Shown here: positions 1-64,000 of the stretch, one piece after another
Layout: each line of letters opens with the position of its first letter
Numbering within the stretch: position 1 is the stretch's first letter
Origin: a phage
Length of the DNA: 64,000 nt
Sequence record: OZ346187.1
Strand: one strand, 5' to 3'
Made by a program: the position numbers and the translations under genes
Notes under the pieces: model-generated
Databases searched by the model: none
What the model was told of the DNA's origin: nothing
What the model saw: only the letters and a program-made list of their open reading frames with translations

Positions 1-29
1 CTGGTGAGCTGTCAAGAGAGGCAGAAACC

Positions 30-737
30 GTGACAACAATGTCACCTACTCCTAGCGGATTTATCAAGCTTACCAACAGAGAAAGATTCAATGAGGGCAG
101 GGATGTTGAGAAAGACTCAGAGTATCGCTTAAGAGCTTCCAGCACAAAACAGTTAACATCTAAGGCTACCCGTCCTGCAATCCTTAGCGCTGTAAGCGAG
201 GTGAAAGGTGTTGAGAAAGTGAGAGTGTTCTCCAACAACACCGATAAAACTGATGCTAAAGGTATACCTCCTTACAAGTTCCAAGTGGTTGTGTTTGGTG
301 GTGCAACGGAGGACATTTGCCAGGCACTTTACCAAACTATAGCTTGTACGAACAGGACTTATGGTAATATTTTCTACGATGTCACTACATCTGACGGTCA
401 AACTGAAAGAATTTATTACTCCAAGGCAAATACCTACCGCCTAGATGTAAGAATTACCTACTCCGGTGCTGCGCTTTCTACAACCGAAAAAGATGCCATT
501 GTAGAGGCTCTTTTGCAGGTTGTTAACGGACTGGATGTTGCAGATACGTTGTATAATATCCAATTGGTAGGTGCTGCATCTGCTGCTGTGTCAATAGGTA
601 GATTTAATAGACTGGTAATTCAAGTTAAACCAGTAGGGGCTTCTGATGAAGCTTACACTACAAACGATATTGTTGCGAACATGACCGAGGTGTTTGACCT
701 CGACGAAAGTAATATAACTTTCCAACAAACTATTTAA
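30..737 (+). CDS. hypothetical virion-module protein (235 aa)
   Basis: Long ORF opening the co-directional block that ends in tail-fibre genes; track start is GTG at 30, in-frame ATG at 39; no diagnostic motif. Confidence 0.5.
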   Translation: MTTMSPTPSGFIKLTNRERFNEGRDVEKDSEYRLRASSTKQLTSKATRPAILSAVSEVKGVEKVRVFSNNTDKTDAKGIPPYKFQVVVFGGATEDICQALYQTIACTNRTYGNIFYDVTTSDGQTERIYYSKANTYRLDVRITYSGAALSTTEKDAIVEALLQVVNGLDVADTLYNIQLVGAASAAVSIGRFNRLVIQVKPVGASDEAYTTNDIVANMTEVFDLDESNITFQQTI

Positions 738-748
738 GGCGGCGAGAT

Positions 749-1435
749 ATGGCAGAGATTAAGTCGGATGTTAACCACATCCACACTCTGCCAGATTTTG
801 TTCAGGGAGGTCTTGACTACCTACCTGGAGATTTTCTGGCTGAGAAGGTTAATTTAGTCACATTCTTAACCGTATACCTTAAAAGGTTGGAGGATGTTGA
901 TAAGATGCTGGTAGGTTTGGCTGAAGGAAGATTGCTTAACAATGCCAGCGGAAGATACCTTGACGAAGTTGGTAATCAACTTGGTATTCTTAGGAATGGA
1001 CTTTCAGATGCTGATTTTCGTGCCACACTAATTATTCAGCAGGCCGCAGCATCAAGGGGCGGGACTCGCGAAGATGTCATCTCCACCTTGCGACAATTGT
1101 TCGGAAGAGACAATTTCGATACGTGGAAAGGAGACAACTTCAGGTTTGACATAAATATTAGAAAAACTTGCTTTGACATATTGCAGTCTATCGATCAGAT
1201 CTTAGATATGCTACCATTGCCTTGTCATTTGCGTCTTACAGAATCGCAAGGGCAAGCTTTTGGTTTTGAAGGGGACTCTACAGCTCTGGGCTTCGGATCA
1301 GTGTGGGAAGAAAACCAATTCGGAGTTGGTGGGCTGGCTACTTTGCTATATGTTCCTGACGTAAGACCTGATTGGGACACCACAACCATTTATTGTGAAA
1401 GTATTACAGTAAACGCAACTAGACAGGAGGGTTAA
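749..1435 (+). CDS. hypothetical virion-module protein (228 aa)
   Basis: ATG start, tightly packed with neighbours in the structural block; no diagnostic motif. Confidence 0.5.
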   Translation: MAEIKSDVNHIHTLPDFVQGGLDYLPGDFLAEKVNLVTFLTVYLKRLEDVDKMLVGLAEGRLLNNASGRYLDEVGNQLGILRNGLSDADFRATLIIQQAAASRGGTREDVISTLRQLFGRDNFDTWKGDNFRFDINIRKTCFDILQSIDQILDMLPLPCHLRLTESQGQAFGFEGDSTALGFGSVWEENQFGVGGLATLLYVPDVRPDWDTTTIYCESITVNATRQEG

Positions 1436-3507
1436 TGGCAACAGCTGTTTTTAAACCTTACCGTGATTACTCTACAATGGCTGCACAGTTTCATTACCGC
1501 ACAGTTCAGGATACTGCCGTTCCTGGTAGAGATTATGATCATGTTGAGGGCGATGTAACTATCCCAGTTGGGGCAACCAGTATTGAGATCCCAGTGGAAA
1601 TTGTTGACAAATTACCCAACAGGTTGCCAAGAAGCTTCTTTATGGAGTTTTCATCAAAATCTCAAGGAGTGATGATTGGAACACAAAGGGCGAAATGTAC
1701 AATAGTTTCAGATGAGAATCTTGACAGGATATCTTGGGATACTGTTGAGGAGAGAATGTTTCACCCAAGATATTGGGTTACAACCACTCAGCAGACTGAA
1801 AGTACCTGTATTGTTGCAGATAACAACTGTTGTATTAACCGTTTAGTGTCAAGAACATATGGAGGTATGGCTGGGTGCATTTGGGAAACAGTTGACAAGT
1901 ATGACCATTTCGGTATTGGGTTTGATGATCACTATGAGATGAGAAACACCAAGCTTTGGTTCAGAATGTCAATAACCAACGCCAGCAACTTCTCCACTCC
2001 TGAAAAGATGATTATGACTGTAGACCTTGTTGATGGCACAATCATCTATGTTCCTTTAGCTCAATATGCTGTCAGCATCTCAGAGGATAAAAATGTTGCA
2101 GAAATTCATATTGATTTTGAGGACTGCGTCGGGATGGACCAGAACAACAACATGATGGGTGTTGATCCTCGGCAGGTGAGAAGGATTTTAATACCACTTA
2201 TGCCTAAAGACTGGGTAAGTAATAGCACAGATCCAAGAACGGAAAATGTAGAGTGTGAGTTGCGCCTAGATCTGCTTCAGCCAGACACAGGCTGGAAAAT
2301 GATGCAACTTAATAATATCCAGGTGAGAGAGCACGACGTTGGGATCTGCACCGCATATGACGATATGTGGAACGTGTCCCCTTTAAGGGTGTTGAACAAT
2401 ATCAAGCGTCTGGGCTATACCGGAACCATAAACCATTATGTTGGTATGAGTCATTATTATGACTACACATGGTCAGGAACCCAATGGTCTATAAACAGAA
2501 CAGGAGCGCTAAACGCTGCAGCTTATAAATGGCATGATGATTTTATGTACAATGCCAAACGACATAACTTCGACGTTATGCAATCTGTAAGTTTTGAGCT
2601 TTTCAGCGATGCCTGCCCGTTGGAATGGACCCAAAGAGACTGGAACGATAACTACGCTAAAACAGGGTATACACCTTGTAGCTACCTCCTGTCTCCAACC
2701 ATTGAAGAGGGTATGAATTTCCTTACTGCAGTATTTAAGAATTTTGCATCAGCCGCTATGAGAAACAACCTGCCAGTGATTATGCAGGTTGGTGAACCGT
2801 GGTGGTGGTACAATACCGATACTCGTAGACCTTGTATTTATGATTACCCTACAAAACAGGCGTTTTATGATGAGACAGGCGAGTATGCATTAGATATTGG
2901 GACTATTGACGATCCTAAAACTGGCGGTGTTTACGATAAGTATGTAGCATTTTGTCGTGGTAAGCTTGGCGCTCGTATTGCTGCTATTTCAAAGGCAATA
3001 AAGGCACACGCTGCATCAGCTCAGATGACAGCTCTGCTGTTTTTCCCAACCATTATGGAAACCGAGCTTACGCAAAAGCTTAACCTTGCTGACCAATATA
3101 AAAAGGAAGCAGGTGCTCTTGATTTCTTCTGCACCGAGTGCTACGATTGGGTGATGCAGGGAGGTATTGAAAAGGCAAAAGAGTCTGTAAACATACCTAT
3201 CGTTAAGTTAGGTTGGCAACCGTCTGAAATACAATACCTTGCAGGGTTCGTTCCTAGTAAAGAGCTTGCTCCGGTATATGGTTACGACCCAACTAGGAAT
3301 TACCAAGAATTTTTATGGAGATGTATTTGCGGAAACATGGCAACTATAGAGTATAGATACCCTGAGGTAAAACAGTATGTGTGGGCATACCCGCAAGTAA
3401 TGTCTGACAGCATCACTGTTACCGCTAGAGATTCTACCGTGCTTCATATGGGGCAGGTTGCTCTGAAAGGGTATGTAGAAGATGTTGTCCCGCCAGACTT
3501 CTCATAA
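1435..3507 (+). CDS. putative tail/baseplate structural protein (690 aa)
   Basis: ATG overlaps upstream stop (TAATG) with GGAGGG upstream; large ORF directly upstream of fibre genes; function inferred from position only. Confidence 0.55.
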   Translation: MATAVFKPYRDYSTMAAQFHYRTVQDTAVPGRDYDHVEGDVTIPVGATSIEIPVEIVDKLPNRLPRSFFMEFSSKSQGVMIGTQRAKCTIVSDENLDRISWDTVEERMFHPRYWVTTTQQTESTCIVADNNCCINRLVSRTYGGMAGCIWETVDKYDHFGIGFDDHYEMRNTKLWFRMSITNASNFSTPEKMIMTVDLVDGTIIYVPLAQYAVSISEDKNVAEIHIDFEDCVGMDQNNNMMGVDPRQVRRILIPLMPKDWVSNSTDPRTENVECELRLDLLQPDTGWKMMQLNNIQVREHDVGICTAYDDMWNVSPLRVLNNIKRLGYTGTINHYVGMSHYYDYTWSGTQWSINRTGALNAAAYKWHDDFMYNAKRHNFDVMQSVSFELFSDACPLEWTQRDWNDNYAKTGYTPCSYLLSPTIEEGMNFLTAVFKNFASAAMRNNLPVIMQVGEPWWWYNTDTRRPCIYDYPTKQAFYDETGEYALDIGTIDDPKTGGVYDKYVAFCRGKLGARIAAISKAIKAHAASAQMTALLFFPTIMETELTQKLNLADQYKKEAGALDFFCTECYDWVMQGGIEKAKESVNIPIVKLGWQPSEIQYLAGFVPSKELAPVYGYDPTRNYQEFLWRCICGNMATIEYRYPEVKQYVWAYPQVMSDSITVTARDSTVLHMGQVALKGYVEDVVPPDFS

Positions 3508-3519
3508 TCAGGAGATAAA

Positions 3520-4560
3520 ATGTCAAAACCTAGTTTTCCATTAGAGATTTGGGCAGAGGAGGATCAGGTTCTGCCTAACACCCACAGACAGAACAGGCTA
3601 CGCCCGATTGATGATTTGTGGAGAAAAGGTTGGGATCTTGGTCAAAAGCCCTCATGTGAAGAACTTAACTATATTTTCAATATGCTCGGAACTTGGGCAA
3701 AATACATTGCTGACGAGCAGATCCCCGCTCAAGAAGGCCGTTATCTGGTACGTGATAATAACTTGAGTGATCTTTTGAACATTCCTGTTGCCCGTAGAAA
3801 CCTTGGGATTATTACTAAGGAAGAGGCAGACGCCAGGTATGTAAAAGTTACAGGTGATACAATGACAGGCCCATTGGGTTTGCAACGTATCAACTTTAAA
3901 GCTGCAGAGTCAGATAAGGCTTGGATAGAGACAACTATTGGCCCAGATAAGACAACTCTCGACTTTGGGTTAAGTGATAATACCGGGTCGTTTGATGATG
4001 GTGGTACATCTACAGTGGATGCGTTCCGTTGGAGATTCCAGCCAACTCAGCCGGATATTAATCCAGAGTTCACTTTGATGTACCTTAACGCGATCACGGC
4101 TAACCGTGCGCTGTTGAAAGTGGTAGGCAATGTTGAAGTTGTCGATAACATGAGGTGCAATAACCTTACTATCAGCAATACAGCGACATTCACCAACTGT
4201 AATGTGGCTAGTCAGTTGACGGCTGGGTCAGTGTATGTTAATGGTGGTGCAAGTTGTGACAGTATGGTTGTAAGAAGCCAGCACTGTGTTGTCGGTAACA
4301 GAAATGTGGTTCGCTCTGTGAACGGAGTGACGGCTAACGGTAACGGTGATGTAACGATCACTATCCCGCAGACAGGTGTGCAAGACATCAGAATCGGTGC
4401 AAGACTTGTGGACGGAGTTTCTGAATCTCCAATCCGCAACGGCTACGTTGTCACAGGCTGGCATTTCGGTGACAAAAAAGAGATGCGTGGTTCAACCTAC
4501 TGGGCAGGACCTTTACAAAAACTTGTAAATGGTCAATGGATCACTGTTAATTATGCATAG
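3520..4560 (+). CDS. putative tail fibre / receptor-binding protein, paralog 1 (346 aa)
   Basis: RBS AGGAGA; N-terminal PLEIWA motif and C-terminal KLVNGQWITVNYA shared with ORF 5575-6618; Gly/Thr/Asn-rich central region. Confidence 0.6.
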   Translation: MSKPSFPLEIWAEEDQVLPNTHRQNRLRPIDDLWRKGWDLGQKPSCEELNYIFNMLGTWAKYIADEQIPAQEGRYLVRDNNLSDLLNIPVARRNLGIITKEEADARYVKVTGDTMTGPLGLQRINFKAAESDKAWIETTIGPDKTTLDFGLSDNTGSFDDGGTSTVDAFRWRFQPTQPDINPEFTLMYLNAITANRALLKVVGNVEVVDNMRCNNLTISNTATFTNCNVASQLTAGSVYVNGGASCDSMVVRSQHCVVGNRNVVRSVNGVTANGNGDVTITIPQTGVQDIRIGARLVDGVSESPIRNGYVVTGWHFGDKKEMRGSTYWAGPLQKLVNGQWITVNYA

Positions 4561-4574
4561 ATCGGAGGACTAGC

Positions 4575-5159
4575 ATGAAAATACTTCAAGAGTTTAAACT
4601 TTACCAACCGGGATCTGGCGAATACCGCACCAACAAGGAAACCAAGGAGCTGACCCCTCAAGAGGTTGAGGATTACACAGCATACACTGGGTATTTTTTA
4701 CGTAATGATGATGGCGATTGGTATGTGCAGTCACGAACATTACGACAAGAAAATCCGGGGTGTATCTTCCTACTTGTTGACGAGAAGGGAATTCTTAAGA
4801 CATCTACAGAAGAACCTGATGCCTTATGGCCTGCTCCAGGTCTTCGTGTGGTTATCGCCAAAAAAGAAGAGGTACCAGAAAACATTATGCTTCACCACGA
4901 CGCTTTGCGTTTAGTTGGTGATGAATTTGTCACAGACAATGAATTCTTTGTTCAACAGGCAGAGGGTGTCATAGAGACAGAACTTGCTTGGGCTACTGCT
5001 AGAATTGGTGCCTATCAAGACATGATTGACCTTGAATATGATCTTACTGATGACCAGAAACGTAACATCAGAGATTTGAAAATGTACAGGGTAAAACTTC
5101 TTGAAATAGATACATCTAAAGCCCCTGACATTTTCTTCCCGGAGCGACCTACCCTCTAA
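4575..5159 (+). CDS. hypothetical protein (194 aa)
   Basis: ATG with GGAGGA RBS; sits between the fibre paralogs (chaperone-like position), no motif. Confidence 0.5.
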   Translation: MKILQEFKLYQPGSGEYRTNKETKELTPQEVEDYTAYTGYFLRNDDGDWYVQSRTLRQENPGCIFLLVDEKGILKTSTEEPDALWPAPGLRVVIAKKEEVPENIMLHHDALRLVGDEFVTDNEFFVQQAEGVIETELAWATARIGAYQDMIDLEYDLTDDQKRNIRDLKMYRVKLLEIDTSKAPDIFFPERPTL

Positions 5160-5170
5160 GAGGAGGTGTT

Positions 5171-5485
5171 GTGGAGTTGGATCTGGCGGCATTGTACGGT
5201 ATCTGCATGGGTACCGTTGTCCCGATCTGTGTATGGGCTTTCAACCAGTGGCACACCAAATGGAAAGGCATTTCCAAGAGGTTGGATGAGCTGGAGAAAG
5301 ACCTCATCTTAGTGAAAAACAGTATGGTTACAAAAGATAAACTTGATTCCGTTATCGAGACCCGGTTAAGTAAGCTAGAGGCCGATATTAACGACCTTAA
5401 GCAGGATGTCAGGACAGATGTCTCCGGTATCCGAGCTGATGTACAAAAGATTTTGCACATGCTCGTAGAGCATAGTAAAAGGTAA
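5171..5485 (+). CDS. small membrane-anchored coiled-coil protein (104 aa)
   Basis: GTG start after GAGGAGG; N-terminal hydrophobic helix (LAALYGICMGTVVPICVWAF) then charged heptad-like region. Confidence 0.45.
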   Translation: MELDLAALYGICMGTVVPICVWAFNQWHTKWKGISKRLDELEKDLILVKNSMVTKDKLDSVIETRLSKLEADINDLKQDVRTDVSGIRADVQKILHMLVEHSKR

Positions 5486-5492
5486 ACAAAGG

Positions 5493-5527
5493 TCAGAACG
5501 GAAAGGACTCCGTTCTTGCATTTTGTT
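5493..5527 (+). terminator. rho-independent terminator-like hairpin
   Basis: Stem agaacgg/ccgttct with 8-nt loop followed by tgcattttgtt. Confidence 0.5.
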
Positions 5528-5574
5528 CCCTAAAGTGTTAAAATAGTCCTAAGGAATTTTCTCAGGAGAACGTG

Positions 5575-6618
5575 ATGACTAAACCAGTTATCCCTCTTGA
5601 TATTTGGGCCAATCAGGATGTTGTGCTTGAAAATACGGGAGAGTTGAATAAGTCTCAACCAAAAAAAGAAGAGAGATTGAAAGGTTGGGATATGACACAA
5701 AGAGTGGCATGTGAAGTTGTTAACTTTGAACTTCACATGCTTTCTGCGTGGTTGAAGCATTTAACAGAAGATGTTGTCCCAGGATGGGATAATAGATTCT
5801 TAAGGGTCACTAATAATCTAGCAGACGTTCCAGACAAAGCTGCTGCACGTCAAGTTCTCAATGTATACTCACCTGAAGAAATGGACGATCTATATGTTGA
5901 CAAGTCTGGAGACATAATGACTCAGACTCAAACTTTAGGTCTTCAAAGAATCGAGTTTGCATCTGCGTCAACAGACAGTGCGGCAATATATACCACCATA
6001 ACTCCAGACAAGACGACGATGGATTTCTGGATTATGGACAACATCGGTGGTGCTGACGGCACAGACCTTGATGATCCTTCTCACCAAATAGATGGGTTCC
6101 GTTGGAGATTTCAACCTTCTGGTGGGCAGCCTGTGTTTTCAGCTATGAAGCTCAATGCTATAACTGCCAACCGTGCAAGACTGGCTATCCAAGGAAATCT
6201 TGAATGCAACGATGCAAAAAGTTCCTCTGCAAATGCCAATGCGGTCACGATACCAAGAGCCACTGTTAATGGACAACAATCCTGCGGAAGCGCTCAAATA
6301 GGTGGAAGAGTTGATTGTAACGATGAAACCGTCAGGGGCCAATATGCAACAGTTGGTGGAAGAAACGTGGTCCGCAGGGTAAATGGTAACGGCGCAGACA
6401 GTAGCGGTAACCTTACTATCCCTATGCCTAGCAGAGGGGTTGATGATGTAAGGATAGCAAACCGTTTTAAAACCACCTACAGAGAGTCAAGAGTCTACCC
6501 TGGACATGTGATGTGCTCTGGTAACTACGCTTATAAACACCCTTATCAAGGTGATTACTGGACAGGTGCTATCCAAAAACTTGTAAATGGTCAATGGATC
6601 ACTATATCTTATGCTTAA
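5575..6618 (+). CDS. putative tail fibre / receptor-binding protein, paralog 2 (347 aa)
   Basis: ATG at 5575 after AGGAGA (track starts at GTG 5572); PLDIWA N-terminus and KLVNGQWITISYA C-terminus parallel ORF 3520-4560. Confidence 0.6.
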   Translation: MTKPVIPLDIWANQDVVLENTGELNKSQPKKEERLKGWDMTQRVACEVVNFELHMLSAWLKHLTEDVVPGWDNRFLRVTNNLADVPDKAAARQVLNVYSPEEMDDLYVDKSGDIMTQTQTLGLQRIEFASASTDSAAIYTTITPDKTTMDFWIMDNIGGADGTDLDDPSHQIDGFRWRFQPSGGQPVFSAMKLNAITANRARLAIQGNLECNDAKSSSANANAVTIPRATVNGQQSCGSAQIGGRVDCNDETVRGQYATVGGRNVVRRVNGNGADSSGNLTIPMPSRGVDDVRIANRFKTTYRESRVYPGHVMCSGNYAYKHPYQGDYWTGAIQKLVNGQWITISYA

Positions 6619-6629
6619 AAAGAGGGTAA

Positions 6630-6896
6630 ATGAAACTAACTCAGTTTTTATGGGGACTGGTTGCGGCATCTGATGACCCTACGAAAGTGTCCCAAACTAA
6701 GCTATGGTCGAACATAGGCATGGCGGTGATGACTGGGGTGTTTATTCATATGGGGTATAATGATACGCTTCCTGAATGGTATGCGTGGATATACGCGCCT
6801 TCAGTAGCTTGCCCCCAGCTTATTAGCAAATTCATCTCGCTCCGGTGGGGTTGCCAGCACCCTGACCACGTTAAAAACGAAGAGCAAAAAGCTTAA
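6630..6896 (+). CDS. hypothetical protein (88 aa)
   Basis: ATG with AGAGGG RBS; hydrophobic central segment. Confidence 0.45.
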   Translation: MKLTQFLWGLVAASDDPTKVSQTKLWSNIGMAVMTGVFIHMGYNDTLPEWYAWIYAPSVACPQLISKFISLRWGCQHPDHVKNEEQKA

Positions 6897-6905
6897 GGAG
6901 AAATC

Positions 6906-8651
6906 ATGGCGCAAGACATGACAAGCTTTGAGCAGGCGGTAGATCAAGTAATTGTTGATTCTGAACGTTTGCACCTGATTGTCAACGGTAACGCTGTGGA
7001 TGAAGTTGTCGTAGAGGATGGGACCACCATCCCTACGGTACGAAAAGCCATGCTTGACACCCTTTATTTTAAAACGCCACCGATCCCTTGGGCGTATGGT
7101 GCATCCACAACAGTTTTTAACCAGCTGTACGAGTTTAAAGGGGACACAGGCCCTCAGTGGTGGTACGCTCCCGCAGCATCAAAATCTAACCCGGTTAGAA
7201 TGCCAGCAGATCCTTCACAATCTCCAAACTGGAGATTATATACCGATTCTGCAGTAATGGCAAAATACTACGCAAAACTTAACAGTCCGAGGTTCGAAGG
7301 TGACCCGCGAGTACCTACGCCTCCAATGGACGACAAATCCGAGTCTATAGCAAACACAGAGTTTGTTGTTGACTATGTGGATAGCATATTTGAAGCCATG
7401 GAGGGAATGAAAGTTACTGTAGGGTCTTTGGTGGTAAAAGGTCTTACAGAACTTGCTAACACTATAGTTGGTGGCACACTCACCTTACATGGGCCTGTTA
7501 ATGGAGCAGATTCTACTGCACGCTTCAGGAACCTAATCCTCACGGCAAATACTTCTACACTTACTTTTGCGTGGAGTGATCCTAAGCATGCAGACTGGAG
7601 AAGCACAGAGCTGCAACCTCATGAAGTGTCCACCCACAGGGTTATAGCTGACACTATAACTTCTGGGAAACCAGTGGCTAATAATAACGATGTGCATTTT
7701 GATGGTCTAGGTAATAACTTTTTTGACTACGTGTACATTCGTGGTAATGCCATGAAGGCAGCAACCGAACCGACATTGCAGGTAGATGGAACCACCAGGG
7801 TTAAGAACCTTGAGGTGACAGGCACTGTTACAGGGATAACCTACTCTGTCGATGGCACCATGATTTACCCTAGCTATATTGAAAGCACGGGGGACGCATT
7901 AATAAATGGTGATTTAGAAGTTGGCGGATCTGTAGTTATTCGAGGTACAGTCTCTATCCAAAACATAGCTCTGAATACCCTAAGAGTCAATGAGCGTGCA
8001 ACTTTTGAAGGGGAAGGGCTTACAGCCAACAAAGGTGTAATTACCGAGCTGACAACCACTACTTTAACTGCAACAACTGCAAACTCTGAAAACTGCAACG
8101 TTACCAGAAACTTGCAGGTAAATGGAGATGTTAGTTTAAACGCAGCAGGGACGGGCACCACCTACCTTCACAACCTTGAAATATCCGGCACAGTGACTGG
8201 GTGGCTGCCAGACTTCTCTAATGTCAACTTTGTTTGTAATGGCATTAACTCCAGTGGCAAGATAACCACCTCTCAAGAAATTGAGGCGGGTAAAACCATT
8301 ACTGCCCCTACTTTCCACGCAGGAAAGGTAGATTTTGATTTAGAGGAGGTTGACGCGTCCAGTGGGACATGGACACCTAACGGGCAGGCCAGTATGTATG
8401 TTGTCCACGCGAAAGGGGATTTTACAATAGGACAATGGCCTGGTACATCAGCGGAAGATAAACCTTATCCATTCACTGCGGTTATCTATGTCATTCAGGA
8501 TGCTGTAGGTCACAACGTGACTTTGCACGATAAGTATGCTATCCTGTCGGCAACGCCTGTTATTAATAACAAGGCTAATAGTGTTACCTTGCTGCAATTA
8601 ACATATTGTGGTGTTGGTGATATCGTAGACGTAGTAATTGCACAACGTTAA
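6906..8651 (+). CDS. putative tail fibre/tailspike protein (581 aa)
   Basis: AAGGAGA RBS; repeated (L)E(V/I)(T/S)GTVTG-type motifs and Thr/Asn/Gly-rich repeats typical of fibrous proteins. Confidence 0.55.
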   Translation: MAQDMTSFEQAVDQVIVDSERLHLIVNGNAVDEVVVEDGTTIPTVRKAMLDTLYFKTPPIPWAYGASTTVFNQLYEFKGDTGPQWWYAPAASKSNPVRMPADPSQSPNWRLYTDSAVMAKYYAKLNSPRFEGDPRVPTPPMDDKSESIANTEFVVDYVDSIFEAMEGMKVTVGSLVVKGLTELANTIVGGTLTLHGPVNGADSTARFRNLILTANTSTLTFAWSDPKHADWRSTELQPHEVSTHRVIADTITSGKPVANNNDVHFDGLGNNFFDYVYIRGNAMKAATEPTLQVDGTTRVKNLEVTGTVTGITYSVDGTMIYPSYIESTGDALINGDLEVGGSVVIRGTVSIQNIALNTLRVNERATFEGEGLTANKGVITELTTTTLTATTANSENCNVTRNLQVNGDVSLNAAGTGTTYLHNLEISGTVTGWLPDFSNVNFVCNGINSSGKITTSQEIEAGKTITAPTFHAGKVDFDLEEVDASSGTWTPNGQASMYVVHAKGDFTIGQWPGTSAEDKPYPFTAVIYVIQDAVGHNVTLHDKYAILSATPVINNKANSVTLLQLTYCGVGDIVDVVIAQR

Positions 8652-8662
8652 TATATATCTAA

Positions 8663-8687
8663 CCGCTCCTGACGGGGCGGTTTTCTT
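8663..8687 (+). terminator. terminator-like hairpin
   Basis: Stem ccgctcc/ggggcgg (one G-U pair), loop tgac, then ttttctt. Confidence 0.45.
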
Positions 8688-8701
8688 ATCTGGAGAACAC
8701 A

Positions 8702-11700
8702 ATGCTTCCAATCCCTTTGCTAAAACTTGGTCGTCATTTCCTCGATAAGAGGGGTGGAATTAAGGAACTTGCTGTTCTGTCATACCCAATAGACAACAGT
8801 GATGGTACAAGCAACACAGTATCCTATGTAAATAGCTTAGCTATACTTTTTGATGATGGTCAGCTTAATATTACTGGCTATAATAGGTTCGGAGAGTGTC
8901 GGACTGGAGATCTTGATACAATAAACTATCCTAATGAGGCAGCTTGGAACGTAGACCATGTTTGGAGAGCTGACCGTGCATTTGTAATCCGCACATTCGA
9001 TAATAAATTTTTCTATATTGGTTGCACAGCTGGTCTTATCGGATCGGAGGCAGCAGGTGGAAACGATGTTTGTGTCAGAGAGTGGACACCTTTGCCGGAA
9101 CAGATCGTAACAGGGTTGCATTTGGACACCCATCCTGAGAGACTTGTTGAAGTAATGGGTGGCGTAAACAATACAGTGTGGGTAATTGCTGCACCAGAGG
9201 CTGATGGTATGCTTCACCTGTACGGCTCTGGCAATAATACTTACGGCTCTCTTCATGTTGACAAAAGTCAACACGCTACTCCAGTTAAGATCGGTGAAAC
9301 ATCTGAAAGTCCAGAGACAGGTCCTTGGAAAAATCCAAGAATTAATTGTGAAGTTCATGACAACTCGGTTATTTTTGGTGGTCCTAACGGATTCTGGATT
9401 GCAGGTTACGATTTCTTAAGAAATAACAGCAAAAACACACTAGTTTATCCAGCCGAGCATGTGACTCTTGACCAGTTTAAAGGCATCCCGGTGGGCGAGA
9501 CATGGAAAGGGTTCATGTGTGGACCTAATGGTGCAATTATAGCCACAGAAAGGATGCACAAACCTGATGACCAGCAGCTTGTTAACGTATTCTACGGGCA
9601 AGACGTCTGGGGAGATGACACATGGCGTTCCTTAAATATCACCTACACCCATGAGGTGATAATGGCTCGTGGATACGGCACAAGTGGCATTTTCTTCAAT
9701 AATGGCACTAAACAGTATCGTGGATTCTCTCGCAACTTGTGTAATGATATTGGTGCACAATCTGCAAACAATAGCCCTAGGGCTAATTTTATCCACTATC
9801 AGGCTCTTGCTACAGCTAAATATGTTGAGCAACGCCTGCCAGTTAGCTGGACAGAGAGTGTTTATTTCCAAGGCATCCACAGGGAAGGTTTCTTAGGAAC
9901 CTTTACTGTTGTTAATGGCAAACTTTGGTGGTCAGGCATCCCAAGGGGGAGTTTTGCAGGATCTAACAACCTCTTTGGCGGCAGACTTAACAGCCAAGGG
10001 TTCACAGAGATTCCGGAGAATTGGTATAAAAATGTCCCGGTAGATAGCTGGGGTATCGAAGACATCTTTGATGTCAATGGTGTGAGCAATGTTAGCAACA
10101 TTTACATCGGAGATACTGTCAAGATGAAATTGAAACCTCAGCCGGAGGGTGCTACGTTCATTATTGACAAGATTGAGTTGGTAAATGCTGCAGGCACTGT
10201 TGTTACAGATGCAAACTATCAGTTCTCCACTAACTGGAACCATGGTGGTGCTAACGAAGTTGTGGTCACCCAGTATAACCGTAACATCAACAGACGTGGT
10301 TTGTATTCTATCAAGATCACCTACCATGACAAGCATGGCACTGGAAGAACCTATACGACAAGAACTTTGAACTGGAACACTATAGTTCCTGCGTACCCGT
10401 CCAACGGCAAGTGGCATACCGTTGGTAGAAACAAGCAGTTCCATGTTAACGATACTGTATACTTTGGGCTGAATGGGACCCAGCCTGCAGTAGAAGGGGA
10501 TACATCGTATATGGTCAGACTCCACAGAATGGATGCTGGATCAGTCACTTATGATGTGACCCAAGAGATCTACGATCAAAGACGTGCCACGTATGACAAT
10601 ATTGTAAAAACACAAGCCTTGTGGGAGTTCAATCCTAATGGCAAGGGTGGTAAAATGTTGCAGGTTAATGAGCAGAACGGAACGTCGTTGACTGTTCACG
10701 AACACCCAGACCCTTGGCCTGATCCTGGAAAACCTCACCCGGGAGCTCGTACACTGAAAATTGTCAGCCATGATGCAGGATATTTCGGAATACGCTGGGA
10801 AGCTACAGTAAGATATGTCGACGGGACAACAAACAACATAGGGATTACACTTGGCGGCACTAGTGAAGATAACTCGCTGAAAATTGCCTACACGCCCAGA
10901 GGTATCTCTATTGATAGTATGGATGTTGTTCGCAATGGCTACGGCGATGTGAATGTCAAAGTTACTCTTGGCGAACATCTTGGTGGGGAAAGGATCATCA
11001 TGTATGCCTTTGATCATGATCCACGCACCAATGGAACTTATGCAAATCAGGCATGGAGTTACCTGATAAATGCACCTGAGCCGAATACTAAAGAGTTCTA
11101 CTATGGTATGAAGCGAGATGTGTGCAAGAAAACAGGAACACATGACTGGATTGCTATCTGCGTTAAAGATGAGCGCACAGCTTGGGATGAGCCTGTTAAC
11201 AGATGGTTCATAGGTATTCCTACCAGAAGTGATAAGTATGTCGCAGAATATATTGTATGCATGGGCGGTACCAACCTAAACATGTGTTGGAACGAAGATG
11301 TAAACAAATACTCTGATTATGACTATATGAGGGATTACTCTTGTAATTTGTGGTTTAACCAAACTACAGGTTACCCTCCAAGACAGGCGAGAGTAAACCC
11401 TGCAATCTTCACAGACACGCAGGTTTTCTTGACAAAACAGGCCAACGAGGTTCAGACCTTCAAGAATAAATACGATCCTAACAAGTGGTTCTACAACTGT
11501 TACGGCGCATTTTTCTGGGGACCTGGTGAGTTACCTGGTGGGGGATCTTGCTTGAATGAGGCAACTTACGCAAGTGACTACATCATGGGGCAGGTCAAGA
11601 AGTATAAGATAATCCCCGGTCCTGAGACTTTGGGCAATGCCGTTGACCCTTATATCATCATGACTGCACTGAGATCAAACATGGATGGGACATCCATGTC

Positions 11701-14329
11701 CATGCAAATTCCGGTAACAAACGGATACAAACGTGTTGTGATGATCATTAAGTGCGACCTGATAGGTAAACAAGTTCTTGCAGAAAACGGGACATCCACA
11801 CATCCTTTTGAGATCGCTCTGCACTATCAGTTTGCTGACTCACCTTTTGCAGGGGATAAGAGAATATCTGATACAGACGCACAGCGTTGTAAGAAAGTAT
11901 TGTTGGGTGCAGGTTGGTGGTGGTATGAGTTTGATTTAACAGACAAATTCACCGACACGTCTAAAGTTGTAACAGGACTTCGTCTAGACCTTGGCGAGAA
12001 CATGCACAAAGCTGTTTGTGATGGCACCTATGGTGACCCTACAATATACCTAAAATATGTTTCTTTTGAGCATCCGGAAGATGTTGTCTACGGTCCAAAA
12101 CTGAGATTGTTTGGCAGCTGGATTGCAAAAGATAGGGTAGGCATGGGTAAGAAGGTAAGAGGGCTCTTGGTTGATGCAGGAACAGAAGACATGCTGGTTA
12201 ATGCAGTGTGGCCTGAATTACCTGGGACTCAGTGGGACAACTCAGCCAAATCTATAAACTGGTTTAACATTCATAGGGCCATGTGGACCACTAACTGCTA
12301 CTTGTGGAGAGAGCTTAACGATCAGGCCTTTGGATTCAGCGATGGTAGAAGGATGGCGATCATTTGCTGGACAACACTGCAAAGATGTTATGACCATGAC
12401 TATGAGATTGGGGGCAGGGCATGGAAAAATATCAGGGATAGAATCATAACCAATTTTGCAGACGACAACGGTGGTGGAGCACATAACTTTGGCACAAGCC
12501 GACTCATCCATTTGAACGGATCCTCAGCCTACAAGAAAGAAGGTTACTCTGGGTCTATGATCGAGTGGGGTCTGGTGAAAGATGCTCGCGTATTGATGGG
12601 CCAGCAACTTGCTGCCGCAATAGGTCCCAGCGCAGTGCAGTCGGTTAAACCAGCGTGGTTCGATATTCCATTGTGGTCACCCGGAACACCGGGAACTGCT
12701 GCAATCAACCCTACCACTGGGGATCTAGAAATCTCCTGGGAGGACTTGAAGCAGGTCGGTGGTTGGGACAAAACAGGGTACCAGGTTCAGTGGTGGAGAG
12801 CTGATGGATCTTTAGCTGCTGATGAGTTTGTTAAGGACAATTTCTACACTATGTCCTCTGCAAAAGCACAGCAATTATTTGGTCAGGCAACTCCGTCAAC
12901 GATCACCATGTCTATGTGCTGTAAAGACAACAGGACTGGAGCTTTGGGGCCAAGGGTTGCTAAAGTTTTCTCAGGTATTAAATGGAATCTACCTGTCCAA
13001 AGTATTTCATGGAAGCAAATAGGTGATAACAAGCTGCTGGTTACCCCTGCCTGTCAGTTCAACGCAACTCTTAACGTTGATCCTGCTGTTGCGGCAAACT
13101 CAGCTAAAGCTTCTGACTTCTCTGTGTCTAACACTGCTATGGCAGATGTGAGGAAGATTGACACACTGAACGCCAGAATTACCTGTAAAAACACTTATGG
13201 CACATTCCAAATCATCAACAACTTCACAGATGCTGATTCTAAGGTAGTAAGGACAGCAAGCCAGACTCTGAGTTTAGGGACTCTGGCCTATGCGGCCCTG
13301 ATCACCGAACAGTCGGCAACACTCCAAGGAGGCGGTGTAGGCAAGTCCATTGCAACACCTGTGTGGAAGCCAAATGAGTGGGTTGTGTTTGATTTGACTG
13401 TGGACTTCTCCAGCGATAATAACTGGACATGGGTAAGGAATTGTTTGTCACAATTGATGGGCGGTCCAAGCTCCGTTAGTGATAGTCACGACTCTACTGA
13501 CCCGAGTGTGTTCCAGGTAGGTAAAACTCACCCAGAGACTGGAGAAACGTTGCCTGACAGGAAGTATGCGTTGGTTTGCATCTCTTACGGGAAGGCAGAT
13601 GTCACATTCTCAGGGACACACACTTATAACGGAACTTACAACTTCTCAAGGAAGTATAGTCTCAAAGCAGGGAACATTATAGACGAGGTCGGTGTGCTGT
13701 ATAATCCGGGCAACGGCATAGGGATTGTGGGCGGTAAACTGCAGATGCAGGAACCTTCTATCACCCCTTCCAACGTATCCGGGATTAGAAAGACTTGGGA
13801 AAGTAGTAATACCAACATTGCAACAGTGGATGCCACCACAGGGCTGGTAACATTTAAAGCTACTGGGAATGTCACCATAAAGTTTGTAGTTAGAGATGAT
13901 GCAGGCCGCAAAACGTCTTCAACATCGTTTACTGTCAGACAGATGGCACCTCAGTGGTTTATTTGGGAAGGAAATCCTCTTGACGGGGCTTACCCTAGAC
14001 CTGCAGGAACGTCCAATATGAGGGTCTTTACCGGTCCGGTCATGAACAATCCGACCACAACCACCAACCCTACATTTTTTGGTGCTTACATACCTGAAAT
14101 TATTGGCCTACCAAGGAACCAGATACAACTGCTTTTCGGAGCAGGTGTTGATGGTCTAGCCACTTTTGGGTACAGTGACAACATTGATGCAGCCAGAAGC
14201 TCGGGTTGGATTGGATTTAAGTTTCAGTGGAACCCTGGTGGTAGAACATTAGGTGTTGCAAGCATAGGTGTTATGCTACCTGGTAACCAGCAATACCATC
14301 TCGAAGCTTATACAAACTTCCCTAGTTAA
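8702..14329 (+). CDS. giant tail-associated/adhesin-like protein with Ig-like (Big_2-type) domain (1875 aa)
   Basis: 5.6 kb uninterrupted ORF with GGAG RBS; near the C-terminus a segment (ITPSNVSGIRKTWESSNTNIATVDATTGLVTFKATGNVTIKF) matches the bacterial Ig-like group 2 pattern. Confidence 0.7.
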   Translation: MLPIPLLKLGRHFLDKRGGIKELAVLSYPIDNSDGTSNTVSYVNSLAILFDDGQLNITGYNRFGECRTGDLDTINYPNEAAWNVDHVWRADRAFVIRTFDNKFFYIGCTAGLIGSEAAGGNDVCVREWTPLPEQIVTGLHLDTHPERLVEVMGGVNNTVWVIAAPEADGMLHLYGSGNNTYGSLHVDKSQHATPVKIGETSESPETGPWKNPRINCEVHDNSVIFGGPNGFWIAGYDFLRNNSKNTLVYPAEHVTLDQFKGIPVGETWKGFMCGPNGAIIATERMHKPDDQQLVNVFYGQDVWGDDTWRSLNITYTHEVIMARGYGTSGIFFNNGTKQYRGFSRNLCNDIGAQSANNSPRANFIHYQALATAKYVEQRLPVSWTESVYFQGIHREGFLGTFTVVNGKLWWSGIPRGSFAGSNNLFGGRLNSQGFTEIPENWYKNVPVDSWGIEDIFDVNGVSNVSNIYIGDTVKMKLKPQPEGATFIIDKIELVNAAGTVVTDANYQFSTNWNHGGANEVVVTQYNRNINRRGLYSIKITYHDKHGTGRTYTTRTLNWNTIVPAYPSNGKWHTVGRNKQFHVNDTVYFGLNGTQPAVEGDTSYMVRLHRMDAGSVTYDVTQEIYDQRRATYDNIVKTQALWEFNPNGKGGKMLQVNEQNGTSLTVHEHPDPWPDPGKPHPGARTLKIVSHDAGYFGIRWEATVRYVDGTTNNIGITLGGTSEDNSLKIAYTPRGISIDSMDVVRNGYGDVNVKVTLGEHLGGERIIMYAFDHDPRTNGTYANQAWSYLINAPEPNTKEFYYGMKRDVCKKTGTHDWIAICVKDERTAWDEPVNRWFIGIPTRSDKYVAEYIVCMGGTNLNMCWNEDVNKYSDYDYMRDYSCNLWFNQTTGYPPRQARVNPAIFTDTQVFLTKQANEVQTFKNKYDPNKWFYNCYGAFFWGPGELPGGGSCLNEATYASDYIMGQVKKYKIIPGPETLGNAVDPYIIMTALRSNMDGTSMSMQIPVTNGYKRVVMIIKCDLIGKQVLAENGTSTHPFEIALHYQFADSPFAGDKRISDTDAQRCKKVLLGAGWWWYEFDLTDKFTDTSKVVTGLRLDLGENMHKAVCDGTYGDPTIYLKYVSFEHPEDVVYGPKLRLFGSWIAKDRVGMGKKVRGLLVDAGTEDMLVNAVWPELPGTQWDNSAKSINWFNIHRAMWTTNCYLWRELNDQAFGFSDGRRMAIICWTTLQRCYDHDYEIGGRAWKNIRDRIITNFADDNGGGAHNFGTSRLIHLNGSSAYKKEGYSGSMIEWGLVKDARVLMGQQLAAAIGPSAVQSVKPAWFDIPLWSPGTPGTAAINPTTGDLEISWEDLKQVGGWDKTGYQVQWWRADGSLAADEFVKDNFYTMSSAKAQQLFGQATPSTITMSMCCKDNRTGALGPRVAKVFSGIKWNLPVQSISWKQIGDNKLLVTPACQFNATLNVDPAVAANSAKASDFSVSNTAMADVRKIDTLNARITCKNTYGTFQIINNFTDADSKVVRTASQTLSLGTLAYAALITEQSATLQGGGVGKSIATPVWKPNEWVVFDLTVDFSSDNNWTWVRNCLSQLMGGPSSVSDSHDSTDPSVFQVGKTHPETGETLPDRKYALVCISYGKADVTFSGTHTYNGTYNFSRKYSLKAGNIIDEVGVLYNPGNGIGIVGGKLQMQEPSITPSNVSGIRKTWESSNTNIATVDATTGLVTFKATGNVTIKFVVRDDAGRKTSSTSFTVRQMAPQWFIWEGNPLDGAYPRPAGTSNMRVFTGPVMNNPTTTTNPTFFGAYIPEIIGLPRNQIQLLFGAGVDGLATFGYSDNIDAARSSGWIGFKFQWNPGGRTLGVASIGVMLPGNQQYHLEAYTNFPS

Positions 14330-14341
14330 CAGGAGGCAAAT

Positions 14342-14371
14342 AAAAAGGGGCCAGACGGCCCCTTTCTTTTT
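14342..14371. terminator. bidirectional rho-independent terminator
   Basis: ggggcc-agac-ggcccc hairpin flanked by an A-run upstream and tttctttt downstream, between convergent genes. Confidence 0.7.
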
Positions 14372-14375
14372 ATAA

Positions 14376-14576
14376 TTAGTAATATTCCCAACACGACCCA
14401 TCTTCAGACGGCTGGACACGCTTACCTTCATGATCGACATAGGTGTAACCACAGCCTTCACAGATAACAGGGGCCGCATAACCTTCCTTCCACTGGTCCT
14501 CTGTGATCAGTCCTTTCAGATCTCCGCAGTCACGACCAAACAACTCTTCAGAACAATCTTTGCAAAAATCAGCCAT
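14376..14576 (-). CDS. small Cys-rich protein, possible zinc ribbon (66 aa)
   Basis: GGAG RBS; CKDC and CEGCGY motifs. Confidence 0.45.
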   Translation of the reverse strand: MADFCKDCSEELFGRDCGDLKGLITEDQWKEGYAAPVICEGCGYTYVDHEGKRVQPSEDGSCWEYY

Positions 14577-14642
14577 CTCTATCAGTCTCCATATTTAACC
14601 AATCTATATTACATATTGCCGAAGAAACAGTATTTCATTTCA

Positions 14643-14861
14643 TCACAGATCTCCAACAACTTCCCAAATACCCCAGTGAGCATCTATATCCTTGATAAAG
14701 TATCTTTCTCCACGGTTTGTCCACACACCTATCCCAACTTTACCATCTATCCCATTGTATACATCTGCCTCATACTCTTTGCCCGGTGTAAAGTGTACAC
14801 CCATCATAAGGGCTGTTATTCCGTTAGGATTTTTAAATTTAACAAATTTTACTTTGCTCAT
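14643..14861 (-). CDS. hypothetical protein (72 aa)
   Basis: ORF co-directional with neighbours in the minus block. Confidence 0.4.
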   Translation of the reverse strand: MSKVKFVKFKNPNGITALMMGVHFTPGKEYEADVYNGIDGKVGIGVWTNRGERYFIKDIDAHWGIWEVVGDL

Positions 14862-14862
14862 A

Positions 14863-15192
14863 TTACTTAATCCTTGCAGTTACAGTAGCGCTATACCCCA
14901 TGTAGTTATGAGACATAAAGAATGTAAGCCCTTTAAGTTCAGGATTCTTTCTAAGAAATCGTTTCAATTTTCGAATGCAATTAACACCATGATCATAGTT
15001 TGAGAAATTAAATTTAATACCCTGCTCCATCATAGTGCACACTTCTTCATGGGTATGCCATTGTCTATCGTGGTCACAAAACCAGTAACCAATACCTTCT
15101 TTTTCTTGGATATGCAATCCCCAAAATACTTTATGCATTGGATATTTTGGTTTTCTACCATGATAATGTAGTTTAATATTCACATGTGCCAT
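14863..15192 (-). CDS. hypothetical protein (109 aa)
   Basis: His-rich ORF, no confident family. Confidence 0.45.
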   Translation of the reverse strand: MAHVNIKLHYHGRKPKYPMHKVFWGLHIQEKEGIGYWFCDHDRQWHTHEEVCTMMEQGIKFNFSNYDHGVNCIRKLKRFLRKNPELKGLTFFMSHNYMGYSATVTARIK

Positions 15193-15361
15193 TTTTTTGT
15201 TACTCCGTTCTGTATCTGTGATAATGAGAATAGCAAACTGGGGTGTGTGCTGTCAACAACATTTTTAAGCGTTTTGGGGAAGTTTTTTGAAAGGTGGGTG
15301 TAATCCCAAGAGAGGGTGGAGTTATTGAAGGCACAGGCCTCTTTTGAGGCCTTAAAATCGA

Positions 15362-15742
15362 TTATGACACTTTGACGTAGCGCTCTGACAGAGCTGGAAA
15401 GCCAAAAGCAGTACCTACACTGCCGTACGCTATCCACCATTGAAGTTCATCGTGACACCATTTTCCGATCAGAAAGGTGCTTGGGTAGCGGGTCAGTATT
15501 TTGGCATAAGCTTTAGGGTCTGCATCCTCTGGGATAATGATGCTTGGAACATCTTTGTTATGACCACAGCAGCAGTTTAGAGTTTTCAATCCTGCCGCCC
15601 ATAGACTCATGATAGGCTTAGCCATGCACTTATCAAGGCACACACGTTTTTTGCCGTCTCGAAGTTTTTTAGGCACATCGACGATAACATTTGGATGCTT
15701 GGCACCTTTCACTTTCCAATTATAGGATTTACACTTGCACAT
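15362..15742 (-). CDS. hypothetical Cys-rich protein (126 aa)
   Basis: ORF in minus block; CCCGH motif; start uncertain. Confidence 0.4.
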   Translation of the reverse strand: MCKCKSYNWKVKGAKHPNVIVDVPKKLRDGKKRVCLDKCMAKPIMSLWAAGLKTLNCCCGHNKDVPSIIIPEDADPKAYAKILTRYPSTFLIGKWCHDELQWWIAYGSVGTAFGFPALSERYVKVS

Positions 15743-15949
15743 TTAATCAGTCTCCGTCTAGAAAGCAATACTTTACTTAAAATCTTTGTCACCTATTACG
15801 ATTGCACGAATCCACTCATTGTGATGTTCAATGGCGGTAAGGTGTAACATAATGCAGTGATTGTCATTACTAAACACGGTGCGGTAAGCTTTGGCAGCAC
15901 CATGATATAACTTCCACATCAGGTAATGATATCTTCGCCTCATGACTCT

Positions 15950-16420
15950 TTACTCCGGTTCAGGATCTGGGTAATCTTCAATAATAAAGGGCCATCCGTT
16001 CCGCTTAGCCTCAGACTTATACTCAATCTCCTTCATTGCAAACTCTAACTGATTCTTAGCCGGAATACATGCCGGAGAATCATCAATCCAGATATCTGGG
16101 TAGATATCAAACTGCGCCAGATAGGCTGCCTTCTGAACACCACCAGTATAAAACACACCAACATCAAGCTCCTTGCGCCAATACTCAATGTCTACATTGT
16201 CTTGAGTAATGAATCGGAAAGTCACAAGGTAGACTGTCCACCCCTCCTTCTTCAGATCCCTGATCAGGCGGGAGAAGATGAAAGGGCTCGCATTAAACGT
16301 TCCATCAAAGTCAATGGCAATGATGTGCGTGCCGTGGCGAGTCTCATATGGATTGCTCGTGGTAAGATTGCTGTAATTAAAAGGGACTTCTTCCCCGCAG
16401 TAGCTGTAGTCCATATTCAC
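15950..16420 (-). CDS. HAD-superfamily phosphatase-like protein (156 aa)
   Basis: Motif I IAIDFDGTF (DxDGT) and a WIDDSP Asp pair consistent with the HAD fold; substrate unknown. Confidence 0.55.
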   Translation of the reverse strand: MNMDYSYCGEEVPFNYSNLTTSNPYETRHGTHIIAIDFDGTFNASPFIFSRLIRDLKKEGWTVYLVTFRFITQDNVDIEYWRKELDVGVFYTGGVQKAAYLAQFDIYPDIWIDDSPACIPAKNQLEFAMKEIEYKSEAKRNGWPFIIEDYPDPEPE

Positions 16421-16692
16421 ACCTTCTCGTTGATAAATTTACGGGCGGTTTGGTGAGTTGTTTCTGCTGTCTTCAGAATGATATTAATTTTATTGTCAAG
16501 ATCATTCATCTCAGCAGTTAATTCAGGGATTTCTCCAGCATGCATGGTGAAATCATACATAGACATGCCCAGAATCTCATTGATGCGACGGTTGCATTCT
16601 GCAGCACGCTGGTTCATTTTCCAAGCTAACACCAAAGCCTCCTGCGTAGCCTCTAGTGCAAAATCTAATACGTCGGCCTCTTCTTTCGTCAT
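16417..16692 (-). CDS. hypothetical protein (91 aa)
   Basis: ORF overlapping neighbour by 4 nt (coupled). Confidence 0.4.
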   Translation of the reverse strand: MTKEEADVLDFALEATQEALVLAWKMNQRAAECNRRINEILGMSMYDFTMHAGEIPELTAEMNDLDNKINIILKTAETTHQTARKFINEKV

Positions 16693-16749
16693 CTTAGTCT
16701 CTCCTGTTGTATTGTTGGTAGGTGTATGAATACCTTATAACTCACCTTT

Positions 16750-17316
16750 TTATTCAAACTGCAATAGTAAGTCCACCACCGCGCTAGGTCTGTCAACAAA
16801 TTCCCCAGGTCCACATGCCCACAGAGGGTATCCGTCCACATACCGCCAAATCCAACCTGCAGTGTGGAGTTCGAGCAGGGCAGTACCGTCCTTACTGTCA
16901 ACCACTCTTTCCCACAGTGTTGGGCAGCGAAGCTTGAGAATCGGATCACCTCCCTTATACCCGTCCATGTAGATACCCATTGCAAAGTTCAGCATCATCT
17001 TTTTGTGCACTGATCTCTTACTGAGGGTGCTCATCACTTCCTCTTTGTGAATGTTTGTAAGCTTCTCTTTGGCTACCCGCAGATCGTTGCAACCATTGTT
17101 CAGCAAATCTTCCAGACACTTGATCCGGAGGTCGTGAATGTCTTTGTCGTGTACCGTTGGCACAGGGTCGTAGCGGTATAGCACTGTTGATACAAGGTTG
17201 CTCGGGTGTGGGTCTGACAACAACCCATAGCCCCAATACTCTTCTGTATCTGAAAGGACAAGGCACCCAATGTCTCTGTCAAGCTTTCCTGTGTTGTAAG
17301 CCACATTGACCGCCAT
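16750..17316 (-). CDS. hypothetical protein (188 aa)
   Basis: ORF in minus block. Confidence 0.45.
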   Translation of the reverse strand: MAVNVAYNTGKLDRDIGCLVLSDTEEYWGYGLLSDPHPSNLVSTVLYRYDPVPTVHDKDIHDLRIKCLEDLLNNGCNDLRVAKEKLTNIHKEEVMSTLSKRSVHKKMMLNFAMGIYMDGYKGGDPILKLRCPTLWERVVDSKDGTALLELHTAGWIWRYVDGYPLWACGPGEFVDRPSAVVDLLLQFE

Positions 17317-17318
17317 GA

Positions 17319-17564
17319 CTATAGCTCCACTAGCAAAGTGCTTTCAAAGTGCCGTTCATGCAGACCGTTGTAAGGGACCACCTCCACAACGCCATCACGG
17401 ACATATGGGGCCATCATGGTGGTATAATCTCCAAACGGGTTGGTATTGTCACTAACCACAACCACCTTCTGCCCTTCCTTGGCAGAGTGCCAAATAGATC
17501 TGCACTTCATCAGGTGTTCGAGAGCTCCAGGTAAAATTTTGTTACGTTCTTTACGGGTCTTCAT
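17319..17564 (-). CDS. hypothetical protein (81 aa)
   Basis: ORF in minus block. Confidence 0.4.
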   Translation of the reverse strand: MKTRKERNKILPGALEHLMKCRSIWHSAKEGQKVVVVSDNTNPFGDYTTMMAPYVRDGVVEVVPYNGLHERHFESTLLVEL

Positions 17565-18010
17565 AACAGGTATAGCTCCTTATGAAAGTGATCTTTTAAT
17601 TTCTCACTGAGAAACTTCTTGATACCTTCCTCTAAAGTGTTTTCGATGTAGTCCAGCTTAACTGCTTCGATGGACATATCATAGATCGCCAGCTCTAAGC
17701 TGTCAAGTCCCATCATAGCATGAACCATAAGATTTTCATCTTCAGATACATTCAGGGGACTTCCTATAACATCTGGAGGCAGAATAGTTTCCCAATTATT
17801 CTGGGTGGTAGTTCTCCCTCCCTCTGCTTTACGGCGCAGTTCGAATGTGTTCTTAGTATAAAACACTTCATAAGAAACGATACGACTGTCGCTCTCATAA
17901 TAAACGAAGTTCAGGTAGGAGCCTAGCCGCAGTCGGCAAACTTCCACCCCAAACCATTGTTTCTTATAAGAATTCAGGCTAATGCTGTCGCATTCACGTT
18001 TGCTCAACAC
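17561..18010 (-). CDS. hypothetical protein (149 aa)
   Basis: ORF in minus block. Confidence 0.45.
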   Translation of the reverse strand: MLSKRECDSISLNSYKKQWFGVEVCRLRLGSYLNFVYYESDSRIVSYEVFYTKNTFELRRKAEGGRTTTQNNWETILPPDVIGSPLNVSEDENLMVHAMMGLDSLELAIYDMSIEAVKLDYIENTLEEGIKKFLSEKLKDHFHKELYLL

Positions 18011-18026
18011 GGCTATCTCCTTTTTG

Positions 18027-18260
18027 TTAATCTTCGTAAATCAGGATTTCTGCTTTAGGTTTTCGTGCTTTCAGGTCCAGCTCTATCCAGTGCACCATAG
18101 CTGTTTCAAGAAAAACAGCTTGGATGCATCCGTCCTCAGCGTGCCCCACCAACATAACGAGATCTTCACCTTCGTCATCTGCATCACGAACATAAAGAAT
18201 CTCTCCAGATTCGAAGTCTTTCACAACCTGATTGCTAGATAATTTTCGAATTTTTGCCAT
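18027..18260 (-). CDS. small acidic protein (77 aa)
   Basis: ORF; acidic small-protein style like those in 50-61 kb. Confidence 0.4.
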   Translation of the reverse strand: MAKIRKLSSNQVVKDFESGEILYVRDADDEGEDLVMLVGHAEDGCIQAVFLETAMVHWIELDLKARKPKAEILIYED

Positions 18261-18261
18261 A

Positions 18262-18525
18262 TCAGAAACCCTCTAAAAAGCTCTTGTAGAAAACAATCTC
18301 AGTATCCACACCAGTCACAATCTTGTCGTTCCTGATTTCATCGGTAAGATAGGTGTCAAAACGCAGAACCTGTGTGGTGTTGTCACACATCCACTCAGCT
18401 GTGACCATTGCGAAAATCTTAGCATCTTCATTATCTGGTGTGAATGTTACCACCTCACCGCACTTAAACTTTTCGATAGGCTGAGTGTTAGCTTTCGGTT
18501 CTGCGATAGTGATTTTTGTGGTCAT
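18262..18525 (-). CDS. small protein (87 aa)
   Basis: ORF in minus block. Confidence 0.4.
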   Translation of the reverse strand: MTTKITIAEPKANTQPIEKFKCGEVVTFTPDNEDAKIFAMVTAEWMCDNTTQVLRFDTYLTDEIRNDKIVTGVDTEIVFYKSFLEGF

Positions 18526-18791
18526 TATTCTTCCTCCATAGTTTCACCAAATACTTCGATACGAGCATCGAGCTCGGTTGCTTTCAGCTCCCCAACAAAA
18601 TATTTTAGTTCTTTCTCGTCCAGATCGTAAGCCCACACACAAGAAGAACATGCAGATTTCACAATCAGCAGCGTAGATACACGACCTGACTCTGTGATCA
18701 TGCTCACAATGGTTCCCACAGGGAACGTGTTGATAGCTTTTTTAACTGGGCGTTCAGCTTTAATTACTACCTCTGTTGCCATAAATAACAT
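18525..18791 (-). CDS. small acidic protein (88 aa)
   Basis: ORF in minus block. Confidence 0.4.
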   Translation of the reverse strand: MLFMATEVVIKAERPVKKAINTFPVGTIVSMITESGRVSTLLIVKSACSSCVWAYDLDEKELKYFVGELKATELDARIEVFGETMEEE

Positions 18792-18797
18792 CCTCTC

Positions 18798-20258
18798 TTA
18801 CTTAGCGTACTCGATTAATTCCACAGTTTTACCAAAGCTAGGGATATAATTTTTATTATACCCTTCGGTTAGAACCCATAAAGTATCGTACTTTTTCCAC
18901 TTGTTGTCAACAGCCTTTTGTTCAAAGTTATGCTCAAAGTATAGGTCGGTCAGGACGATGACATCTTTTGCATTTGGTATGTTGGCATCCAGATACTCGA
19001 ACACGCAAGCAGCTGTTGTTCCCCATGTTGAGTGGACCTCATAGTTGATCATTTCGTCTATGTTGCCGCGAGTGTATACTTTAACCTCTCCAACCTCAGT
19101 TGACCAACAGAACATTGTAACCTTAAATTCTTTATACAGATTGCACAATCCGGTGATTTCATTGAACATTTTCTTTAAAGTTCTTTGAGAGATCGAGCCA
19201 GAAACGTCTAAAGCCACCACAATATCTATAGTGTTTTCCGGATTACGACCAGGAACAATAACGTGCTGGTTCTTGTTTATAGCTCCGACTTTTCGCATTG
19301 TGCTGGTCAAAGACCCAGATCGGCGACCAGGTTTTCTGTAGGTCAGTTCGGCCTTTCTTTTAGACAACATACGCTGCTTGATGATGTCTATATAATTGAT
19401 TACAGGCTTACCTCTATTCTTGACAAACTCACGAACCGCCTCAGGGCAACGACCTCCGGAAGCTTGCATTGCTGCCTCAAGCATGTCACCAGAGTCCTGC
19501 ATGGCCTGATCTTTATCAGATTGGCTGATTACTGGTTGCGGCTGATCATACCCCATAGCCTTTCCAAGATCATCACTAGTACCACCGTTCCCACTCATGT
19601 GATCATCGGTTTGTCGTTTATCTCCTTGGGAGTTCTCGCCTTTACCGTTCTTACTTTTACCGCTATTCTTATCTCTTTGTTTATCAAGAACTGCATAGAC
19701 GTTCTCAGCAATCCATTCATGAAACTTCATGTCGCAGTAGCAACTAGCTAAGAAGCCAAAAGGCTTACCTTTTACGAACTCAGTGCTTTTCCCCTTCGGG
19801 AAGAAAACACAAGGAGGCTTGCTAAAGTCAACCACAAGACCTGTGTTGATAACGTGATCACAAGCAATATTGAACAGTTCCGGCTCAAAGCTTTTACCAC
19901 GGACCAGATGATCACAGATAATGTGCCCCACCTCATGTGACAGAAGAAAGGCCACCTCTTTCACAGATTTTGGGGAATAGAAAACCTCAGCCATCTCAAA
20001 CTGCTTGTCAGTCAGAGATGATTTAAGAATGGTTTTACGCTCATCTGCCAACCCCATAATGAACTCAGGGCTGTAGTAGATGCGTTTATGGTCTGTTGCC
20101 ATAGTGGAGCACCATGTGTGGTTTTCTACGAACTGCAACCCTGACAACAGTGTGCCATAAAACGGCAGCTTTTCAAGAAGGTACATGCGAGCGGCCTGCA
20201 GCATTCGCAAGGCATCATCTTTTTGTGCGGTAATGATTTCTGAACTTCTGCTATCCAT
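18798..20258 (-). CDS. VWA-domain protein with N-terminal HExxH metallopeptidase-like motif (486 aa)
   Basis: HEVGHIICDH (HExxH) near the N-terminus; VVALDVSGS MIDAS-like DxSxS motif in the C-terminal half; likely start is ATG at 20258 after GGAG (track TTG at 20279). Confidence 0.7.
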   Translation of the reverse strand: MDSRSSEIITAQKDDALRMLQAARMYLLEKLPFYGTLLSGLQFVENHTWCSTMATDHKRIYYSPEFIMGLADERKTILKSSLTDKQFEMAEVFYSPKSVKEVAFLLSHEVGHIICDHLVRGKSFEPELFNIACDHVINTGLVVDFSKPPCVFFPKGKSTEFVKGKPFGFLASCYCDMKFHEWIAENVYAVLDKQRDKNSGKSKNGKGENSQGDKRQTDDHMSGNGGTSDDLGKAMGYDQPQPVISQSDKDQAMQDSGDMLEAAMQASGGRCPEAVREFVKNRGKPVINYIDIIKQRMLSKRKAELTYRKPGRRSGSLTSTMRKVGAINKNQHVIVPGRNPENTIDIVVALDVSGSISQRTLKKMFNEITGLCNLYKEFKVTMFCWSTEVGEVKVYTRGNIDEMINYEVHSTWGTTAACVFEYLDANIPNAKDVIVLTDLYFEHNFEQKAVDNKWKKYDTLWVLTEGYNKNYIPSFGKTVELIEYAK

Positions 20259-20267
20259 TAAAACTCC

Positions 20268-20290
20268 AGAAGGGGCCAATGGCCCCTGTC
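20268..20290 (-). terminator. GC hairpin between co-directional genes
   Basis: ggggcc-aat-ggcccc palindrome between stop of 20292-21341 and the 18798-20258 start region. Confidence 0.35.
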
Positions 20291-20291
20291 A

Positions 20292-21341
20292 TTATTTAAC
20301 GTGCTTGAAAATACCAGCCAACTCGGTCATTGTCATGCGAGTGGTCTTCATAAGGTCTGTCATAGCCTTTTCCATGATTGGAGATACTACCATGAAGTTA
20401 CCTTTGGTGAAACCTTTGTTCCAGTCGGTAACTAATAGTGGTTTAAGTCCGGCCCCGAGACGCTCACCAGTTAAAGCACAACATTTTCGAATGTATGTGC
20501 TCTTAAACTGGCTGAAGGACAGATCAACTTTCATACCTGCATCGTAGAACGTCTGGCAATAGAAAGTGTAAGCTTTGGCAATCTCAACATCGTCAGGCAG
20601 TGCAGGAACCTCTTCTGTAAGCTCTTCTTCGACCCCTTGAGGCTCTTTTTCCTCTTCGTAAGCCTGTTGCGTCATCTCTTCAATCTCCTCTACTACAGGC
20701 TCGTTTACAATGTCAGAAATGTGCTTGTTGGCTCCACGATTAGCCATGAAGTTTTTAAAATCCTGCATTGGTGACATATCTTCTTCCTCTTCGTCAAAAA
20801 GTGCTAGTTTATCTTCTTCTGTCCCATATTGCAAGATGAAATCTTCAAAAGTATAATCACCTTTCAATTTCTCCATACGCTCTTCGCTCAGGTGAAGCAT
20901 CATCTGCTGGACAATTTTTCGATCAGTTTTGTCTTTTATCAATATTGCAGTCTTTTTATCTACCAGACAGTCTTTCAGAGCGTTGCACCTCAACCCTACC
21001 ACACAACAATTGTCAATTGCGTAAGGACCTTCATCATCTATCCGCTCCAGAGATGGGTAGAAAGGATTCCCCAGCCCGTTTTCATCTGTGTGCATGTCAA
21101 AAGGTATAAGGGTATAGTCGCATACTCCATCTCCTAAAAGTTTTTTACCAAATAGGAGGTATTCTTCCCATGACAGGTCGAACTCTATATCTCGTTTCCG
21201 TGCGTTATTCTGTTTGCGTCTATATTTTTTGAGCAAGCGCTCTAACTCTTCTGGTGTATAATATTTTTCAAGATTCATGAGTCGTCTCTCGTGCTCTGTA
21301 AGTGAAGAAATCGTATCAATTGTCTCAACAGATGTCAACAT
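20292..21341 (-). CDS. HNH-type endonuclease-like protein with two tandem HNH-like segments (349 aa)
   Basis: DIEFDLSWEEY...CDYT...PSLERIDDEGPYAIDNCCVV..CNALK resembles phage HNH nucleases of the IDRID..GY..N..CN..K type; a second degenerate copy lies C-terminally; start ATG at 21341. Confidence 0.5.
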   Translation of the reverse strand: MLTSVETIDTISSLTEHERRLMNLEKYYTPEELERLLKKYRRKQNNARKRDIEFDLSWEEYLLFGKKLLGDGVCDYTLIPFDMHTDENGLGNPFYPSLERIDDEGPYAIDNCCVVGLRCNALKDCLVDKKTAILIKDKTDRKIVQQMMLHLSEERMEKLKGDYTFEDFILQYGTEEDKLALFDEEEEDMSPMQDFKNFMANRGANKHISDIVNEPVVEEIEEMTQQAYEEEKEPQGVEEELTEEVPALPDDVEIAKAYTFYCQTFYDAGMKVDLSFSQFKSTYIRKCCALTGERLGAGLKPLLVTDWNKGFTKGNFMVVSPIMEKAMTDLMKTTRMTMTELAGIFKHVK

Positions 21342-21351
21342 CAAAAACGTG

Positions 21352-21380
21352 TTGACTTTACTCTAACTCTACAATATAGT
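21352..21380 (+). promoter_or_regulatory. sigma70-like promoter (TTGACT-17-TATAGT)
   Basis: -35 at 21352-21357, 17-nt spacer, -10 at 21375-21380, in the divergent intergenic region upstream of 21421. Confidence 0.45.
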
Positions 21381-21420
21381 GCACCCATTCGAAAGAAAAC
21401 TAACATAGGAGCACTTACTT

Positions 21421-22320
21421 ATGGCAAATCTTAACAGTTTTAGTACGCGGTGGAAACAGGACATAACAACCAATCTTTCAGCTGGGGACATCCTTTCTGC
21501 AATTTACGAGGCTTTAGATGATAAAGCTACTTCAAAAGCGGTTTGTACCAACCCGCTAATTCCTGTAGTGATGAAGGTTATTGAGCGTAGATTGGTATCT
21601 GGGTCTGATAAGTGGACATATTTAGATAATGAAGGACACACCTATTCCAATGGGTACGTCGATATAAAAGTAGAATACGCGGTATCATACCGCCGGAGCG
21701 GTTCTGTAACTTTCAACTTCTCTGGAGGTTTTCGATCTCTGGCTACCTCACCTTTTGTTTCCTCAGAGGAGAAGTATGAGCTGCCATTTCTTTGGATGAT
21801 GGCTAACGCGACAGGAAAAACCCCCGTTAGCATCCGAGTAAAATACAACTACAACGGATCTAGTAAGATCTATGCCGAAAGTGTCTCAGCAAGTTTTTAT
21901 TTTGTGATGGGAGATGGAATCCTCAAACATATAAAGATGTGCGATATGCATGATGTTATAAATGAAGTGACTGATAAGAATGTTCTAGTGAAAGACCTCA
22001 ACAATTTTTATACACCCGGAGACTATTACGTCAGCCGTCCACTGTGCATCTTTAATGCCGCACACCCTCTAGGTGAGTATTTGATCGCCAATAGCGATAT
22101 TGCCAATAACCGATTCGAGGTAGCAAGAGTTCAGAATGAGGTATTGACATCTTGCAAGAGTGGTGATAAGTTTACCGAAGAAGAGATGAGTGTTTTAGAA
22201 ATGATGGGATATAAGTGTAGCCTTTGGGTAGATGAGGTGTTTAATGATTGCATCTATGGACAGGATATTTACCCATTAAAGAAGTATACTGATACAAGTT
22301 TAATTTATGCGAGGGTTTGA
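21421..22320 (+). CDS. hypothetical early protein (299 aa)
   Basis: AGGAG RBS; first gene after the divergent promoter. Confidence 0.55.
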   Translation: MANLNSFSTRWKQDITTNLSAGDILSAIYEALDDKATSKAVCTNPLIPVVMKVIERRLVSGSDKWTYLDNEGHTYSNGYVDIKVEYAVSYRRSGSVTFNFSGGFRSLATSPFVSSEEKYELPFLWMMANATGKTPVSIRVKYNYNGSSKIYAESVSASFYFVMGDGILKHIKMCDMHDVINEVTDKNVLVKDLNNFYTPGDYYVSRPLCIFNAAHPLGEYLIANSDIANNRFEVARVQNEVLTSCKSGDKFTEEEMSVLEMMGYKCSLWVDEVFNDCIYGQDIYPLKKYTDTSLIYARV

Positions 22321-22325
22321 CTACG

Positions 22326-22595
22326 ATGAAGTCGTGTGGTAATGTATATTACGTCGGTGAACATGTTCAGGCAGACAGTGTGTGGAAATCTATTAAGTCC
22401 ACCACTGACGATGCCTTTCTGAGTGGACTATGTTTCCCCAATCCGGGAGACATCCTCCCTCATCCTGGAGATTTTGTTGTCAACAAGATGGACGGTTATA
22501 CCGTGTGCCTGATGGTTGAAAAAATCTTTTTAGACACTAGACACAATCACCGTCTTGTGTTAAAATTTCAAGAATGTAAAATGACAATTGCCTAA
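22326..22595 (+). CDS. hypothetical protein (89 aa)
   Basis: In-frame ATG at 22326 (track TTG 22317). Confidence 0.4.
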   Translation: MKSCGNVYYVGEHVQADSVWKSIKSTTDDAFLSGLCFPNPGDILPHPGDFVVNKMDGYTVCLMVEKIFLDTRHNHRLVLKFQECKMTIA

Positions 22596-22608
22596 GGAGA
22601 CCTTACCG

Positions 22609-22965
22609 ATGTCTAAAGTTACTTATCGTGCAGCTATTTACTGCAATGAACACCCAATTAACAATGATGGTCACTGCCTTTTTAAAGAAAATCAGTTGGG
22701 ATGTATTGTCCTCCCTGATGAAGGGAAAGGTTATCTGATTGCATTGACAGGGTTTGAACCTGAAGCTCTGGAAGCCAATCTGGACTACCTGGTAGAAGAG
22801 GGTGCTGCAGACCTGGTTGCCAATGGCTTCTCCATAAGCCTTGACGAAGTGGAGCGCTTCATGGGCAATTACCGTGTAGTGCGTGAGTTTACTATCGAGG
22901 TGGAAACTCCAGAGTGGGGTAGCCATGAAACTAATGCCGAAGAAAAAGAAGAGGAGGTAGAATAA
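22609..22965 (+). CDS. hypothetical acidic protein (118 aa)
   Basis: ATG at 22609 preceded by AAGGAGA (track TTG 22588). Confidence 0.45.
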   Translation: MSKVTYRAAIYCNEHPINNDGHCLFKENQLGCIVLPDEGKGYLIALTGFEPEALEANLDYLVEEGAADLVANGFSISLDEVERFMGNYRVVREFTIEVETPEWGSHETNAEEKEEEVE

Positions 22966-23222
22966 TGAAAGTGCAGATCTTGACTAATGCCGAGAAGATG
23001 TTTATTGAAGATACACCTTTTGAAGCTGGTGAGCTCCAGTTCATTTATTTTGTTGACTTAGATAAGGTGTTCCCTGCACTGAATCTTGGTCTGGATGAAG
23101 TTCCTCATAAGGTTTTGTGCCAAGTTGTTCGTGCATTAGCGGCAGATGGGGAGTTCCACACCCTTGAAGATGTCCAGACCTACGGGTATCTTGAACTACA
23201 ACGAGAAGAAGAGGTGGACTGA
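22965..23222 (+). CDS. hypothetical protein (85 aa)
   Basis: GAGGAGG RBS, ATG overlapping upstream stop. Confidence 0.45.
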   Translation: MKVQILTNAEKMFIEDTPFEAGELQFIYFVDLDKVFPALNLGLDEVPHKVLCQVVRALAADGEFHTLEDVQTYGYLELQREEEVD

Positions 23223-23224
23223 TA

Positions 23225-23605
23225 ATGGCCCGGTGGAAGACAACAGTTGACCTTCATGATCAGTGGTTAGGACGCATCACTGAAGACGGGAAGCTAGTGG
23301 AGTGGGACAATAAGCATGTTAGCGAGTTGGCAAGTATTGTGGCTGGCAAGTTACGCTCCAAGTTCCCTGAACAACTGGATCCTGATAGTTCAAAGTTCGA
23401 TCCTGAGTTGGAGGATGTTGTATACTACTTCGACACCGTTGATGACTACGACGCGTGGTTTGCAGCACGGGAGCTTTACCCACAAGGCTCTGCTATGCGT
23501 CAGATGGAAGAAGATTATCCTCCGTGTGAGCAATTCAATAGTGCAATGACTTGCCTCTATGATTGGGCAGATAAGAACCTTGTCTGGATTCGGACTGCAT
23601 TTTAG
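23225..23605 (+). CDS. hypothetical protein (126 aa)
   Basis: ORF with RBS. Confidence 0.45.
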   Translation: MARWKTTVDLHDQWLGRITEDGKLVEWDNKHVSELASIVAGKLRSKFPEQLDPDSSKFDPELEDVVYYFDTVDDYDAWFAARELYPQGSAMRQMEEDYPPCEQFNSAMTCLYDWADKNLVWIRTAF

Positions 23606-23649
23606 TGGGCAGGAATGGCGGCAAGGATGCTGCTTAAGGAGTAGTAGAG

Positions 23650-23919
23650 ATGTTATACCAGCAATATGAACTTCGTGCAGAAAAAGAGTTAAATTTTGAC
23701 AAAGATATTCACAGATATTATTATGGGAAAGTTAGAGGGCAAGCAAGAAAGTGTACTCCAACACTCTTTTATGCCAGCAGACGACTAGCGCCAGAAGAGG
23801 CAACAGCAGAAAGGGTTGCGTACAACTGGAGAGTCACGTATGATATTGACAGATCCGATGTGATATCTGTTTTGGAAAACTTTGAAAACACTTACACACA
23901 AGTAGAGGACTTTTACTAA
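23650..23919 (+). CDS. hypothetical protein (89 aa)
   Basis: AAGGAG RBS. Confidence 0.45.
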   Translation: MLYQQYELRAEKELNFDKDIHRYYYGKVRGQARKCTPTLFYASRRLAPEEATAERVAYNWRVTYDIDRSDVISVLENFENTYTQVEDFY

Positions 23920-25103
23920 TGTCAAGAAACGTATTCGAAAGTGGTCAAATCACTGTCCGTGAGTTGCCAGCTATTATTCAGTTTGCCCAACGTCATAGCC
24001 GATCTGTCCTAGTTTTGGGACCAATGGGTGTGGGTAAAAGCCAGGTGATGAAGCAGATCGCTGATAATATGTTCGGTGAGCGAGATGACAACCTTGTTGA
24101 CGTGCGACTGTCAGATAAAGATCCTGCCGACTTATCTGGGCTACCTATCCCTGTAGAGGCGGATGGAACTACACGTACAGTGTTTGCAATTCCAGAATTT
24201 TGGCCTGCGGATCCTGACTGGAGCGGAATTATCTTTCTGGATGAGCTCACTCATGCAGATAACTACCTGCAAAAGGTTGCAATGCAAATTATGCTTGACC
24301 ACAAGTGCGGTACCTATGCATTCCCTAAGGGTTCTGTTTTTGTGGCTGCTGGTAACCGTTCTACAGATGGTGCGGTTCTTTCGGCGCTCGAAGCCCCTCT
24401 GGCTAACCGTTTTATCATTGTAGAGGTTACAAGCAATGCAGAGGTGTTTATTGAGGACTACGCATTCCTTAATGGGGTGCACTCCTCTGTAATTGGATAT
24501 CTGAAAAGAGTTCCATCAGCTATCGATAATTATGAGGCCATGGCTGAGATTAATTGTCCATCTTTTGCCACACCGCGATCTTGGGTTGCTGCATCTGATA
24601 TCTTGCACGATTTTGACAGCGGTATTATTTCTGACGCTATGGCCCGTGTTCTTCTGCAAGGTGCTATTGGTCACACTGCAGCGGTAGAGATCTGGACATA
24701 CCACACCAAGAAACGCAATTTACCTGAAATCGGTCGGATTATGGCAGGTGGTTGCAAAGAATACGTAGGTCCTAAGCAGCCAGACATTTTGTGGATTCTT
24801 GGATCTGAAGGTTGTATCGCTATTCGTAATATGATGGAAAATGCAAGTATCTCAGACGAAGATCTTGTCAGCTGCGTGGCAAACTTCCTCGATTTCCTTT
24901 GGGAAAACTTCAAGGACGAGAACCGAGATTTTGTATTCTCAGTCTTTATGGCGATGATGAAACCTAATGCCTTAGGAAATGCCTTGCTTATCGGCAAAGG
25001 GCGTGACAAGATTGTTGCTCAGCTGATCAAAGCATACCCAAACCTGATGAAGATTGTAAAAGAGTTTGGTGAAGAGTTTAGCGCCATTTTGGCTAAAGCT
25101 TAA
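23919..25103 (+). CDS. MoxR/CobS-like AAA+ ATPase (394 aa)
   Basis: Walker A VLVLGPMGVGKSQ, Walker B IIFLDELTHAD, sensor-like FVAAGN and ALANRF, the AAA_5/MoxR arrangement. Confidence 0.75.
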   Translation: MSRNVFESGQITVRELPAIIQFAQRHSRSVLVLGPMGVGKSQVMKQIADNMFGERDDNLVDVRLSDKDPADLSGLPIPVEADGTTRTVFAIPEFWPADPDWSGIIFLDELTHADNYLQKVAMQIMLDHKCGTYAFPKGSVFVAAGNRSTDGAVLSALEAPLANRFIIVEVTSNAEVFIEDYAFLNGVHSSVIGYLKRVPSAIDNYEAMAEINCPSFATPRSWVAASDILHDFDSGIISDAMARVLLQGAIGHTAAVEIWTYHTKKRNLPEIGRIMAGGCKEYVGPKQPDILWILGSEGCIAIRNMMENASISDEDLVSCVANFLDFLWENFKDENRDFVFSVFMAMMKPNALGNALLIGKGRDKIVAQLIKAYPNLMKIVKEFGEEFSAILAKA

Positions 25104-25112
25104 GGGGGTTGT

Positions 25113-25493
25113 ATGGCTAAAGTAGGTAAGCGGGGAAACTACCTGGTGGTATTGACCGAGGAGCCGGAGAAGGAGTACGAATGCAGCTCCACTTGCGTGA
25201 TCGATATCCGAGAAAAAGATGTAGATGAAATCTGGTTTAAAATATTAGACGCTTGCGACAGCAGTGATTATTTCTTCATCTATGTCAACGATAAGGCTGG
25301 ATTCTTCCATGACGACGGAGAGTTGCCGTATGAAATCTATGAACTTGTAGAGGCTTGCCATCGTGGAGATGCGGAGTTGTTTGGCTTACGGCTGAAAAGC
25401 GGTAAATTCTTCTATCAAGATGAGTGCATGAATCTTCATAACTTTGTAGAGGGAACTTGCAACGATGGAGAGATTTTGGCACACTACGATTAA
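25113..25493 (+). CDS. hypothetical protein (126 aa)
   Basis: ORF with RBS. Confidence 0.45.
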   Translation: MAKVGKRGNYLVVLTEEPEKEYECSSTCVIDIREKDVDEIWFKILDACDSSDYFFIYVNDKAGFFHDDGELPYEIYELVEACHRGDAELFGLRLKSGKFFYQDECMNLHNFVEGTCNDGEILAHYD

Positions 25494-25505
25494 TTTCTAA
25501 TACCA

Positions 25506-25530
25506 CCCCGCTTCGGCGGGGATTTTCTAT
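25506..25530 (+). terminator. rho-independent terminator-like hairpin
   Basis: ccccgc-ttcg-gcgggg followed by attttctatt. Confidence 0.55.
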
Positions 25531-25541
25531 TTGGAGTTATT

Positions 25542-26042
25542 GTGAAAATTAAGATCTTTGCTATTATTTTGAGCGCATTTTTATCGCTGCCTGTTGTTGC
25601 AGCACCAAAACAAAAAGTATATCATACTTGCAAGCCCTCAGATACTAAGGAAAACATTTTGGCATGTAATATCTACAGGGAGGCTAGAGGGGATGGCACG
25701 ATGGGTATGCTGGCATCAGGGTTTGCCACACTAAACAGGAAATCTCACCCCAAATACCCAGACACTATAAGAAAGATTGTCTACCAACCTAACCAGTTTT
25801 CGTGGACAAACCACGGCAAAACTTTTAAGGTGACAGAAAAAGATTCATGGGATCACGCTAAAAGTCTTGCAAAGATGCTTCTAAAGGTCTATAATAACAA
25901 CCATGTTGCATACATGGCTATGGACATAACAGGTGGAGCAACACACTACCATACAACCAAAGTACGACCGAAATGGGCAAAAAAGATGCAGAGGACAGCT
26001 CAATTCGGGAGTCATATCTACTACAAGGAGCGCAATAAATGA
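25542..26042 (+). CDS. secreted SleB-type cell-wall hydrolase (166 aa)
   Basis: GTG start after GGAG; N-terminal signal peptide; NIYREARGDG, VYQPNQFSW and ATHYHT motifs match the Hydrolase_2/SleB catalytic domain. Confidence 0.75.
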   Translation: MKIKIFAIILSAFLSLPVVAAPKQKVYHTCKPSDTKENILACNIYREARGDGTMGMLASGFATLNRKSHPKYPDTIRKIVYQPNQFSWTNHGKTFKVTEKDSWDHAKSLAKMLLKVYNNNHVAYMAMDITGGATHYHTTKVRPKWAKKMQRTAQFGSHIYYKERNK

Positions 26043-28021
26043 TTGTAAACAGTAATGAAACTAAAGCAGTACTAACCGGAAATATGGAGGTCACCAGGGG
26101 CTCAATTTCTCTGAACAAAGAGACTTTTGGGCTAATCATTAAAGGGATTTACGAAGATAAGGTGCTGGCAAGCTGCCGTGAACCAATCTTCAATGCTGTG
26201 GACTCCCATGTTGAGTCTGGACGGGGTGATGTACCGATCATCATTCACTCTCCTACAGACCTTGAACCATACTTCTTTGTGCAGGACGTTGGATTGGGCA
26301 TGTCGGAAGAGATGGTCCGCAACACTTTCATGAACCTCGGGGAGTCAACCAAGCGCAACAGCAACGCTCTGGTAGGTAATAAAGGTGTAGGTTCAAAGGC
26401 CCCGTTCAGCATGGTGGACACTTTCGATGTGATCAGTGTGCACAACGGTGTTGAAAGCACATATCTGTTGTTCTTGGATCAGGGTATCCCAAACGTTACC
26501 AAGATCCGCGAGCGAAAGACTGAAGAGCACAACGGGGTAAAAGTTCAGTTCCATGTTAAGAAAGAGCATGTTCTGAAATATCGCACTGCTATTGCGTCAT
26601 GCCTACGCTATGCAAAGTTTCCGTTTACCGTTACCGACCCTATGACCAGTAAGATGCTGGAAGGTGACAAGGTTGAGGCGCAGTATCGCTACGAGAAAGA
26701 TGGTTGGAAAATGACTATCCTGAAAGGTTATACCAGCTCTGATGAGAGCCGTGTGGTGATGGGACACCAACCTTACCGCTCTAAGTTTCTGGAAACATTG
26801 ACAGACTACCCTGCAATCTGTGTAGAGATCCCTATCGGGGATTGCAATATTAACCCTGGGCGCGAATGGACCATAGAGGGGCACGACGATGGTGGATTCC
26901 AGGATCGCCTGGAGGCCTTTGTCAAAGAAGGTATACGTCTTCGTGGGGCAGAAGTTGTTGCGGAATTGGAGACAGCAAAAACATCCTCAGAAGCACGTGA
27001 GATGATGAAGAACAGTGGAGTGTTCGGACACATCTTCGGCAAAAACTTTATGTGGAACCGTTGGGAAGAAACAGGGCTTGGCGACTTAGGCGATTGTGAA
27101 ATTTTCGCTGGCGGCTTAAATAAAGGCCGCATAGGCTATGCTCGTTACGGAAAGTCGGAGTTCTTACGAGGTGTATACCTTGTATTTAACGACGGAGACG
27201 GCAAATATAACCGAAATAAGTGTAACTACTTAAGCGAGATCACCGGACGCAACGTTTTCTATTGCCGTAACACGGATCTGATGGAAGAGTTTAAAGAAGC
27301 GGCACACCACCCGTTCTTTGCAGATACGGTCAAATTGTTATCAGAGCTCCCTCGCCGTCCTGTAAAGAAAGGTGAAACAAAAACTCACTATGAGCCAGGG
27401 TATTGGGTTAAAAAACTTGAGAAAGATGGTTACTTCCGTCGTGAGCGTATTACTAAGGCAGAGTTCAAGAAGATTAAGCACTGCATTCCTTATGAGGGTG
27501 ATATCCAACGTGGAAGTTGTTGGCTGGGACAGCTAAGTAACATCTACCAGCAAAATTATGACCGTGTGCGTGCGGCACTCCAGATTCCTGAAGGGGAAGA
27601 TCTGTACCTGGTATCAGAATCTCGTCTGCTTTGGACTGATCCTGATTGCCAGTATGTTACAGAGAAAAATGTGGAACATTTGTTGAAAGAGGACGCCTGG
27701 AAATTCTTACTGACTCGCGCAGCAAATGAAACTTCATATGACAGCCTGTATAGACAATTAGGGAAAATTATCCCCATGCAAGATTTTGGAAATTATCGGC
27801 CACATTTCCACAAGTGGGAAGGTAACACCGCGTGGAAGCACAGTGAGCTAAATCATCGTGCCAAAATCTTAATCGCCAACCGAGTCAAGTGCGGGAAGGC
27901 CTATATTGCAAGATTGGAAAAGAAATATCCACTTTTGAAGCATGTGGGCTTGAAATATTGGGACACTCCTGCTATGATTGAATACCGTGAACTGATCGAC
28001 GCAAAGAATAACACCAAATAA
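26039..28021 (+). CDS. GHKL (Bergerat-fold) ATPase-like protein (660 aa)
   Basis: N-box-like EPIFNAVD, G1-like QDVGLGMS and G2-like GNKGVGSKA in the first 120 residues; no Toprim EGDSA motif, so not obviously a topoisomerase. Confidence 0.5.
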   Translation: MIVNSNETKAVLTGNMEVTRGSISLNKETFGLIIKGIYEDKVLASCREPIFNAVDSHVESGRGDVPIIIHSPTDLEPYFFVQDVGLGMSEEMVRNTFMNLGESTKRNSNALVGNKGVGSKAPFSMVDTFDVISVHNGVESTYLLFLDQGIPNVTKIRERKTEEHNGVKVQFHVKKEHVLKYRTAIASCLRYAKFPFTVTDPMTSKMLEGDKVEAQYRYEKDGWKMTILKGYTSSDESRVVMGHQPYRSKFLETLTDYPAICVEIPIGDCNINPGREWTIEGHDDGGFQDRLEAFVKEGIRLRGAEVVAELETAKTSSEAREMMKNSGVFGHIFGKNFMWNRWEETGLGDLGDCEIFAGGLNKGRIGYARYGKSEFLRGVYLVFNDGDGKYNRNKCNYLSEITGRNVFYCRNTDLMEEFKEAAHHPFFADTVKLLSELPRRPVKKGETKTHYEPGYWVKKLEKDGYFRRERITKAEFKKIKHCIPYEGDIQRGSCWLGQLSNIYQQNYDRVRAALQIPEGEDLYLVSESRLLWTDPDCQYVTEKNVEHLLKEDAWKFLLTRAANETSYDSLYRQLGKIIPMQDFGNYRPHFHKWEGNTAWKHSELNHRAKILIANRVKCGKAYIARLEKKYPLLKHVGLKYWDTPAMIEYRELIDAKNNTK

Positions 28022-28031
28022 GGAGACAGCT

Positions 28032-29237
28032 ATGATTTTCATCTACGAACATTTCAAAACTCGTAAAGAAGCACGCGACCGCCGTGCAGAACTTGAGAAG
28101 AAGGGTTTCACATGTGCTATTGAGAAAGGTACTACAACATGGACACTGGCAGTAGGTGCCCCAGAGCTGTTTGATCCTGACCGAGACAGTGTCTGCTATA
28201 CCCGTGAGGATTTTGAAACCCGCGAAGAGGCCCGTTTATTCCGCTACGGACTGGAAGACAACGGTAAGTACGCCATGATCTTAGATTCAGGTGAAGGTTC
28301 CGTTAAACGTTGGGGCGTGGTATACCCACTGTGTGTTGTTCACGGTGTGGGGGTCACTGGGGTAGCAATCAAGTCAGAAGAACCTTTAGTAGAAGTCAAA
28401 GATCCGGTGCTGGAAGTGGTGAGCAGTGTGTCTCAGCAACAGTCTCGAAGCATCGAGCCTTTGGTAGTTATTTGCGGGGAACTCCTCCAAATCACCTGCA
28501 ACGAAGGCATTTTTGAAATTCGCCGCAGCGAAAGTGAGGAAGTTTACCAGAAAGTCTTCGACCATATTTCTGTTCAGGAATATGATGAGGCAATTGGTGA
28601 AATCCTTGTCTGGCTGGAACGCAAGAATGAGTTCACCACACTTGCAGACAACCTGATCATGAAAGATGGTAAGCTCTACTACTACGGTGTAGAGATGCGA
28701 TCCACCATTGCAAAGAAAATTGAGGAAGATTATGTAGATGGAACACTGGACGACCGATATGTTAAATTCCTTGTCCGTCTGCTACGCAACCCGTCTGCAA
28801 AATCTGTGAACATGCTCTACGATTTCATGCAGGCTAATGACATCCAGGTTGCAGAAGATGGTCGAATCATTTGCTATAAGGGGGTTCAGTTTAACGGGAG
28901 CAGGTGGGTGGATTGGCACAGCGGTAAAGTTCCACAATACCAGGGTGCTTTTGTGTCCATGCCTCGTAACTTTGTAGAAGATGATCCGGAAGCTGCGTGT
29001 TCTTATGGCCTGCACTGCGCCAGCAAAGAGTATGCAGCGGGCTATGGCACTGTAATGATGGTTATGGTTGACCCTGCGGATGTGGTTAGTGTGCCATACC
29101 AACACAACAGTGCTAAGTGCCGTGCATGCCGCTACGAAATCGTAGCAGCACCGGAATCACGCAAAGATGGCGATCCGATTGAATACGTAGTTGACCGTGA
29201 TGGTAACATCATCGACATTATCTACGAGGAGGCGTAA
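28032..29237 (+). CDS. hypothetical protein with two N-terminal about 40-aa repeats (401 aa)
   Basis: AAGGAGA RBS; tandem N-terminal repeats; no catalytic motif recognised. Confidence 0.5.
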   Translation: MIFIYEHFKTRKEARDRRAELEKKGFTCAIEKGTTTWTLAVGAPELFDPDRDSVCYTREDFETREEARLFRYGLEDNGKYAMILDSGEGSVKRWGVVYPLCVVHGVGVTGVAIKSEEPLVEVKDPVLEVVSSVSQQQSRSIEPLVVICGELLQITCNEGIFEIRRSESEEVYQKVFDHISVQEYDEAIGEILVWLERKNEFTTLADNLIMKDGKLYYYGVEMRSTIAKKIEEDYVDGTLDDRYVKFLVRLLRNPSAKSVNMLYDFMQANDIQVAEDGRIICYKGVQFNGSRWVDWHSGKVPQYQGAFVSMPRNFVEDDPEAACSYGLHCASKEYAAGYGTVMMVMVDPADVVSVPYQHNSAKCRACRYEIVAAPESRKDGDPIEYVVDRDGNIIDIIYEEA

Positions 29238-30607
29238 TGGAAAAAGGGCAGTATGACGTAGGCACAGATGCTGCCCTCATTGCAATCATGAGTGGTGAGA
29301 ATGTCTTCGTTTCAGGACCTGCAGGTTGTGGGAAGACGTATCTCATCAACATGATCCAGTCAATGTATGGAGACTCTTGCATAACGGTTGCCCCGACAGG
29401 GGTAGCCGCTTTAAACGTTAATGGAGCAACAGCACACCGAACATTCGATCTTGCAGCAGGTGTGAGCATGGAGTCGGACTGGACCGCAATAAGGGCAAAA
29501 ACAGCAAAGCCTTTGAAAAGCAAGGCATTTACCATCCTAATTATCGATGAAATCTCTATGATCCGTGCTGATAAGTTTATAGAGATGGATAGGAAACTCC
29601 GCTTCCTTCGAAAAAATGACAAACCTTTCGGAGGCATACAGGTCATATTGTTTGGCGATTTTTACCAGGCACCTCCTGTTGTCTCTTCTATGGAGAAGGA
29701 AGCCTACTTCAACTTCTACCATACGGACCTGTGTTGCTACACCGAATCTTGGAAAGAGCTTGACCTCCACAACATAGCCCTAATAGATCAGTTCCGACAG
29801 GAGTCTATTCGATTTGCCACAATGCTCAACTGTGTTCGTGAGGGTCGTCGCATAAAAGAGGTTGTAGCAGAACTTAATGCTCGCTGTTACAAAGGTGGTG
29901 TACCAACAGATGCTCTCACAATTTGCGCCACCAACAAACAAGCAGAGGAAGTAAACAGAAGGTTCTATGATGCCATCAACGCCCCAGAGAAGGTATACAC
30001 TGGTGAAATGAAGGGTAAGTTTCCCTCCACCCTGCCAGTTGAGCAGGAGATGAAGTTGAAAATTGGCATGAAAGTTATGATAACCGCCAACGATGTTGAC
30101 CCGACGCACAAAGTACCTTATTATGTTAACGGAACACGTGCCACAATTGTTAAATTTAAGAACAAGGCGGTGGTGGTAGAGCTTGAAGATGGAACACAGG
30201 TTGACATAGAGCAGAGGTTGTGGGAGAATAACGAGTATAAGCCCTCTCAGAGATACAACATTGCAGAAAGGAAGATGGAGAAGTTTATAGAGAGGGTAGT
30301 GATTGGGTCATACAAGCAACTTCCTCTGAAATCTGGGTACGCCGTAACATCTCATAAAAGTCAAGGACTTACGCTAGATTGTTACAACCTAGACCTTGGA
30401 AAGAACGGAGCTTTCTCTCCTGGGATGACGTATGTCGCTTTGAGTAGAGTTAAGACAATACAAGGAATAAACTTGTTGCGTCCCCTAAGAGAAGTTGACA
30501 TTATTGTTGACCCGCGAGTAGTAGAGTTTTACAATACAACATTCCCTGACTTAGACAAAATTGTCAGGAAAGATTTTGAAACCAGAGCAGAAGAGGGGGA
30601 CGTATGA
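29237..30607 (+). CDS. Pif1/RecD-family SF1 DNA helicase (456 aa)
   Basis: Motifs I GPAGCGKT, Ia VAPTGVAALN, II IIDEISMI, III LFGDFYQAPPV, V VTSHKSQGLT, VI YVALSRVK. Confidence 0.85.
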   Translation: MEKGQYDVGTDAALIAIMSGENVFVSGPAGCGKTYLINMIQSMYGDSCITVAPTGVAALNVNGATAHRTFDLAAGVSMESDWTAIRAKTAKPLKSKAFTILIIDEISMIRADKFIEMDRKLRFLRKNDKPFGGIQVILFGDFYQAPPVVSSMEKEAYFNFYHTDLCCYTESWKELDLHNIALIDQFRQESIRFATMLNCVREGRRIKEVVAELNARCYKGGVPTDALTICATNKQAEEVNRRFYDAINAPEKVYTGEMKGKFPSTLPVEQEMKLKIGMKVMITANDVDPTHKVPYYVNGTRATIVKFKNKAVVVELEDGTQVDIEQRLWENNEYKPSQRYNIAERKMEKFIERVVIGSYKQLPLKSGYAVTSHKSQGLTLDCYNLDLGKNGAFSPGMTYVALSRVKTIQGINLLRPLREVDIIVDPRVVEFYNTTFPDLDKIVRKDFETRAEEGDV

Positions 30608-30945
30608 GTTTGTGGAGAAATATCGTTAACTACGTGTGTGGCAATCCGACTCCTGAAGAGAAGGATGTTGTGATTCACGATTTTACTAAAAGATCTCGTG
30701 AAAAAGATTTACTGCTAACAAAGGTGACCGATAAAGATCCTGCAGTAGGGGACTGGGCAGGTTTTGCGTTTACATCGGACAAATACACCTTTAACAAAGG
30801 TGACTACCTTGTTGTGGATTTTAACGAAGACATTGAGGGTGCTGAACCTTACTATCAAACCCTTATTGTTGCAGGGTGTGTTAATCTCTCTGCAGGTATG
30901 CACAGTTTGATTCTTTTTGAGCTTGACTCTGAAGACCTTGAGTAG
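30604..30945 (+). CDS. hypothetical protein (113 aa)
   Basis: ATG overlapping helicase stop. Confidence 0.45.
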   Translation: MSLWRNIVNYVCGNPTPEEKDVVIHDFTKRSREKDLLLTKVTDKDPAVGDWAGFAFTSDKYTFNKGDYLVVDFNEDIEGAEPYYQTLIVAGCVNLSAGMHSLILFELDSEDLE

Positions 30946-30962
30946 TAAGATGTGAGTATAAA

Positions 30963-30980
30963 GGGGAGGCACTCCTCCCC
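30963..30980 (+). other. GC-rich hairpin (ggggagg-cact-cctcccc) without U-tract
   Basis: Perfect 7-bp stem between 30945 and 31007; possible processing or attenuation element. Confidence 0.3.
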
Positions 30981-31006
30981 ACAAAAACTAAGGAGAGCAC
31001 CAAACG

Positions 31007-32332
31007 ATGAGTAAAACCAAATTAGAACTAACCTGGATAGGTAAAAACGAGCGCAAAAAGTTAGAGCCGCACATTTTGTTAGAAGATTCTAGCAAGTCTT
31101 ACCACAGCCAGAAAGTGACCGAAAACGATATTTTTGATAATAAACTGATTTTTGGAGATAACTTATTAGCATTGAAGGCGCTAGAGCAAGAGTATGCAGG
31201 CAAAGTGAAGTGTGTTTACATAGACCCACCATTCAATACTGGAAGGGCTTTTGAGCACTACGATGATAGCCTTGAGCATTCCATTTGGCTGGGCTTAATG
31301 AGGGATAGGTTAGAAATAATTCGTAATCTTCTAAGTGATGATGGGGTAATATTCGTTCACTTAGATGATTGCGAAATGGCGTATTTAAAAGTTTTGATGG
31401 ACGAGATTTTTGGTCGTGCAAATCAGTTAAATACCATATCGATGACCACAAATTCCCCTTCGGGATTTAAGGCAACAGGAGCCACAGTTTTCTCCACAGC
31501 AAACTTTTTGCTTGTATATGCAAAAGATCGCACCCAGAAACCGCTTAACAAAATCTATATACCTAAAGGGTATGATACAGGATATAACAAATACCTATTA
31601 AACCCGGATGACCATTATAAAAATTGGACGTGGTGCGGTATTGCCGATGCGTTTGCAAAGGCCAATGGCTATAAAGATGCAAAAGAGGCCAAGAAAAAAC
31701 TGCCTGATACATTCGATGATGAATTAGCACAATTCGCAATTGATAATGCAGAACGTGTATTTCAATCTGTTGCAATCGGCGGTGGTGCTAAAATAAAGAG
31801 AAAAGAAACTATCGAGAAGTCAAAGAAAGATAGGGATAAGGTTTATGTACATCCAAATGAAGATGTTGAAGGATTTTATATCGTAAATGGTAGGCAAATG
31901 GTCTTTTACTCCAACAGGCTTTTGGAAATTGACGGTGATATGCAACCTGCGGAACTAATAACTGATGTTTGGACAGACATTAGTTGGAATGGAATAGCAA
32001 ATGAAGGCGGCGTTAGTTTCAAAAATGGGAAAAAACCAGAAGCGCTTTTGAAGCGAATTTTCGAAATGTGTACGCGAGAAGGCGATTTGGTATTGGATTC
32101 ATTCGGTGGTTCGGGAACTACTGCTGCTGTAGCTCACAAGATGAAAAGACGTTGGATCTCAATCGAGCTAGGTGATCATTGTCATACCCATATTATTCCG
32201 CGCTTGGAAAAAGTGATCGATGGTGAAGATCAAGGTGGTATTTCTAAGTCTGTAAACTGGGAAGGTGGTGGTGGCTTCCGCTATTACAAACTTACCCCGA
32301 CCTTAATTGCGAAAGATAAGTCTGACCAATAA
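31007..32332 (+). CDS. beta-class DNA N6-adenine/N4-cytosine methyltransferase (441 aa)
   Basis: Catalytic VYIDPPFNTG (motif IV) near the N-terminus and SAM-binding DSFGGSGTTAAVA (motif I) near the C-terminus, the IV-before-I order of beta-class amino-MTases. Confidence 0.8.
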   Translation: MSKTKLELTWIGKNERKKLEPHILLEDSSKSYHSQKVTENDIFDNKLIFGDNLLALKALEQEYAGKVKCVYIDPPFNTGRAFEHYDDSLEHSIWLGLMRDRLEIIRNLLSDDGVIFVHLDDCEMAYLKVLMDEIFGRANQLNTISMTTNSPSGFKATGATVFSTANFLLVYAKDRTQKPLNKIYIPKGYDTGYNKYLLNPDDHYKNWTWCGIADAFAKANGYKDAKEAKKKLPDTFDDELAQFAIDNAERVFQSVAIGGGAKIKRKETIEKSKKDRDKVYVHPNEDVEGFYIVNGRQMVFYSNRLLEIDGDMQPAELITDVWTDISWNGIANEGGVSFKNGKKPEALLKRIFEMCTREGDLVLDSFGGSGTTAAVAHKMKRRWISIELGDHCHTHIIPRLEKVIDGEDQGGISKSVNWEGGGGFRYYKLTPTLIAKDKSDQ

Positions 32333-32345
32333 AGAGTACAATCAA

Positions 32346-32651
32346 ATGATGAAACGTTATAAACCATACACTTTTGAAATCGATTTCGAACTTGACGATA
32401 TGTTCACTGTGGAAGCTCAGGCAGTTGTCCAGTTGCCAGACCCAGAGTGCCGTGATTCTGATGTTGACTATTACGGATTTAGACAAATTACCGATGTGCA
32501 TGTTTACCACAACGGTGAAGAGGTGGACTTCCACCAACTGCCAAACGATTTGCGACACTCAATTTACAAACGTGCAGCCCGTGAACTAGAGTCCTATCTG
32601 GATGCAGCGACGACAGCAGCTGCATTTGCTGAAGAAGTGGGAGGTTTCTGA
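32346..32651 (+). CDS. hypothetical protein (101 aa)
   Basis: First in-frame ATG at 32346 (track TTG 32307 overlaps MTase). Confidence 0.45.
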   Translation: MMKRYKPYTFEIDFELDDMFTVEAQAVVQLPDPECRDSDVDYYGFRQITDVHVYHNGEEVDFHQLPNDLRHSIYKRAARELESYLDAATTAAAFAEEVGGF

Positions 32652-33046
32652 TGATTACAGGTGTGAAGGTTATCCAATACCACTTAACCAAATTGGAAGA
32701 TGCTGAAAAAGAGCTTGCAGAAGTTCTGAATAGTGGATATACTTTGCTATCATGCGCCTGCTCAGACACCTACGCTGTGTGGACACTTATCCGGAAGGAG
32801 GAGCCTGCAGGGATCTTGGTGCCAAACCCTAAGATTATCAGTGAAGTGGATGACTGCTCTCAGGACGGCCTGTCAGAAGGCTGGGAAGTATGGGAAGGTG
32901 GTGAAAACCCTGCACCAGGTAAGTGGGTAAAATACAAACTACGTAGCGGTGCACAGCACGCTGGATACTCTGATAACCTGGACTGGAGTCATTCTTCACC
33001 GGAATCATTGGTAAGTGCATATGATATCGTTGCTTTTCAGGAATAA
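32651..33046 (+). CDS. hypothetical protein (131 aa)
   Basis: ATG overlapping upstream stop, GGAGG RBS. Confidence 0.45.
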   Translation: MITGVKVIQYHLTKLEDAEKELAEVLNSGYTLLSCACSDTYAVWTLIRKEEPAGILVPNPKIISEVDDCSQDGLSEGWEVWEGGENPAPGKWVKYKLRSGAQHAGYSDNLDWSHSSPESLVSAYDIVAFQE

Positions 33047-33058
33047 GGAGAGAGTGTT

Positions 33059-33541
33059 ATGTCAGATTTTATGTGGAAAGTAGGTTATGCCTCTCCTGAA
33101 ATGTGCGAGGCTTGCTTTGTAAAAATAGGCCGCGAGGATATTGACAAAGTGATCTTTAAGTTTCGTGATGTATCTGTGATCGGCAACCGAGTGCTTAAGC
33201 ACTTAAAGAATCTGAAGCTCACCAAAAAGAAGTTCTTCGGACTTTTCGAAGAGAAAGTTGATGCTTGGACCCATTGCATTCAGGAAGCTAAATCTCACTA
33301 CAGTGCTATCGTTACCCCAGAACGGGTAGCCAAGATGGAAGGATTCATCAACAGCACAGAGTTTGAGTGCCTAAAGGCTGCCCTTAATAGTTATCCAAAG
33401 TGCCTCAAACACCTTGACAAGTATGTAGAAAAGGATGGGGAAATGTACCTAACCCTGGACGCATATTATGAGATGCAAGAAATTTTAAATTTAGATTTGA
33501 CATTGGTATCCACCGAGTATACAATAGGTATCCGGGTTTAA
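33059..33541 (+). CDS. hypothetical protein (160 aa)
   Basis: AAGGAGAG RBS. Confidence 0.45.
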   Translation: MSDFMWKVGYASPEMCEACFVKIGREDIDKVIFKFRDVSVIGNRVLKHLKNLKLTKKKFFGLFEEKVDAWTHCIQEAKSHYSAIVTPERVAKMEGFINSTEFECLKAALNSYPKCLKHLDKYVEKDGEMYLTLDAYYEMQEILNLDLTLVSTEYTIGIRV

Positions 33542-33547
33542 CACTAG

Positions 33548-33573
33548 GCCCTGCCCGAAAGGGTGGGGCTTTT
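33548..33573 (+). terminator. rho-independent terminator, GAAA-tetraloop hairpin
   Basis: ccctgccc-gaaa-gggtgggg then cttttt; the same 22-nt core recurs at 44926-44947. Confidence 0.6.
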
Positions 33574-33592
33574 TGCATTAGGAGACAGCAAA

Positions 33593-34357
33593 TTGAAATT
33601 CATCTACAAAGAACACTACCACAAAGGTGTTGTGTGGAGTCTATTTGACGGGTCTGGTGGTGCAGTTATTGACTGGGCAAAAGCTGGGTACCTGTGCCTG
33701 TGCTTTAATGCAGAAGGTGCTGACCACGGCAGTTATGCAGAGGTGATAACCGATCATCCTAACATTCACTATGTGGATTATTGGATTGACCCATGGTTCC
33801 CTCAGGAAACTTTTTGCATGTATCCAGCTCCAGACTTTATTCTTGCATTTCCTCCGTGCACGCATTTAGCGGTATCAGGTGCTGCACATTTTAAGAAAAA
33901 GCTGGCTAAGGATCCTTTGATCCAAATTAATGCTGTAAAGGATGCTCGGGTTGCGGAAGAGTTGGGAGAGATTTACGATTGCCCGTGGCATGTAGAGAAT
34001 CCTGTAGGGGTTATGTCCACACTGTGGCGAAAACCTGATTACCGTTTTCATCCTTCGGATTATGGTGGGTATTTACCGGAGGATGATGTAAACCCCTGGT
34101 TTCCTGAATTTATAGCTCCACGTGATGCCTACCCAAAAATAACTTGCGGCTGGATAGGCAATGGATTTATAATCCCGGCCACAAAACCTGTCCCGCAAAT
34201 AGTTGACGCGGTTAGCGGGTATTCCATGCAACACGCCAAGCTGGGTGGAAAGAGTGCAAGAACGAAGATGATCCGAAGCCTCACGCCACGTGGCTGGGCA
34301 AAAGCCGTATTCTTAGCAAACGAGCCTGTAGTAAGGAGCAGAATTAATGGGAAGTAA
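33593..34357 (+). CDS. DNA cytosine-5 methyltransferase-like protein (254 aa)
   Basis: Probable TTG start at 33593 after AGGAGA; motif I-like LFDGSGG, catalytic Pro-Cys in AFPPCTHLAVSG, motif VI-like HVENPVG; short, target-recognition region unclear. Confidence 0.45.
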   Translation: MKFIYKEHYHKGVVWSLFDGSGGAVIDWAKAGYLCLCFNAEGADHGSYAEVITDHPNIHYVDYWIDPWFPQETFCMYPAPDFILAFPPCTHLAVSGAAHFKKKLAKDPLIQINAVKDARVAEELGEIYDCPWHVENPVGVMSTLWRKPDYRFHPSDYGGYLPEDDVNPWFPEFIAPRDAYPKITCGWIGNGFIIPATKPVPQIVDAVSGYSMQHAKLGGKSARTKMIRSLTPRGWAKAVFLANEPVVRSRINGK

Positions 34358-36425
34358 ATTTATGGCATCTGCATACAACCGTTTCGGTGAGCCAAACCCG
34401 AAAGCAATTAAGTATAAAAGTGGGGGAAGTGTGAAACGAGACTATCGTGATGAAAAAGAGGTTGAAACTGTAGAGACTGTTTTAGAAAATACTAAAATCG
34501 TCCCTGTCCCACAACAAAATATCGGTCTGATGGCTGCACAATATTTTGGTGTGCGATCAGCATTGTCCCAAGAAGACGGTGTGACAGTCACTGCAACATA
34601 TTTCCCATATTACGACCGATACGGAAATCTGTCCGGTTTCAAAAAGCGTGACTGGACTATTCCTAAAGAACAAAGGGGCCACTTCTCCGTTGTTGGCATA
34701 GTAAAGGCCAACTCCCAGATGTTTGGTCAAAAGCTGTGTGCATCTTCCAACAACCGTAAGCAGATTAACGTTTGTGAGGGAGAAGGTGATGTTATTGCAG
34801 CATGGCAGGCTGCATATCAGATACAAGTAAAAGGGATTCTCACCAACGCTAAAGCCCCGGCAAAGGTGAAGCAGTGGGCTAAAGAGGTCCAGGACGGGAT
34901 CGACGCAGTTATCAACGGTGGTGATCTGGCAGGAAAACCCTGCCTGCCTTTTGTTGGAATTAACTGTGGATGTGCAAACGCAGTAGATACTTTTGCAAAC
35001 AATGAGAAGTTTATCCGTAGCTATGGAACAGTTGTGCTGGCAATGGATAACGATGCAGCTAACGAGGTAGAGAAGCAAAAACACGTCATTAAAGGTGTTG
35101 AGGCCACGCACAATATCGCAGCATTTTTGATGGCTGATAACGTTTACCACGTAGAATACCCTGGTGAAGTAAATGACCCTGACGGGGTAAAAGATATCCG
35201 TGACATGCTGAAGGCTAAAAAGCTGGAAGATATTGTCAACATGTTCCGGCACCCTGTTAAATATGTGCCTGATGCTGTGTCGGATTTAGAAGACTTCTCT
35301 ATCGAGTCTTTGCGGAAAAAGACTTCCAACGGGGTAGATATCAGCGCAGAGTTCCCAAAACTGCAAAAAATGCTAAAAGGCTTGCACAAAGGGACACTCG
35401 TAATGCTTACAGGGCCATCAGGGGGCGGTAAAACAACTGTAGCTAAAAAACTGGAACATTGTATTGCAAGATACCTAATGGACCCGACATGCCCGAAGGC
35501 TGATGACTATGAAGAGGATGATCGTCTATGTATGATCCATCTTGAGGAGGACCCAGAGGAAGCAATTAACTCCTTGTATGCAAACCAGTTAGGGTTTGAT
35601 GTTAAAGAGTTTGTTGAAGATCCTAGCCAGTTTTTAACTGATCAAGAACACGCAGAGATTCACCAATCATGGGCAAAAGCTGGAAAAATCAAAGTGTTCA
35701 AACATTTCGGATCTATTCCGGTGGACGAGTTGATTACCAAGCTTAAGCAAATGGTTTGCCTGTACCATTGCCGTTATATTGTGCTGGATCACCTATCCAT
35801 GGTAATTTCAGGGCTTAATGTTAAGGATGAGCGAAAAGAACTGGACATGGCTATGACTCAGCTGGCTGCGTTTTGTAAGCAGTTTAACGTGTTTATCTTG
35901 GTGATCGCTCACCTCAAACGTACAGAGATTGTGCCTCCTAAGGACAAGGATGGTAACCCGTTACCTTTCTGGTATCCTGTGCGAAAAGAGAATTTGCGAG
36001 GATCGGCGGGGCTTGAACAGTTGAGTTGGGTAGTCATAGGTGTCGAGGCCGAAGAAATGGTGGATCGTTCTCGTGGACGTGTCCGTCTGGTAGGTCTTAA
36101 AAACCGTCCAGCAAAAACTCTAGGTATTGCTGACACTTTGGTTATGGACCCGCACACAGGTAAGTTCCATGATGCCAGTAATTGGTACTGGGACAAAGAA
36201 ATGCAAATGTTTACAGACGGAGAAGGTGGGGAGGTTGTTTGGAGACCTCAGGCTATGTTTGAGGATCAGGAGCATGCAGTTGTAGAAACACCTATGGGCA
36301 AGGTTGTGGCTGATAAGGTTGTAACTCCTACTGTTAAGCCTGTTGACACGCAGGAAGACCTCCAGTACGATGATCCATCCTCTGACCCGGTCCCTGGTTT
36401 TGAGGATGATGAAACGCCTTTTTAA
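34347..36425 (+). CDS. DNA primase-helicase (Toprim + P-loop helicase) (692 aa)
   Basis: Toprim-like CEGEGD and VLAMDNDAANE; Walker A LTGPSGGGKTT, Walker B IVLDHLS; acidic C-terminus ...FEDDETPF. Confidence 0.75.
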   Translation: MGSKFMASAYNRFGEPNPKAIKYKSGGSVKRDYRDEKEVETVETVLENTKIVPVPQQNIGLMAAQYFGVRSALSQEDGVTVTATYFPYYDRYGNLSGFKKRDWTIPKEQRGHFSVVGIVKANSQMFGQKLCASSNNRKQINVCEGEGDVIAAWQAAYQIQVKGILTNAKAPAKVKQWAKEVQDGIDAVINGGDLAGKPCLPFVGINCGCANAVDTFANNEKFIRSYGTVVLAMDNDAANEVEKQKHVIKGVEATHNIAAFLMADNVYHVEYPGEVNDPDGVKDIRDMLKAKKLEDIVNMFRHPVKYVPDAVSDLEDFSIESLRKKTSNGVDISAEFPKLQKMLKGLHKGTLVMLTGPSGGGKTTVAKKLEHCIARYLMDPTCPKADDYEEDDRLCMIHLEEDPEEAINSLYANQLGFDVKEFVEDPSQFLTDQEHAEIHQSWAKAGKIKVFKHFGSIPVDELITKLKQMVCLYHCRYIVLDHLSMVISGLNVKDERKELDMAMTQLAAFCKQFNVFILVIAHLKRTEIVPPKDKDGNPLPFWYPVRKENLRGSAGLEQLSWVVIGVEAEEMVDRSRGRVRLVGLKNRPAKTLGIADTLVMDPHTGKFHDASNWYWDKEMQMFTDGEGGEVVWRPQAMFEDQEHAVVETPMGKVVADKVVTPTVKPVDTQEDLQYDDPSSDPVPGFEDDETPF

Positions 36426-36487
36426 TGTTTAACAAAGAGTGGGAGGGGTAGTACAACCGCCTCCCCTTTAAGGAGAACGTTTATACT

Positions 36488-39400
36488 ATGAGTATGTGGA
36501 ATTTTGACTTTGAGGCCTCAGGTCTTCTGGACGAGGAAGATCTTTACTACCATTGTGGCCTGTTTAAAGAGTTGAATAAAAATAATTTTATGTTGTTTTT
36601 GCCTATCAATGATAGATCTCATTACAGTGAAGAGGAGGTTGAAAAAGCAAAACAATTTATGCTGGCAAAGCAAGATATCTATCCTAGCTGCTCTGTCCGT
36701 ATTGCGGATTTCAGCCAGCTTGAATGGTGGTTAACCGGGAACTCCGATTGGTCACCCACATCATTAAGTTGTCACAACTGTTTTAGTTATGACTTTATCT
36801 TGATGGAGAAGCTGTCTGGTATTCATTTTGATATGTTCCGTGATCCCAAGTGTATGGGGACAATCAATAATCATCAGGTGAACCTGTTCGACACTCTGCC
36901 AATGAGTCGTATACTATGGCCCGACAGACCGTTACCTAAAGGATGCCCTGATTCTGTATACAATCCTGTTACAAAACGTATGCAGCAGGTAGGTCCTCAT
37001 GGCCTAATGGCGTGGGGGTACGCTTTAGGAAACCAGAAGGTTAAAATTGATGACTGGAGAAATTTACCTCTGTGGAAGTATGTTGATCGTGTATTCGAGG
37101 ACGTTATCATCCAGGAGCTGCTCTGGAAAGAGCTGGTAGCGGAATCAAAAGGTGTATTCTACGGCAAATCTGACATGCAGAACTTTATGTACGATCCAGC
37201 CAAAGAGAAGCCGAAAGGGTTCAAGAAGATTACCTGGAAGAATGCATTACGCCGAGGCATGCTGCAGCACTTCCTGATGGAGCTGCAGGCCCGTCAGGGT
37301 GTATACTTCGACATAGATGGAGCTATTGCTTTACGTGACCGTTGCGATGCGTGGATGAAAGAAATCGCTGATCGTGTTGAACCACAACTACCTTTAAAAG
37401 AGCTGTCAATGTCTCAGCGGCCCAAGTTCCCTGAAAAGCCGTTTAACCAAGACGGGACAATCTCTAATAATGGTTGGAAATGGTTAAAAGATAAGCTTGG
37501 CTATCCTGTAGACATGAGTGCTTTAGAGTTCAAAGCCCCGCCTAAGCGAGCATTTACCTCTACAGGAGATGTCAGCAAGATGGGGATAAAATGGTGTGAA
37601 GAGATGGGCTGCAAAGACCCCGATAAGATGGCTGATTTCTTGAGAGGCTATATTAAGGGCACCTCCACACCACAACCCTTACCTAAAGAGCTGATGGATC
37701 AGGCAATAAGTGATCTGCAGCAGAAGCGAATGCCTGACTGCAAGATACCTATGAAAATCAGCAATCAGGACGACATCAAGCGATACCTAATCAGTGCTGG
37801 TTGGCTCCCAACAATGTGGAGAACTAAAGATGTAACTAAAGACAGCAAGAAGAAAGCTTTACCTGATGCAGATGTTGATGCACGAGTATATGCATATATG
37901 GACGAGCTTTTGGAGTCAGAGTATTGTGACCTAATTATCAACTTCTGGAACAAAACTGATGCTAAGTTCCAGACAACCGTGCACAAGTTCCGAAGCTTTC
38001 CTAACTCCGAAAGGATTAAAAAGGAAGTATTCGGGAAAATACGTAGAAAAGCCAGGGCACTTATTACTTCTCCGCAACTGAAAGATACGTTTGGACACCT
38101 ATGCCCAAATCTTGAAAAATTGAACGGAGAGATGGCTAAAGATATCGTCTTGTGGTTATCATTGCGAAACCGCAGATCGGTCCTTGATCCAATCAAGGAG
38201 GATAAGGTTGATACTGGTCTTCTTAATCACCCACGTTTGAAGATTGACCATAAGCTTCCTGCTAAAAGCTCTGGATTAACAAACACTTCCAGACAGAAAC
38301 ACAGTATTTGTGCAAACATGCCTAAACCATCTCCTAAAGTGGTTATGGGTAAAGAGATGCGTAGTCTGTGGGGTGTTCCTCCGGGATACTTTGAGATCGG
38401 TATTGACGGGTCCAACTTAGAGCAGCTTATCGGGGCTTGGGGTGCCTTTGAGTTCGACAACGGCCTGTATTATGATGTTGTAAGTAATGGCGATGCACAC
38501 TGTTATTCAGGAGATACACAAATTCTCACGGAGAAAGGGTGGGTGAGGTTTGAAGATCTTGATCCGGGAACACAAGTGTTCCAGTACGATCACAACACCT
38601 CGTCAATGAACCTTGTTACTCCATTAAATTACGTTAAGCGTAGTTATTGTGGGGATATGTATCATTTCCACAACAGTAGTGTGGATTTTATGGTTACAGA
38701 TCAACACAGGATGCTGACTGTGGATCACAGAAGCAATAAATTGTTTGAAGATTTGGCAAAAGACCTGAAAGCAGGTAAAGGGTCTAATTCAGGAAGAAGG
38801 TTTATCCATGCGGCAGAGTTTTATGGGAATACAACCTTATCTCCTGCCCAGGTTAATTTGCTTATTGCTATTCACGATGATGGGCACTTGCATACAAATA
38901 AGGACGGCAGCATCGTGTGCAGGATTCAGGTCGGAAAGGGAAGAAAAGTTGCAACGCTTTTAGATACTTTTTCTGCTCTAAGCCTTAGTTATGTAGAGCA
39001 GAGCGGGAAAACCACAAAAGGGGGCTTACTGGCGAGAAGGTTCCAATTCCACGTTCCGTCCTGGGTATTTGAGTTTTTGGACAACAATAAGGATTTCACC
39101 TATAACCTGATGAACCTTGATAAAGAATCTAAAAACCTGTTTATAGCTTCTTTATCTAACTGGGACGGGTGGGTATCTTCCGAAGGTGGAAAGGTTGCTT
39201 ACTACTCCCAGGCCGAGTGCAGGAAGAAATCTGTAGAGGTGGTGTCTGCGCTGGCTACTCAGTGTGGTTTACGGAATAATACGGTGGCGATTCACAAAAA
39301 AGGTCGTGCCGTGCAGCACAGAATCACAATTGGTAGCAAACAGAGAGCAGGGTTGCTGACACTATCTAAAGAGTCTGTCGAGGTGAGCGGTTCTTTGGTT

Positions 39401-39886
39401 TATTGCGTTACCGTCCCTTCTGGAGCAATCATTGTGAGAAGGAATGGTAAAGTGGCAGTGTGCGGTAACTGTAATAACGCCAAAGCTTACTCTTCTGTAG
39501 CAGGCAAGGAGATTTCCCGTAACGATGGTAAACCTATCACGTATGGGGTTATGTATGGGGCACAAAAAGATAAAGTTGCAGATATGCTGGACATCTCCCC
39601 AGAGTTGGGACAAAGGGTAATCGATGCACTCTGGGATGCCAACCCAGGTCTTAAGGGGCGCAAAGAGGATCTGGAGAAATTCTGGGAAGCAACAGGTAAG
39701 AAGTTTATCTACTCTTTTGATGGTCATGCTATCTGGACCCGATCTAAACACTCTTTACTTAATGCATACCAACAAAATGGCGGTGCATCGTTGTGTGACT
39801 TAGTTGGAATACTCATGCACCACCAGATGGTGAAGCGTGGGTGGTACGATGAAGGTGTTCGTCGTATTATTTATTACCATAAATAA
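36488..39886 (+). CDS. family A (Pol I/T7-like) DNA polymerase with 3'-5' exonuclease domain, interrupted by an intein (1132 aa)
   Basis: Exo I-like NFDFEASGL at the N-terminus; motif A-like IDGSNLEQL followed by GDAH; motif B-like RNDGKPITYGVMYG after the insertion. Confidence 0.85.
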   Translation: MSMWNFDFEASGLLDEEDLYYHCGLFKELNKNNFMLFLPINDRSHYSEEEVEKAKQFMLAKQDIYPSCSVRIADFSQLEWWLTGNSDWSPTSLSCHNCFSYDFILMEKLSGIHFDMFRDPKCMGTINNHQVNLFDTLPMSRILWPDRPLPKGCPDSVYNPVTKRMQQVGPHGLMAWGYALGNQKVKIDDWRNLPLWKYVDRVFEDVIIQELLWKELVAESKGVFYGKSDMQNFMYDPAKEKPKGFKKITWKNALRRGMLQHFLMELQARQGVYFDIDGAIALRDRCDAWMKEIADRVEPQLPLKELSMSQRPKFPEKPFNQDGTISNNGWKWLKDKLGYPVDMSALEFKAPPKRAFTSTGDVSKMGIKWCEEMGCKDPDKMADFLRGYIKGTSTPQPLPKELMDQAISDLQQKRMPDCKIPMKISNQDDIKRYLISAGWLPTMWRTKDVTKDSKKKALPDADVDARVYAYMDELLESEYCDLIINFWNKTDAKFQTTVHKFRSFPNSERIKKEVFGKIRRKARALITSPQLKDTFGHLCPNLEKLNGEMAKDIVLWLSLRNRRSVLDPIKEDKVDTGLLNHPRLKIDHKLPAKSSGLTNTSRQKHSICANMPKPSPKVVMGKEMRSLWGVPPGYFEIGIDGSNLEQLIGAWGAFEFDNGLYYDVVSNGDAHCYSGDTQILTEKGWVRFEDLDPGTQVFQYDHNTSSMNLVTPLNYVKRSYCGDMYHFHNSSVDFMVTDQHRMLTVDHRSNKLFEDLAKDLKAGKGSNSGRRFIHAAEFYGNTTLSPAQVNLLIAIHDDGHLHTNKDGSIVCRIQVGKGRKVATLLDTFSALSLSYVEQSGKTTKGGLLARRFQFHVPSWVFEFLDNNKDFTYNLMNLDKESKNLFIASLSNWDGWVSSEGGKVAYYSQAECRKKSVEVVSALATQCGLRNNTVAIHKKGRAVQHRITIGSKQRAGLLTLSKESVEVSGSLVYCVTVPSGAIIVRRNGKVAVCGNCNNAKAYSSVAGKEISRNDGKPITYGVMYGAQKDKVADMLDISPELGQRVIDALWDANPGLKGRKEDLEKFWEATGKKFIYSFDGHAIWTRSKHSLLNAYQQNGGASLCDLVGILMHHQMVKRGWYDEGVRRIIYYHK
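38501..39469 (+). mobile_element. intein with LAGLIDADG-like homing endonuclease domain inserted in the DNA polymerase (323 aa)
   Basis: In-frame insertion between GDAH and motif B; starts CYSGDTQILTEKG (Hint block A), ends ...VYCVTVPSGAIIVRRNGKVAVCGN then Cys +1; internal LLIAIHDDGH and FIASLSNWDGW resemble LAGLIDADG motifs. Confidence 0.65.
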
Positions 39887-40153
39887 CATTGTGGCTTCAT
39901 AGAGTAATCTATGTCGAATAACCTCTTTAACTGCGGGAAGCCTAAACCTTATGGCAAGGTAATCCGCAACGAAGCGCTCAAAAGAGCGAACGCTCAGAGG
40001 CCATTCCGAAAGGAAGTAGACCAGCAAGTGCGGTCGAAATGGGAGGATTCCTGTGGTTGCTTATCATAGGAATATGAGATGGTCCGATCCTACGTGAAAA
40101 CGTATGGCTATGCACGTAATGGTGCGGGGTAGCTTAACGACCTACCTGAACTA

Positions 40154-40510
40154 TTGGATGAGTACCAACTTCAAGTGCCTGACACACCGAAGTATAAGAC
40201 TGTGTACACCTTCGACACAATTGAAGAACTGGAAGCATTTAAGGCAGAGCAGGAAGCCAAACTTCATGTGTTCGACGGTCATAAGTACAAAAAGGCACGC
40301 AAGGATGAGGACGGAAACGAAGTGGTTGACAGAGACGGAAACACGGTGTACGATCCTATCCTGAACGATGACGGAAAGCTTGAACTTATCTGGAGCCCTG
40401 TGGGTGAAATGGTGGTACATTGCTTCTGGCAAGCTTCTAAAATGATGGGAGTCCCGTTCCAGATCACAGGTGAATACTTGTGTGGTCGTAATTGGGGTGA
40501 TTGTCACTAA
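40154..40510 (+). CDS. hypothetical protein (118 aa)
   Basis: ORF with TTG start in track; start uncertain. Confidence 0.35.
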   Translation: MDEYQLQVPDTPKYKTVYTFDTIEELEAFKAEQEAKLHVFDGHKYKKARKDEDGNEVVDRDGNTVYDPILNDDGKLELIWSPVGEMVVHCFWQASKMMGVPFQITGEYLCGRNWGDCH

Positions 40511-40559
40511 TGTAAACTATCAACACATGGAAGTGTTGTTGAGCAAAGAGGAGACTTTT

Positions 40560-40844
40560 ATGGTAGTAGAACCAACAAAAACATTTACATCCATGACTAT
40601 CCCTGTTATTATGCAGGTGGAGTGTGTTCAGGTATCTCAAGTGTGGCCTGGCACCAAAATCCCAACAGGGCCTGATTTCTTTCAGGTTGGGAAAGTGTAC
40701 AATGTCTGGAAGGCACCAGATTGTTACCCTTTCATTAAAGATGACCGTGGGATGCTGTGGTATCTTGGAAATGACTTGACACTGCACCTTGGGAATGCTA
40801 TTATTGCAGTATTCAGACTTAACAAGAAGGAGACCGATCAATGA
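40560..40844 (+). CDS. small early protein, triplicated family member 1 (94 aa)
   Basis: ATG at 40560 after AGAGGAG; shares G-K-x-Y...KDD-x-G-x-x-W-Y pattern with the next two ORFs. Confidence 0.45.
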   Translation: MVVEPTKTFTSMTIPVIMQVECVQVSQVWPGTKIPTGPDFFQVGKVYNVWKAPDCYPFIKDDRGMLWYLGNDLTLHLGNAIIAVFRLNKKETDQ

Positions 40845-41068
40845 CGACTTTGGTTAAAGCCACCTTTGTAGAAGAAAAGATGACAGACATGTCATTCTTT
40901 AAAGAAGGAAAGACCTACGAGGTTTATTCCGATAAAGCTCGTGCAAACAAAATGATTAAAGACGAGGAAGGGGTTGACTGGTATATCTCTCACCTGGCAA
41001 ACGGTGAGTATCATATCTACGGAACCACTTTGCTTGCCAAGTTTGTAGTTGTTGAAGAGGACCTATGA
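40841..41068 (+). CDS. small early protein, triplicated family member 2 (75 aa)
   Basis: AAGGAGA RBS; family pattern GKTYEVYSD...KDEEGVDWYISH. Confidence 0.45.
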   Translation: MTTLVKATFVEEKMTDMSFFKEGKTYEVYSDKARANKMIKDEEGVDWYISHLANGEYHIYGTTLLAKFVVVEEDL

Positions 41069-41259
41069 AAGTAAAGTATCTTGCTGAAGGTATGAATAGG
41101 TATTTTACCCTTGGTGAAGAATATTGGCCCTTTACAAACAACGGCGATGTCTACGTGAAAGATAATTTCGGCACGCCGTGGTTTCTGCACTCTAATGGGC
41201 TGGGATACTCCATTTACTGCGGTGCAGTGAACAACACAACTCTTGCAGAGTTCGTTTAG
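41065..41259 (+). CDS. small early protein, triplicated family member 3 (64 aa)
   Basis: ATG overlapping upstream stop; GEEYWPF...KDNFGTPWFLHS. Confidence 0.45.
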   Translation: MKVKYLAEGMNRYFTLGEEYWPFTNNGDVYVKDNFGTPWFLHSNGLGYSIYCGAVNNTTLAEFV

Positions 41260-41269
41260 AGGAGGTAGG

Positions 41270-41641
41270 ATGTTAGTAAAAGGTACCCACACAGTCAAAC
41301 AACGTATTGAAGTTGAGATTGATGATTGTGAGCTGAAGCATATTTTACGGTCATGCTCCAACGTTTTGCTCCTTAGTATTCTTCAGGAGCGAGCGGAGAA
41401 CGAGTTCTTAAATGCATTGGCAGGCCGTCCCGGTGACTTCTGTGTGCGTAAGCGTGGTGACAACAAGTCGTGGTTGTGGGAGATCGATGCCGACTGGGAT
41501 TACCACAAAAATGAGGGTATAGATGAGCCTATTCGTGAACTGACGGACAAAGAGATTCAGATGTACAATGAAGTTTGTCATTGGGCAACACGCCAACAAA
41601 TTTACCTAGACCCTGTGTGGCTGATTGAAAATAGTCGTTGA
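41270..41641 (+). CDS. hypothetical protein (123 aa)
   Basis: ATG at 41270 after GAGGAGG (track start 41243). Confidence 0.45.
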   Translation: MLVKGTHTVKQRIEVEIDDCELKHILRSCSNVLLLSILQERAENEFLNALAGRPGDFCVRKRGDNKSWLWEIDADWDYHKNEGIDEPIRELTDKEIQMYNEVCHWATRQQIYLDPVWLIENSR

Positions 41642-41666
41642 CAAGAAGTAAGGTTAGATGTAAGAT
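41638..41666 (+). promoter_or_regulatory. sigma70-like promoter (TTGACA-17-TAAGAT)
   Basis: -35 overlaps the upstream TGA stop; upstream of 41718. Confidence 0.4.
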
Positions 41667-41717
41667 ACTCCTCACAAACAGAGTATTGATTGTTAAATAA
41701 TTAAGGAGACCTCTAAG

Positions 41718-41945
41718 ATGAAAATCATGTTGAAACCAGAATGCGTTGCAAACGACCGAGCTTTTAAAGATTGCACACTTGGCGCTACTTATGAAGCAGA
41801 GTTTTGTGAGAACCCTTTGGTAAAAGCCCTTTTGGAAGAAGTACTTTATCACAAGAAGAGCTTGATGAGCTGGAAAACTCAGCACAGTGCCTTACCTTTA
41901 AAGATGATGAAGGAGACTCTGTCTGGTGCACTGTTAACGAAGTAG
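41718..41945 (+). CDS. small early protein, KP...AF(K/R)DCT family, copy 1 (75 aa)
   Basis: AAGGAGA RBS; MLKPECVANDRAFKDCTLGATYEA parallels ORF 42032-42292. Confidence 0.45.
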   Translation: MKIMLKPECVANDRAFKDCTLGATYEAEFCENPLVKALLEEVLYHKKSLMSWKTQHSALPLKMMKETLSGALLTK

Positions 41946-41971
41946 TTTTTGTAAAAACTGAACATTAATAC

Positions 41972-42000
41972 TTGACAACAGCGATAGGACCTAATACAAT
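41972..42000 (+). promoter_or_regulatory. sigma70 consensus-like promoter (TTGACA-17-TACAAT) with palindrome over the -10
   Basis: -35 41972-41977, -10 41995-42000; inverted repeat ataggacc/ggtcctat (41984-42008) brackets the -10. Confidence 0.5.
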
Positions 42001-42031
42001 GGTCCTATCAAAACGAAAGGGGACCACAGCA

Positions 42032-42292
42032 ATGACCAAACAATATCAACGAATTAAAGCCAAGGTTAAGCCAGACTATCTAGAGAAGGACTCTGCTTTT
42101 CGGGACTGCACAGCTGACAAAGTTTACACAGGGGCCGTCCTGTTGAACGATAAACTTGAAGTAGATGTGCTGGGTAAAGAGGCCGTTATCGAGGATGACA
42201 ACGGTGACTGTGTTTTCTGCACCACACGAGAGCTAGAAGTCTTAGAATATTTCGGTGAAATCTTCAACTCCTTAGACGACGAGGAAGCGTGA
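42032..42292 (+). CDS. small early protein, KP...AF(K/R)DCT family, copy 2 (86 aa)
   Basis: ATG at 42032 after AAAGGGGA (track TTG 41972 lies inside the promoter); KVKPDYLEKDSAFRDCTADKVYTG. Confidence 0.45.
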   Translation: MTKQYQRIKAKVKPDYLEKDSAFRDCTADKVYTGAVLLNDKLEVDVLGKEAVIEDDNGDCVFCTTRELEVLEYFGEIFNSLDDEEA

Positions 42293-42681
42293 TGAAAAAT
42301 ATTTGGGATATCGATATCTTTGAAGCCTCTAAGCTTGACGGTGCTGATGGAGTGATTATGGTGTCTGATGGCAAGGCAACACTAACTTCCGGAGATATCA
42401 TCTATGCCTTGGACGAGCTGGCGCTTCTGAAATCTACCGGTAACACTTTGGAGGAGCGTCTTCAAGGATTCGCTTTCAAAGAAGGTACAAATACAGCCAT
42501 GATGTGCACCACACGGACAGTTCAGGTTGGTAACGGTGTCTATATGATTATTGCTGTGTGTCCTAAATTCAGCAACGTCAACAAAGATGATGCTGACGCG
42601 GTCAACGATGTGGTTGTTCTCTTCGTGGGTGACGCTATGGCAGATCTGATGAATGCAGGAGAAGCAGCAAATGAAGACTGA
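42292..42681 (+). CDS. hypothetical protein (129 aa)
   Basis: ATG at 42292 (track GTG 42289). Confidence 0.45.
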   Translation: MKNIWDIDIFEASKLDGADGVIMVSDGKATLTSGDIIYALDELALLKSTGNTLEERLQGFAFKEGTNTAMMCTTRTVQVGNGVYMIIAVCPKFSNVNKDDADAVNDVVVLFVGDAMADLMNAGEAANED

Positions 42682-42973
42682 AAACATCACCCCAGCAGGG
42701 TTCTTAAAAGTATACCGTGAACTGCTATATACTACAGAGGACAGTGTTCTAGAGTATCCAGAATATCTTTTGCTGTATAAGTATCTGCAGGAGGCTGGTG
42801 AAAATCTGCCAGTTAGTGCAGAAGGTGGTCCAAACTGGATATACAGCGCATGGAGAAAGGTTGACATTCTCCCAGACCCAGGTAAAGATATGGTAGTTTG
42901 GCAGCTTATCAACAACATCGGGATTCCAATCTTTGATGAAGCTGTTAAAATCTATTTTGAACTTGACGATTAA
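42674..42973 (+). CDS. hypothetical protein (99 aa)
   Basis: ATG at 42674 (track start 42653). Confidence 0.4.
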   Translation, partial: KTENITPAGFLKVYRELLYTTEDSVLEYPEYLLLYKYLQEAGENLPVSAEGGPNWIYSAWRKVDILPDPGKDMVVWQLINNIGIPIFDEAVKIYFELDD

Positions 42974-42990
42974 TATCAGGAGACCTTAAG

Positions 42991-43236
42991 ATGACTGAAG
43001 CAGTTGCTCGCGCAGGACAGAAAGTACGTTGTGTTGAAGTAGGTTTTGGTGGCAAAGGGTGTCAAAACTTGACTCAAGGCAAGGAATATGCTGTTATCTC
43101 TGGTGGTGGCGACGAAAGTATTGTGTTCGAGGGCCACATCCTGGATGCTGAAAACTTTGAAATCTTTGACGACGATGGGGATCCGATCACCTGCCTGCTG
43201 GACGGGAATTGGGGAACTTTCGAAGTGATTGGCTAA
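42991..43236 (+). CDS. small acidic protein (81 aa)
   Basis: AGGAGA RBS. Confidence 0.45.
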   Translation: MTEAVARAGQKVRCVEVGFGGKGCQNLTQGKEYAVISGGGDESIVFEGHILDAENFEIFDDDGDPITCLLDGNWGTFEVIG

Positions 43237-43246
43237 CAAATACCTA

Positions 43247-43275
43247 TTGTAATTTACAGAAGGGGATGCTAAAAT
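43247..43275 (+). promoter_or_regulatory. sigma70-like promoter (TTGTAA-17-TAAAAT)
   Basis: Hexamers with 17-nt spacer upstream of 43320. Confidence 0.35.
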
Positions 43276-43319
43276 AGTGTCTCCTTCTATGTTGTTCAAA
43301 TAAAATCGGAGATTCCATA

Positions 43320-43688
43320 ATGGAACAAATGAACGATCAAGAGTCGGTTGCGATGAACGAGCAAGAACAACCTCAAGAATTTTTCTTAGGGTTAAGTAAA
43401 GATCAAGTGTCTCTTTTGCTAGTGCTTTCTTCTTTCATGGGAAGACTTCAGGAGCTCACACAACAACCGGAGGCTGAACAATTATTTCAGGCTCTGCGTG
43501 AAGAAGAAAAATATCGTCGTTTGGACTATGCCTTAGGTTGGGTAGCTCAACAACGAGATATGCTGATGGCCCTCTCTGGGACCACAAGTTTTGCAATGGG
43601 CCTGTTGGCTCAAGTTCAGGACAAATTAATTCAAGCAGGGTTTGCACACACGGCAAACACTAACGAAGAACAAGGAGACAAAGAATGA
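43320..43688 (+). CDS. hypothetical protein (122 aa)
   Basis: ORF with RBS, Gln/Glu-rich. Confidence 0.45.
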   Translation: MEQMNDQESVAMNEQEQPQEFFLGLSKDQVSLLLVLSSFMGRLQELTQQPEAEQLFQALREEEKYRRLDYALGWVAQQRDMLMALSGTTSFAMGLLAQVQDKLIQAGFAHTANTNEEQGDKE

Positions 43689-44911
43689 GCGTTATTCAAC
43701 AATTCGCTAACCCGATGAATCCGCGTGAAACTGTTTTACTGGCTCACGGCATGATTAAACGCGTCAGCATCAAGCCTATCAAAGGTGCTGATCCTACAAC
43801 AGGTATTAAAACCACTGTGTGGCAAGGTAAGAAAATTGAATCCAGCCACACCATCTCTTTACTGATTTCTGAACTGGATTCCTCTGATAACCTACTTCAA
43901 GGTGGTGAAGAAGTTTGGATCAGTATGGGCGATAAGCTGCTTAAACCGGGTCATCAAGACTCTGTCTCTGTTAAAATTGATGACAAGTGGGAAACCGTAA
44001 CGCCAGGATGGATCGTAAATATCCCTTTGAAGGCAAACGAGCATAACGGTAAGACCTACTACAAAGGCTCACTGGCTAAGATGGTTAAGCTGGGTGCAGG
44101 AGAGGCTCCAGCAGCGACTCAGCAGCAAAAACAGCAACAAGGTGCACAATCACAAGGCCAGAAGCAGAAACCTCAGCAGAATGCCAATCAGGACGTTTTA
44201 CGCATCTATGGTGATGTGACTCAGATTGTTGGCAACGTGGTTACTGTAAATGACCACAAGATTGGCGAAGGTGCTATGGTTGTAACTGATGAGCAGCTTA
44301 AAGACCTGGTGGTAGGTGGTCGTGTTGCAGCCATTGTTGACAAAGACACTGGAAACATTATCAGTGGTTTCAAGGCCTATCCTCCTAAGGCAGAGAACGG
44401 CACTCAAGGCTCCGGTGGCAAGCGTAAATCCTCTTACGACCCTATCGGTGTGGAAACGGGGCATAGCATCAATGCGTTGCAGATCATCCTGGATCGCGGG
44501 TTTAAGGTAGACGACCCACTGGGCGTGGCTAAAACACTGCACGTAGTCACCATTGAGCTTAAGAAAGAGTATGCTCAAGCCACCAACCGAACTGAAGATG
44601 AAGTAGGTGCCAGTGTCGGTAATGCGGTGTTGAACGCTTGTCGCCGTATTGACAAGAAAACGAAAGTTGATGATTTTGCAGCGGCAATTACTGCAGAAGC
44701 AAAAGATGTCTTGACTAATCTGGCTGAGCCGTTGTACGATTGGATCAAGAACGGTGCTGGGTCAACTGACCATCAAGAACCTCAGGCTGCCAAACAGGAA
44801 GCAGCTCCACAGCAAAACACTGTAGACGCTCCTCCTGTAAATGATGGGGAAGATGACCCGATGGATCAGAATCCAGCACAGTACGCCTTTGATGATGACA
44901 TCCCTTTTTAA
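43685..44911 (+). CDS. ssDNA-binding-protein-like protein with SSB-type C-terminal tip (408 aa)
   Basis: Ends in DDDIPF, identical to the bacterial SSB C-terminal tip, after a Gln/Ala-rich linker; N-terminal fold not assigned. Confidence 0.5.
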   Translation: MSVIQQFANPMNPRETVLLAHGMIKRVSIKPIKGADPTTGIKTTVWQGKKIESSHTISLLISELDSSDNLLQGGEEVWISMGDKLLKPGHQDSVSVKIDDKWETVTPGWIVNIPLKANEHNGKTYYKGSLAKMVKLGAGEAPAATQQQKQQQGAQSQGQKQKPQQNANQDVLRIYGDVTQIVGNVVTVNDHKIGEGAMVVTDEQLKDLVVGGRVAAIVDKDTGNIISGFKAYPPKAENGTQGSGGKRKSSYDPIGVETGHSINALQIILDRGFKVDDPLGVAKTLHVVTIELKKEYAQATNRTEDEVGASVGNAVLNACRRIDKKTKVDDFAAAITAEAKDVLTNLAEPLYDWIKNGAGSTDHQEPQAAKQEAAPQQNTVDAPPVNDGEDDPMDQNPAQYAFDDDIPF

Positions 44912-44927
44912 CAATTAGTTAACATAG

Positions 44928-44955
44928 CCCTGCCCGAAAGGGTGGGGCATTTTTG
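44928..44955 (+). terminator. rho-independent terminator, GAAA-tetraloop hairpin (second copy)
   Basis: ccctgccc-gaaa-gggtgggg then cattttt; same core as 33548. Confidence 0.6.
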
Positions 44956-44973
44956 TATAAGGAGATCTGAAAA

Positions 44974-45390
44974 ATGACATTAGAAGATATCATTGTTAAA
45001 CCTGAGAACTATGACCAATACAACCTGTCAACTCAATCTGTAGACCTTGGATGCGCCACAGTTAGTGCGTGGCTGGTTAATGGAAAAGAGCTGGACAAGT
45101 GCTTAGAAGCTCACATGTCTGTTAACAAGTTTCTGGATGAAAATACTCACTGGCTTGAGGGTGCTGGAGTATATGCTTCATGGTTGGAGAGCATGGGCTT
45201 TGACTATCAATCTGATGAAGGGTGGTGGAGCTATCTGGCTATCTGTCCAGAAACACTGCAATGCTTCATGAAATACTCTGAAGATCTTGAGTACCGAGCG
45301 GTGGTTGATAGTGCTATTGCCCGTTATAGCCGTAAACCTTTTTCCCATGACATTAAAACTGTGGAAGAATTTGTTGAAGTTTTCTGTTGA
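44974..45390 (+). CDS. hypothetical protein (138 aa)
   Basis: AAGGAGA RBS. Confidence 0.45.
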   Translation: MTLEDIIVKPENYDQYNLSTQSVDLGCATVSAWLVNGKELDKCLEAHMSVNKFLDENTHWLEGAGVYASWLESMGFDYQSDEGWWSYLAICPETLQCFMKYSEDLEYRAVVDSAIARYSRKPFSHDIKTVEEFVEVFC

Positions 45391-45486
45391 CACAGGTTGA
45401 AAGGTGTGCAATTATAACTTCATAAAACGGGAGGACGCGATGAACGAAGAAAACTGGGATGTATAACTAACAGGAGACCACTGCCC

Positions 45487-45684
45487 ATGATTTATCGAAT
45501 CCGTGTAAGAGAAGATGCACCAGGCTGTTACTTTGACTGGCGTGGGTGGTGGTTTCTCCACCCAATGGATGGACTCACAGATAGAATGCTGGATGCTGCC
45601 CTTTATACAGATACCGACATAGAATATAATCTCTATCTGAAGGACGGTATAGATAACGGTCTATTTGAAGCAATTCCTGTGTAA
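45487..45684 (+). CDS. hypothetical protein (65 aa)
   Basis: AGGAGA RBS. Confidence 0.4.
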   Translation: MIYRIRVREDAPGCYFDWRGWWFLHPMDGLTDRMLDAALYTDTDIEYNLYLKDGIDNGLFEAIPV

Positions 45685-45752
45685 GAGACTGTGATAGCCA
45701 TGTTTTATGATCTTCCTGTAGCACCACCACCTGTTGAACCTGGAGAACTAAG

Positions 45753-46172
45753 ATGATCTATGAAATGCCAAAACTGATTCGTGACGATGCCCAAAACCAC
45801 ACCATTATTATGGGTAAACGCATGAATATCCTTTGCCGTAACGATTTCTGTGGTGTAGAATACGTTGCAGACTACTTCGGTGAGAATGGTAAACACCCTG
45901 TTCAGTTCTTCCTTGACCATGAGGATAACATTATCTGGGAGTTTGAAACTGAAGATATCCGCAACCTCTTCATCTTCCTCGGTGTCAAGGTTAAGGCCAA
46001 TTTCGCGGAAGGTGAGTGCGACGATTGTGGATTTTATGAGGTGACAGACTTCTATCTCCCGAGTGGCAAGAACATTTACTATGAGAGTCACTTCGGAAAC
46101 ACCAACATGCCTCAAAGCTGGGAAGAATTTTTCAGTATCGTAGAAGAGGAGCTGGCATACCGTGATTATTGA
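45753..46172 (+). CDS. hypothetical Cys-containing protein (139 aa)
   Basis: ORF with RBS. Confidence 0.45.
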   Translation: MIYEMPKLIRDDAQNHTIIMGKRMNILCRNDFCGVEYVADYFGENGKHPVQFFLDHEDNIIWEFETEDIRNLFIFLGVKVKANFAEGECDDCGFYEVTDFYLPSGKNIYYESHFGNTNMPQSWEEFFSIVEEELAYRDY

Positions 46173-46620
46173 TACTGTAAAGGGAGATTTAATCTCCCTT
46201 TTTAAGAGCGGTGCTGGTCACCTAATCCACGGTTGTAACTGCTTCCACACAATGGGTAAGGGCATAGCAAAACAGATTGCCCGTGAGTTTCCTCAAGCAT
46301 TGTCAGCCGACAAAGAGACCAGACACGGTTGCCTAAGTAAACTGGGTGCGTTCTCCCGATGGGAGCACTTATCTCCGAGAGGTATTGTCTACGGAATCAA
46401 TCTGTATACTCAGTTCTACCCAGGGCCTAATGCTGAATATTTCTCAATCCTGAAAGGCTTTGAGCTAGTCAATGAGGTATTCGAGGGATCGACTTTACCA
46501 TTCTACATCCCTAAGATCGGATGCGGCATAGGCGGTTTGAAGTGGGAGCACGTAGAGGACGTTATTAACCTCGCCACTTTTGATATAGATATTATCGTGG
46601 TGGAGTACAAAGAGTGTTGA
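46162..46620 (+). CDS. macrodomain protein of the DarG/TARG1 type (152 aa)
   Basis: N-terminal GDL...AGHLIHGCNCFHTMGKGIAKQIAREFP matches the GNLL...NTVN..GVMGKGIA...FP signature of TARG1/DarG-type ADP-ribose-processing macrodomains; GTG start. Confidence 0.55.
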   Translation: MIIDTVKGDLISLFKSGAGHLIHGCNCFHTMGKGIAKQIAREFPQALSADKETRHGCLSKLGAFSRWEHLSPRGIVYGINLYTQFYPGPNAEYFSILKGFELVNEVFEGSTLPFYIPKIGCGIGGLKWEHVEDVINLATFDIDIIVVEYKEC

Positions 46621-46645
46621 CAGCTGACTTTTGAGATGGTATAGT
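46617..46645 (+). promoter_or_regulatory. sigma70-like promoter (TTGACA-17-TATAGT)
   Basis: -35 overlaps upstream TGA stop; upstream of 46677. Confidence 0.45.
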
Positions 46646-46676
46646 CACCACAACGATTGAGAGAGGGAGCACCACT

Positions 46677-46877
46677 ATGGAGACTAAAATCTTAATTCTG
46701 GCTGTGATAGATACGACCGAAGGGGCCGTGTTCGAATCTGCAGGAGGGTATTTCTACCTGCCCTACGGAAAAATAACTTCCGAACCGAGTAAAGATTCAA
46801 TCCTTAAAGTGTTCCCTTGTGCTTTCTGGCTGGAGATTCTGGTAGAAGATTGCAGAGGATTGGGGAGAGAATTATGA
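46677..46877 (+). CDS. hypothetical protein (66 aa)
   Basis: GAGAGGGAG RBS. Confidence 0.4.
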   Translation: METKILILAVIDTTEGAVFESAGGYFYLPYGKITSEPSKDSILKVFPCAFWLEILVEDCRGLGREL

Positions 46878-47068
46878 GAAACAAGAAAGAGCTTTACTCT
46901 GGCGAGTGGATCAACGATCAACAGGTCGGAGAGGTAACCTGCTTCCGGTGTTTTACTCGGTACAATCTTAAAACTGCACCAAAAAGTGTTCCAAAGACTG
47001 ACGGTTATTACATAAAAGAACCTCATTGCCCAAAATGTAAATGCCGATTGTACTGGAGCAATCTATAA
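46874..47068 (+). CDS. small zinc-ribbon-like protein (64 aa)
   Basis: ATG at 46874; CFRC and CPKCKC Cys pairs. Confidence 0.4.
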   Translation: MRNKKELYSGEWINDQQVGEVTCFRCFTRYNLKTAPKSVPKTDGYYIKEPHCPKCKCRLYWSNL

Positions 47069-47072
47069 GAGG

Positions 47073-47100
47073 TTGACATCTGAAAACTGCAGTGTATAGT
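47073..47100 (+). promoter_or_regulatory. sigma70-like promoter (TTGACA-16-TATAGT)
   Basis: Hexamers upstream of 47132. Confidence 0.4.
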
Positions 47101-47131
47101 ATACACATAAACTAACAGAGAGCGATGTATT

Positions 47132-47323
47132 ATGGTAATTTTTAACCGGGATGGTATCATAGTTAGACAGCACCCGTTCCTTGAATACTATCAAATTGAG
47201 CAATGGTGCTACGGGGATTGCAGTCACTCCTATGGGCAAAGTTGGGGATATCGTACAGTTTTTGAATCAACAGACCTTGACAAAGTAAGACAGAAAGTTT
47301 TAGAACTTATTAACAACAAGTGA
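47132..47323 (+). CDS. hypothetical protein (63 aa)
   Basis: ORF downstream of promoter. Confidence 0.4.
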   Translation: MVIFNRDGIIVRQHPFLEYYQIEQWCYGDCSHSYGQSWGYRTVFESTDLDKVRQKVLELINNK

Positions 47324-47332
47324 GTATGATAT

Positions 47333-47665
47333 ATGGTAACATTAGAAAGACGTAAAGCTATCGCCGCCACACTGGCAGACATCTTTTGGGATTGCAACTT
47401 AAAAGATACCAGAAATTGTGGCGCATCTGTAGATGTATTATTCCCACGGCCCACCATTGTTGCAATGGGAAACCTGTTAAACGTAGTGTACGGAGCATGG
47501 GACAAAGAAGGTGGATTCTATATCTGGCAACCTGACTACAGAGCCTGGAAAGAGGTAAGGGGTGCGGTTGACTTTGGGCCTGCAAGTGCTAAGATGGATG
47601 GCTGGGAAATTTATGTTGGAAACGACATGAAGCTGAAAGGCGAGATTGTTTACTGGTTACCTTAA
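47333..47665 (+). CDS. hypothetical protein (110 aa)
   Basis: ORF with RBS. Confidence 0.45.
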   Translation: MVTLERRKAIAATLADIFWDCNLKDTRNCGASVDVLFPRPTIVAMGNLLNVVYGAWDKEGGFYIWQPDYRAWKEVRGAVDFGPASAKMDGWEIYVGNDMKLKGEIVYWLP

Positions 47666-47685
47666 GAGAATGCAGGAGATAAAGT

Positions 47686-47931
47686 ATGAACAAAGGGTGG
47701 ACATTTGTAGACGGCGTTGAAAACATGCCTCTAGGAAAGTATATTGTAGCCATGGCAGATGAGAATGGCAAGGTTGATTTCGGAGCTTGCGAGGTTGTTC
47801 TTGCAGGATCTGGTGACTATGCTCACAAAACTGGGATAATTAACGGTCATTTCTACTTTGATTACAACCCTGTTGTGGCGTATATGGCTATGCCAGAGTT
47901 CGAGCTCCCAAAGGAGGGTGCGGATGTTTAA
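47686..47931 (+). CDS. hypothetical protein (81 aa)
   Basis: AGGAGA RBS. Confidence 0.45.
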   Translation: MNKGWTFVDGVENMPLGKYIVAMADENGKVDFGACEVVLAGSGDYAHKTGIINGHFYFDYNPVVAYMAMPEFELPKEGADV

Positions 47932-48121
47932 GCTTAAATCTGCATGGAACATCGCTGTGGGGGACGAGATCCGCATCCCAGGTGGAAAGACCATTATGAA
48001 GATATCTCGTATCGAGTACGAAGGTGATCGTGTATTTCATATCTTTGCAGAAGATGGTCGAGAAATTTATATACAGGCAGGCTCTCACATCTATATTCGT
48101 AAGAAAGGGGACGACAAATGA
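47924..48121 (+). CDS. hypothetical protein (65 aa)
   Basis: ATG at 47924 after GGAGGG (track start 47858). Confidence 0.4.
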   Translation: MFKLKSAWNIAVGDEIRIPGGKTIMKISRIEYEGDRVFHIFAEDGREIYIQAGSHIYIRKKGDDK

Positions 48122-48447
48122 CAGAGATCATCATTTCAACTGCAGGGTATGTGTTCCTGACAATCATTGCACTGACCATTTTGGTGGTGGTATATGGAAT
48201 TGTTATTCTCCCTATTCTTGAGACAATTAGTTTGTGTCGGTGTTGGAGAAAGGCTTACGGTCCACAGCCGTGGAAGGACTGGCCCCACCTGGTGCACATA
48301 GCGTTCTCTTATGCTTATGATCACGCCAGCAGTGCATGCATAACCGGGTATCACGCCCACAACTGGAGCTGGGAAGGGTTGAGGAAATGGAATGTTACAA
48401 AGACCATACCTCTGCGCATGTACAAACCTAAAAACAAAGACAGCTGA
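48118..48447 (+). CDS. membrane protein (109 aa)
   Basis: N-terminal long hydrophobic segment IIISTAGYVFLTIIALTILVVVYGIVILPIL; last gene of the plus block. Confidence 0.45.
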   Translation: MTEIIISTAGYVFLTIIALTILVVVYGIVILPILETISLCRCWRKAYGPQPWKDWPHLVHIAFSYAYDHASSACITGYHAHNWSWEGLRKWNVTKTIPLRMYKPKNKDS

Positions 48448-48476
48448 TACTTGAAAATCCCTGGCATATCAAGTGT

Positions 48477-48512
48477 AAGGAGGATTTCTAAAATGGATTT
48501 CCTCCTTTTGAT
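48477..48512 (+). terminator. terminator-like hairpin at end of plus block
   Basis: aaggagga ... tcctcctt stem with about 15-nt loop followed by ttgatattt. Confidence 0.35.
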
Positions 48513-48747
48513 ATTTCACCGGGCCAGATATTTTAAAATTCTTAGAAAATCAGGTCTTTGAAATGAAAAACAGATCGAGTACCGAAAGAGGATGTACAAA
48601 TTTTCTGATAATAATGGACTTATTGTTATAAAAGGTCAGAGGTAAGCTGGGAAAGTTCTGGTAGAAGGGTGAGAGTATGTGCGGAAAAATCTGGAATAGT
48701 GACTTAAAGTACGGTGCGAACGATAAGGAATTGAGCAGCACATCTTA

Positions 48748-49150
48748 TCGTGCCTGTATTTTGTGTGGATGAATGAGAATACCTATCATTGTGAGAACCA
48801 TTATCATTACGGGCAATTTAACAGTACCGATTATGCGCACCACTGGCGATACATACAGGGATTGATAACATGGGTTACTGTTTACGCACATAACAATTGT
48901 ATTTCTTACTATTTGTGTGGGCGTTTAGACGTTGACGGTCAGAAGTCTGCAGGTTAATATCTAATCTATTGGCTGCTAACTATATCCCACACAAATAGTA
49001 AGAAATACAATTGTTATGTGCGTAAACAGTAACCCATGTTATCAATCCCTGTATGCATGCCAGTGGTGCGCATAATGGGTATTATGTTAAATTGCCCGTA
49101 ATGATAATGGTTCTCACAATGATAGGTATTCTCATTCATCCACACAAAAT
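48748..49150. repeat. large imperfect inverted repeat (arms about 170 bp, spacer about 64 bp)
   Basis: 48748-48921 is the near-exact reverse complement of 48986-49150 (identical for the outer 66 nt and the inner about 66 nt; one indel-containing patch); track ORFs 48763-48957(+) and 49014-49205(-) are mirror images of it. Confidence 0.85.
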
Positions 49151-49379
49151 AGATTGCAAATGTTGTGCCACTGTGTGAACGGCCTGGCCTATTAATTTGC
49201 CTCACTGCCTTGATATTTGAGAATTATTATAAGAATGAGAAGTATTCCCATTTCGTCCGCCTGGCAGCACTCCTGTAGGTCCTGCAAGGACTCTAGCTGA
49301 AAGCTAGACCCTTCGGGCCTCCCTGCAGGTCAGGTCAAAATCGTGGTAGAATTGGGCCTGTTCAGATATTTCTGGCTGA

Positions 49380-50587
49380 CTCTTCAGGTCTGTGTGGGAA
49401 AAGCCAACCTCTCCGGCGGGGCATGGGGTCATGACGGGAAAATTGCAGGTCAATTAAAAAATTTACGTGGTGTATGAAGCGCTCTTCAGGTAAGGCAGGT
49501 ATTATGGGATGAAACCCTCTTCAGGCAATGATATTTGTGGGTGTGATATTTGCTGGAAAGCCAGATATGACGGGACTCCCGGCGGGGCAGGGGTAGTACA
49601 GACAGGGAAAATATGGAGGATGTGGTTGGGTAAATTGATCAGGCAGGTAGAGTATGGAATATGTTACAGGTATGTTAAATAGGGAGGCTGAATATCTGTA
49701 GGATTTGTGTGTAAAATCAAAGACTTAAGTGGTGTTGTGGTATTTTCTATAAATAATTCAAGTTTAATAGGTAATATTTGTCTCTATTCGCTTTGTGTGG
49801 TAAACAGATTCAGATGAGATTGGTTTACAAGTGTATACATAATATACAAATTAAAGATACAAGAAACCCCCCTCCCCCTTCGGCTACCATTCACCTTTTC
49901 CTCTGACTGGTACTTAAACACTTATTCAGACTCTTCAGGTTATCACCCATATATCATATGGCAGTGACTGGTGTCCTCCGGCCCCTCTTTCGTCACCCGT
50001 CCGCTTCGCCATGCTAATGCCATAGCCAATGGTTCGGTTGTTCACCCTGTTCACTCAGGTGTATCTCCATACCCCTTCAAACCGAAGAGAACAGAAAACC
50101 CGAATTACTCGGTAAAAGAAAAGAGAAGAACTTAATTTTATCAGGATAGGCAAGAATGTCAAGGCATGACTGCTCACTAAACAAGCAAACAGTCATGTGT
50201 GGAAGGTAAGTGATTGTGGTGGTAGGAAATTTAGTTGAAAGATGTGTTATAGGTGCTTCCAGCACTTTAGCCGGGCAGCTAATTGTGTGTCAGTCCAGCG
50301 GTTCATCCTCTACTTCACTGAAATCAATGTTCATGGTCTCTTCCCAACCATCGATCTCAGCACAAGAGTGGAGTTCTTTAGGGTTTACTCCCAAAGCCTC
50401 AGCAACAGAGTCTATATTTAACACCTCTGGCAGGTATGATTCATCGAATTCAAGGTAAATCAGGCCACGAGTGTTGTCAGCTCCACCAAATATCTCTATC
50501 TTCATGAAATCTCCTCTGGAAATGAGAGTGTGAACAGGGTTTTATACGTTCTAATGCACAGGAATTATACACGTTTGCCTCTTCAGG
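49380..50587. repeat. iteron-like direct repeats in non-coding DNA
   Basis: CTCTTCAGG at 49380, 49482, 49517, 49931, 50579; about 35-nt repeat ctcc(c)ggcggggca(t/g)ggg...gggaaaat at 49411 and 49577; AT-rich stretch 49741-49860; C-tract 49867-49878. Confidence 0.5.
50290..50505 (-). CDS. small acidic protein (71 aa)
   Basis: ORF, first of minus-strand small-gene array. Confidence 0.4.
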   Translation of the reverse strand: MKIEIFGGADNTRGLIYLEFDESYLPEVLNIDSVAEALGVNPKELHSCAEIDGWEETMNIDFSEVEDEPLD

Positions 50588-50626
50588 CCATGCTTTAGCA
50601 TGAGGAACCTGTGTGGGCTCGGTGCT

Positions 50627-50839
50627 TCATAGTCTACCACCTCTGAACTCTTCGTGCTCAGGCATAATAGAGAACCAGATATCTACGATGTCCTCCCACG
50701 TCAGGTCATCAGCCTCAGGATCTGTCTGGGACGAAGATGAAGAGTCCTCAGAATCTAAGTTTTCCTCTTTAACTGGCTCATCCAAGGGACATATGGTCAC
50801 TCCTTCGGATGTCTCTTCAGATGCATGTGTGTTGATCAT
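50627..50839 (-). CDS. small acidic protein (70 aa)
   Basis: ORF; start overlaps the stop of an upstream 33-codon hydrophobic micro-ORF (ATGA). Confidence 0.4.
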   Translation of the reverse strand: MINTHASEETSEGVTICPLDEPVKEENLDSEDSSSSSQTDPEADDLTWEDIVDIWFSIMPEHEEFRGGRL

Positions 50840-51199
50840 GTTCCCCCCGTGAGTATTCCGGCAACAGCCGCTATGGAAGTAATGATCATCAGGATCACCA
50901 CTAAAACTTCAGACAATGTTCTCATTGTGTATTCCATATTCTCCAAACTGTGTGTGGATACTATCACGGGAGCGGTAATGTGTCAACAGCAACGCCGCGA
51001 GGGTTTGGTTAAAATCCGAGCGTATGGTGATTTGGGTCAAAACGGACGTGCGTTCTCGCTACGCTCGAAATATGGAGTTGTTTGTAGGGAGCTCTTAAAC
51101 GCTCTGTAATGAGATTAACTGCCCAAGGTATGCAATCGTGCACCAGATAAAGAAAAGGACGCCACAGAGCGTCCTAGGTGTCTTAAATTTGATATTTTG

Positions 51200-51511
51200 C
51201 TATACCCACGAGGGCTTATCAAGGTTGGAGTAGCTGAAAGGTGTCAAAAGGTGACTGTCAAAATCTCTCAAACTATCCAAATCTTTTTCCTCGTCCTGAC
51301 ACCATCTGTGCCTACATTTGTTGTTGTAGTGCATGGAATGCATAGCGTTCTGCAACTTAACAGGCACAAGTGATTCAGGAGTAGATAGTATTGTTGGGTA
51401 TGCCAGAACCACCTCAAACAGTGGAAACACATCGAAACTAAAGTCTACCTCTGCAGAGGTTGATGGCATGTAGGAGTATTTAGCCGCCTTTGTAGACATA
51501 ATCCACCTCAC
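51200..51511 (-). CDS. hypothetical protein (103 aa)
   Basis: ORF in minus block. Confidence 0.4.
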   Translation of the reverse strand: MRWIMSTKAAKYSYMPSTSAEVDFSFDVFPLFEVVLAYPTILSTPESLVPVKLQNAMHSMHYNNKCRHRWCQDEEKDLDSLRDFDSHLLTPFSYSNLDKPSWV

Positions 51512-51834
51512 ACAGGTTTGATAATACCTTCACCGAATAGCTCTTCGTATCTAATCTTGTCCGGATCCCACTCTTGGATAATTTCGAAGACAATATCCAA
51601 CCCAGGGATAATCACTTCTCCAGTGTCAAGTTTGGCAAGAACAAAACCAGAAGGCTGAATGGTTTCCCAGTTGCGCCGATTGGAATAGAAGACCTCGAAA
51701 ATATCGCCGACCTTTATCTGTTGATCAAGATGTTCAAGATTCTCTTTCATATAGACGCAGCGGATTTTTCGTGCAGGCCATAGACCACCTGCATCACGTT
51801 CATTTAGCTCTTTTACAGTAATCGGTATACCCAT
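51508..51834 (-). CDS. hypothetical protein (108 aa)
   Basis: ORF in minus block, coupled to downstream ORF. Confidence 0.45.
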   Translation of the reverse strand: MGIPITVKELNERDAGGLWPARKIRCVYMKENLEHLDQQIKVGDIFEVFYSNRRNWETIQPSGFVLAKLDTGEVIIPGLDIVFEIIQEWDPDKIRYEELFGEGIIKPV

Positions 51835-51850
51835 CTCAAATCTCCTTCAT

Positions 51851-51883
51851 AGATAGTAAAAAGAGGGGCCCAAGCCCCCCTCT
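51851..51883 (-). terminator. rho-independent terminator-like hairpin (minus strand)
   Basis: agagggg/cccctct stem; on the minus strand followed by a U-run (plus-strand taaaaag). Confidence 0.45.
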
Positions 51884-51889
51884 TTGTCA

Positions 51890-52195
51890 TTATTCTACAG
51901 AGCGTTTGAACAGAATGTCTGCCTCAGACATGTGCTCAACCTCTTCTTCGATTTTAGCGCGACGTTTTTCAGCCTCATAGCGAATATCGAACTCGGTAGC
52001 CACCAGAGATTTGATGAATTTAGGAGAATACAGGTGATCCTGCTTCTCAACGAGAATGATATCCTTAATGGCATCTTTCAGATCTTTAATCTGAAGTTGG
52101 AGTTCTACCAGTTCTTCGATTGTTTTGCGAAGGCGATCACGCTCTGCAGTGTCAGAAGGAAGAGAGGTGAACAGTTCAACTTTAGATTTAGCCAT
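51890..52195 (-). CDS. coiled-coil protein (101 aa)
   Basis: ORF; charged heptad-rich sequence. Confidence 0.45.
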   Translation of the reverse strand: MAKSKVELFTSLPSDTAERDRLRKTIEELVELQLQIKDLKDAIKDIILVEKQDHLYSPKFIKSLVATEFDIRYEAEKRRAKIEEEVEHMSEADILFKRSVE

Positions 52196-52223
52196 AGTAA
52201 GAGTCTCCTTATGTTGTTTTAAA

Positions 52224-52475
52224 TTAACGTTCTACAAAAATACCGTTCAGTTCAATAACCAGGAATTTCTGGTCTTCACTATCGTCTCGTGCCAGCACCT
52301 CACAGACGTATCGGTCATCCCCATCATCATCGCAGTAAAATACAAGACTGAGGACTTTATCATGGTAAACCTTCGCAACTACCGCCTCGTAAGTATTGCC
52401 GATTGTGAATCCAAGATAATCTCCGATGCATTTGACAACAACATGGTCTCCAGCATTTAAGTCAATCTTCGTCAT
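52224..52475 (-). CDS. small protein (83 aa)
   Basis: ATG at 52475 after AAGGAG (track start 52541). Confidence 0.4.
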   Translation of the reverse strand: MTKIDLNAGDHVVVKCIGDYLGFTIGNTYEAVVAKVYHDKVLSLVFYCDDDGDDRYVCEVLARDDSEDQKFLVIELNGIFVER

Positions 52476-52630
52476 TACTGCGCTCCTTGGGTAATAATAC
52501 TGTATGTAAAACTTTAACCAGAGATGTGAATAACGCCCCAAAACACACCGATAGCGCTAAAACAGACAAGGCCATCATTAAAGCTTCAGTAAAATCAGTC
52601 ATTCCTCACCTCTTGTTAGTCACTATACTA

Positions 52631-52894
52631 TCATTTATCCTTGTCGTCAAGAACTTTTTTAAATCTTTCAGGGATATCTCCCGTTCTTAGATAGTTCATG
52701 ACCTCGCAAGGTTCCCACTTGAATTTCTTACAGAGCAGGGCGGCTGAGATTGTTTCATTGCGAAAAGAAAGGATATTAATATCCCACTCTGAGAACCCCA
52801 ACTTCCGAAGGGTAGCTACAGAAATCCTCACCGCAACCCAGCAGCAAAAACATGCAACAAACGCCACTGCTACAACCCACATCAGGATGTTCAT
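52631..52894 (-). CDS. membrane protein (87 aa)
   Basis: N-terminal hydrophobic helix. Confidence 0.4.
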   Translation of the reverse strand: MNILMWVVAVAFVACFCCWVAVRISVATLRKLGFSEWDINILSFRNETISAALLCKKFKWEPCEVMNYLRTGDIPERFKKVLDDKDK

Positions 52895-52983
52895 ATAAGC
52901 ACCTTACTGAAATACAAGACACAGTGTTAAGGTTACTGACCAGCAAATAATTAACAGTGCCGTTGCAACCTTGGCAAGATTTA

Positions 52984-53271
52984 TCATAGTGCCTCTAAGA
53001 TTTCATATCCTTCGGGTCGGAATACAAGCCACTCCGTGGCTCCGTTTGGTCGATACGCTTTATACAGAACAACCTGGTCTCGGCACATGCACATGGCTAC
53101 ATAGTTTTCATCCACACCTGCAGCCTGCATTGCATCTTCTTCTCCGGCAACTGCTTTGCTTACAACTTCCTTGGTAGGCAGGTGTGCGATCAGCTCGTCA
53201 CCATCATTAATTCCAAAATGGCTGAGTTCGCCGTTGGTATCTTTAATCTTAATCTTAACCAGATCTTTCAT
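52984..53271 (-). CDS. small acidic protein (95 aa)
   Basis: ORF in array. Confidence 0.4.
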   Translation of the reverse strand: MKDLVKIKIKDTNGELSHFGINDGDELIAHLPTKEVVSKAVAGEEDAMQAAGVDENYVAMCMCRDQVVLYKAYRPNGATEWLVFRPEGYEILEAL

Positions 53272-53600
53272 TAGTCTTCCCCCAGGTTCAAAGGTCCTAA
53301 GATTTCATATGCCAGATTAGAAGTTACAAGAGGGTCTTCTGCGTCTTTAGTATTATACCACCCGTGAATAACCAGAGTCCCACTTTGTTTCATGTCCAAC
53401 TGGAACTCTTCTGCCGTTTCCTCATCCAGCTCCAAGATTTCCATAAGGTATTTGATGTTAGGGAGGTATGCAGCTGTTACAGTCCCCTCTACCAGACCTT
53501 CAGGCCAACCTACATCTGGATGACAAGTAGGAACCAGATTGGTCAGCTTAATGGTGTACGCTTTTTCTGCACGAGCCTTCAGTAACGGGTCAATCTTCAT
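53271..53600 (-). CDS. small acidic protein (109 aa)
   Basis: ORF in array. Confidence 0.4.
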   Translation of the reverse strand: MKIDPLLKARAEKAYTIKLTNLVPTCHPDVGWPEGLVEGTVTAAYLPNIKYLMEILELDEETAEEFQLDMKQSGTLVIHGWYNTKDAEDPLVTSNLAYEILGPLNLGED

Positions 53601-53950
53601 TATTCGTCCTCCTCTTCGGTACCTGCTTCCAGTAATAAGTTAAGAATATCTTCTGCACAAGGCTCATAGAACTCTTGGCCTTCATTATCGATGATTTTGT
53701 AGTCATCTCCGCGAATAATCAGAGGATCACTCTCAAAATTATCGAGACCTTTAACAACGACAACACGATCGATTGCCATCATTGTAAGAACTTTATCGAC
53801 ATCTTCCTCTGCTACACCATACTGCAGCAGAATGTCTTTGGTAGGAGGAACAGCATCCACCACAACACCGTTACCAAAACCTTCCGGTAAGTTAGCTAAA
53901 ATATCTTCCGGAACCACACTAACATCAAAACCAGTAATTTCTACTTTCAT
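53600..53950 (-). CDS. small acidic protein (116 aa)
   Basis: ORF in array; acidic C-terminus. Confidence 0.4.
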   Translation of the reverse strand: MKVEITGFDVSVVPEDILANLPEGFGNGVVVDAVPPTKDILLQYGVAEEDVDKVLTMMAIDRVVVVKGLDNFESDPLIIRGDDYKIIDNEGQEFYEPCAEDILNLLLEAGTEEEDE

Positions 53951-54211
53951 TTACAGCACCTCTTCGTCAACTACTTCATAAAAATGGCCTGGGATTGCAA
54001 TAGCGTTCTCACCTTCACCTACAAACACAGTTCCGTCAAGAATCAACATCATAAGAGTTTCTGGAATATCCTCTTCCTGAACGTTGCCAAAACCTTTAAT
54101 CAGCTCGTAGGTTGGAAGATTTACCTCTAAGATGTCACCATCTTTAGAGCGGAAATCAACACCATCCTGAATCTCTGCCATTTCAAGGTTTTTCAGTTTA
54201 ATCTTCATCAA
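53951..54211 (-). CDS. small acidic protein (86 aa)
   Basis: ORF in array. Confidence 0.4.
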   Translation of the reverse strand: MMKIKLKNLEMAEIQDGVDFRSKDGDILEVNLPTYELIKGFGNVQEEDIPETLMMLILDGTVFVGEGENAIAIPGHFYEVVDEEVL

Positions 54212-54287
54212 TCAGTCTCCCGTCTTGTTAAGATGAAGGTATTATTTCACACAGGGTTGGCGTTGTCAACACCTGTGTGCAAGAAAA

Positions 54288-54683
54288 TTACTGAAACAGT
54301 GCGGATAAATTACCTTCTGGTGGGAACTTATCTGCCAAAAACGGTGTTAGCACAGTAGCCTTCTGAAGATCTGGGGTCCACTCGTTGTTCAGAACATCCC
54401 AGTAGTACGCAATGTTGCTGTGTGGGTGCCGCATTACGAACTTTTTCCCTTCGTAGTCATCTGAAACCTCTACAGAAGAAATAACAACAGAATCTTCAAG
54501 GGTTTCTTCATAGAAAGATCCACCTTCAAATTTCCAACGAGATGCAAGAGCTCCTGCCTTGAACGCTGCAGATAACGGACTGTCTGCAAGAACATACATT
54601 TCTTGCACTCTGTCGCTGCGATCTTTGCTTCTTACGTTGTATACAGTATCTGAGCTATACTCAACACGGTATAGGCTTACCAT
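54288..54683 (-). CDS. HP-x-S...YW...WTP family protein, copy 1 (131 aa)
   Basis: Shares A..A...W.(F/Y)EG and HP.S....YW......WTP motifs with ORF 56490-56888. Confidence 0.45.
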   Translation of the reverse strand: MVSLYRVEYSSDTVYNVRSKDRSDRVQEMYVLADSPLSAAFKAGALASRWKFEGGSFYEETLEDSVVISSVEVSDDYEGKKFVMRHPHSNIAYYWDVLNNEWTPDLQKATVLTPFLADKFPPEGNLSALFQ

Positions 54684-55042
54684 TACCGCACCTCCTCAAT
54701 AACTTCCACATCTGAGCCCACCACAAATGCAAAAGGACAGGTTTCATGAAAGACATCCGGATCGCCGCCAAGCTTGCTAACAATCTCTCCACCACTAATA
54801 AACACAAGCTCACCGATATTCATCAGATTGCTGAAATAGTACCCATAATGATTAAAGAATGCAGCAGGGTCAGGTAGACTAGTAGCCTCAAGCACTACAT
54901 CAGTTGAGGTTACTTTCTTATCATAACCTCTCGCCTTTTGAGATGCAAGATCTGCAGAATCCTCAGGCGACCGGAGATGCACAGGAATTGTTTCACCAAT
55001 AAAGCGTACTTTCATATTATCACCCAACAACCATAGCTTCAA
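54683..55042 (-). CDS. MKV(K/R)-family small protein (119 aa; alternative start at 55015)
   Basis: Contains MKVRFIGE... and C-terminal GSDVEVIEE like the 56901-57372 paralogs. Confidence 0.4.
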   Translation of the reverse strand: MKLWLLGDNMKVRFIGETIPVHLRSPEDSADLASQKARGYDKKVTSTDVVLEATSLPDPAAFFNHYGYYFSNLMNIGELVFISGGEIVSKLGGDPDVFHETCPFAFVVGSDVEVIEEVR

Positions 55043-55283
55043 AAGGGGTCATGAACGAATAAACGGCATCATCATCTGCTTCAGGGAATGCTCCCAAAGA
55101 CTTCATGTCTGAGCCCTTGACAAATACAAGGTTTTGATCAAAAGCTTCTTGAGGATCAATCCGATACATATTTCGTAGAATATCGCCTACCTCCTCATCA
55201 AGAGGTGAGTATGCTGTGCACGTTTTTCCGATCAAGCTTTGAGAATCAGGGTATCCACCTGAAGTTTTAAAATAAACAATCAT
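55020..55283 (-). CDS. MKVK-family-related small protein (87 aa)
   Basis: GYPD..IGK and VFVKGSDMKSLGA resemble ORF 60786-61019. Confidence 0.4.
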   Translation of the reverse strand: MIVYFKTSGGYPDSQSLIGKTCTAYSPLDEEVGDILRNMYRIDPQEAFDQNLVFVKGSDMKSLGAFPEADDDAVYSFMTPFEAMVVG

Positions 55284-55374
55284 ATAGTATCACCTCTGGT
55301 AAGAGATTGGGATTCCTTTCCCACAAATAATTACAAACCTTCCTTATCGAGGAAGTATGCTAATCCAAGCAGGA

Positions 55375-55644
55375 TTATTCCTCTACAATCTCATACACAT
55401 CCGGAGTTACAATCAACTCTTCTCCGTTACCCGGTGCAACAAACACCACCATGCCTTCAGGTGTGTGCTTTTTAGCCATCTCGATAACATCTTCTCGCAG
55501 AGCTGGCTCCATCAGATCAAAACCTTCACCCAGGGCATCACGAACCACCTTCATATAGTCAACTGGTTGTGCTTCGACAATCATACCTTCAACCAGTCCA
55601 CAGTTTTTGTCTGCCAGCTCAGTTTTGAATAATTTAATTTTCAT
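55375..55644 (-). CDS. small acidic protein (89 aa)
   Basis: ORF; MKIKLF N-terminus, acidic EIVEE end. Confidence 0.4.
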   Translation of the reverse strand: MKIKLFKTELADKNCGLVEGMIVEAQPVDYMKVVRDALGEGFDLMEPALREDVIEMAKKHTPEGMVVFVAPGNGEELIVTPDVYEIVEE

Positions 55645-55781
55645 TTAGAGGTCTCCTCAATTATTTGATATTAATAGCCGTAACCTAACACATTAACTAC
55701 AACTGCGATTGCAAACATAATTTCAAAGCATGCAATCTCTACATTTGGAACTAATTTCTTGATCACACCCATTGTAGCACC

Positions 55782-56099
55782 TCATTCTCTAAAGTCAATC
55801 TTTACTTTGCCTTTCCCCTTACCTTTCTTTCCACCGCATTTAGCCAGTTGACGTGCTGCAACATCTACCATACGGTCAGTTGCCTCGTAAGCATCACTGC
55901 CTTTAGCTTTGGCAATAACTTCTTTTCCAGAATTGTCAAAAATGAACGCCATAACTTCCTGGTGATCATTTTCAACTTTTACACTCACACGTGCATAGTT
56001 GGCAGAGGGATGCAAACGCTCCAGCTTAGACATTTTGTGGGAAATGAAAGACACCATACCTTCAGTGATTTCTACGTTGCCAGTGATTTCAATTTGCAT
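55782..56099 (-). CDS. hpf: ribosome hibernation promoting factor / RaiA-family protein (105 aa)
   Basis: MQIEITGNVEITEGM...KLERL...VSVKVEN...SGKEVIAKAKGSDAYEATDRMVDVAARQLAK aligns along its length with E. coli HPF (MQLNITGNNVEITEAL...VNGGEIHASAEGQDMYAAIDGLIDKLARQLTK); Lys/Gly-rich tail. Confidence 0.8.
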   Translation of the reverse strand: MQIEITGNVEITEGMVSFISHKMSKLERLHPSANYARVSVKVENDHQEVMAFIFDNSGKEVIAKAKGSDAYEATDRMVDVAARQLAKCGGKKGKGKGKVKIDFRE

Positions 56100-56181
56100 A
56101 ACGTGTTCCTTTTAAAGAAGAGGGAACCAAACCCTCTTTGAAAACAATGATACTAAATCTGAAGCGTTGTGTCAACAGTTT

Positions 56182-56472
56182 TTACAGATTGTTGTCGATA
56201 GTTTTTAAAATATCCACAGCAAGATCTGCCATTTTTCGAACATACTCTGCAAACTCAACAGGATCCTTGATCAAAGAATTCACAGGGTCGTACCCTAGAG
56301 CGTTCAAAATGGCTGCAGCATCTACAACCTTCTCATCATTTGCGAAGATCTCTCCATCAAACTTGTAGGTCCATTTTGAGTCAATCTTGGCAGGGAATGA
56401 TTGGTCAACGCTTGTTACACCATCCTTTTTAAACGCTCCGGTGTTATCAGTGTCTAGAACTAAATCCATCAT
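56182..56472 (-). CDS. hypothetical protein (96 aa)
   Basis: ORF in array. Confidence 0.4.
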   Translation of the reverse strand: MMDLVLDTDNTGAFKKDGVTSVDQSFPAKIDSKWTYKFDGEIFANDEKVVDAAAILNALGYDPVNSLIKDPVEFAEYVRKMADLAVDILKTIDNNL

Positions 56473-56489
56473 GTTAGTACCTCACCGTT

Positions 56490-56888
56490 TCAGTTTAGCT
56501 TTTCTTCAACAACCCCATAGCTCGGGACAGAGTCAAGAGCTTTCTGGTTTAAAAGTGGTGTAGCAGAATCTGCAAACGGTGTCCAAGTTTTTGTTCTGGC
56601 ATTCCAGTAATGCTTCACTCTGGAATCTGGATGCACTATAACAAAAACTTTTTCACTTGTCAACACATTAATTTCTTCTACACCCTTGCTGATAATTTCT
56701 CCGTCATAGCCACCAGTCTGGTATCCTTCGTACCAGGTTCTTGCATATGCATAGCCAGCCTGCCAGCATGCAGCCTCCTCCGAGGTGGAGACTACGTAGA
56801 AGTCTTTCTCAAATTCTGGGATACGCCCTTGCTTTACGCTCCAAGCTCCGCGAATTTTCATTGTAACTTTGAACAGTTTATTTTTCAC
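56490..56888 (-). CDS. HP-x-S...YW...WTP family protein, copy 2 (132 aa)
   Basis: Paralog of ORF 54288-54683. Confidence 0.45.
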   Translation of the reverse strand: MKNKLFKVTMKIRGAWSVKQGRIPEFEKDFYVVSTSEEAACWQAGYAYARTWYEGYQTGGYDGEIISKGVEEINVLTSEKVFVIVHPDSRVKHYWNARTKTWTPFADSATPLLNQKALDSVPSYGVVEEKLN

Positions 56889-56900
56889 AACGGTTACCCA

Positions 56901-57155
56901 TCACAGCTCTACAATCTCTGCATCTGACCCTGCCCCAAAGGCATAATAGGATTCTTCCCCGAAATAATATTCCGGTGCACCAGCAGCGATCAGGTCTGAT
57001 CCCAAGATAAACACCACGTTGTGGCCTACATAACTGTGATGTTGCCGCACAGGATCATCCCACGGCAACCCTTCAAAGTATACCGCAGGAACGACCTTTC
57101 CCTTCAGGAAGGATTGTCCCAAGTAGACGTTAGAATCAAGAATTTTAACCTTCAT
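56901..57155 (-). CDS. MKVK-family small acidic protein (84 aa)
   Basis: MKVKILD...GKV...GSDLIAAGA...EIVEL; family with 57145-57372 and 60786-61019. Confidence 0.45.
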   Translation of the reverse strand: MKVKILDSNVYLGQSFLKGKVVPAVYFEGLPWDDPVRQHHSYVGHNVVFILGSDLIAAGAPEYYFGEESYYAFGAGSDAEIVEL

Positions 57156-57372
57156 TCTCGTCCTCCACTATCTCTACATCCTCACCAAGGGCAAAGTTGT
57201 AGGTCCACTGGCTGTCAAAGCAGTCCTGAGATGCACCAGCGGAAATAAGATCTGCACCTTTTATTTTTAAAAGGTCAGGATAATCTTCGTTAGGGATAGC
57301 GGTAAACACTTTCCCCACTAAGGGCTCCTGACCAATATAGAAGCTTGAATCTAAAACTTTAACTTTCATCAA
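57145..57372 (-). CDS. MKVK-family small acidic protein (75 aa)
   Basis: MMKVKVLD...GKV...GADLISAGA...EIVED. Confidence 0.45.
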   Translation of the reverse strand: MMKVKVLDSSFYIGQEPLVGKVFTAIPNEDYPDLLKIKGADLISAGASQDCFDSQWTYNFALGEDVEIVEDENEG

Positions 57373-57656
57373 CGGTCTCCCTCAGGCGGTTGTGGGACGT
57401 AAACACTGTTACGAATATCGTCAGCAGTGTAGTAATAAGTGGTTCCAACCCTATCTCGGGCTGCAATGTACTCTGCTATACCAATAAGTGCCATTGATTT
57501 GGTGGCGTATCTTCCCCACTCGTTAGCTCCCCAGTAGAATTTAGACCAGTAGGGAATAATACCGAACAAATATACCTTTTGACGAACTTCCCAGTAAGTG
57601 CCTTTTCCGACAAGTTTAAACTCTACTTCACTACTGTTAATCTTTTTCATTATCAA
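57369..57656 (-). CDS. hypothetical protein (95 aa)
   Basis: ORF, Trp/Tyr-rich. Confidence 0.4.
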   Translation of the reverse strand: MIMKKINSSEVEFKLVGKGTYWEVRQKVYLFGIIPYWSKFYWGANEWGRYATKSMALIGIAEYIAARDRVGTTYYYTADDIRNSVYVPQPPEGDR

Positions 57657-57949
57657 TCTCCCTCTACCGTGGTCGGATTGTCAGTAAGAAATTGAGCATT
57701 GGCTGGAGGCACGCCTGACATTTTCCACACAACCATAAGTTTGTAACCAGGAACTCTATTAAGTGCAGATCGAGTAGAGTTTGTGCACGTATACTTTCGC
57801 TTTCCAAACCCGTTCTCCATCATAATCCAGTACCCAGTATCTTTGTCACCAGGTATCGGTAGACCACCTTCATCAACCCACTGAATGGACCACGGCACGA
57901 TGGCTACAGCTTTATATTTAAACTTTTTAAACCACTCAAAAAGTTTCAT
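57653..57949 (-). CDS. hypothetical protein (98 aa)
   Basis: ORF in array. Confidence 0.4.
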   Translation of the reverse strand: MKLFEWFKKFKYKAVAIVPWSIQWVDEGGLPIPGDKDTGYWIMMENGFGKRKYTCTNSTRSALNRVPGYKLMVVWKMSGVPPANAQFLTDNPTTVEGD

Positions 57950-58044
57950 AATTCAGCCTCGCATAGACATAATCACTATAAACAGGCAAACAATGAATCC
58001 GAATGCCACGCCACCCATAAACGTTAATATTGATGCAATCATAG

Positions 58045-58230
58045 TCAATCAGCCTCGCTTGGCAACTCTTCTACCTTAACATGCCGAAAAGTGTTACCGT
58101 AATGGTTGATCCATGACATCAGCTCGCTTTCTTGCTCTTCCTCTGGGATGAACTCTCGAATGCTGACAAGTTTTAAGAAAACCCAATCACAATCTGCACC
58201 CATTCTACCAGACAGGCAATAGTGCTTCAT
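58045..58230 (-). CDS. hypothetical protein (61 aa)
   Basis: ORF in array. Confidence 0.35.
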   Translation of the reverse strand: MKHYCLSGRMGADCDWVFLKLVSIREFIPEEEQESELMSWINHYGNTFRHVKVEELPSEAD

Positions 58231-58248
58231 AAAACCCCCCCACCTGGT

Positions 58249-58443
58249 TTAGAATATTGCTTCTTCCATTGCACCTGAGAGCAACAAAGAGGTGATCTGG
58301 CTAACATTCATCTCAGACTCTACTTCCTCCCCTTTGAAAGGTTCGCGGCAGAATAGGACTGTTTCAGGACTTTTACTTCGAACAATATAATACAAATCAT
58401 TCAATGTGTTGTAGTAATAAGTGTTAAAACGTAAGTTTTTCAT
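58249..58443 (-). CDS. hypothetical protein (64 aa)
   Basis: ORF in array. Confidence 0.35.
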   Translation of the reverse strand: MKNLRFNTYYYNTLNDLYYIVRSKSPETVLFCREPFKGEEVESEMNVSQITSLLLSGAMEEAIF

Positions 58444-58727
58444 TTTCTAGTCCCCTTCTTAGATTTTTGTGTAGAAACGCTTTCTGCAATACGAGACAAA
58501 CGTTCTTCTGAAGCCTTGCCTATTCCAGGTTTTTTGAGTGGGTTATCTTTATGACCACAATCCAATTGGATATTGGATACCTCTCCAACCTTGTAAGTCA
58601 ATTCTAGCAAAAGGTTGTCGTCCTTGTCAAATGTTCTTACGATAAATTTTTTATCGTTCTCCTGAACTTCGTATCGGGTACCCGCAGTATACAACATGGT
58701 GCCATCCGCATAGGATATCCAGATCAT
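58440..58727 (-). CDS. hypothetical protein (95 aa)
   Basis: ORF in array. Confidence 0.4.
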   Translation of the reverse strand: MIWISYADGTMLYTAGTRYEVQENDKKFIVRTFDKDDNLLLELTYKVGEVSNIQLDCGHKDNPLKKPGIGKASEERLSRIAESVSTQKSKKGTRK

Positions 58728-59071
58728 TGAACCTCCTTCTGCTGCAACAGCATTAACTCTTTGTTGGAGATTTTTACTGCTGTTTTTATTGTTCCATCTT
58801 CACGAAACCACGACCAGAACTCTACAGTGTCCCCACTGTCAAGCAAAGCATACCCGTGGTAGAAGTCTTTGTCCTTAGACAGTTTCTCATCTATGTCTGC
58901 ATCGACACATTCGTGATCCATAGCATTTTGCCTGAATGCATCGGTTATACCAATGCACGCCTTGCTCTCAAGACTGGTATATCCGATATCTTTTAATTCA
59001 GTTTCCCAAGTCCAGTACCCTATAAAAGCTAAAACAGCTACCCACATTAATAACGTTTTAATCTTTGGCAT
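58724..59071 (-). CDS. membrane-anchored protein (115 aa)
   Basis: N-terminal signal-anchor-like helix LLMWVAVLAFIGYWTW. Confidence 0.45.
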   Translation of the reverse strand: MPKIKTLLMWVAVLAFIGYWTWETELKDIGYTSLESKACIGITDAFRQNAMDHECVDADIDEKLSKDKDFYHGYALLDSGDTVEFWSWFREDGTIKTAVKISNKELMLLQQKEVQ

Positions 59072-59133
59072 TCTCTCTACCTCTTTCTTAGTTTATTTCA
59101 CTATGGCACATCCTTTGTGCCATATCTCAACCA

Positions 59134-59595
59134 CTACTTAAATAGTAGTCCAAAATAGTGCAAAATTAACAGAAGTTGAACTACACCTAGTGCAACGGCG
59201 AGTATGTTAATCTTAGAATCGAAAAACTTCTTAACTTTTACTCTAAAAGGTTCCTTAATGTCCTTTACGATCCTATTTATAGATGATTTCATATCCCTGA
59301 TTACCATCCTAAACATTAGAGACGGATCTTCCTTCTCTGTAATAGAATCGAAAACATACTCTCTTCGGTCATAAGGACCTCCAGATCTGCGTATTAACCT
59401 CTCCACAGAGACCTCGTACGACACACCTGTAACGTAATCATCTATGATAAGTAGTGACGGGTCTTTATCGTCCAAGGGTATTAAAGTTATCTTTCCAGAT
59501 TTTGTTAAAATTTCTCCTTTTTCAAGCAAGGTGTACCAATGCTCTCTACCAAGATTGTTGAGGCACGTTTTTACATATTTAACAAACATCGTCAC
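59134..59595 (-). CDS. C-terminally membrane-anchored protein (153 aa)
   Basis: C-terminal hydrophobic helix INILAVALGVVQLLLILHYFGLLF. Confidence 0.45.
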   Translation of the reverse strand: MTMFVKYVKTCLNNLGREHWYTLLEKGEILTKSGKITLIPLDDKDPSLLIIDDYVTGVSYEVSVERLIRRSGGPYDRREYVFDSITEKEDPSLMFRMVIRDMKSSINRIVKDIKEPFRVKVKKFFDSKINILAVALGVVQLLLILHYFGLLFK

Positions 59596-59777
59596 CCCTC
59601 ATAGCACGTCTGATATAACCACTCTATGAAATCTTGATACCATTCGCCCTCTGAGCGCTCCGTAGGCCAATAATCTTCACCCTCTCGTGCATTAAAATCT
59701 GAGTATTCAACTTTCCACTCCTTTACCAGCTCGTGGAGAAGGTTTTCAGCCTGCTCTAAAGATTTATTTTTTGCCAT
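59592..59777 (-). CDS. small acidic protein (61 aa)
   Basis: ATG at 59777 after AAGGAGA (track start 59795). Confidence 0.4.
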   Translation of the reverse strand: MAKNKSLEQAENLLHELVKEWKVEYSDFNAREGEDYWPTERSEGEWYQDFIEWLYQTCYEG

Positions 59778-59996
59778 TGCTGTCTCCTTTTTCAAGATAG
59801 TTATACATCAGAACTGCACCACCTAAGATGGCTACCAGTAACAATATCCCAGATAGCATCTCAATAAACATGGCTTGAAACACTGGAAGGTCTCCCTAAA
59901 TTAACGCACCATTTTAAATACATGCTCTTTTCCCATAAAGGTGCCTGGCTAAGATCTGCGTAGAACGCAATCTCTTTAAGAACAGTATAGATAGTT

Positions 59997-60223
59997 TTAG
60001 GTGCGGTCTCCATCCCTACTCTCCTTCCTGATATTCTTGTAGTAATCAACTAGGCACATTATTACGATGAAGATAACAACAGGCCAAAAAGGTGCAGCAG
60101 TGATGATGGTGATAAAATCATCAAACTTCACCCTTCGTCTGGACACGATGCATACACCTGTCAAGAATACCGCTGTTATAACGGACATTACCAGGTAACC
60201 TATTAGCACAACATTTATACTCA
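59997..60223 (-). CDS. small two-helix membrane protein, holin-like topology (75 aa)
   Basis: ATG at 60223 with GGGGAGG 4 nt upstream; two hydrophobic helices with Arg-rich loop and charged C-terminus. Confidence 0.4.
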
Positions 60224-60255
60224 TTGGTCCTCCCCTTTGTAGGTTAAATTGTATA

Positions 60256-60789
60256 CTACAAATGGTCGCTGAGGGTGTCAAGAAAATTATCCCGTTCTTT
60301 CTCAGAGTTTTCATGTGTGTAGCTGAAAAACATATCGAGAATAACCTTATTGATATATTCCAGCTCCTCTGTGTTCAGATGCTTAGCAGGATCTACAATG
60401 ACATCCCAAATATCATACAGACCACACTCATGATACCCATAACGCCACTCAATTGTCAAGCTGAGCGGCAAATCTTTACCGTCACAAACAACCTTCCATC
60501 TACATATGTTGGTATCTGGTCGTACCTGTGCACGGTACACCTGTACAAAATCCAATTTGAATTTGAGGTACTCGTCATACAATTTAAGCACAAAGCTCTC
60601 GATTTGTGGAGACACTTTTGCAGCAAACTGTGCGTATTTGTACTTGCACTGGATGATCTTTCTGCGTTTTGCAGTTAAATTTTTTGCCGCCAGTTGTTCT
60701 TCAGTGTATCTCCACCTACGATCAACAAACGCAACAGGGTCTTTGTCCCCATAGAGGTCTTCCCAGTTAATCAGAAGCATACCTGTCAC
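60256..60789 (-). CDS. hypothetical protein (177 aa)
   Basis: ORF in minus block. Confidence 0.45.
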   Translation of the reverse strand: MTGMLLINWEDLYGDKDPVAFVDRRWRYTEEQLAAKNLTAKRRKIIQCKYKYAQFAAKVSPQIESFVLKLYDEYLKFKLDFVQVYRAQVRPDTNICRWKVVCDGKDLPLSLTIEWRYGYHECGLYDIWDVIVDPAKHLNTEELEYINKVILDMFFSYTHENSEKERDNFLDTLSDHL

Positions 60790-61019
60790 TCCTCCACAAC
60801 TTCAAGGCCTTTACCGCCTCGCTCTGGCAGATTACTTAAAGATAGGTAATACATATAATCAGGAGAGATCCTGCCAGACTCTGCACCTGCAGCTAGTAAA
60901 TCCTTCCCTTTAACCAGGACAACATTCTCGTTTGCAGATAGCCGTTTTGCTTCCACAATTTTACCAACACAGTCAACCAAGGAAGGGTACCCTAAATCTG
61001 TAAGAAATTTAACTTTCAT
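60786..61019 (-). CDS. MKVK-family small acidic protein (77 aa)
   Basis: MKVKFLTDLGYPS...GKIV...GKDLLAAGA...EVVEE. Confidence 0.45.
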   Translation of the reverse strand: MKVKFLTDLGYPSLVDCVGKIVEAKRLSANENVVLVKGKDLLAAGAESGRISPDYMYYLSLSNLPERGGKGLEVVEE

Positions 61020-61056
61020 GCTACCTCCTACCTACCATCCCTGGTAAGATAAATTA

Positions 61057-61455
61057 TTACTGAACAGAGCGCGGTGCTGGGAAGGATAACTCTTCTAAAG
61101 AGAAGATTTCATTTCCTACCACCCAAGTTGCTGGGTCATCTGGATCAACAGGTTGGATAATCATTACCTCATCAGCCTCGCACACACGTTTCCCACCCAT
61201 AGTAGCGTCAGCCACTAACATACGCGGCTCTTCAGAAATGCACAGGTAGCCACCTCGGCCCACTGTTCCTTCCACGGGATCCTGCCCTTTGACCACAATG
61301 AATACCTTCTCTCCTGTGGCGATATTACTTTTCACACTAACAGTTTGACCAACTTTAGATGTACCGATCTTGGTGGCTTCAAACATTAAATCCCGAATTA
61401 CTGTTGCATAGTTGCCGGACACTTTCTTACCTTCTTTAGTAATCTCAATCTTCAT
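61057..61455 (-). CDS. hypothetical protein (132 aa)
   Basis: ORF in minus block; no confident family. Confidence 0.45.
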   Translation of the reverse strand: MKIEITKEGKKVSGNYATVIRDLMFEATKIGTSKVGQTVSVKSNIATGEKVFIVVKGQDPVEGTVGRGGYLCISEEPRMLVADATMGGKRVCEADEVMIIQPVDPDDPATWVVGNEIFSLEELSFPAPRSVQ

Positions 61456-61727
61456 AATCTAGGCTCCTTAAATGAATCTATGTAATCAATTAAATCCCAA
61501 GCATCGCGATGGGCTGTCAGAGGGTATACTTCTCCGAGAGGGATCATAGCAATAAGTCTATCAAAAACCCAGTCTGGACGCAACATTTTATGGTGATATT
61601 CCCACTCACCTTCCACAGATTTTTTCTGAGTTATCAGGATCTCTGTGTAGTGTTTCTCCTGTCTTGAGTAGATTGAAAATGACTTGTACATAAATGACCC
61701 CCTCTTGTTGAAAACAACAATACACAA
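61452..61727 (-). CDS. hypothetical protein (91 aa)
   Basis: ORF coupled to neighbour. Confidence 0.4.
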   Translation of the reverse strand: MCIVVFNKRGSFMYKSFSIYSRQEKHYTEILITQKKSVEGEWEYHHKMLRPDWVFDRLIAMIPLGEVYPLTAHRDAWDLIDYIDSFKEPRL

Positions 61728-62042
61728 CTACCAGGTTACTGTCAAGTAGGCAACCGTATTATTTTTCTCTGGGGAGATGCCAACAACATCTACCTGCAGA
61801 CCTCCTGCCCTTAAATCTCCAACAATGTGAGGGAAGTAATCTGAGAGATGCGAGGGTAGATTTATCGAAAATCCGCACCCCAGAAAGCCTGCTAACGCTT
61901 TATTTTGTATCTCCCCCACAATCGCATCATAAATGGAGTTAAGCTCGTCAGGGAGCGTTACAGGACGTTTTAGCGCTAACTGGTGTAATTTGTCCTTAGC
62001 ACTCATTTTCATTTCAGGTCTACCTCTGGAGGTGCCAACCAC
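61728..62042 (-). CDS. hypothetical protein (104 aa)
   Basis: ORF in minus block. Confidence 0.4.
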   Translation of the reverse strand: MVGTSRGRPEMKMSAKDKLHQLALKRPVTLPDELNSIYDAIVGEIQNKALAGFLGCGFSINLPSHLSDYFPHIVGDLRAGGLQVDVVGISPEKNNTVAYLTVTW

Positions 62043-62542
62043 ATAAACGGCGGCAAGTCTAAACGGTTTTTCTTATCCCACACAAAATATGCATATGCTT
62101 GCCCGTCAGTTCTGCCGTTTGATTGAAATGATGGACGCTTAGATATTGTGATCACAGTAGTAGGTGCATTATCAAGCCACCATTCAAATCTGGCTTTGCT
62201 TTCCAGAAAATTAAGACGCAAAAGCATAATAACTACGTCAGCATCTTTCAACGCCTTGTCTACAAACTCACGAGCCAGGCTGTATGGTGGGTTGGTGATA
62301 ATACAGTCAACATGGTTGTATTCTGTATTCAGATAGTCAACACCTTCTTGTATTTCTCCCCATGCAGATCCTAACGGCATACGGGAGTAGAACACACCTG
62401 AGGCACTATTCCTGCAAGGCTCTAAGTAGGTCCAGTCTTCTGGGAACGGAATAAGGTCATACAGCCCTTCTGCACACCACTCCGGTGTCACATACTCATC
62501 GTAGGCGTTACGTTGTTCATCAGGTTTTCGAGCACAAGTCAT
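62009..62542 (-). CDS. small phage Dam-type DNA N6-adenine methyltransferase-like protein (177 aa)
   Basis: Catalytic IITNPPYS (NPPY) motif with upstream YVTPEW...F segment, as in small phage Dam-family MTases. Confidence 0.55.
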   Translation of the reverse strand: MTCARKPDEQRNAYDEYVTPEWCAEGLYDLIPFPEDWTYLEPCRNSASGVFYSRMPLGSAWGEIQEGVDYLNTEYNHVDCIITNPPYSLAREFVDKALKDADVVIMLLRLNFLESKARFEWWLDNAPTTVITISKRPSFQSNGRTDGQAYAYFVWDKKNRLDLPPFMWLAPPEVDLK

Positions 62543-62554
62543 GCAAATCTCCAG

Positions 62555-62580
62555 ATCATAAAAGCCCTCCGAAGAGGGCT
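62555..62580 (-). other. hairpin between protease and MTase genes
   Basis: aaagccctc-cgaa-gagggcttt perfect 9-bp stem; weak U-tract. Confidence 0.35.
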
Positions 62581-62593
62581 TTAGAATTAATGT

Positions 62594-63643
62594 TTAAGCT
62601 TCTTCGACAATTCCTGCACCCAGGATTTTTTCATTGAGCTCTTTTGCTGTTTTAATAATATTGTCCACCAGACGCTTGCGAGTCTTATCTTTTACCTTAA
62701 CCTCTTCACCGCCGTTTAGGGTTGTCTTCAATTGGGACAAAATGTCTTGAAGTTCAACGACAGAGAATCGCTGCAGATCTTCTGAGGTAATCTCACCTAA
62801 GGCAATCTTAACGGTCTCACCACTTTCCATCTGCAGGTTCAGGAACACAGTGTGAACATCACCTTTCGAACCACCAGCTTTTGCAGATTCAACAGCATGA
62901 ACTAACTCATCTAAAGAGGTACACTGGTGAATCTCCGGGAGACCTGCTTCACCTAACACACCTTCTTCATCACCTTTTGCCAGAAGCTTTTTCGGTTTTT
63001 GTCCGTTCTGGATGCGTTGTATGTTACCTTCATCCAGAATGATAGCTCCAGTTCGAGCTGCCAGCTCCTCTCCGTCCAACCACACTTCACCACCAGCTGT
63101 GATGGATGCGATCTCATCTTCTGTCAGCACCCAACCGTAGTATTTTTCGATCAGGCGTTCGAAACGCTTTTTCCAGTAGCTGACCTGAGTATTCATGTTC
63201 ACACCGTTACCATAAGTGCCACCTTGATAGTAGTGGAACATAAATTCTGTGTCCGGAGCCACAGTACGTTCTTTGCAACCCAGCCATAAGATTGTTCCCG
63301 CAGAGCAGCACATCCCTTCCGCATGTGCAACAACGCTTGCCTGAGACTCGCGGAATGCCTGCAGATAAGCCATCGCAATGTGCACGCAACCACCAGGGCT
63401 GTTAATGATCACTCGAATGCTTTCTTCAGGCTGAGCCATACGGATCGTCTGCAGGCGAGACATATGATCCTGCAGGTCTTCCAAATCGTCGATATAAAGA
63501 ACGTGGTCAACAACAGGTGTTGGGTAGCTGTATGTCTCCATAATACCACCCGGCATACCGAACATTTTATTACTCATAGGTTCGAAACCGTTCTGTTTTT
63601 CTTTCATGCCGTGTACCATGGTGCTGCGAGGTGTTAAATTCAT
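62594..63643 (-). CDS. ClpP-family serine protease (prohead-protease-like) with about 120-aa C-terminal extension (349 aa)
   Basis: INSPGGCV, active-site-like GMCCSAGT (Ser), MFHYYQGG (His) and downstream Asp fit the ClpP/S14 triad arrangement. Confidence 0.75.
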   Translation of the reverse strand: MNLTPRSTMVHGMKEKQNGFEPMSNKMFGMPGGIMETYSYPTPVVDHVLYIDDLEDLQDHMSRLQTIRMAQPEESIRVIINSPGGCVHIAMAYLQAFRESQASVVAHAEGMCCSAGTILWLGCKERTVAPDTEFMFHYYQGGTYGNGVNMNTQVSYWKKRFERLIEKYYGWVLTEDEIASITAGGEVWLDGEELAARTGAIILDEGNIQRIQNGQKPKKLLAKGDEEGVLGEAGLPEIHQCTSLDELVHAVESAKAGGSKGDVHTVFLNLQMESGETVKIALGEITSEDLQRFSVVELQDILSQLKTTLNGGEEVKVKDKTRKRLVDNIIKTAKELNEKILGAGIVEEA

Positions 63644-63703
63644 GAGAAATCCTTAATATTGGAAGTTGAAAGCTATTTATTTAAACCTGATTCACATTTA
63701 CCT

Positions 63704-63949
63704 TTATTTAGCAATCACTAGTGAATACTTACGATTGTCAGAAGCATCACAGCTCAATGATTGCCAGTCTACCACATACCACGTATCATTGTCAACAATT
63801 ACTTTATCGCCTGTTCTGTAGCAGGTACTGCTTTCAATAATCCGAGACTCGATAAAGAATCTGTGTCGGCGCTCACGTAGCAACGCTAAGTTGATTATAT
63901 TACCACCGCTGTCCTTGATCCACACATTCTTGGATCCTTTATTTGCCAA
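63704..63949 (-). CDS. hypothetical protein (81 aa)
   Basis: ORF at window edge. Confidence 0.4.
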   Translation of the reverse strand: MANKGSKNVWIKDSGGNIINLALLRERRHRFFIESRIIESSTCYRTGDKVIVDNDTWYVVDWQSLSCDASDNRKYSLVIAK

Positions 63950-64000
63950 AATTGTCTCGCCGTTGTAGACAAACAGGCAGTATATTTTATTCAGTTTCTC

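Follow-up and report, generated by a model that had tools for sequence, protein, structure and literature searches.

A divergent gene pair in an rV5-like phage

The stretch of DNA analysed here (64,000 nt, hereafter the window) comes from a Vequintavirus, that is, an rV5-like myophage of E. coli. Two open reading frames are present in it at the positions given in Table 1; they lie on opposite strands and 3,660 bp apart, in agreement with the divergent arrangement over about 3.7 kb that had been described from the letters alone. Both match annotated CDSs in phages of 97% identity, and their counterparts in phage JeffSchatz are labelled 'putative metallopeptidase' and 'ATPase / MoxR ATPase', respectively; that is to say, GenBank annotation of both genes already exists. 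The ATG start of the 486-aa protein gene at 20258 has GGAG upstream, and the alternative TTG-extended ORF reaching 20279 is probably not used as the start. The family and motif matches of both proteins are far above the chance level.

Table 1. Features of the two genes and of the region between them (window coordinates).
Feature	Position	Strand	Basis and remarks
Zincin-like (DUF2201_N) + VWA (DUF2201) protein, 486 aa, N4 gp25 homologue	18798..20258	(-)	
Putative zinc-binding/catalytic HEVGHIICDH (H108, E109, H112, H117)	19908..19937	(-)	translation
Low-complexity, low-confidence linker, residues 201-228, inside N-terminal region	19575..19658	(-)	pLDDT < 50
MIDAS DVSGS (D351, S353, G354, S355)	19194..19208	(-)	translation
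GT413-414, completing MIDAS	19017-19022	(-)	translation
TD437-438, completing MIDAS	18945-18950	(-)	translation
Sigma-70-like promoter match TTGACA-17-TACGAT with TG	21338-21310	(-)	consensus scan
Sigma-70-like promoter match TTGACT-17-TATAGT	21352-21380	(+)	consensus scan
Predicted MoxR-clade AAA+ ATPase, 394 aa, N4 gp24 homologue	23919..25103	(+)	
Walker A GPMGVGKS	24018..24041	(+)	translation; G37, G39, K40, S41 invariant
Helix-2 insert region, residues 61-100, DVRLSDKDPADLSGLP...	24099..24218	(+)	alignment + model
Walker B IIFLDE	24228..24245	(+)	translation; L107, D108, E109 invariant
Sensor-1 region GNR (G145, N146, R147)	24351..24359	(+)	translation; invariant
Conserved arginine R164 (NR164)	24408-24410	(+)	translation; invariant
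Conserved arginine R220 (PR220)	24576-24578	(+)	translation; invariant

Domain content of the two proteins

In the 486-aa protein, Pfam recognizes DUF2201_N (9.9e-29) and the VWA-like DUF2201 (3.6e-11), both above their gathering scores, and the combination of HExxH with a VWA MIDAS motif, which the sequence-only reading had assigned to this ORF, is borne out by these matches and by the invariance of the motifs. Among 35 homologues with identities as low as 21%, no variation is seen at H108, E109 and H112, nor at D351, S353, G354, S355, G413, T414, T437 and D438, and for H117 conservation reaches at least 90%. The MIDAS pattern DxSxS ... T ... D is complete (DVSGS 351-355, T414, D438) and its residues are invariant in two separate alignments; moreover, all 71 full-length viral homologues carry both HE..H and D.SGS. 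The DUF2201 family comprises 32,260 representative clusters at 50% identity (E<=1e-3).

Another identity, HNH endonuclease, is given to this protein by the label of PHROG 1314 and by the RefSeq product names of N4 gp25, LIT1 gp35 and KpS8 gp108. It has practically no chance of being correct and is refuted by the domain content: no HNH family is matched in Pfam or NCBIfam, DUF2201_N and DUF2201 cover the whole protein, its C-terminal half folds as a VWA domain (Rossmann-like alpha/beta), and the conserved histidines make up HExxH, not HNH.

As for the N-terminal domain, no solved zincin fold was found among the matches listed, and around HExxH there is only a weak M48 match; therefore, the peptidase activity stays putative. 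The linker inside this region forms a gappy alignment block, whose length and composition differ widely between homologues. Homologue P0208 carries an intein precisely behind HEVLH, i.e., within the HExxH|C motif. The VWA domain of DUF2201 is minimal (~135 aa); nothing in it obviously corresponds to the 'finger' with which NorD reaches into the NorQ pore, so it may dock in another way than NorD. A weak VWA_CoxE signature (PF05762) occurs in several homologues.

The 394-aa protein matches PHROG 1297 at 5e-110. Its ATPase motifs (Walker A and B, GNR, NR164 and PR220) are invariant or nearly so over 45 homologues, and R164 and R220 are among them as the conserved arginines typical of MoxR proteins (Arg finger / sensor 2). 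The most conserved segment outside the nucleotide-binding motifs is the helix-2 insert, in which D61, R63, L64, D71, G74, P92 and P96 are invariant. In the predicted structure (pLDDT 86), this insert is modelled as a beta-hairpin at 75-90 (strands 75-81 and 84-90), and a short pre-sensor-1 hairpin lies at ~129-135. It has been reported that the contact between NorQ and NorD involves the helix-2 insert (PMC13036017); judging from alignment and model, the insert of the phage protein is a predicted pore or partner-contact element.

The AAA_5/MoxR motif set earlier ascribed to this protein holds with regard to the motifs and to a NorQ/CbbQ fold match, but not as a direct Pfam match: neither AAA_5 nor AAA_3 is matched above the gathering threshold by the protein itself, and its best Pfam match is AAA_14 (19.7 bits, under the cut-off of 27). 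Thousands of its homologues (~1e-44, ~34% identity) carry AAA_3/AAA_5, often marked as weak, and the cellular neighbour ATPase in locus L090 carries them unmarked. In a Foldseek search with the model, NorQ and CbbQ2 occupy ranks 1-13 (TM 0.59-0.67 on the target), while other AAA+ proteins reach TM <= 0.4; the E-values for NorQ/CbbQ are only ~1e-7, with other AAA+ proteins next at 1e-6. The best PDB profile match of the family is to the midasin AAA modules (E 2.4e-10), and the PADLOC defence-system models gave only P-loop-level matches (E>0.004). Judged by its motifs, its homologues and the solved structures nearest to the predicted model, the protein is a divergent MoxR-clade AAA+ ATPase.

The resemblance to CobS/CobT, NorQ/NorD and CbbQ/CbbO, on which the sequence-only reading had drawn, is one of clade and fold only and does not extend to family membership: for neither protein was there an NCBIfam match of the CobS/CobT/NorQ/NorD type or a Pfam match to CbbQ_C or CobT. 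In short, the MIDAS of the one protein is intact and the other lies nearest to MoxR proteins, as that reading had expected.

Gene order, neighbourhood and expression

That the two proteins are partners, as had been suggested by analogy, is strongly supported by gene neighbourhood. Of the related IMG/VR loci, 79 have room downstream of the ATPase gene, and in 76 of them DUF2201 follows directly on the same strand, with a gap of < 400 bp in 74 loci and one small ORF between the genes in 2; the order is always ATPase, then DUF2201. The same adjacent order is found in N4 gp24/gp25, LIT1 gp33/gp35 and CR3_112/113, in Rak2-like jumbo phages including BF, in a 578-kb megaphage-like contig and in two bacterial genomes; on a Paracoccaceae chromosome, a MoxR ATPase gene is followed by a DUF2201 gene on the same strand. 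Among 50,697 phage records, the ATPase is present in 747 and its VWA/peptidase partner in 462, and tblastn matches were obtained in K64-1, PBECO4, CBB, BF and fHe-Yen9-04. Both genes are genuine and go together: they are the rV5-type copy of a phage module, and few conserved gene pairs of large lytic phages are more widespread.

SSE121 and KpS8 show the same split arrangement as the window, and the split is found only in Vequintavirus, Seunavirus and Mydovirus. Since it is confined to these genera and adjacency prevails elsewhere, including Certrevirus CR3 of the same subfamily as the window phage, the split is a derived rearrangement; that is, the separation is lineage-specific and secondary, not a special design, and Certrevirus keeps the ancestral adjacency. 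The rearrangement would have taken place in the common ancestor of the three genera, where the VWA/peptidase gene may have been transferred from one arm of the divergent early promoter region to the opposite one; the two proteins should still be partners. The natural split also shows that adjacent, co-directional gene order is dispensable.

Splitting of the genes rules out co-translation or translational coupling, and it could in principle mean functional uncoupling. If so, each protein of the split lineage would act alone or with another partner, which would suit two separate transcription units so far apart and an arrangement that has stayed stable in three genera. However, every split-lineage genome examined retains both genes, no catalytic or MIDAS residue has been lost, the conserved helix-2 insert is intact as well, and no second VWA or AAA partner gene adjoins either gene; functional independence is very improbable.

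The window genes adjoin rIIA/rIIB, a helicase and an anti-sigma-like gene. Two sigma-70-like promoter matches stand back-to-back (21310..21380) in the divergent intergenic region where both arms begin; they are consensus matches only, and the regional total of 20 is no excess over the 15 +/- 4.2 in shuffles. In other phages, the neighbours of the pair include dCTP deaminase, thymidylate synthase, 5'-3' exonuclease, helicase and DNA polymerase. In N4, gp24/25 belong to the middle genes (PMC4193335), and for the present phage we infer early/middle expression of the pair.

This setting bears on a role in virion assembly, in which the MoxR-VWA pair would be a chaperone that folds and assembles structural proteins, with trimming by the fused peptidase. 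Such a role has been proposed for the same architecture in group 2.2 jumbo phages (Iyer et al., PMC7824862), by analogy with the tail-development chaperones p618/p892 of Acidianus two-tailed virus (PMC7824862), and the gp24/gp25 homologues of roseophage RPP1 have virion-protein genes close by, in a 'second structural module' (PMC4193335). It is nevertheless unlikely: in the window, N4, LIT1 and metagenomic phages, the pair is placed outside the structural module and among early/middle replication, nucleotide-metabolism and host-takeover genes, the N4 genes yield middle transcripts, and the VWA protein of the Acidianus virus analogy is without a peptidase.

The nucleotide-metabolism enzymes that repeatedly adjoin the pair, the weak VWA_CoxE signature and the position of NorQ and CbbQ as nearest solved structures would fit a metal-insertion or cofactor-maturation chaperone like NorQ/NorD, CoxD/CoxE and CobS/CobT, which loads a phage or host metalloenzyme. 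HExxH would then be a metal-binding or transfer site instead of a protease site, and the client might be, for example, an enzyme of nucleotide metabolism. This role seems quite improbable, because NCBIfam gives no match of the CobS/CobT/NorQ/NorD type, the invariant Glu of HExxH is the hallmark of hydrolytic zincins, and no particular metalloenzyme gene accompanies the pair consistently from one of the lineages compared to the next.

In locus L005, the pair is flanked by HSP20/ClpS and ClpP genes. A theme of proteolysis thus recurs in these ClpS/ClpP neighbours, in the invariant catalytic Glu and in the active-site intein of P0208.

Proposed mode of action and relation to known systems

The favoured reading, and on balance a probable one, is that of an early/middle-expressed, ATP-driven remodelling complex with a coupled zinc peptidase. 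The mode of action is modelled on NorQ/NorD, CbbQ/CbbO, RavA/ViaA and midasin. The MoxR-clade ATPase presumably forms a hexameric ring, on which, and/or on the client, the C-terminal minimal VWA/MIDAS domain would dock as an adaptor in physical contact, while the N-terminal zincin-like HExxH domain would supply the metallopeptidase activity. ATP hydrolysis by the ring, relayed via the conserved helix-2-insert pore loops, may remodel the adaptor or the bound client, and this remodelling would be coupled to cleavage by the fused peptidase. The net effect would be a two-polypeptide ATP-dependent protease/remodeller acting in early to mid infection, with a phage or host protein as the target.

A narrower and more tentative possibility, somewhat doubtful as it stands, is a dedicated phage two-polypeptide ATP-dependent metalloprotease (an AAA+ ring plus a VWA-tethered zincin), which would be made in early to mid infection by N4-like, rV5-like, Rak2-like jumbo and many uncultured phages and would clear or process a single specific, conserved target; this might be, for example, a defence protein, a protein of phage replication or a host factor bound to DNA or RNA polymerase. 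If true, viral proteases would gain a new class, devoted to host takeover or replication licensing, and the intein in the active site, together with the place of the module in the Schitoviridae core, would speak for a near-essential role.

The module is less of a novelty than the sequence-only reading had assumed: it was described by Chan et al. 2014 (PMC4193335) and Iyer et al. 2021 (PMC7824862), its genes carry GenBank annotations, and the finding adds no new kind of system. That reading had left the substrate of the pair unassigned, and literature searches likewise found no client, no peptidase assay and no experiment on the ATPase/DUF2201 pair in any phage. The rV5-like therapeutic-candidate coliphages with the module add to the tractable E. 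coli systems (BASEL-collection phages, N4) in which its function can be studied.

The closest system is N4 gp24/gp25 of Schitoviridae, both of which are within the 14 core genes of N4-like phages (PMC4193335, Chan et al. 2014). They are homologous to the window proteins, with the same domains and motifs at ~23-27% identity (hhalign: ATPase versus gp24, probability 99.9, E 4e-35; VWA/peptidase protein versus gp25, probability 100, E 8e-46), and in both phages rIIA, rIIB and a helicase gene share an early/middle region with the module. However, the N4 genes are co-directional with a 168-bp gap, and the window proteins are longer, with an additional helical region at the C-terminal end of the ATPase and an extended linker in the peptidase part. 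The group 2.2 (Rak2-like) jumbo phages have the same family, a MoxR-vWA system with an N-terminal metallopeptidase fusion (PMC7824862). They differ from the 137-kb myophage studied here in genome class and, as in BF, in keeping the genes adjacent; the virion-assembly role suggested for them is not favoured by the genomic context in the window phage.

NorQ/NorD and CbbQ/CbbO, the nearest solved structures to the ATPase model, also have a partner VWA with MIDAS, and they would share with the window pair the general adaptor-plus-ring logic and the helix-2 insert as contact surface (PMC13036017). The identity is 16-21%, and the window partner has a zincin-like domain where NorD and CbbO have their own N-terminal domains, no evident pore-inserting finger, and no link to nitric oxide reductase or Rubisco. 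Midasin/Rea1 is similar in that a VWA/MIDAS domain cooperates with an AAA_5-type ring, but it is a single chain of 4,700-4,900 residues in which six AAA modules are fused; it serves ribosome biogenesis and lacks a peptidase. Finally, cellular DUF2201 proteins ('predicted metal-dependent peptidase') have the same Pfam architecture and the same gene order, MoxR ATPase, then DUF2201; their ATPases give strong AAA_3/AAA_5 matches, which the phage ATPase, being too divergent, does not.

Domain content of the ATPase and the DUF2201 protein

The two genes, which are divergent and 3,660 bp apart, encode a MoxR-type ATPase of 394 aa and a protein of 486 aa that unites a zincin-like HExxH domain with a VWA domain (the DUF2201 protein), and both ORFs were confirmed as the sequence-only reading had described them. 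First of all, the ATPase contains the Walker A motif GPMGVGKS, the Walker B motif IIFLDE, a GNR sensor-1 region and the conserved arginines R164 and R220. It had been credited with an "AAA_5/MoxR motif set", of which the MoxR placement is borne out by homologues, profile and model, but Pfam AAA_5 is not, only sub-threshold generic AAA matches being obtained. Direct sequence search of the PDB gave P-loop matches only; profile searches were more informative, and the best match of the ATPase family profile is to the AAA_5-type modules of midasin (E 2.4e-10). Thousands of homologues (~1e-44, ~34% identity, 85% of length) bear AAA_3/AAA_5 signatures. NorQ and CbbQ2 are bona fide MoxR ATPases, and the AlphaFold model (pLDDT 86) reaches TM-scores of 0.59-0.67 (normalised on the target) with them and of 0.4 or less with other AAA+ proteins; it also has the MoxR-typical helix-2-insert hairpin and short pre-sensor-1 hairpin. 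The MoxR assignment is therefore based on the signatures of the homologues, the midasin profile match and the NorQ/CbbQ2-like model. Moreover, no non-catalytic segment of the ATPase is more conserved than the helix-2 insert (H2 insert, residues 61-100). NCBIfam and PADLOC scans of the pair gave no meaningful match.

In the DUF2201 protein, Pfam recognises DUF2201_N ("putative metallopeptidase domain", 9.9e-29) and DUF2201 ("VWA-like domain", 3.6e-11), and direct sequence search of the PDB found no match. The translation contains the HExxH motif as HEVGHIICDH (residues 108-117) and a complete MIDAS, that is, DVSGS (351-355), T414 and D438, as had been read earlier. The two motifs do not vary among 35 aligned homologues with identities down to 21%, and all 71 full-length homologues on viral contigs have both. 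The most likely start is the ATG at 20258, preceded by GGAG, and a longer TTG-initiated ORF is probably unused.

The family comprises 32,260 representative clusters. The label "HNH endonuclease" is widespread for it (PHROG 1314 and many RefSeq records), and in some rV5-like records the gene is named "anti-sigma factor". Since no HNH domain is detectable in the DUF2201_N+VWA protein, the endonuclease identity is refuted by domain content. One homologue of 794 aa (P0208) was considered as an ATPase-DUF2201 fusion of the Rosetta-stone kind and rejected: it has no ATPase similarity, and the 380 additional residues form a Hint + LAGLIDADG intein placed exactly after HExxH (HEVLH/C...HN/CVYEH).

Conserved linkage and the split gene order

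Eighty loci were taken from IMG/VR via the ATPase family, and both genes were located with HMMs. In 74 of them, the DUF2201 gene lies <400 bp downstream of the ATPase gene and on its strand, and in 2 further loci one small ORF lies between them. Eight contigs end right after the ATPase gene, and in one locus (L030) an unrelated ORF follows before the contig ends. Only one of the 80 loci, L008, is split, and it is rV5-like; an annotated rV5-like record scored in the same run (L001) is split likewise. The ATPase-then-DUF2201 order is also found in a metagenomic phage lineage, where it adjoins 5'-3' exonuclease and thymidylate synthase genes, in a megaphage-like JGI contig of 578 kb (L005, 3529-6434), where HSP20/ClpS and ClpP genes flank it, in a genome island of a bacterium (L007, GCA_045600625.1, 1496-16807), and in a 1.25-Mb Paracoccaceae contig, whose ATPase matches AAA_3/AAA_5 strongly. 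Because this linkage is conserved across very distant genomes, there is strong evidence that the two proteins are functional partners, as the earlier reading had proposed; the partnership is probably physical.

The single-protein scan of genome contigs gave only three Paracoccaceae/Rhizobiaceae loci, and thus little information on cellular contexts. The bacterial island also encodes an AAA_2 ATPase, a large SNF2/DEAD helicase, an M50-like peptidase, an LRR protein, a metallophosphatase, a Ser/Thr kinase, a PP2C phosphatase, another VWA protein and a JAB domain, and looks like a conflict/defence island or a degraded mobile element. The ATPase of the megaphage-like contig has an insertion of ~100 residues just behind the helix-2-insert region.

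Of the curated phage records, 747 contain the ATPase and 462 the DUF2201 partner, the carriers being N4-like podophages, Rak2-like and PA5oct-like jumbo phages, Aeromonas myophages and all Vequintavirinae. By profile-profile comparison, the ATPase is homologous to coliphage N4 gp24 (probability 99.9) and the DUF2201 protein to gp25 (probability 100). In the annotation by Zhao et al. (2009) they are a putative AAA ATPase and a vWFA-superfamily protein without known function (PMC2784036); Chan et al. (2014) counted genes 24 (unknown) and 25 (vWFA domain) with the 14 N4-like core genes and noted both as middle transcripts (PMC4193335).

Positions 18000-26000 of the window are 96-98% identical to >100 genomes of Vequintavirus (rV5-like) E. 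coli myophages, and in JeffSchatz, a well-annotated BASEL phage, the DUF2201 gene corresponds to bas55_0054 ("putative metallopeptidase") and the ATPase gene to bas55_0062 ("ATPase / MoxR ATPase"). The tRNA scan found no tRNA gene in the window. Sixteen "Campylobacter phage" records (MG0656xx, host C. jejuni) share ~96% identity with E. coli rV5-like phages over these 8 kb, and their host assignment or purity looks doubtful.

Both arrangements exist within the Vequintavirinae. The genes are adjacent in Certrevirus CR3 (CR3_112 and CR3_113, on the right arm of the divergent transcription switch) and in a 146-kb UViG (L009). In Seunavirus SSE121, Mydovirus KpS8 and the Vequintavirus of the window, the ATPase gene is on the right arm and the DUF2201 gene on the left, two to four genes from the switch and behind an anti-sigma/HNH-like gene. 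By this comparison of gene orders, the split is therefore one derived rearrangement that goes back to the ancestor of the three genera, and no distinct design. That the pair has been functionally uncoupled since then is unlikely, as the genes are retained jointly with intact motifs; the catalytic, MIDAS and pore-loop residues have all been kept.

The divergent region and its small features

Features in and around the divergent region, with DUF2201_N+VWA genes mislabelled "HNH endonuclease"
Feature	Coordinates	Strand	Remark
DUF2201 gene	18798-20258	-	mislabelled
Hairpin AGGGGCCAATGGCCCCT	20271-20287		perfect GC-rich 7-bp stem
Gene between DUF2201 gene and divergent switch	20292-21344	-	PHROG 3118 ("HNH endonuclease", 2e-111)
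Promoter match	21338-21310	-	within TTG-extended ORF
ORF	21421-22320	+	PHROG 12338
89-aa ORF	23650-23919	+	ends TAATG, one-base overlap with ATPase start codon
Promoter match	23696-23724		TTGACA-17-TATTAT, 11/12
ATPase gene	23919-25103	+	MoxR type
N4 gp25 (L091)	2165-3307		mislabelled
LIT1 gp35 (L088)	6207-7433		mislabelled
KpS8 gp108 (L093)	7088-8515		mislabelled

Both arms of the window start at a 150-bp intergenic region with back-to-back sigma-70-like promoter matches. Such a shared region would keep the two genes co-expressed early, which is only suggestive, because the promoter and terminator scan gave site counts not above shuffled expectation. On the left arm, the product of the gene in front of the DUF2201 gene has weaker matches to Srd anti-sigma and sigma-70-decoy PHROGs and no Pfam match. 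Its shorter annotated start (~21269, as in JeffSchatz) is more likely, since the TTG-extended ORF includes the minus-strand promoter match. The hairpin occupies the 33-bp spacer that separates the DUF2201 gene from this anti-sigma-like gene, shortly before the GGAG/ATG of the former, and might serve as a terminator/attenuator or affect mRNA stability.

On the right arm, the overlap of the 89-aa ORF with the ATPase gene suggests translational coupling. The best sigma-70-like match of the region lies inside this ORF, no homologue of which was found beside the ATPase gene of SSE121; its PHROG 13164 label, "ATPase", is implausible at 89 aa. The ORF at 21421, named "putative alpha 1-3 fucosyltransferase" in many GenBank records, has no Pfam match, its sole PHROG match being of unknown function. 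Further along (23919-30607), the ATPase gene is followed by rIIA, rIIB and DNA helicase genes, and N4 has a parallel order of gp24/25, gp33 (rIIA), gp34 (rIIB) and gp37 (helicase), which hints at an old common early/middle module of rV5-like myophages and N4-like podophages.

Proposed mechanism and comparison with known systems

In the literature search, CRISPRi-ART, PA5oct omics and phage TnSeq studies included, no experimental result on the two proteins turned up. For the pair of group 2.2 (Rak2-like) jumbo phages, Iyer et al. proposed, by analogy with Acidianus two-tailed virus, that it acts in the assembly of virions and in proteolytic processing (PMC7824862). Such an assembly chaperone is possible, but genomic context does not favour it: the neighbours are rIIA/rIIB, helicase and anti-sigma-like genes in the window, and dCTP deaminase, thymidylate synthase, helicase and DNA polymerase genes in N4 and relatives, which points to action in early to mid infection more than to a purely structural role.

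From homology and conserved linkage, the most likely mechanism is that the pore-facing H2 insert of an ATPase ring would engage the DUF2201 protein, whose VWA/MIDAS domain may serve as docking or client-binding site, and that remodelling of the adaptor or client, driven by ATP hydrolysis, would be coupled to HExxH-domain cleavage. What we infer is the interaction itself, the oligomeric state, the peptidase activity and the timing in this phage. Inteins typically sit in active-site motifs of important proteins; a real hydrolytic site is thus supported by the intein position in P0208, together with the invariant HExxH glutamate and the ClpS/ClpP/HSP20 cluster of the megaphage copy. A metal-insertion chaperone of the NorQD/CoxDE type would agree with the closest structures and with the weak VWA_CoxE signatures, but it accords poorly with the invariant catalytic glutamate, and no metalloenzyme gene is consistently linked to the pair.

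Overall, the initial observation is confirmed and its interpretation supported. The pair is a rearranged version of a phage module that is known, widely distributed and already annotated. The function of the pair is a genuine question of some breadth, to which the window adds little beyond the natural split.

The best mechanistic template is the recent cryo-EM study of NorQ-NorD. There the VWA domain occupies the concave face of the ring and a finger extends to the helix-2 inserts inside the pore, and ATP-driven subunit movements twist and stretch the linker of the adaptor (PMC13036017). The VWA domain of the DUF2201 protein is minimal, with no obvious counterpart of the NorD finger; just upstream of this domain lies the conserved basic segment YRKPGRRS (residues 306-313, R312 nearly invariant), speculatively a candidate pore-engaging element.

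Follow-up and report, generated by a model that had tools for sequence, protein, structure and literature searches.

The GHKL ATPase gene ahead of a Pif1-family helicase in a Vequintavirus is rIIA of the known rIIA-rIIB pair

A GHKL-type ATPase gene, a gene for a repeat-containing protein, and a Pif1-family helicase gene follow one another almost without gaps in a stretch of phage DNA of 64,000 nucleotides (OZ346187.1), referred to here as the window. An earlier sequence-only reading took the three genes for one translationally coupled block and suggested a DNA-remodelling or anti-defence system. The question is therefore whether the three products belong together, and what the ATPase and its neighbor do for the phage.

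Source Phage and Gene Layout

The source of the window is a Vequintavirus (rV5-like coliphage). At the DNA level the locus is 99.9% identical to Escherichia phage naswa, in which the same coding sequences are labelled rIIA, rIIB, and helicase. Open reading frames were verified on the plus strand at 26039-28021 (660 aa), 28032-29237 (401 aa), and 29237-30607 (456 aa), and the coordinates of all three match the annotated CDS of naswa. Dozens of near-identical genomes have rIIA and rIIB annotated under these names. The locus is an ordinary one, annotated before, and there is no novel three-gene module. What had been described from the letters was all found in the sequence, i.e., the three reading frames, the Bergerat motifs, the missing EGDSA motif, the N-terminal repeats, the Pif1 helicase, and the short or overlapping junctions.

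The upstream neighbor of rIIA encodes a cell-wall hydrolase of the SleB type with a signal-like segment at its N-terminus (25542..26042, plus strand; Pfam Hydrolase_2, E 2.1e-19), which is also annotated in naswa and lies outside rII. Its stop overlaps the rIIA start (ATGA). The junction of rIIA and rIIB is a 10-nt gap with AGGAG (Shine-Dalgarno sequence), rIIB and the helicase gene overlap in TAATG, and the helicase stop overlaps the start of the next gene, again as ATGA. This last gene, a 113-aa ORF with no assigned function (30604..30945, plus strand; phrog_11869, E 2e-78), is the final one ahead of a 61-nt gap, and a hairpin is found at 30963-30980. As genes overlap or lie ≤15 nt apart at 14 of the 18 junctions in the plus-strand cluster and the flanking genes overlap too, the tight junctions between rIIA, rIIB, and the helicase gene are not special; they reflect the general packing of the early/middle gene cluster. 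A terminator-like hairpin, CCCCGCTTCGGCGGGG then ATTTTCTATTT, came up in the hairpin scan directly upstream of the hydrolase gene (25506..25521, plus strand). It might form the 5' boundary of a five-gene unit (25542-30945), a tentative assignment because the scan as a whole found 17 hairpins where 13.3 were expected, which is not above chance.

The 660-aa Protein Is rIIA

The first of the three genes (26039..28021, plus strand) encodes rIIA, a protein of 660 aa. Its N-terminal GHKL (Bergerat) ATPase domain is followed by a second, transducer-like domain and then by a C-terminal region that varies between lineages. The profile phrog_612 'RIIA' matched it across residues 1-656 (E 2.2e-124). T4 rIIA aligned by BLASTP with 28% identity over residues 1-198 (E 3e-21), and the C-terminal two thirds were not alignable with T4 rIIA by pairwise BLAST. 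A profile HMM built from 22 homologues recovered T4 rIIA at 6e-66 and the rIIA proteins of six further lineages at E ≤ 2.6e-49. With rIIA of phage EdH4 the protein shares 651 of 660 residues (99%).

The ATP-binding Bergerat fold covers about residues 26-190 (26114..26608, plus strand). It contains the motifs EPIFNAVD at residue 48, DVGLGMS at 83, and GNKGVGSKA at 113, which supply the N-box (E48/N52/D55), the G1 box (D83-G85-G87), and the G2 box (G113-G116-G118); each of these residues is invariant in the 22 homologues. Pfam HATPase_c_3 matched residues 50-147 above its cut-off (E 1.8e-8). The second domain, with approximate boundaries at residues 195-285 (26621..26893, plus strand) and the invariant residues Y246, R275, and E276, occupies the position of the transducer/middle domain in the ATPase modules of Hsp90, MutL, and topo II. 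Structure prediction, which had been proposed as a check, yielded an AlphaFold2 model with a pLDDT of 82.9. In the literature, rIIA consists of an N-terminal GHKL/Bergerat ATPase domain followed by a variable C-terminal region (PMC7824862). The 660-aa protein likewise has intact nucleotide-binding motifs in its N-terminal GHKL/Bergerat domain and a variable C-terminal region behind it, and its gene lies directly upstream of rIIB on the same strand, an arrangement that recurs in nine other lineages.

The HATPase_c_3 match, the invariant motifs, and the missing Toprim domain bear out the earlier assignment of the protein as a predicted GHKL/Bergerat ATPase that is no topoisomerase subunit. A type II topoisomerase ATPase subunit (GyrB/ParE/T4 gp39) was rejected, as a search for the EGDSA motif in the rIIA sequence found none, Pfam gave no Toprim or DNA_gyraseB match, and the similarity is one of ATPase-module fold only. 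An Hsp90 chaperone was rejected as well: NCBIfam HSP90 scored 18 bits against a cut-off of 455, and a PDB sequence search gave TRAP1 at E 0.11. Structurally, the resemblance to Hsp90 extends over the N-terminal domain and only part of the middle one. The homology to a topoisomerase or to Hsp90 that had been named as an outcome speaking against a new system thus did not appear, but a third known family, rIIA with its conserved partner rIIB, fills that role in spirit. Against the PADLOC models rIIA had no defence-system match, the only hits lying at E about 0.005-0.008.

The 401-aa Protein Is rIIB, the Conserved Partner of rIIA

The second gene (28032..29237, plus strand) encodes rIIB, 401 aa, in which a disordered linker joins a lineage-specific tandem repeat at the N-terminus to the conserved rIIB core. 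It was matched by phrog_609 'RIIB' (E 2.2e-60), and T4 rIIB aligned to the core with 36% identity (residues 172-371, 204 columns, E 2e-38). PF26926 is present in every listed rIIB homologue according to precomputed annotation, and the 30 significant structural matches in BFVD are mostly named RIIB or 'protector from prophage-induced early lysis'. EdH4 rIIB is identical at 391 of 401 residues (98%). The core, about residues 144-375 (28461..29156, plus strand), contains the motif C323-S324-x-G326-L327-H328, whose five named residues are invariant in a six-lineage alignment together with P348, D350, K362, R364, and Y368. No defence-system match to rIIB was obtained with the PADLOC models.

The two N-terminal repeats, residues 3-42 and 55-100 (28038..28331, plus strand), follow the motif F-x-[ST]-R-x-[ED]-A-R ... 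R-W-x-V. Aligned to each other, residues 6-25 and 58-78 score 44, while shuffled sequences score 19.8 ± 3.8 and none of 1000 reach 44. R11, A14, R15, and W37 in the first copy and R64, E66, A67, R68, R93, and W94 in the second are nearly invariant in 20 homologues, and in the predicted structure both copies are modelled as beta-alpha-beta-beta units. A SPOR domain, for which a Pfam SPOR match above gathering score and an RNP-like fold of two beta-alpha-beta-beta units would be expected, is only a candidate assignment of the repeats. The N-terminus is not alignable with T4 rIIB by pairwise BLAST; since the same holds for the C-terminal part of rIIA, mechanistic details may differ between lineages.

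Across unrelated phages, rIIA and rIIB are a conserved gene pair, with a natural fusion protein. The order rIIA→rIIB is kept in 9/9 other lineages sampled, and the two genes are adjacent in T4, Seunavirus, Felixounavirus, Kuttervirus, two Schitoviridae, a Vibrio phage, and a Caulobacter jumbo phage. Our profile HMMs recovered both proteins in 7/7 other lineages (E ≤ 5.4e-20). Phage RB43 encodes a 1049-aa 'RIIA-RIIB membrane-associated' protein, to which Foldseek matched the rIIB core fold (E 4e-16). In the phrog_609 profile, the match to the rIIA N-terminus lies at positions 29-186 and that to the rIIB core at 806-1045, in agreement with the RB43 fusion by its length and name. RB43 has as a single polypeptide what the window phage encodes in two genes 10 nt apart.

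EdH4 Requires rIIA and rIIB in the Presence of RexAB

Functional data come from EdH4 (Vequintavirus murica), in which RIIA or RIIB was knocked down by CRISPRi-ART: plating was unaffected without Rex and reduced in the presence of lambda RexAB (PMC11879866). The loss for either gene was about 1000-fold and occurred solely on RexAB-expressing cells; in the excerpted raw titres of that study, 5e10 fell to 5e7 on rexAB cells, and no fall is seen without rexAB (PMC11879866). The knock-down acts through dCas13d at the ribosome-binding site and may affect translationally coupled downstream genes, so the rIIB phenotype alone leaves formal room for a contribution of the helicase. Transposon data for T4 agree, as rIIA and rIIB are non-essential unless RexAB is present, and in Bas63 an rII phenotype appears with QatABCD. 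Of the two functions suggested from the sequence, DNA remodelling or anti-defence, the latter was the right category; the system behind it is not a new one but rIIA/rIIB.

Could the pair instead be mainly a lysis-timing (lysis-inhibition) module, acting with the adjacent SleB-type hydrolase? T4 rII mutants were originally found as rapid-lysis plaque mutants, 'lysis inhibitor' is the family name in PHROG and RefSeq, the hydrolase stop overlaps the rIIA start, and in Certrevirus two small ORFs, one of them a proposed holin, lie between SleB and the helicase. However, the rapid lysis of T4 rII mutants depends on resident prophages. Knock-down or disruption of rIIA/rIIB leaves plating unchanged without RexAB in T4, EdH4, MM02, SUSP1, N4, and Bas54, a phenotype emerges only when RexAB or, for Bas63, QatABCD is present, and in other lineages rIIAB lies away from lysis enzymes. 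We therefore regard a role mainly in lysis timing as very unlikely.

The Helicase Is a Separate Gene

The third gene (29237..30607, plus strand) encodes a Pif1/Dda-like SF1B DNA helicase of 456 aa. It was matched by PF05970 PIF1 (E 1.5e-32, 113 bits against a cut-off of 25.9) and by phrog_325 'Dda-like helicase' (E 1e-111), and carries Walker A (GPAGCGKT, residue 27), Walker B (DEISM, 104), and motif III (GDFYQ, 140). PADLOC returned generic RecD-like hits and no defence-system match. It is an accessory helicase separate from rII, and its gene lies upstream of the genes for core replication (methylases, primase-helicase, DNA polymerase).

In Certrevirus CR3, SleB (46% identical) is followed by two small ORFs, then by the helicase (41% identical) and the primase-helicase, and tblastn and the profile HMM found no rIIA or rIIB anywhere in the 149 kb of CR3. 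The same was independently reported for the related phage CB7 (PMC7344957). As CR3 keeps the helicase in synteny without the rII genes, the helicase stands outside the rII module. Among the lineages sampled, the helicase lies directly 3' of rIIB only in Vequintavirus and Seunavirus. No helicase was found within 6 kb downstream of rIIB in Felixounavirus, Kuttervirus, Vibrio 1.170.O, and CcrPW, nor within 3 kb downstream of rIIB in T4, where dda is located some 7 kb upstream of rIIA; in Vibrio 193E37-1, 38 kb separate rIIB from the helicase. Homologues of the helicase also occur in small Flavobacterium and Vibrio phages, and as helA/helB in ICP1.

Conditional phenotypes point in the same direction. 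Bas54 has a layout identical to that of the window phage, with proteins 96-99.7% identical, and on K-12 none of rIIA, rIIB, and the helicase is essential (HIDEN-SEQ, 10.1101/2025.11.20.689424). In isolate CFE311, insertions in the helicase gene (bas54_0068) were depleted (log2FC -6.32, q 0), whereas rIIA (-0.01) and rIIB (-0.34) were neutral; these values are from a preprint supplement in which two sheets look duplicated (10.1101/2025.11.20.689424). The differing phenotype sets the helicase apart from rII.

A single three-component DNA-remodelling or anti-defence machine, in which ATPase, 401-aa protein, and helicase share a DNA substrate, is accordingly very unlikely, too, and largely refuted already. 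In its favor are the very short or overlapping junctions, the helicase directly after rIIB in Vequintavirus and Seunavirus, and the rII genes near topoisomerase genes in T4 and Det7; older T4 literature also tied the rII proteins to membrane-bound replication complexes. In two Schitoviridae, the gene of a RecD/Dda-like helicase from the same superfamily follows rIIB at a distance of 0.9-1.8 kb, but this helicase is only 22% identical to the 456-aa protein (E 3e-6) and lies directly upstream of DNA polymerase. Tight junctions are normal for the cluster, most rIIAB lineages have no helicase nearby, CR3 has the syntenic helicase without rII genes, and CFE311 depletes insertions in the helicase but not in rIIA or rIIB. 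As a helicase is found near rIIB in two Schitoviridae and two Vequintavirinae genera, some functional association of rIIB with DNA metabolism may exist. Of the proposed three-gene block, the part that stands is rIIA working with the next gene, rIIB, while the helicase is no partner, given CR3, the other lineages, and the CFE311 phenotype. Likewise, the neighborhood comparison suggested as a check found rIIA→rIIB kept in nine other lineages but the helicase unlinked from rII in most. That the 660-aa protein belongs, as a divergent member, to a cellular GHKL family and acts on phage DNA or in protein folding, whether as the ATPase subunit of a topoisomerase II/VI, as a chaperone of the Hsp90 type, or as a MutL/MORC-type DNA clamp, is hardly conceivable given 8-22% sequence identity to all those families, the full-length and highly significant rIIA match with the conserved rIIB partner adjacent, and no PADLOC match.

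Proposed Explanation

Very probably, then, rIIA-rIIB of Vequintavirus is a two-protein, conditionally required counter-defence against lambda RexAB, and the helicase is separate. The pair would let the phage multiply in cells with the RexAB abortive-infection (suicide) system, and it probably counters other membrane-acting systems, too. As all ATP-binding and catalytic residues are conserved, rIIA, a GHKL ATPase like those of Hsp90, MutL, and topo II, most likely cycles through ATP-driven N-terminal dimerisation, as in other GHKL clamps. rIIB would combine its conserved core (CSxGLH motif) with a lineage-specific N-terminal module that may fit the pair to its target. In T4, the rIIA and rIIB proteins are associated with the inner membrane; together, rIIA and rIIB might prevent a collapse of the membrane potential through the RexA/RexB trigger or channel. 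In the lineage of the window phage the rII cassette would have been inserted between the SleB hydrolase and helicase genes, and only because of this would the helicase adjoin rIIB. The pair is already known: rIIA and rIIB rank with the phage genes known for longest, and their function has been tested in a phage 98-99% identical.

Comparison With Known Systems

The closest systems are the EdH4 and Bas54/MaxBurger loci, which are essentially the same as that of the window phage, with identical gene lengths and spacing. Bas54 is 97.9% identical in rIIA, 96.3% in rIIB, and 99.6% in the helicase (bas54_0068); a handful of substitutions separate EdH4 and Bas54 from the window phage, none hinting at a functional difference. 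T4 rIIA/rIIB (Benzer's rII locus) comprises the same two families in the same order on the same strand. Both rIIA proteins have the N-terminal GHKL domain with the same motifs, and CSxGLH is common to both rIIB cores. However, rIIA has 660 aa here and 725 aa in T4, alignable past residue 200 only via profiles, and rIIB has 401 aa here against 312 aa in T4. The two N-terminal beta-alpha-beta-beta repeats and the disordered linker of rIIB have no counterpart in T4, where the N-terminus differs; downstream of rIIB, T4 has denB and ndd.

With the ATPase modules of Hsp90, MutL, and type II topoisomerases, rIIA shares the Bergerat fold, the transducer-like domain following it, and the motifs ExxxNxxD, DxGxG, and GxxGxG, but it lacks the Toprim domain, the Hsp90 C-terminal dimerisation domain, and the MutL endonuclease domain, and its partner is rIIB. 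The helicase is of the same superfamily and size as ICP1 HelA/HelB (helB 28.7%, helA 27.3% identical over >90% of the length). Superfamily and size are also shared with T4 Dda, which is distant in pairwise comparison (27% over 172 residues, E 5e-6), the best Pfam model here being PIF1 and not a Dda-specific one. Like bas54_0068, T4 Dda showed no insertion depletion in the excerpted T4 HIDEN-SEQ comparison (log2FC 0.08).

Identity of the Three Genes

The window contains three consecutive ORFs on the + strand, encoding proteins of 660 aa (26039-28021), 401 aa (28032-29237) and 456 aa (29237-30607), exactly where the sequence-only reading had placed them. That reading had described a GHKL-type ATPase, a repeat-containing protein and a Pif1-family helicase, and this description was accurate. 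In the 660-aa protein, the claimed Bergerat motifs were located at residues 48, 83 and 113, and a motif scan bore out the absence of the EGDSA motif. The helicase, described as canonical, matched PF05970 (E 1.5e-32) and contains Walker A, Walker B and GDxxQ motifs. The two N-terminal repeats proposed for the 401-aa protein were equally recovered: aligning residues 6-25 with residues 58-78 gave a score of 44 compared to 19.8 ± 3.8 for shuffled sequences, none of 1000 shuffles scoring as high, and the repeat residues were nearly invariant in the 20 homologues compared.

By every criterion that could be tested, the first two genes are members of the rIIA/rIIB family. The 660-aa protein matched PHROG 612 (RIIA) from residues 1 to 656 (E 2.2e-124), and the 401-aa protein matched PHROG 609 (RIIB, E 2.2e-60). 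In direct comparison with the T4 proteins, the first 198 residues of rIIA were 28% identical (E 3e-21) and the C-terminal 200 residues of rIIB were 36% identical (E 2e-38). Profile HMMs built from collected homologues recovered both proteins in seven further lineages (E 1e-147 to 5e-20), and T4 rIIA matched the rIIA profile at 6e-66. The rIIB core family comprised 7,647 cluster representatives at E ≤ 0.001, rIIB was present in 2,778 of 50,697 phage records, and a structural search of BFVD with rIIB returned mostly proteins named RIIB. Sequence searches of the PDB with rIIA and rIIB gave nothing significant, and neither NCBIfam nor PADLOC reported anything above threshold for the two proteins.

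The locus does not qualify as a topoisomerase subunit, an Hsp90 or a PADLOC defence protein. The idea that rIIA supplies an ATPase otherwise lacking from a phage topoisomerase was rejected, as the protein lacks Toprim, has itself no topoisomerase family match and is a full-length member of the rIIA family. Weak Pfam matches to DUF7003, SACS, influenza CM1, NosL and AntA were regarded as noise, each found in 1 to 7 of about 20 homologues and all below the cut-off. A GHKL ATPase without Toprim, followed by a gene with the conserved CSxGLH core, should therefore be read as rIIA/rIIB.

The repeat pair of rIIB (residues 3-100; 28038-28331, +) consists of two beta-alpha-beta-beta units in tandem. 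Its motif, F-x-[ST]-R-x-[ED]-A-R ... R-W-x-V, is kept in rIIB of the Vequintavirinae type and is absent from T4 rIIB. The repeats may bear a weak resemblance to SPOR (peptidoglycan-binding) domains; as nothing like a signal peptide was seen at the rIIB N-terminus, a periplasmic role looks unlikely.

Gene Junctions and Transcriptional Context

The short gaps and overlapping stops that had been claimed for the block are real: rIIA and rIIB are separated by 10 nt containing AGGAG, and rIIB and the helicase gene overlap at TAATG. However, the three genes do not stand apart as a unit. Upstream of the claimed block, the gene of a SleB-type cell-wall hydrolase (25542-26042, +) overlaps rIIA by ATGA, and downstream the helicase gene overlaps a 113-aa ORF in the same way. 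Within the + strand cluster at 21421-36425, seven of 18 junctions overlap and another seven have gaps of at most 15 nt. With 14 of 18 junctions being tight, the tightness is the background of the cluster and does not single out three genes. In dense phage clusters, an overlap of stop and start codons is thus no evidence for a functional module.

Scans for promoters (33 matches, 27.6 expected from shuffles) and terminators (17 compared to 13.3) did not exceed expectation, and the putative operon boundaries are therefore placed solely by gap sizes and two hairpins. If these gaps and hairpins carry meaning, the transcription unit comprises five genes (25542-30945). The N-terminus of the hydrolase contains a hydrophobic, signal-like segment, MKIKIFAIILSAFLSLPVVAAP, which would fit an endolysin that is secreted or signal-anchored.

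Separation of the Helicase From rII

A GHKL ATPase and a helicase acting as one module had been proposed, yet comparative and published genetic data allow the two to be separated, and the helicase is not part of rII. We surveyed gene neighbourhoods in twelve annotated genomes, which were hand-picked and do not represent a statistical sample. The pairing of rIIA with rIIB was conserved, the two genes being neighbours in each of nine further lineages surveyed, while the adjacency of the helicase was not: it directly follows rIIB only in Vequintavirus and Seunavirus. Two Schitoviridae encode a RecD-like helicase (22% identical) 0.9-1.8 kb downstream of rIIB, just upstream of the DNA polymerase. 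No helicase was found within 6 kb downstream in Felixounavirus, Kuttervirus, a Vibrio phage and a Caulobacter jumbo phage. In Vibrio phage 193E37-1, 38 kb lie between rIIB and the helicase gene. In T4, dda precedes rIIA by about 7 kb, and no helicase is encoded in the first 3 kb after rIIB. Small Flavobacterium and Vibrio phages also encode homologues of the helicase, and the ICP1 accessory helicases HelA and HelB are further homologues. Phage RB43 encodes rIIA and rIIB as a single 1049-aa fusion protein, in line with the PHROG 609 match; a helicase fused to either was not encountered.

Cronobacter phage CR3 (Certrevirus), a member of the same subfamily, retains the order of the surrounding genes. 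Its segment 4085-6359, the counterpart of window 25542-30607, encodes SleB (46% identical), two small ORFs and the helicase (41% identical), followed by a primase-helicase. The two small ORFs, of 62 and 61 aa, occupy the slot between SleB and helicase that holds rIIA-rIIB in Vequintavirus. Neither rIIA nor rIIB was found in the complete 149,273-bp CR3 genome by tblastn (four queries) or with three profile HMMs (E ≤ 10). The absence of rII was noted independently for the related phage CB7, for which a class II holin was proposed downstream of SleB (PMC7344957). Synteny without rII implies that rIIA-rIIB is a cassette gained or lost between hydrolase and helicase, and the boundary of this indel between CR3 and Vequintavirus could reveal the route of gain or loss.

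Phage Bas54 (MaxBurger) has the same layout as the window, with proteins 96-99.7% identical. None of the three Bas54 genes is essential on E. coli K-12. In the uropathogenic isolate CFE311, insertions in rIIA (log2FC −0.01) and rIIB (−0.34) are neutral, whereas the helicase gene is strongly depleted (10.1101/2025.11.20.689424).

A Possible Accessory Island

The helicase (29237-30607, +) is 99.6% identical to bas54_0068. On K-12, 66 of the 73 TA sites of bas54_0068 were hit. In CFE311 the gene was about 80-fold depleted (log2FC −6.32, q 0) in the preprint supplement, where the sheets 'Data S6 (CFE303)' and 'Data S7 (CFE311)' share one command line and identical values for these genes, so that one looks duplicated (10.1101/2025.11.20.689424, Extended Data Table 8). 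The main text of the preprint does not contain the word 'helicase' and does not discuss the depletion in CFE311.

A MoxR-like AAA ATPase (23919-25103, +; phrog_1297, E 5e-110) is encoded further upstream; about 0.4 kb separates its gene from the hydrolase gene and about 0.9 kb from rIIA. The protein is 99.7% identical to bas54_0063, which was validated as necessary against DS-28, a predicted defence system of CFE311, and had a log2FC of -7.23 in this host (10.1101/2025.11.20.689424). The requirement for the helicase in CFE311, together with the anti-defence function validated for the neighbouring MoxR protein, suggests a small accessory island around rII. MoxR might act against DS-28, rIIA/rIIB might counter RexAB, and the helicase might counter some factor of CFE311. 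We consider it possible, though rather doubtful, that the helicase is a host-specific counter-defence or host-range factor independent of rIIA/rIIB and that 23919-30945 forms an accessory 'conflict island'.

Origin of the Locus and Other Features of the Window

Escherichia phages naswa and magaca share 99.9% identity with the 4.6-kb region, and about 100 further records match it at 95% or more. The records of naswa, EdH4 and MaxBurger were fetched and checked, and all three are Vequintavirus, rV5-like coliphages. The coding sequences of naswa map one-to-one onto the three ORFs and are labelled 'RIIA protector from prophage-induced early lysis', 'rIIB protector' and 'putative helicase'. Over window 18768-38500 (19.7 kb) the identity to naswa is 97.1%, compared to 99.9% in the rII-helicase segment, which suggests mosaic exchange among Vequintavirus genomes. 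Sixteen GenBank records titled 'Campylobacter phage', with Campylobacter jejuni as host, also match this E. coli Vequintavirus locus; three of them (MG065635, MG065682 and MG065644), all unannotated, are 98.8% identical in DNA and 99.6-99.8% in the helicase protein. The host label of these records looks doubtful.

A near-perfect palindrome of about 395 bp was observed at 48757-49151, with arms at 48757-48921 and 48986-49151 that comprise segments of 67 nt (100% complementary), 23 nt (96%) and 73 nt (99%) around a 64-nt centre. It lies in an ORF-poor stretch (about 48450-50200) with only short ORFs (<85 aa), and the GC skew changes sign at about 50000, just downstream. Bas54 has an intergenic region of about 2 kb between oppositely transcribed clusters that tolerated zero insertions (10.1101/2025.11.20.689424). 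The palindrome locus may be this region, which makes it a candidate for a replication origin or for a regulatory element. A search of the window for tRNA genes was negative.

Function of the rII Pair and Comparison With T4

The T4 rII proteins are membrane-associated, and the rapid lysis of rII mutants depends on prophages. The function of the pair is taken here from published work and not from present measurements. T4 requires rIIA and rIIB only in hosts that carry lambda RexAB, and transposon insertions in either gene were depleted with RexAB only (10.1101/2025.11.20.689424). EdH4, which belongs to the species of the closest relatives of the window, shares 651 of 660 rIIA residues and 391 of 401 rIIB residues. 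Knock-down of either gene in EdH4 left plating unaffected without Rex, and with rexAB plating fell from 5e10 to 5e7 in the part of the published data considered here (PMC11879866). RIIB expression also triggers a CARD/gasdermin defence system (PMC10312443), and the rIIA/B of one Felixounavirus is needed against QatABCD (PMC11482910).

The fold, the conservation of the catalytic residues and the genetic data lead us to infer that rIIA would be an ATP-driven GHKL clamp working with rIIB, and that both would stop RexA/RexB from collapsing the membrane potential. The locus is already known: it is annotated in over 100 near-identical genomes, and its function was tested in the same phage species. 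It therefore matters little as a discovery, and the useful results are the negative or clarifying ones. Compared to T4, the differences are confined to the lineage-specific parts of the pair, namely the C-terminus of rIIA and the N-terminal repeats of rIIB.

Follow-up and report, generated by a model that had tools for sequence, protein, structure and literature searches.

Three DNA methyltransferase-like genes occur in a single stretch of phage DNA of 64,000 nt (sequence record OZ346187.1, in the following referred to as the window). This raises the question which enzymes they encode and whether they serve as protection against host restriction. The window stems from an rV5-like Vequintavirus, a phage of E. 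coli. A sequence-only reading had proposed a beta-class amino-methyltransferase, a short C5-cytosine methyltransferase-like protein and a small Dam-type NPPY protein, here named P1, P2 and P3, and had taken them for probable orphan protective methylases.

Identity and context of the three genes

All three open reading frames were recovered together with the motifs quoted for them, which bears out the claim of three methyltransferase-like genes. P1 (441 aa) is encoded at 31007..32332 and P2 (254 aa) at 33593..34357, both on the plus strand, while P3 (177 aa) is found at 62009..62542 on the minus strand. The proteins match PHROG families which are all labelled DNA methyltransferase, with E-values of 2.5e-63 (P1), 5e-87 (P2) and 8e-67 (P3). 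Hence the motif matches are not due to chance.

More than 100 published Vequintavirus genomes show a nucleotide identity of 97-99% to the window. Over 3.35 kb the identity to EdH4, Murica, rV5 and the BASEL phages amounts to 96.7-98.9% (among the 25 records listed). All three methyltransferase genes are already annotated in more than 100 of such near-identical genomes, and the finding mainly confirms this annotation; overall it is known and ordinary. Just one of the three enzymes, the compact cytosine-C5 one, is still uncharacterised.

The sequence-only reading had noted the lack of an adjacent restriction endonuclease, and indeed the flanking open reading frames carry no nuclease or defence signature according to Pfam and PADLOC. 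Three small open reading frames of ~100, 131 and 160 aa are located between P1 and P2 (32349..33541, plus strand). They belong to PHROG 4240, 11995 and 12900 (function unknown), are listed as hypothetical in the annotations of rV5, JeffSchatz and Bas51, and show neither a Pfam or PADLOC match nor any sign of a restriction system. Taken together, we consider it likely that the window represents a replication and early-gene segment with three stand-alone enzymes that would modify bases of the replicating phage DNA, none of them being half of a restriction-modification pair. P3 would generate m6A at GATC, P1 m6A at a site of its own and P2 5mC at a short motif.

P3 is very probably a minimal GATC adenine methyltransferase

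P3 is the ortholog of Bas51 bas51_0176 and identical to it in 176 of 177 residues, the sole difference being V174A. The Bas51 N6-adenine methyltransferase triggers the retrons Asa1 and Squ1 and is toxic on overexpression, whereby D69G, D79G and T83P were described as escape and knock-in mutations (PLoS Biol 2025, PMC12548924). In the T83P mutant the number of methylated GATC adenines drops from 1405 to 35, and that of GTAC changes from 509 to 511 (PMC12548924). D69, D79 and T83 are all present in P3 only; the respective positions read C/G/E in P1, F/A/I in P2 and Q/A/I in a 272-aa protein described below. Owing to the near identity, P3 is expected to share GATC m6A specificity, overexpression toxicity and retron triggering. 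By analogy, its function thus appears to be already published through a protein one residue away.

The designation as a small Dam-type NPPY protein holds in part. NPPY is found at residue 84 and the GATC specificity fits, but membership in the Dam family does not stand. P3 stays below every curated cut-off (PF05869 19.2 versus 28.1 bits, TIGR01712 16.1 versus 97), weak PF05869 matches are seen in 22 of 30 relatives, and hhalign aligns P3 with a PF05869 member only around NPPY. The motifs YxTP, EPC..G and TNPPY follow the order X-I-IV (T19-P20, E41-P42-C..G49, N84-P-P-Y), which is the gamma-class order. Consistently, a profile search of solved structures returned M.TaqI (4e-5) as well as HsdM subunits, and fold matches comprise HsdM, CamA, M.BseCI, PacII and Dim1. 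P3 has no recognition domain: the chain ends ~90 residues after NPPY, all of them inside the Rossmann fold. A specificity-subunit-like neighbour was not found by PADLOC and a scan of the neighbouring genes. P3 is a bare Rossmann-fold amino-methyltransferase which, as demonstrated for the protein with one residue exchanged, should use SAM to methylate the adenine of GATC at N6.

P1, an enzyme of the type III Mod family without Res

In P1, the orthologs of which are rV5 gp230 and Bas51 bas51_0070, DPPF (residue 73) precedes FGGSGTT (residue 366). Since motif IV comes before motif I, the beta-class assignment made from the sequence is correct; the recognition region is located centrally between both motifs. 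P1 scores 144.5 bits against Pfam PF01555 N6_N4_Mtase (E=5.9e-42), above the curated cut-off of 26.7 bits. The match to PADLOC MTase_III PDLC03636 (E=7.8e-204) covers profile positions 2-444 of 575, so that the C-terminal ~130 residues of the type III Mod family are missing. The best solved relatives are the type III Mod subunits 6k0w (H. pylori) and 4zcf (EcoP15I).

An adjacent Res (helicase-nuclease) was searched for among the neighbours using Pfam and PADLOC, and none was detected. The 456-aa helicase upstream of P1 is of the PIF1-like type (PF05970, E=1.5e-32), and a nuclease domain is missing from it. As the Mod family is clearly matched and Res is missing next to it, P1 represents an orphan N6-adenine DNA methyltransferase of the Mod family rather than a type III system. 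It may have arisen from such a system by loss of Res and the C-terminal ~130 residues. Its most probable product is m6A at a target site distinct from that of P3. This site could be the GTAC mark that persists without P3, or an asymmetric site among the remaining methylated adenines.

The GTAC mark and a fourth enzyme

The sequence-only reading depended on methylated motifs in virion DNA, and these do exist: virion DNA of the near-identical Bas51 carries methyl marks at both GATC and GTAC, besides 349 "other" methylated adenines (PMC12548924). Relatives encode a fourth methyltransferase-like protein outside the window (Bas51 bas51_0200, 272 aa, NPPF). A GTAC methylase is not known from E. coli K-12, and the GTAC mark must therefore be made by the phage.

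We regard it as quite possible, though at somewhat less than even chance, that P1 generates GTAC m6A, in which case the 272-aa enzyme would either write a different mark or lack activity. P1 is an intact and strongly conserved adenine methyltransferase with DPPF, and GTAC m6A is independent of P3 (509 versus 511 sites). Moreover, extrapolating from the 120 GTAC sites in the 64 kb of the window gives ~264 of these palindromes per 140 kb, which, if both strands are methylated, fits the count of ~510 methylated adenines. However, type III Mods normally methylate one strand of asymmetric sites, and the affiliation of P1 to this family is strong (E=8e-204); the palindromic GTAC hence argues against P1 as its maker. 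In the 272-aa gamma-class NPPF enzyme, ~140 aa at the C-terminus might function as recognition domain, and this enzyme is an equal or better candidate for a 4-bp palindrome. The 349 other methylated adenines likewise speak against P1 as GTAC methylase. The fourth enzyme would make whichever mark P1 does not.

P2 is a compact C5-cytosine methyltransferase-fold protein

The program-called frame of P2 begins with GTG at 33563, whereas the start annotated in relatives is TTG at 33593, 7 bases downstream of AGGAG. A sigma-70-like promoter (TTGACA-17-TACAAT, 11 of 12 matches) was found by consensus scan at 33497..33525 on the plus strand, where rV5 carries the annotated sigma-70-type promoter P231. 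The same scan revealed a terminator-like element at 33546..33571 on the plus strand, a G+C-rich hairpin of 11 pairs (7 of them G-C) followed by a T-run. It sits between promoter and P2 start, and related records have a terminator feature under the matching stretch. At its 3' end P2 overlaps the start of the primase/helicase gene (34347) by 11 nt.

LFDGSGG, PPC and ENP were confirmed at residues 17, 87 and 135 (PCT at 88). FDGSGG corresponds to motif I, FPPCTHLAVSG to motif IV and ENP to motif VI. An invariant R228-S-x-T-P is located near the C-terminus. P2 of the window has no match to any Pfam or NCBIfam model including PF00145 (C5 methyltransferases). PF00145 is matched by 17 of 25 relatives (51-80% identity), in three cases above the cut-off of 22 bits, and only profile positions 4-94 are covered. 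The predicted fold matches exclusively C5-cytosine methyltransferases, in agreement with Foldseek. Motifs VIII (QxRxR) and X (GN) are not recognisable, with no QxRxR following DYGG. Judged by sequence register, Dcm motif IX is the best-scoring counterpart of the C-terminal R-S-x-T-P-x-G-F-A (8.8), and motif X is a poor one. The target-recognition domain expected between motifs VIII and IX is nearly absent, leaving ~38 residues from strand 184-189 to R228.

The family is large, with 1504 phage records and 2047 representatives at 50% identity, and is found in ~3% of phage genomes; the ~1500 sequenced phages infect Escherichia, Klebsiella, Salmonella and others. Homologs lie in a lambdoid nin region and also within the early genes of T-even phages, and no partner gene accompanies them throughout. 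In 76 diverse members going down to ~30% identity, P88-C89, S95-G96, E135, P137 and R228 are each kept in 75 and N136 in 74, while only 21 retain the leading glycine of motif I.

The sequence-only reading had considered P2 possibly inactive for having PCT instead of PCQ. This does not hold, as PCT is the family norm with P88-C89 and E135-P137 kept in 75 of 76 members. That P2 is a decayed, catalytically dead remnant is very unlikely, although its mere 254 aa, PCT, the unrecognisable motifs VIII and X, the almost vanished recognition domain and the missing Pfam or NCBIfam match would fit such a decay. Against it stands the near invariance of the PPC cysteine and the ENP glutamate, a constraint exactly at the catalytic positions in a family of this size. 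Moreover, the frame is intact in matching Vequintavirus records spanning the region (86 of 118), is preceded by a promoter and a ribosome-binding site of its own and extends into the start of the primase gene. The Q position also varies in active enzymes, namely PCN in DNMT3B and PCS in SpCmoX.

The resemblance to SpCmoX suggests a further function, in which P2 would attach something other than methyl to cytosine C5 or employ the cofactor pocket in another way, e.g. as CmoX-like carboxymethyltransferase with carboxy-SAM from host CmoA. An SpCmoX assay in E. coli BL21, both in the presence and in the absence of cmoA, is part of the published methods and source data (Nat Commun 2025, PMC12783734). 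Pairwise BLASTP of P2 against SpCmoX yields E=8e-4, better than against Dcm; PPC resembles SPPC of CmoX, the invariant R228 adjoins the position expected for the motif X GN, and E. coli encodes CmoA. However, the best-scoring registers (sequence register only) place R228 opposite the G of GR, or the whole motif opposite Dcm motif IX, and in neither case does R228 meet CmoX R350; moreover, the motif is FPPC, not SPPC. CmoA or CmoY is encoded within 10 kb at 0 of 79 diverse P2-family loci, and the 86 phage records that contain CmoA do not include a Vequintavirus. In contrast, the contigs of 5615 CmoX candidates hold 4257 CmoA genes. Such a different chemistry of P2, CmoX-like or other, is hence highly improbable.

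In the literature searched, neither cytosine-modification data for any Vequintavirus nor a biochemical characterisation of the P2 family was found. As the family is devoid of canonical motif X and recognition domain, these minimal cytosine-C5-attacking enzymes with their preserved Cys/Glu core might not be plain sequence-specific 5mC methylases. They could transfer another group, such as carboxymethyl from host-made carboxy-SAM, or modify cytosines at very low specificity during replication; we give this broader reading little probability. Rather, P2 seems to be a minimal enzyme of the C5-cytosine methyltransferase fold, with the Cys of PPC as nucleophile and the Glu of ENP, and its most probable product is 5-methylcytosine within a short motif.

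The protective role is only partly supported

The BASEL study describes Vequintavirinae as "exceptionally susceptible" to restriction-modification, seeming "to lack any effective protection". These data contradict a protective role against the systems that were tested, namely EcoKI, EcoRI, EcoRV, EcoCFT_I and II and EcoP1. As to phenotypes, the GATC enzyme has been shown solely to set off retron defence and to be toxic upon overexpression (PMC12548924). As the phages are described as susceptible to restriction, and the GATC enzyme works to their disadvantage where retrons are present, a protective function finds only partial support. The marks may shield just matching sites from methylation-sensitive nucleases without conferring general protection, and would come at a cost as the GATC enzyme is sensed by retrons.

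It is conceivable that the enzymes mainly fulfil phage-internal tasks (marking of replicated DNA, escape from host MutH/Dam-directed processing, control of packaging or expression) instead of anti-restriction. This would fit the overlap of P2 with the primase/helicase start in the replication module, to which P1 belongs as well, the missing protection of Vequintavirinae from any tested restriction-modification system, and GATC, which is not avoided in the window (observed/expected 0.86). On the other hand, GTAC is strongly depleted (observed/expected 0.56), as expected from past restriction pressure. Moreover, the T83P, D69G and D79G knock-ins plate on retron hosts like the no-retron control, hence the GATC mark is not essential in the laboratory (PMC12548924). 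We therefore judge a mainly phage-internal role to be unlikely.

rV5-like phages thus carry several orphan methyltransferases, the GATC one having a published activity and a published cost by retron triggering. Predictions of what limits therapeutic Vequintavirus phages, be it host restriction systems, modification-dependent nucleases or retrons, have to take these marks into account.

Comparison with known systems

P3 resembles small phage Dam-like enzymes (PF05869, TIGR01712) in NPPY, in its PF05869-like small size and in GATC specificity. With gamma-class catalytic domains (M.TaqI, HsdM) it shares the X-I-IV order and the fold; a recognition domain or specificity subunit, as known from M.TaqI and the HsdM partners, is missing in P3. 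P1 is similar to type III Mod subunits (EcoP15I 4zcf, H. pylori 6k0w, PDLC03636) over its whole length and in beta-class order. It differs by lacking a nearby Res and by ending at about profile position 444 of 575.

PF00145 enzymes (M.HhaI, M.HaeIII, Dcm and the catalytic domains of DNMT3A/B) have 270-470 aa compared to 254 aa in P2. P2 shows PCT for PCQ, ENP for ENV, no more than ~40 residues to stand in for the recognition domain and no recognisable QxRxR or GN, and the profile detects just the N-terminal third, in relatives only. SpCmoX (8yf3; PMC12783734), a phage DNA cytosine C5-carboxymethyltransferase of 372 aa, has SPPC, an Arg for the Asn of motif X and usually lies beside CmoA and CmoY. 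P2 does not have these neighbours, and its arginine is out of register with R350 at the level of sequence register.

The closest counterparts are found within the genus. rV5 (gp230, gp226 and a 177-aa ORF) shares the genes and their order with 96-100% nucleotide identity, and the same order and identity apply to the BASEL phages JeffSchatz (bas55_0069/0073) and WalterGehring/Bas51 (bas51_0070/0074/0176). In these relatives the genes are annotated as adenine methyltransferase, Dcm-like C5 methyltransferase (for P2 rV5 gp226 and "Dcm-like" bas51_0074) and N6 adenine methyltransferase. Compared to rV5 and the BASEL phages there is no difference of substance, and the phage of the window is another isolate of the genus.

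The methyltransferase genes are shared by Vequintavirus phages

Coordinates and motif positions were checked and the three open reading frames exist with the motifs quoted in the sequence-only reading: a 441-aa type III Mod-family protein (P1, 31007-32332, plus strand), a compact C5-cytosine methyltransferase-fold protein (P2, ending at 34357, plus strand) and a 177-aa NPPY N6-adenine methyltransferase (P3, 62009-62542, minus strand). A nucleotide comparison of the 3.35-kb stretch 31007-34357 gives matches in 118 phage records; among the 25 matches listed identity is 96.7-98.9% and all are Vequintavirus (EdH4, Murica, rV5, BASEL phages and others). The 534-bp P3 gene has 119 matching records, mostly 98-100% identical. 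Gene order is common to rV5, JeffSchatz (Bas55) and WalterGehring (Bas51, MZ501111). rIIA/rIIB are followed by a PIF1-like helicase and a small ORF, then by the 441-aa 'adenine methyltransferase' and three small hypothetical ORFs, and finally by the 254-aa 'Dcm-like C5 cytosine methyltransferase', the primase/helicase and the DNA polymerase. The three-methyltransferase feature is real, yet it was annotated before and is as such already known and ordinary. The interest left over lies in the uncharacterised compact C5 family of P2 and in the enzyme behind a GTAC mark. The earlier interpretation is partly supported: methyltransferase identity and orphan status stand, an inactive P2 is unlikely, and the Dam family does not hold for P3.

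Two observations were made aside. Between MG065635 and MG065690 GenBank has 16-18 'Campylobacter phage' records (host C. jejuni) with 97-99.6% identity to rV5-like phages of E. coli in both query regions, probably through mislabelling or assembly of a contaminant. The DNA polymerase ORF of the window (36488-39886, plus strand, 1132 aa) has an intein-like insert starting CYSGDTQILTEKGW with a sub-threshold match to Pfam Hint_2 (E=9e-4), whereas the polymerase gene of Bas51 is broken by homing-endonuclease genes.

P3 is Dam-like in specificity but not in family

P3 carries NPPY at residue 84 and reaches none of the curated thresholds (EcoRI_methylase 20.1, Dam PF05869 19.2, TIGR01712 16.1 bits). 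Among 30 aligned relatives three blocks are conserved (R..D.Y.TP, LEPC.G.G and ITNPPYS), and NPPYS is followed by a conserved Rossmann remainder with no extra domain. The family profile matches ErmAM, M.TaqI and type I M subunits, and the AlphaFold model (pLDDT 87) resembles the catalytic domains of Dim1/KsgA, HsdM, CamA, M.BseCI and PacII. P3 thus has the motif order of the gamma class and no recognition domain.

In Bas51, the retron-escape mutations D69G, D79G and T83P map to 'the N6 adenine methyltransferase', whose overexpression is toxic and which triggers the retrons Asa1 and Squ1; with T83P, m6A at GATC is lost from the phage DNA (PMC12548924). Three Bas51 genes bear this product name. 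D69, D79 and T83 are present only in the 177-aa protein (bas51_0176), the other two having C/G/E and Q/A/I at these positions. This protein is identical to P3 in 176/177 residues, and T83 is the invariant residue immediately before NPPY among the 30 aligned relatives. Hence the P3-type enzyme is what methylates GATC in Bas51 virion DNA and triggers the retrons. The former label 'Dam-type' is borne out for specificity (GATC, from the Bas51 ortholog) and fails for the family, PF05869 and TIGR01712 both being sub-threshold.

On the same strand, 1.2 kb downstream of P3, a gene at 60256-60789 (minus strand) corresponds in gene order and approximate size to bas51_0171, the 'putative glycosidase' of Bas51, and is its presumed counterpart. 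It has no Pfam or PADLOC match. In Bas51, the R87* mutation of bas51_0171 leads to escape from retron Asa1.

A second adenine mark at GTAC

In the dataset of PMC12548924, the methylated adenines of wild type Bas51 comprise 1405 at GATC, 509 at GTAC and 576 at other sites, and those of T83P 35, 511 and 349, respectively. The GTAC counts are left as they were by T83P, so m6A at GTAC is independent of P3. E. coli K-12 is not known to encode a methylase for GTAC; the mark is thus written by a phage enzyme and represents a second phage-made m6A mark in Bas51. The window holds 120 GTAC sites in 64 kb. Extrapolation of this count to 140.7 kb gives ~264 sites or ~528 adenines vs ~510 observed, which suggests that both strands of GTAC are methylated near-completely.

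GTAC is depleted in the window despite its methylation in Bas51. Together with CTAG it is the most depleted 4-bp palindrome (observed/expected 0.56 each; GATC 0.86), and over the whole window the 6-bp palindromes TGGCCA (0 vs 7.7 expected) and CGATCG (1 vs 6.6 expected) are absent or nearly so. These palindrome statistics give no pointer to a target of P2.

Candidates for the GTAC enzyme are P1 and a 272-aa gamma-class NPPF protein, bas51_0200, encoded by a fourth methyltransferase-like gene which lies ~15 kb past the window end in relatives (Bas51 MZ501111, 124069-124887, minus strand). The latter shows the motifs YYTNP, VEPSAGRG and GNPPF in gamma order, a C-terminal region of ~140 aa and sub-threshold Pfam matches only.

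P1 carries DPPF (residue 73) and FGGSGTT (residue 366) and matches Pfam PF01555 (E=5.9e-42). Among solved structures it is closest to type III Mod subunits (6k0w, 1e-28; EcoP15I Mod, 2e-24), and residues 1-439 align with positions 2-444 of the 575 in the PADLOC type III methyltransferase model (E=7.8e-204). P1 is therefore a Mod-family enzyme without the C-terminal ~130 positions. Type III Mods are N6-adenine methyltransferases, and from its DPPF motif and its family we predict that P1 is an active adenine methyltransferase. As methylation by type III Mods is usually confined to one strand of asymmetric sites, the 'other' adenines suit P1 better than GTAC. P1 might still write the GTAC mark, which we put forward tentatively and with the 272-aa enzyme as rival candidate.

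Directly downstream of P1, a ~100-aa ORF (32349-32651, plus strand) belongs to PHROG 4240 of unknown function and weakly matches the C-terminal part of PHROG 1573 'DNA methyltransferase' (E=4e-5).

Orphan status and protection

Pfam and PADLOC searches of the neighbours found no Res subunit near P1. The helicase upstream is PIF1-like without a nuclease domain, and the remaining neighbours have no matches. One P2 homolog lies in the nin region of a lambdoid prophage of E. coli (GCA_053566455.1, 4494-6747); a PF05869 Dam gene stands two genes upstream of it, and NinG/RusA/Q follow downstream. A small adenine enzyme and a compact C5-type protein thus occur together again in unrelated phage types. 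In RB49-like phages the homologs are found among early genes. No constant partner gene stands beside the homologs at the lambdoid prophage and RB49-like loci, which, with the missing Res subunit, supports the orphan status proposed before.

For the protective role of the methyltransferases support is weak. The BASEL study describes these phages as 'exceptionally susceptible' to restriction-modification, seemingly without 'any effective protection', based on a panel of EcoKI, EcoRI, EcoRV, EcoCFT_I and II and EcoP1. Narrow protection at GATC- or GTAC-containing sites, outside this panel, would be compatible.

P2 represents a large family of compact C5-type proteins

A near-consensus sigma-70 promoter (33497-33525, plus strand) precedes P2, and a terminator-like hairpin with a T-run (33546-33571, plus strand) lies between promoter and start, followed by the ribosome-binding site and the TTG start. 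To reach P2, transcripts initiated at the promoter would need to read through the hairpin, or they would be attenuated there. The longest mechanical ORF opens at GTG 33563 inside the hairpin, and the start annotated in relatives, TTG 33593, is placed seven bases after AGGAG; the length of 254 aa read from the sequence is therefore correct. P2 shares its last 11 nt with the start of the primase/helicase gene, which assigns P2 to the replication module.

P2 has no match in Pfam, NCBIfam or PADLOC and matches PHROG 757 (5e-87). A word-indexed search yielded 3546 family clusters at 90% identity; at 50% identity and E<=1e-3 the family counts 2047 representatives. The family occurs in 1504/50,697 phage records, mostly phages of Escherichia, Klebsiella and Salmonella, including T1-like, N15-like, lambdoid, RB49-like and rV5-like groups. 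Nearly all members are 200-260 aa long, and no informative domain fusions were found among longer ones (one HNH fusion only). For Vequintavirus and Drexlerviridae, the literature searched offered nothing relevant on methylomes or on methylation of cytosine.

Against solved structures the family profile finds only M.HaeIII and DNMT3B over motifs I-IV (E 0.06-0.1). PF00145 is matched by 17/25 relatives, three above cut-off, always at profile positions 4-94. The AlphaFold model (pLDDT 86.5, pTM 0.87) resembles DNMT3A/B and a CP-933R prophage enzyme in Foldseek (E~2e-5).

The solved structure closest to P2 by sequence identity is SpCmoX, a phage DNA cytosine C5-carboxymethyltransferase, and for this reason a CmoX identity was tested. 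The CmoX family is defined by SPPC, by an arginine in place of HhaI N304 and by its association with CmoA (carboxy-SAM synthase) and CmoY (ligase) (PMC12783734). The host encodes CmoA, on which P2 could draw. However, its motif is FPPC, its invariant R228 aligns in motif register with the glycine before SpCmoX R350 or with motif IX and not with R350, CmoA or CmoY occurs within 10 kb at 0/79 P2-family loci, and the 86 CmoA-encoding phage records include no Vequintavirus. The carboxymethyltransferase reading is not supported and appears highly improbable. In Erwinia phage pEa_SNUABM_22 a CmoA neighbour was considered as CmoX and rejected, the 'DNA methyltransferase' nearby being a T4 Dam-type enzyme.

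P2 in comparison with known C5 methyltransferases

P2 has LFDGSGG at residue 17, PPC at 87 and ENP at 135. Conservation was evaluated in 76 diverse members drawn from 79 viral contigs. Conserved are F86-P-P-C89, A93-V-S-G96, K103 and E135-N-P137, further W145, F152 and P154, then D178, Y180, K182, T184, W187 and P195, and finally R228-S-x-T-P-x-G-F-A-x-A and N243. Only 21/76 members retain the first glycine of motif I, P2 itself having the canonical FDGSGG. With its catalytic cysteine and glutamate practically invariant, P2 is unlikely to be a dead enzyme. The suspicion that P2 may be inactive was derived from its short length and from PCT. PCT is the family norm, and the residue after the catalytic cysteine differs in active enzymes too (PCN in DNMT3B, PCS in SpCmoX). 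Rather, we predict P2 to be an active C5 methyltransferase.

P2 departs from the canonical C5 family in four respects. It has ENP instead of ENV, no recognisable QxRxR follows its conserved DYGG, only ~38 residues stand in place of recognition domain and motif IX, and its conserved C-terminal motif is similar to Dcm motif IX. In hhalign, the P2 profile aligns with single sequences of E. coli Dcm and SpCmoX over no more than motifs I-IV or IV and with low probability, which is too weak for VIII-X. Beyond the conserved C-terminal motif, the AlphaFold model ends in a single 20-residue helix. The motif itself shares 6/12 residues with its Dcm equivalent (RSLTPRGWAKAV vs RRLTPRECARLM), with a family-averaged score of 8.8 for Dcm motif IX vs <=1.2 for motif X registers.
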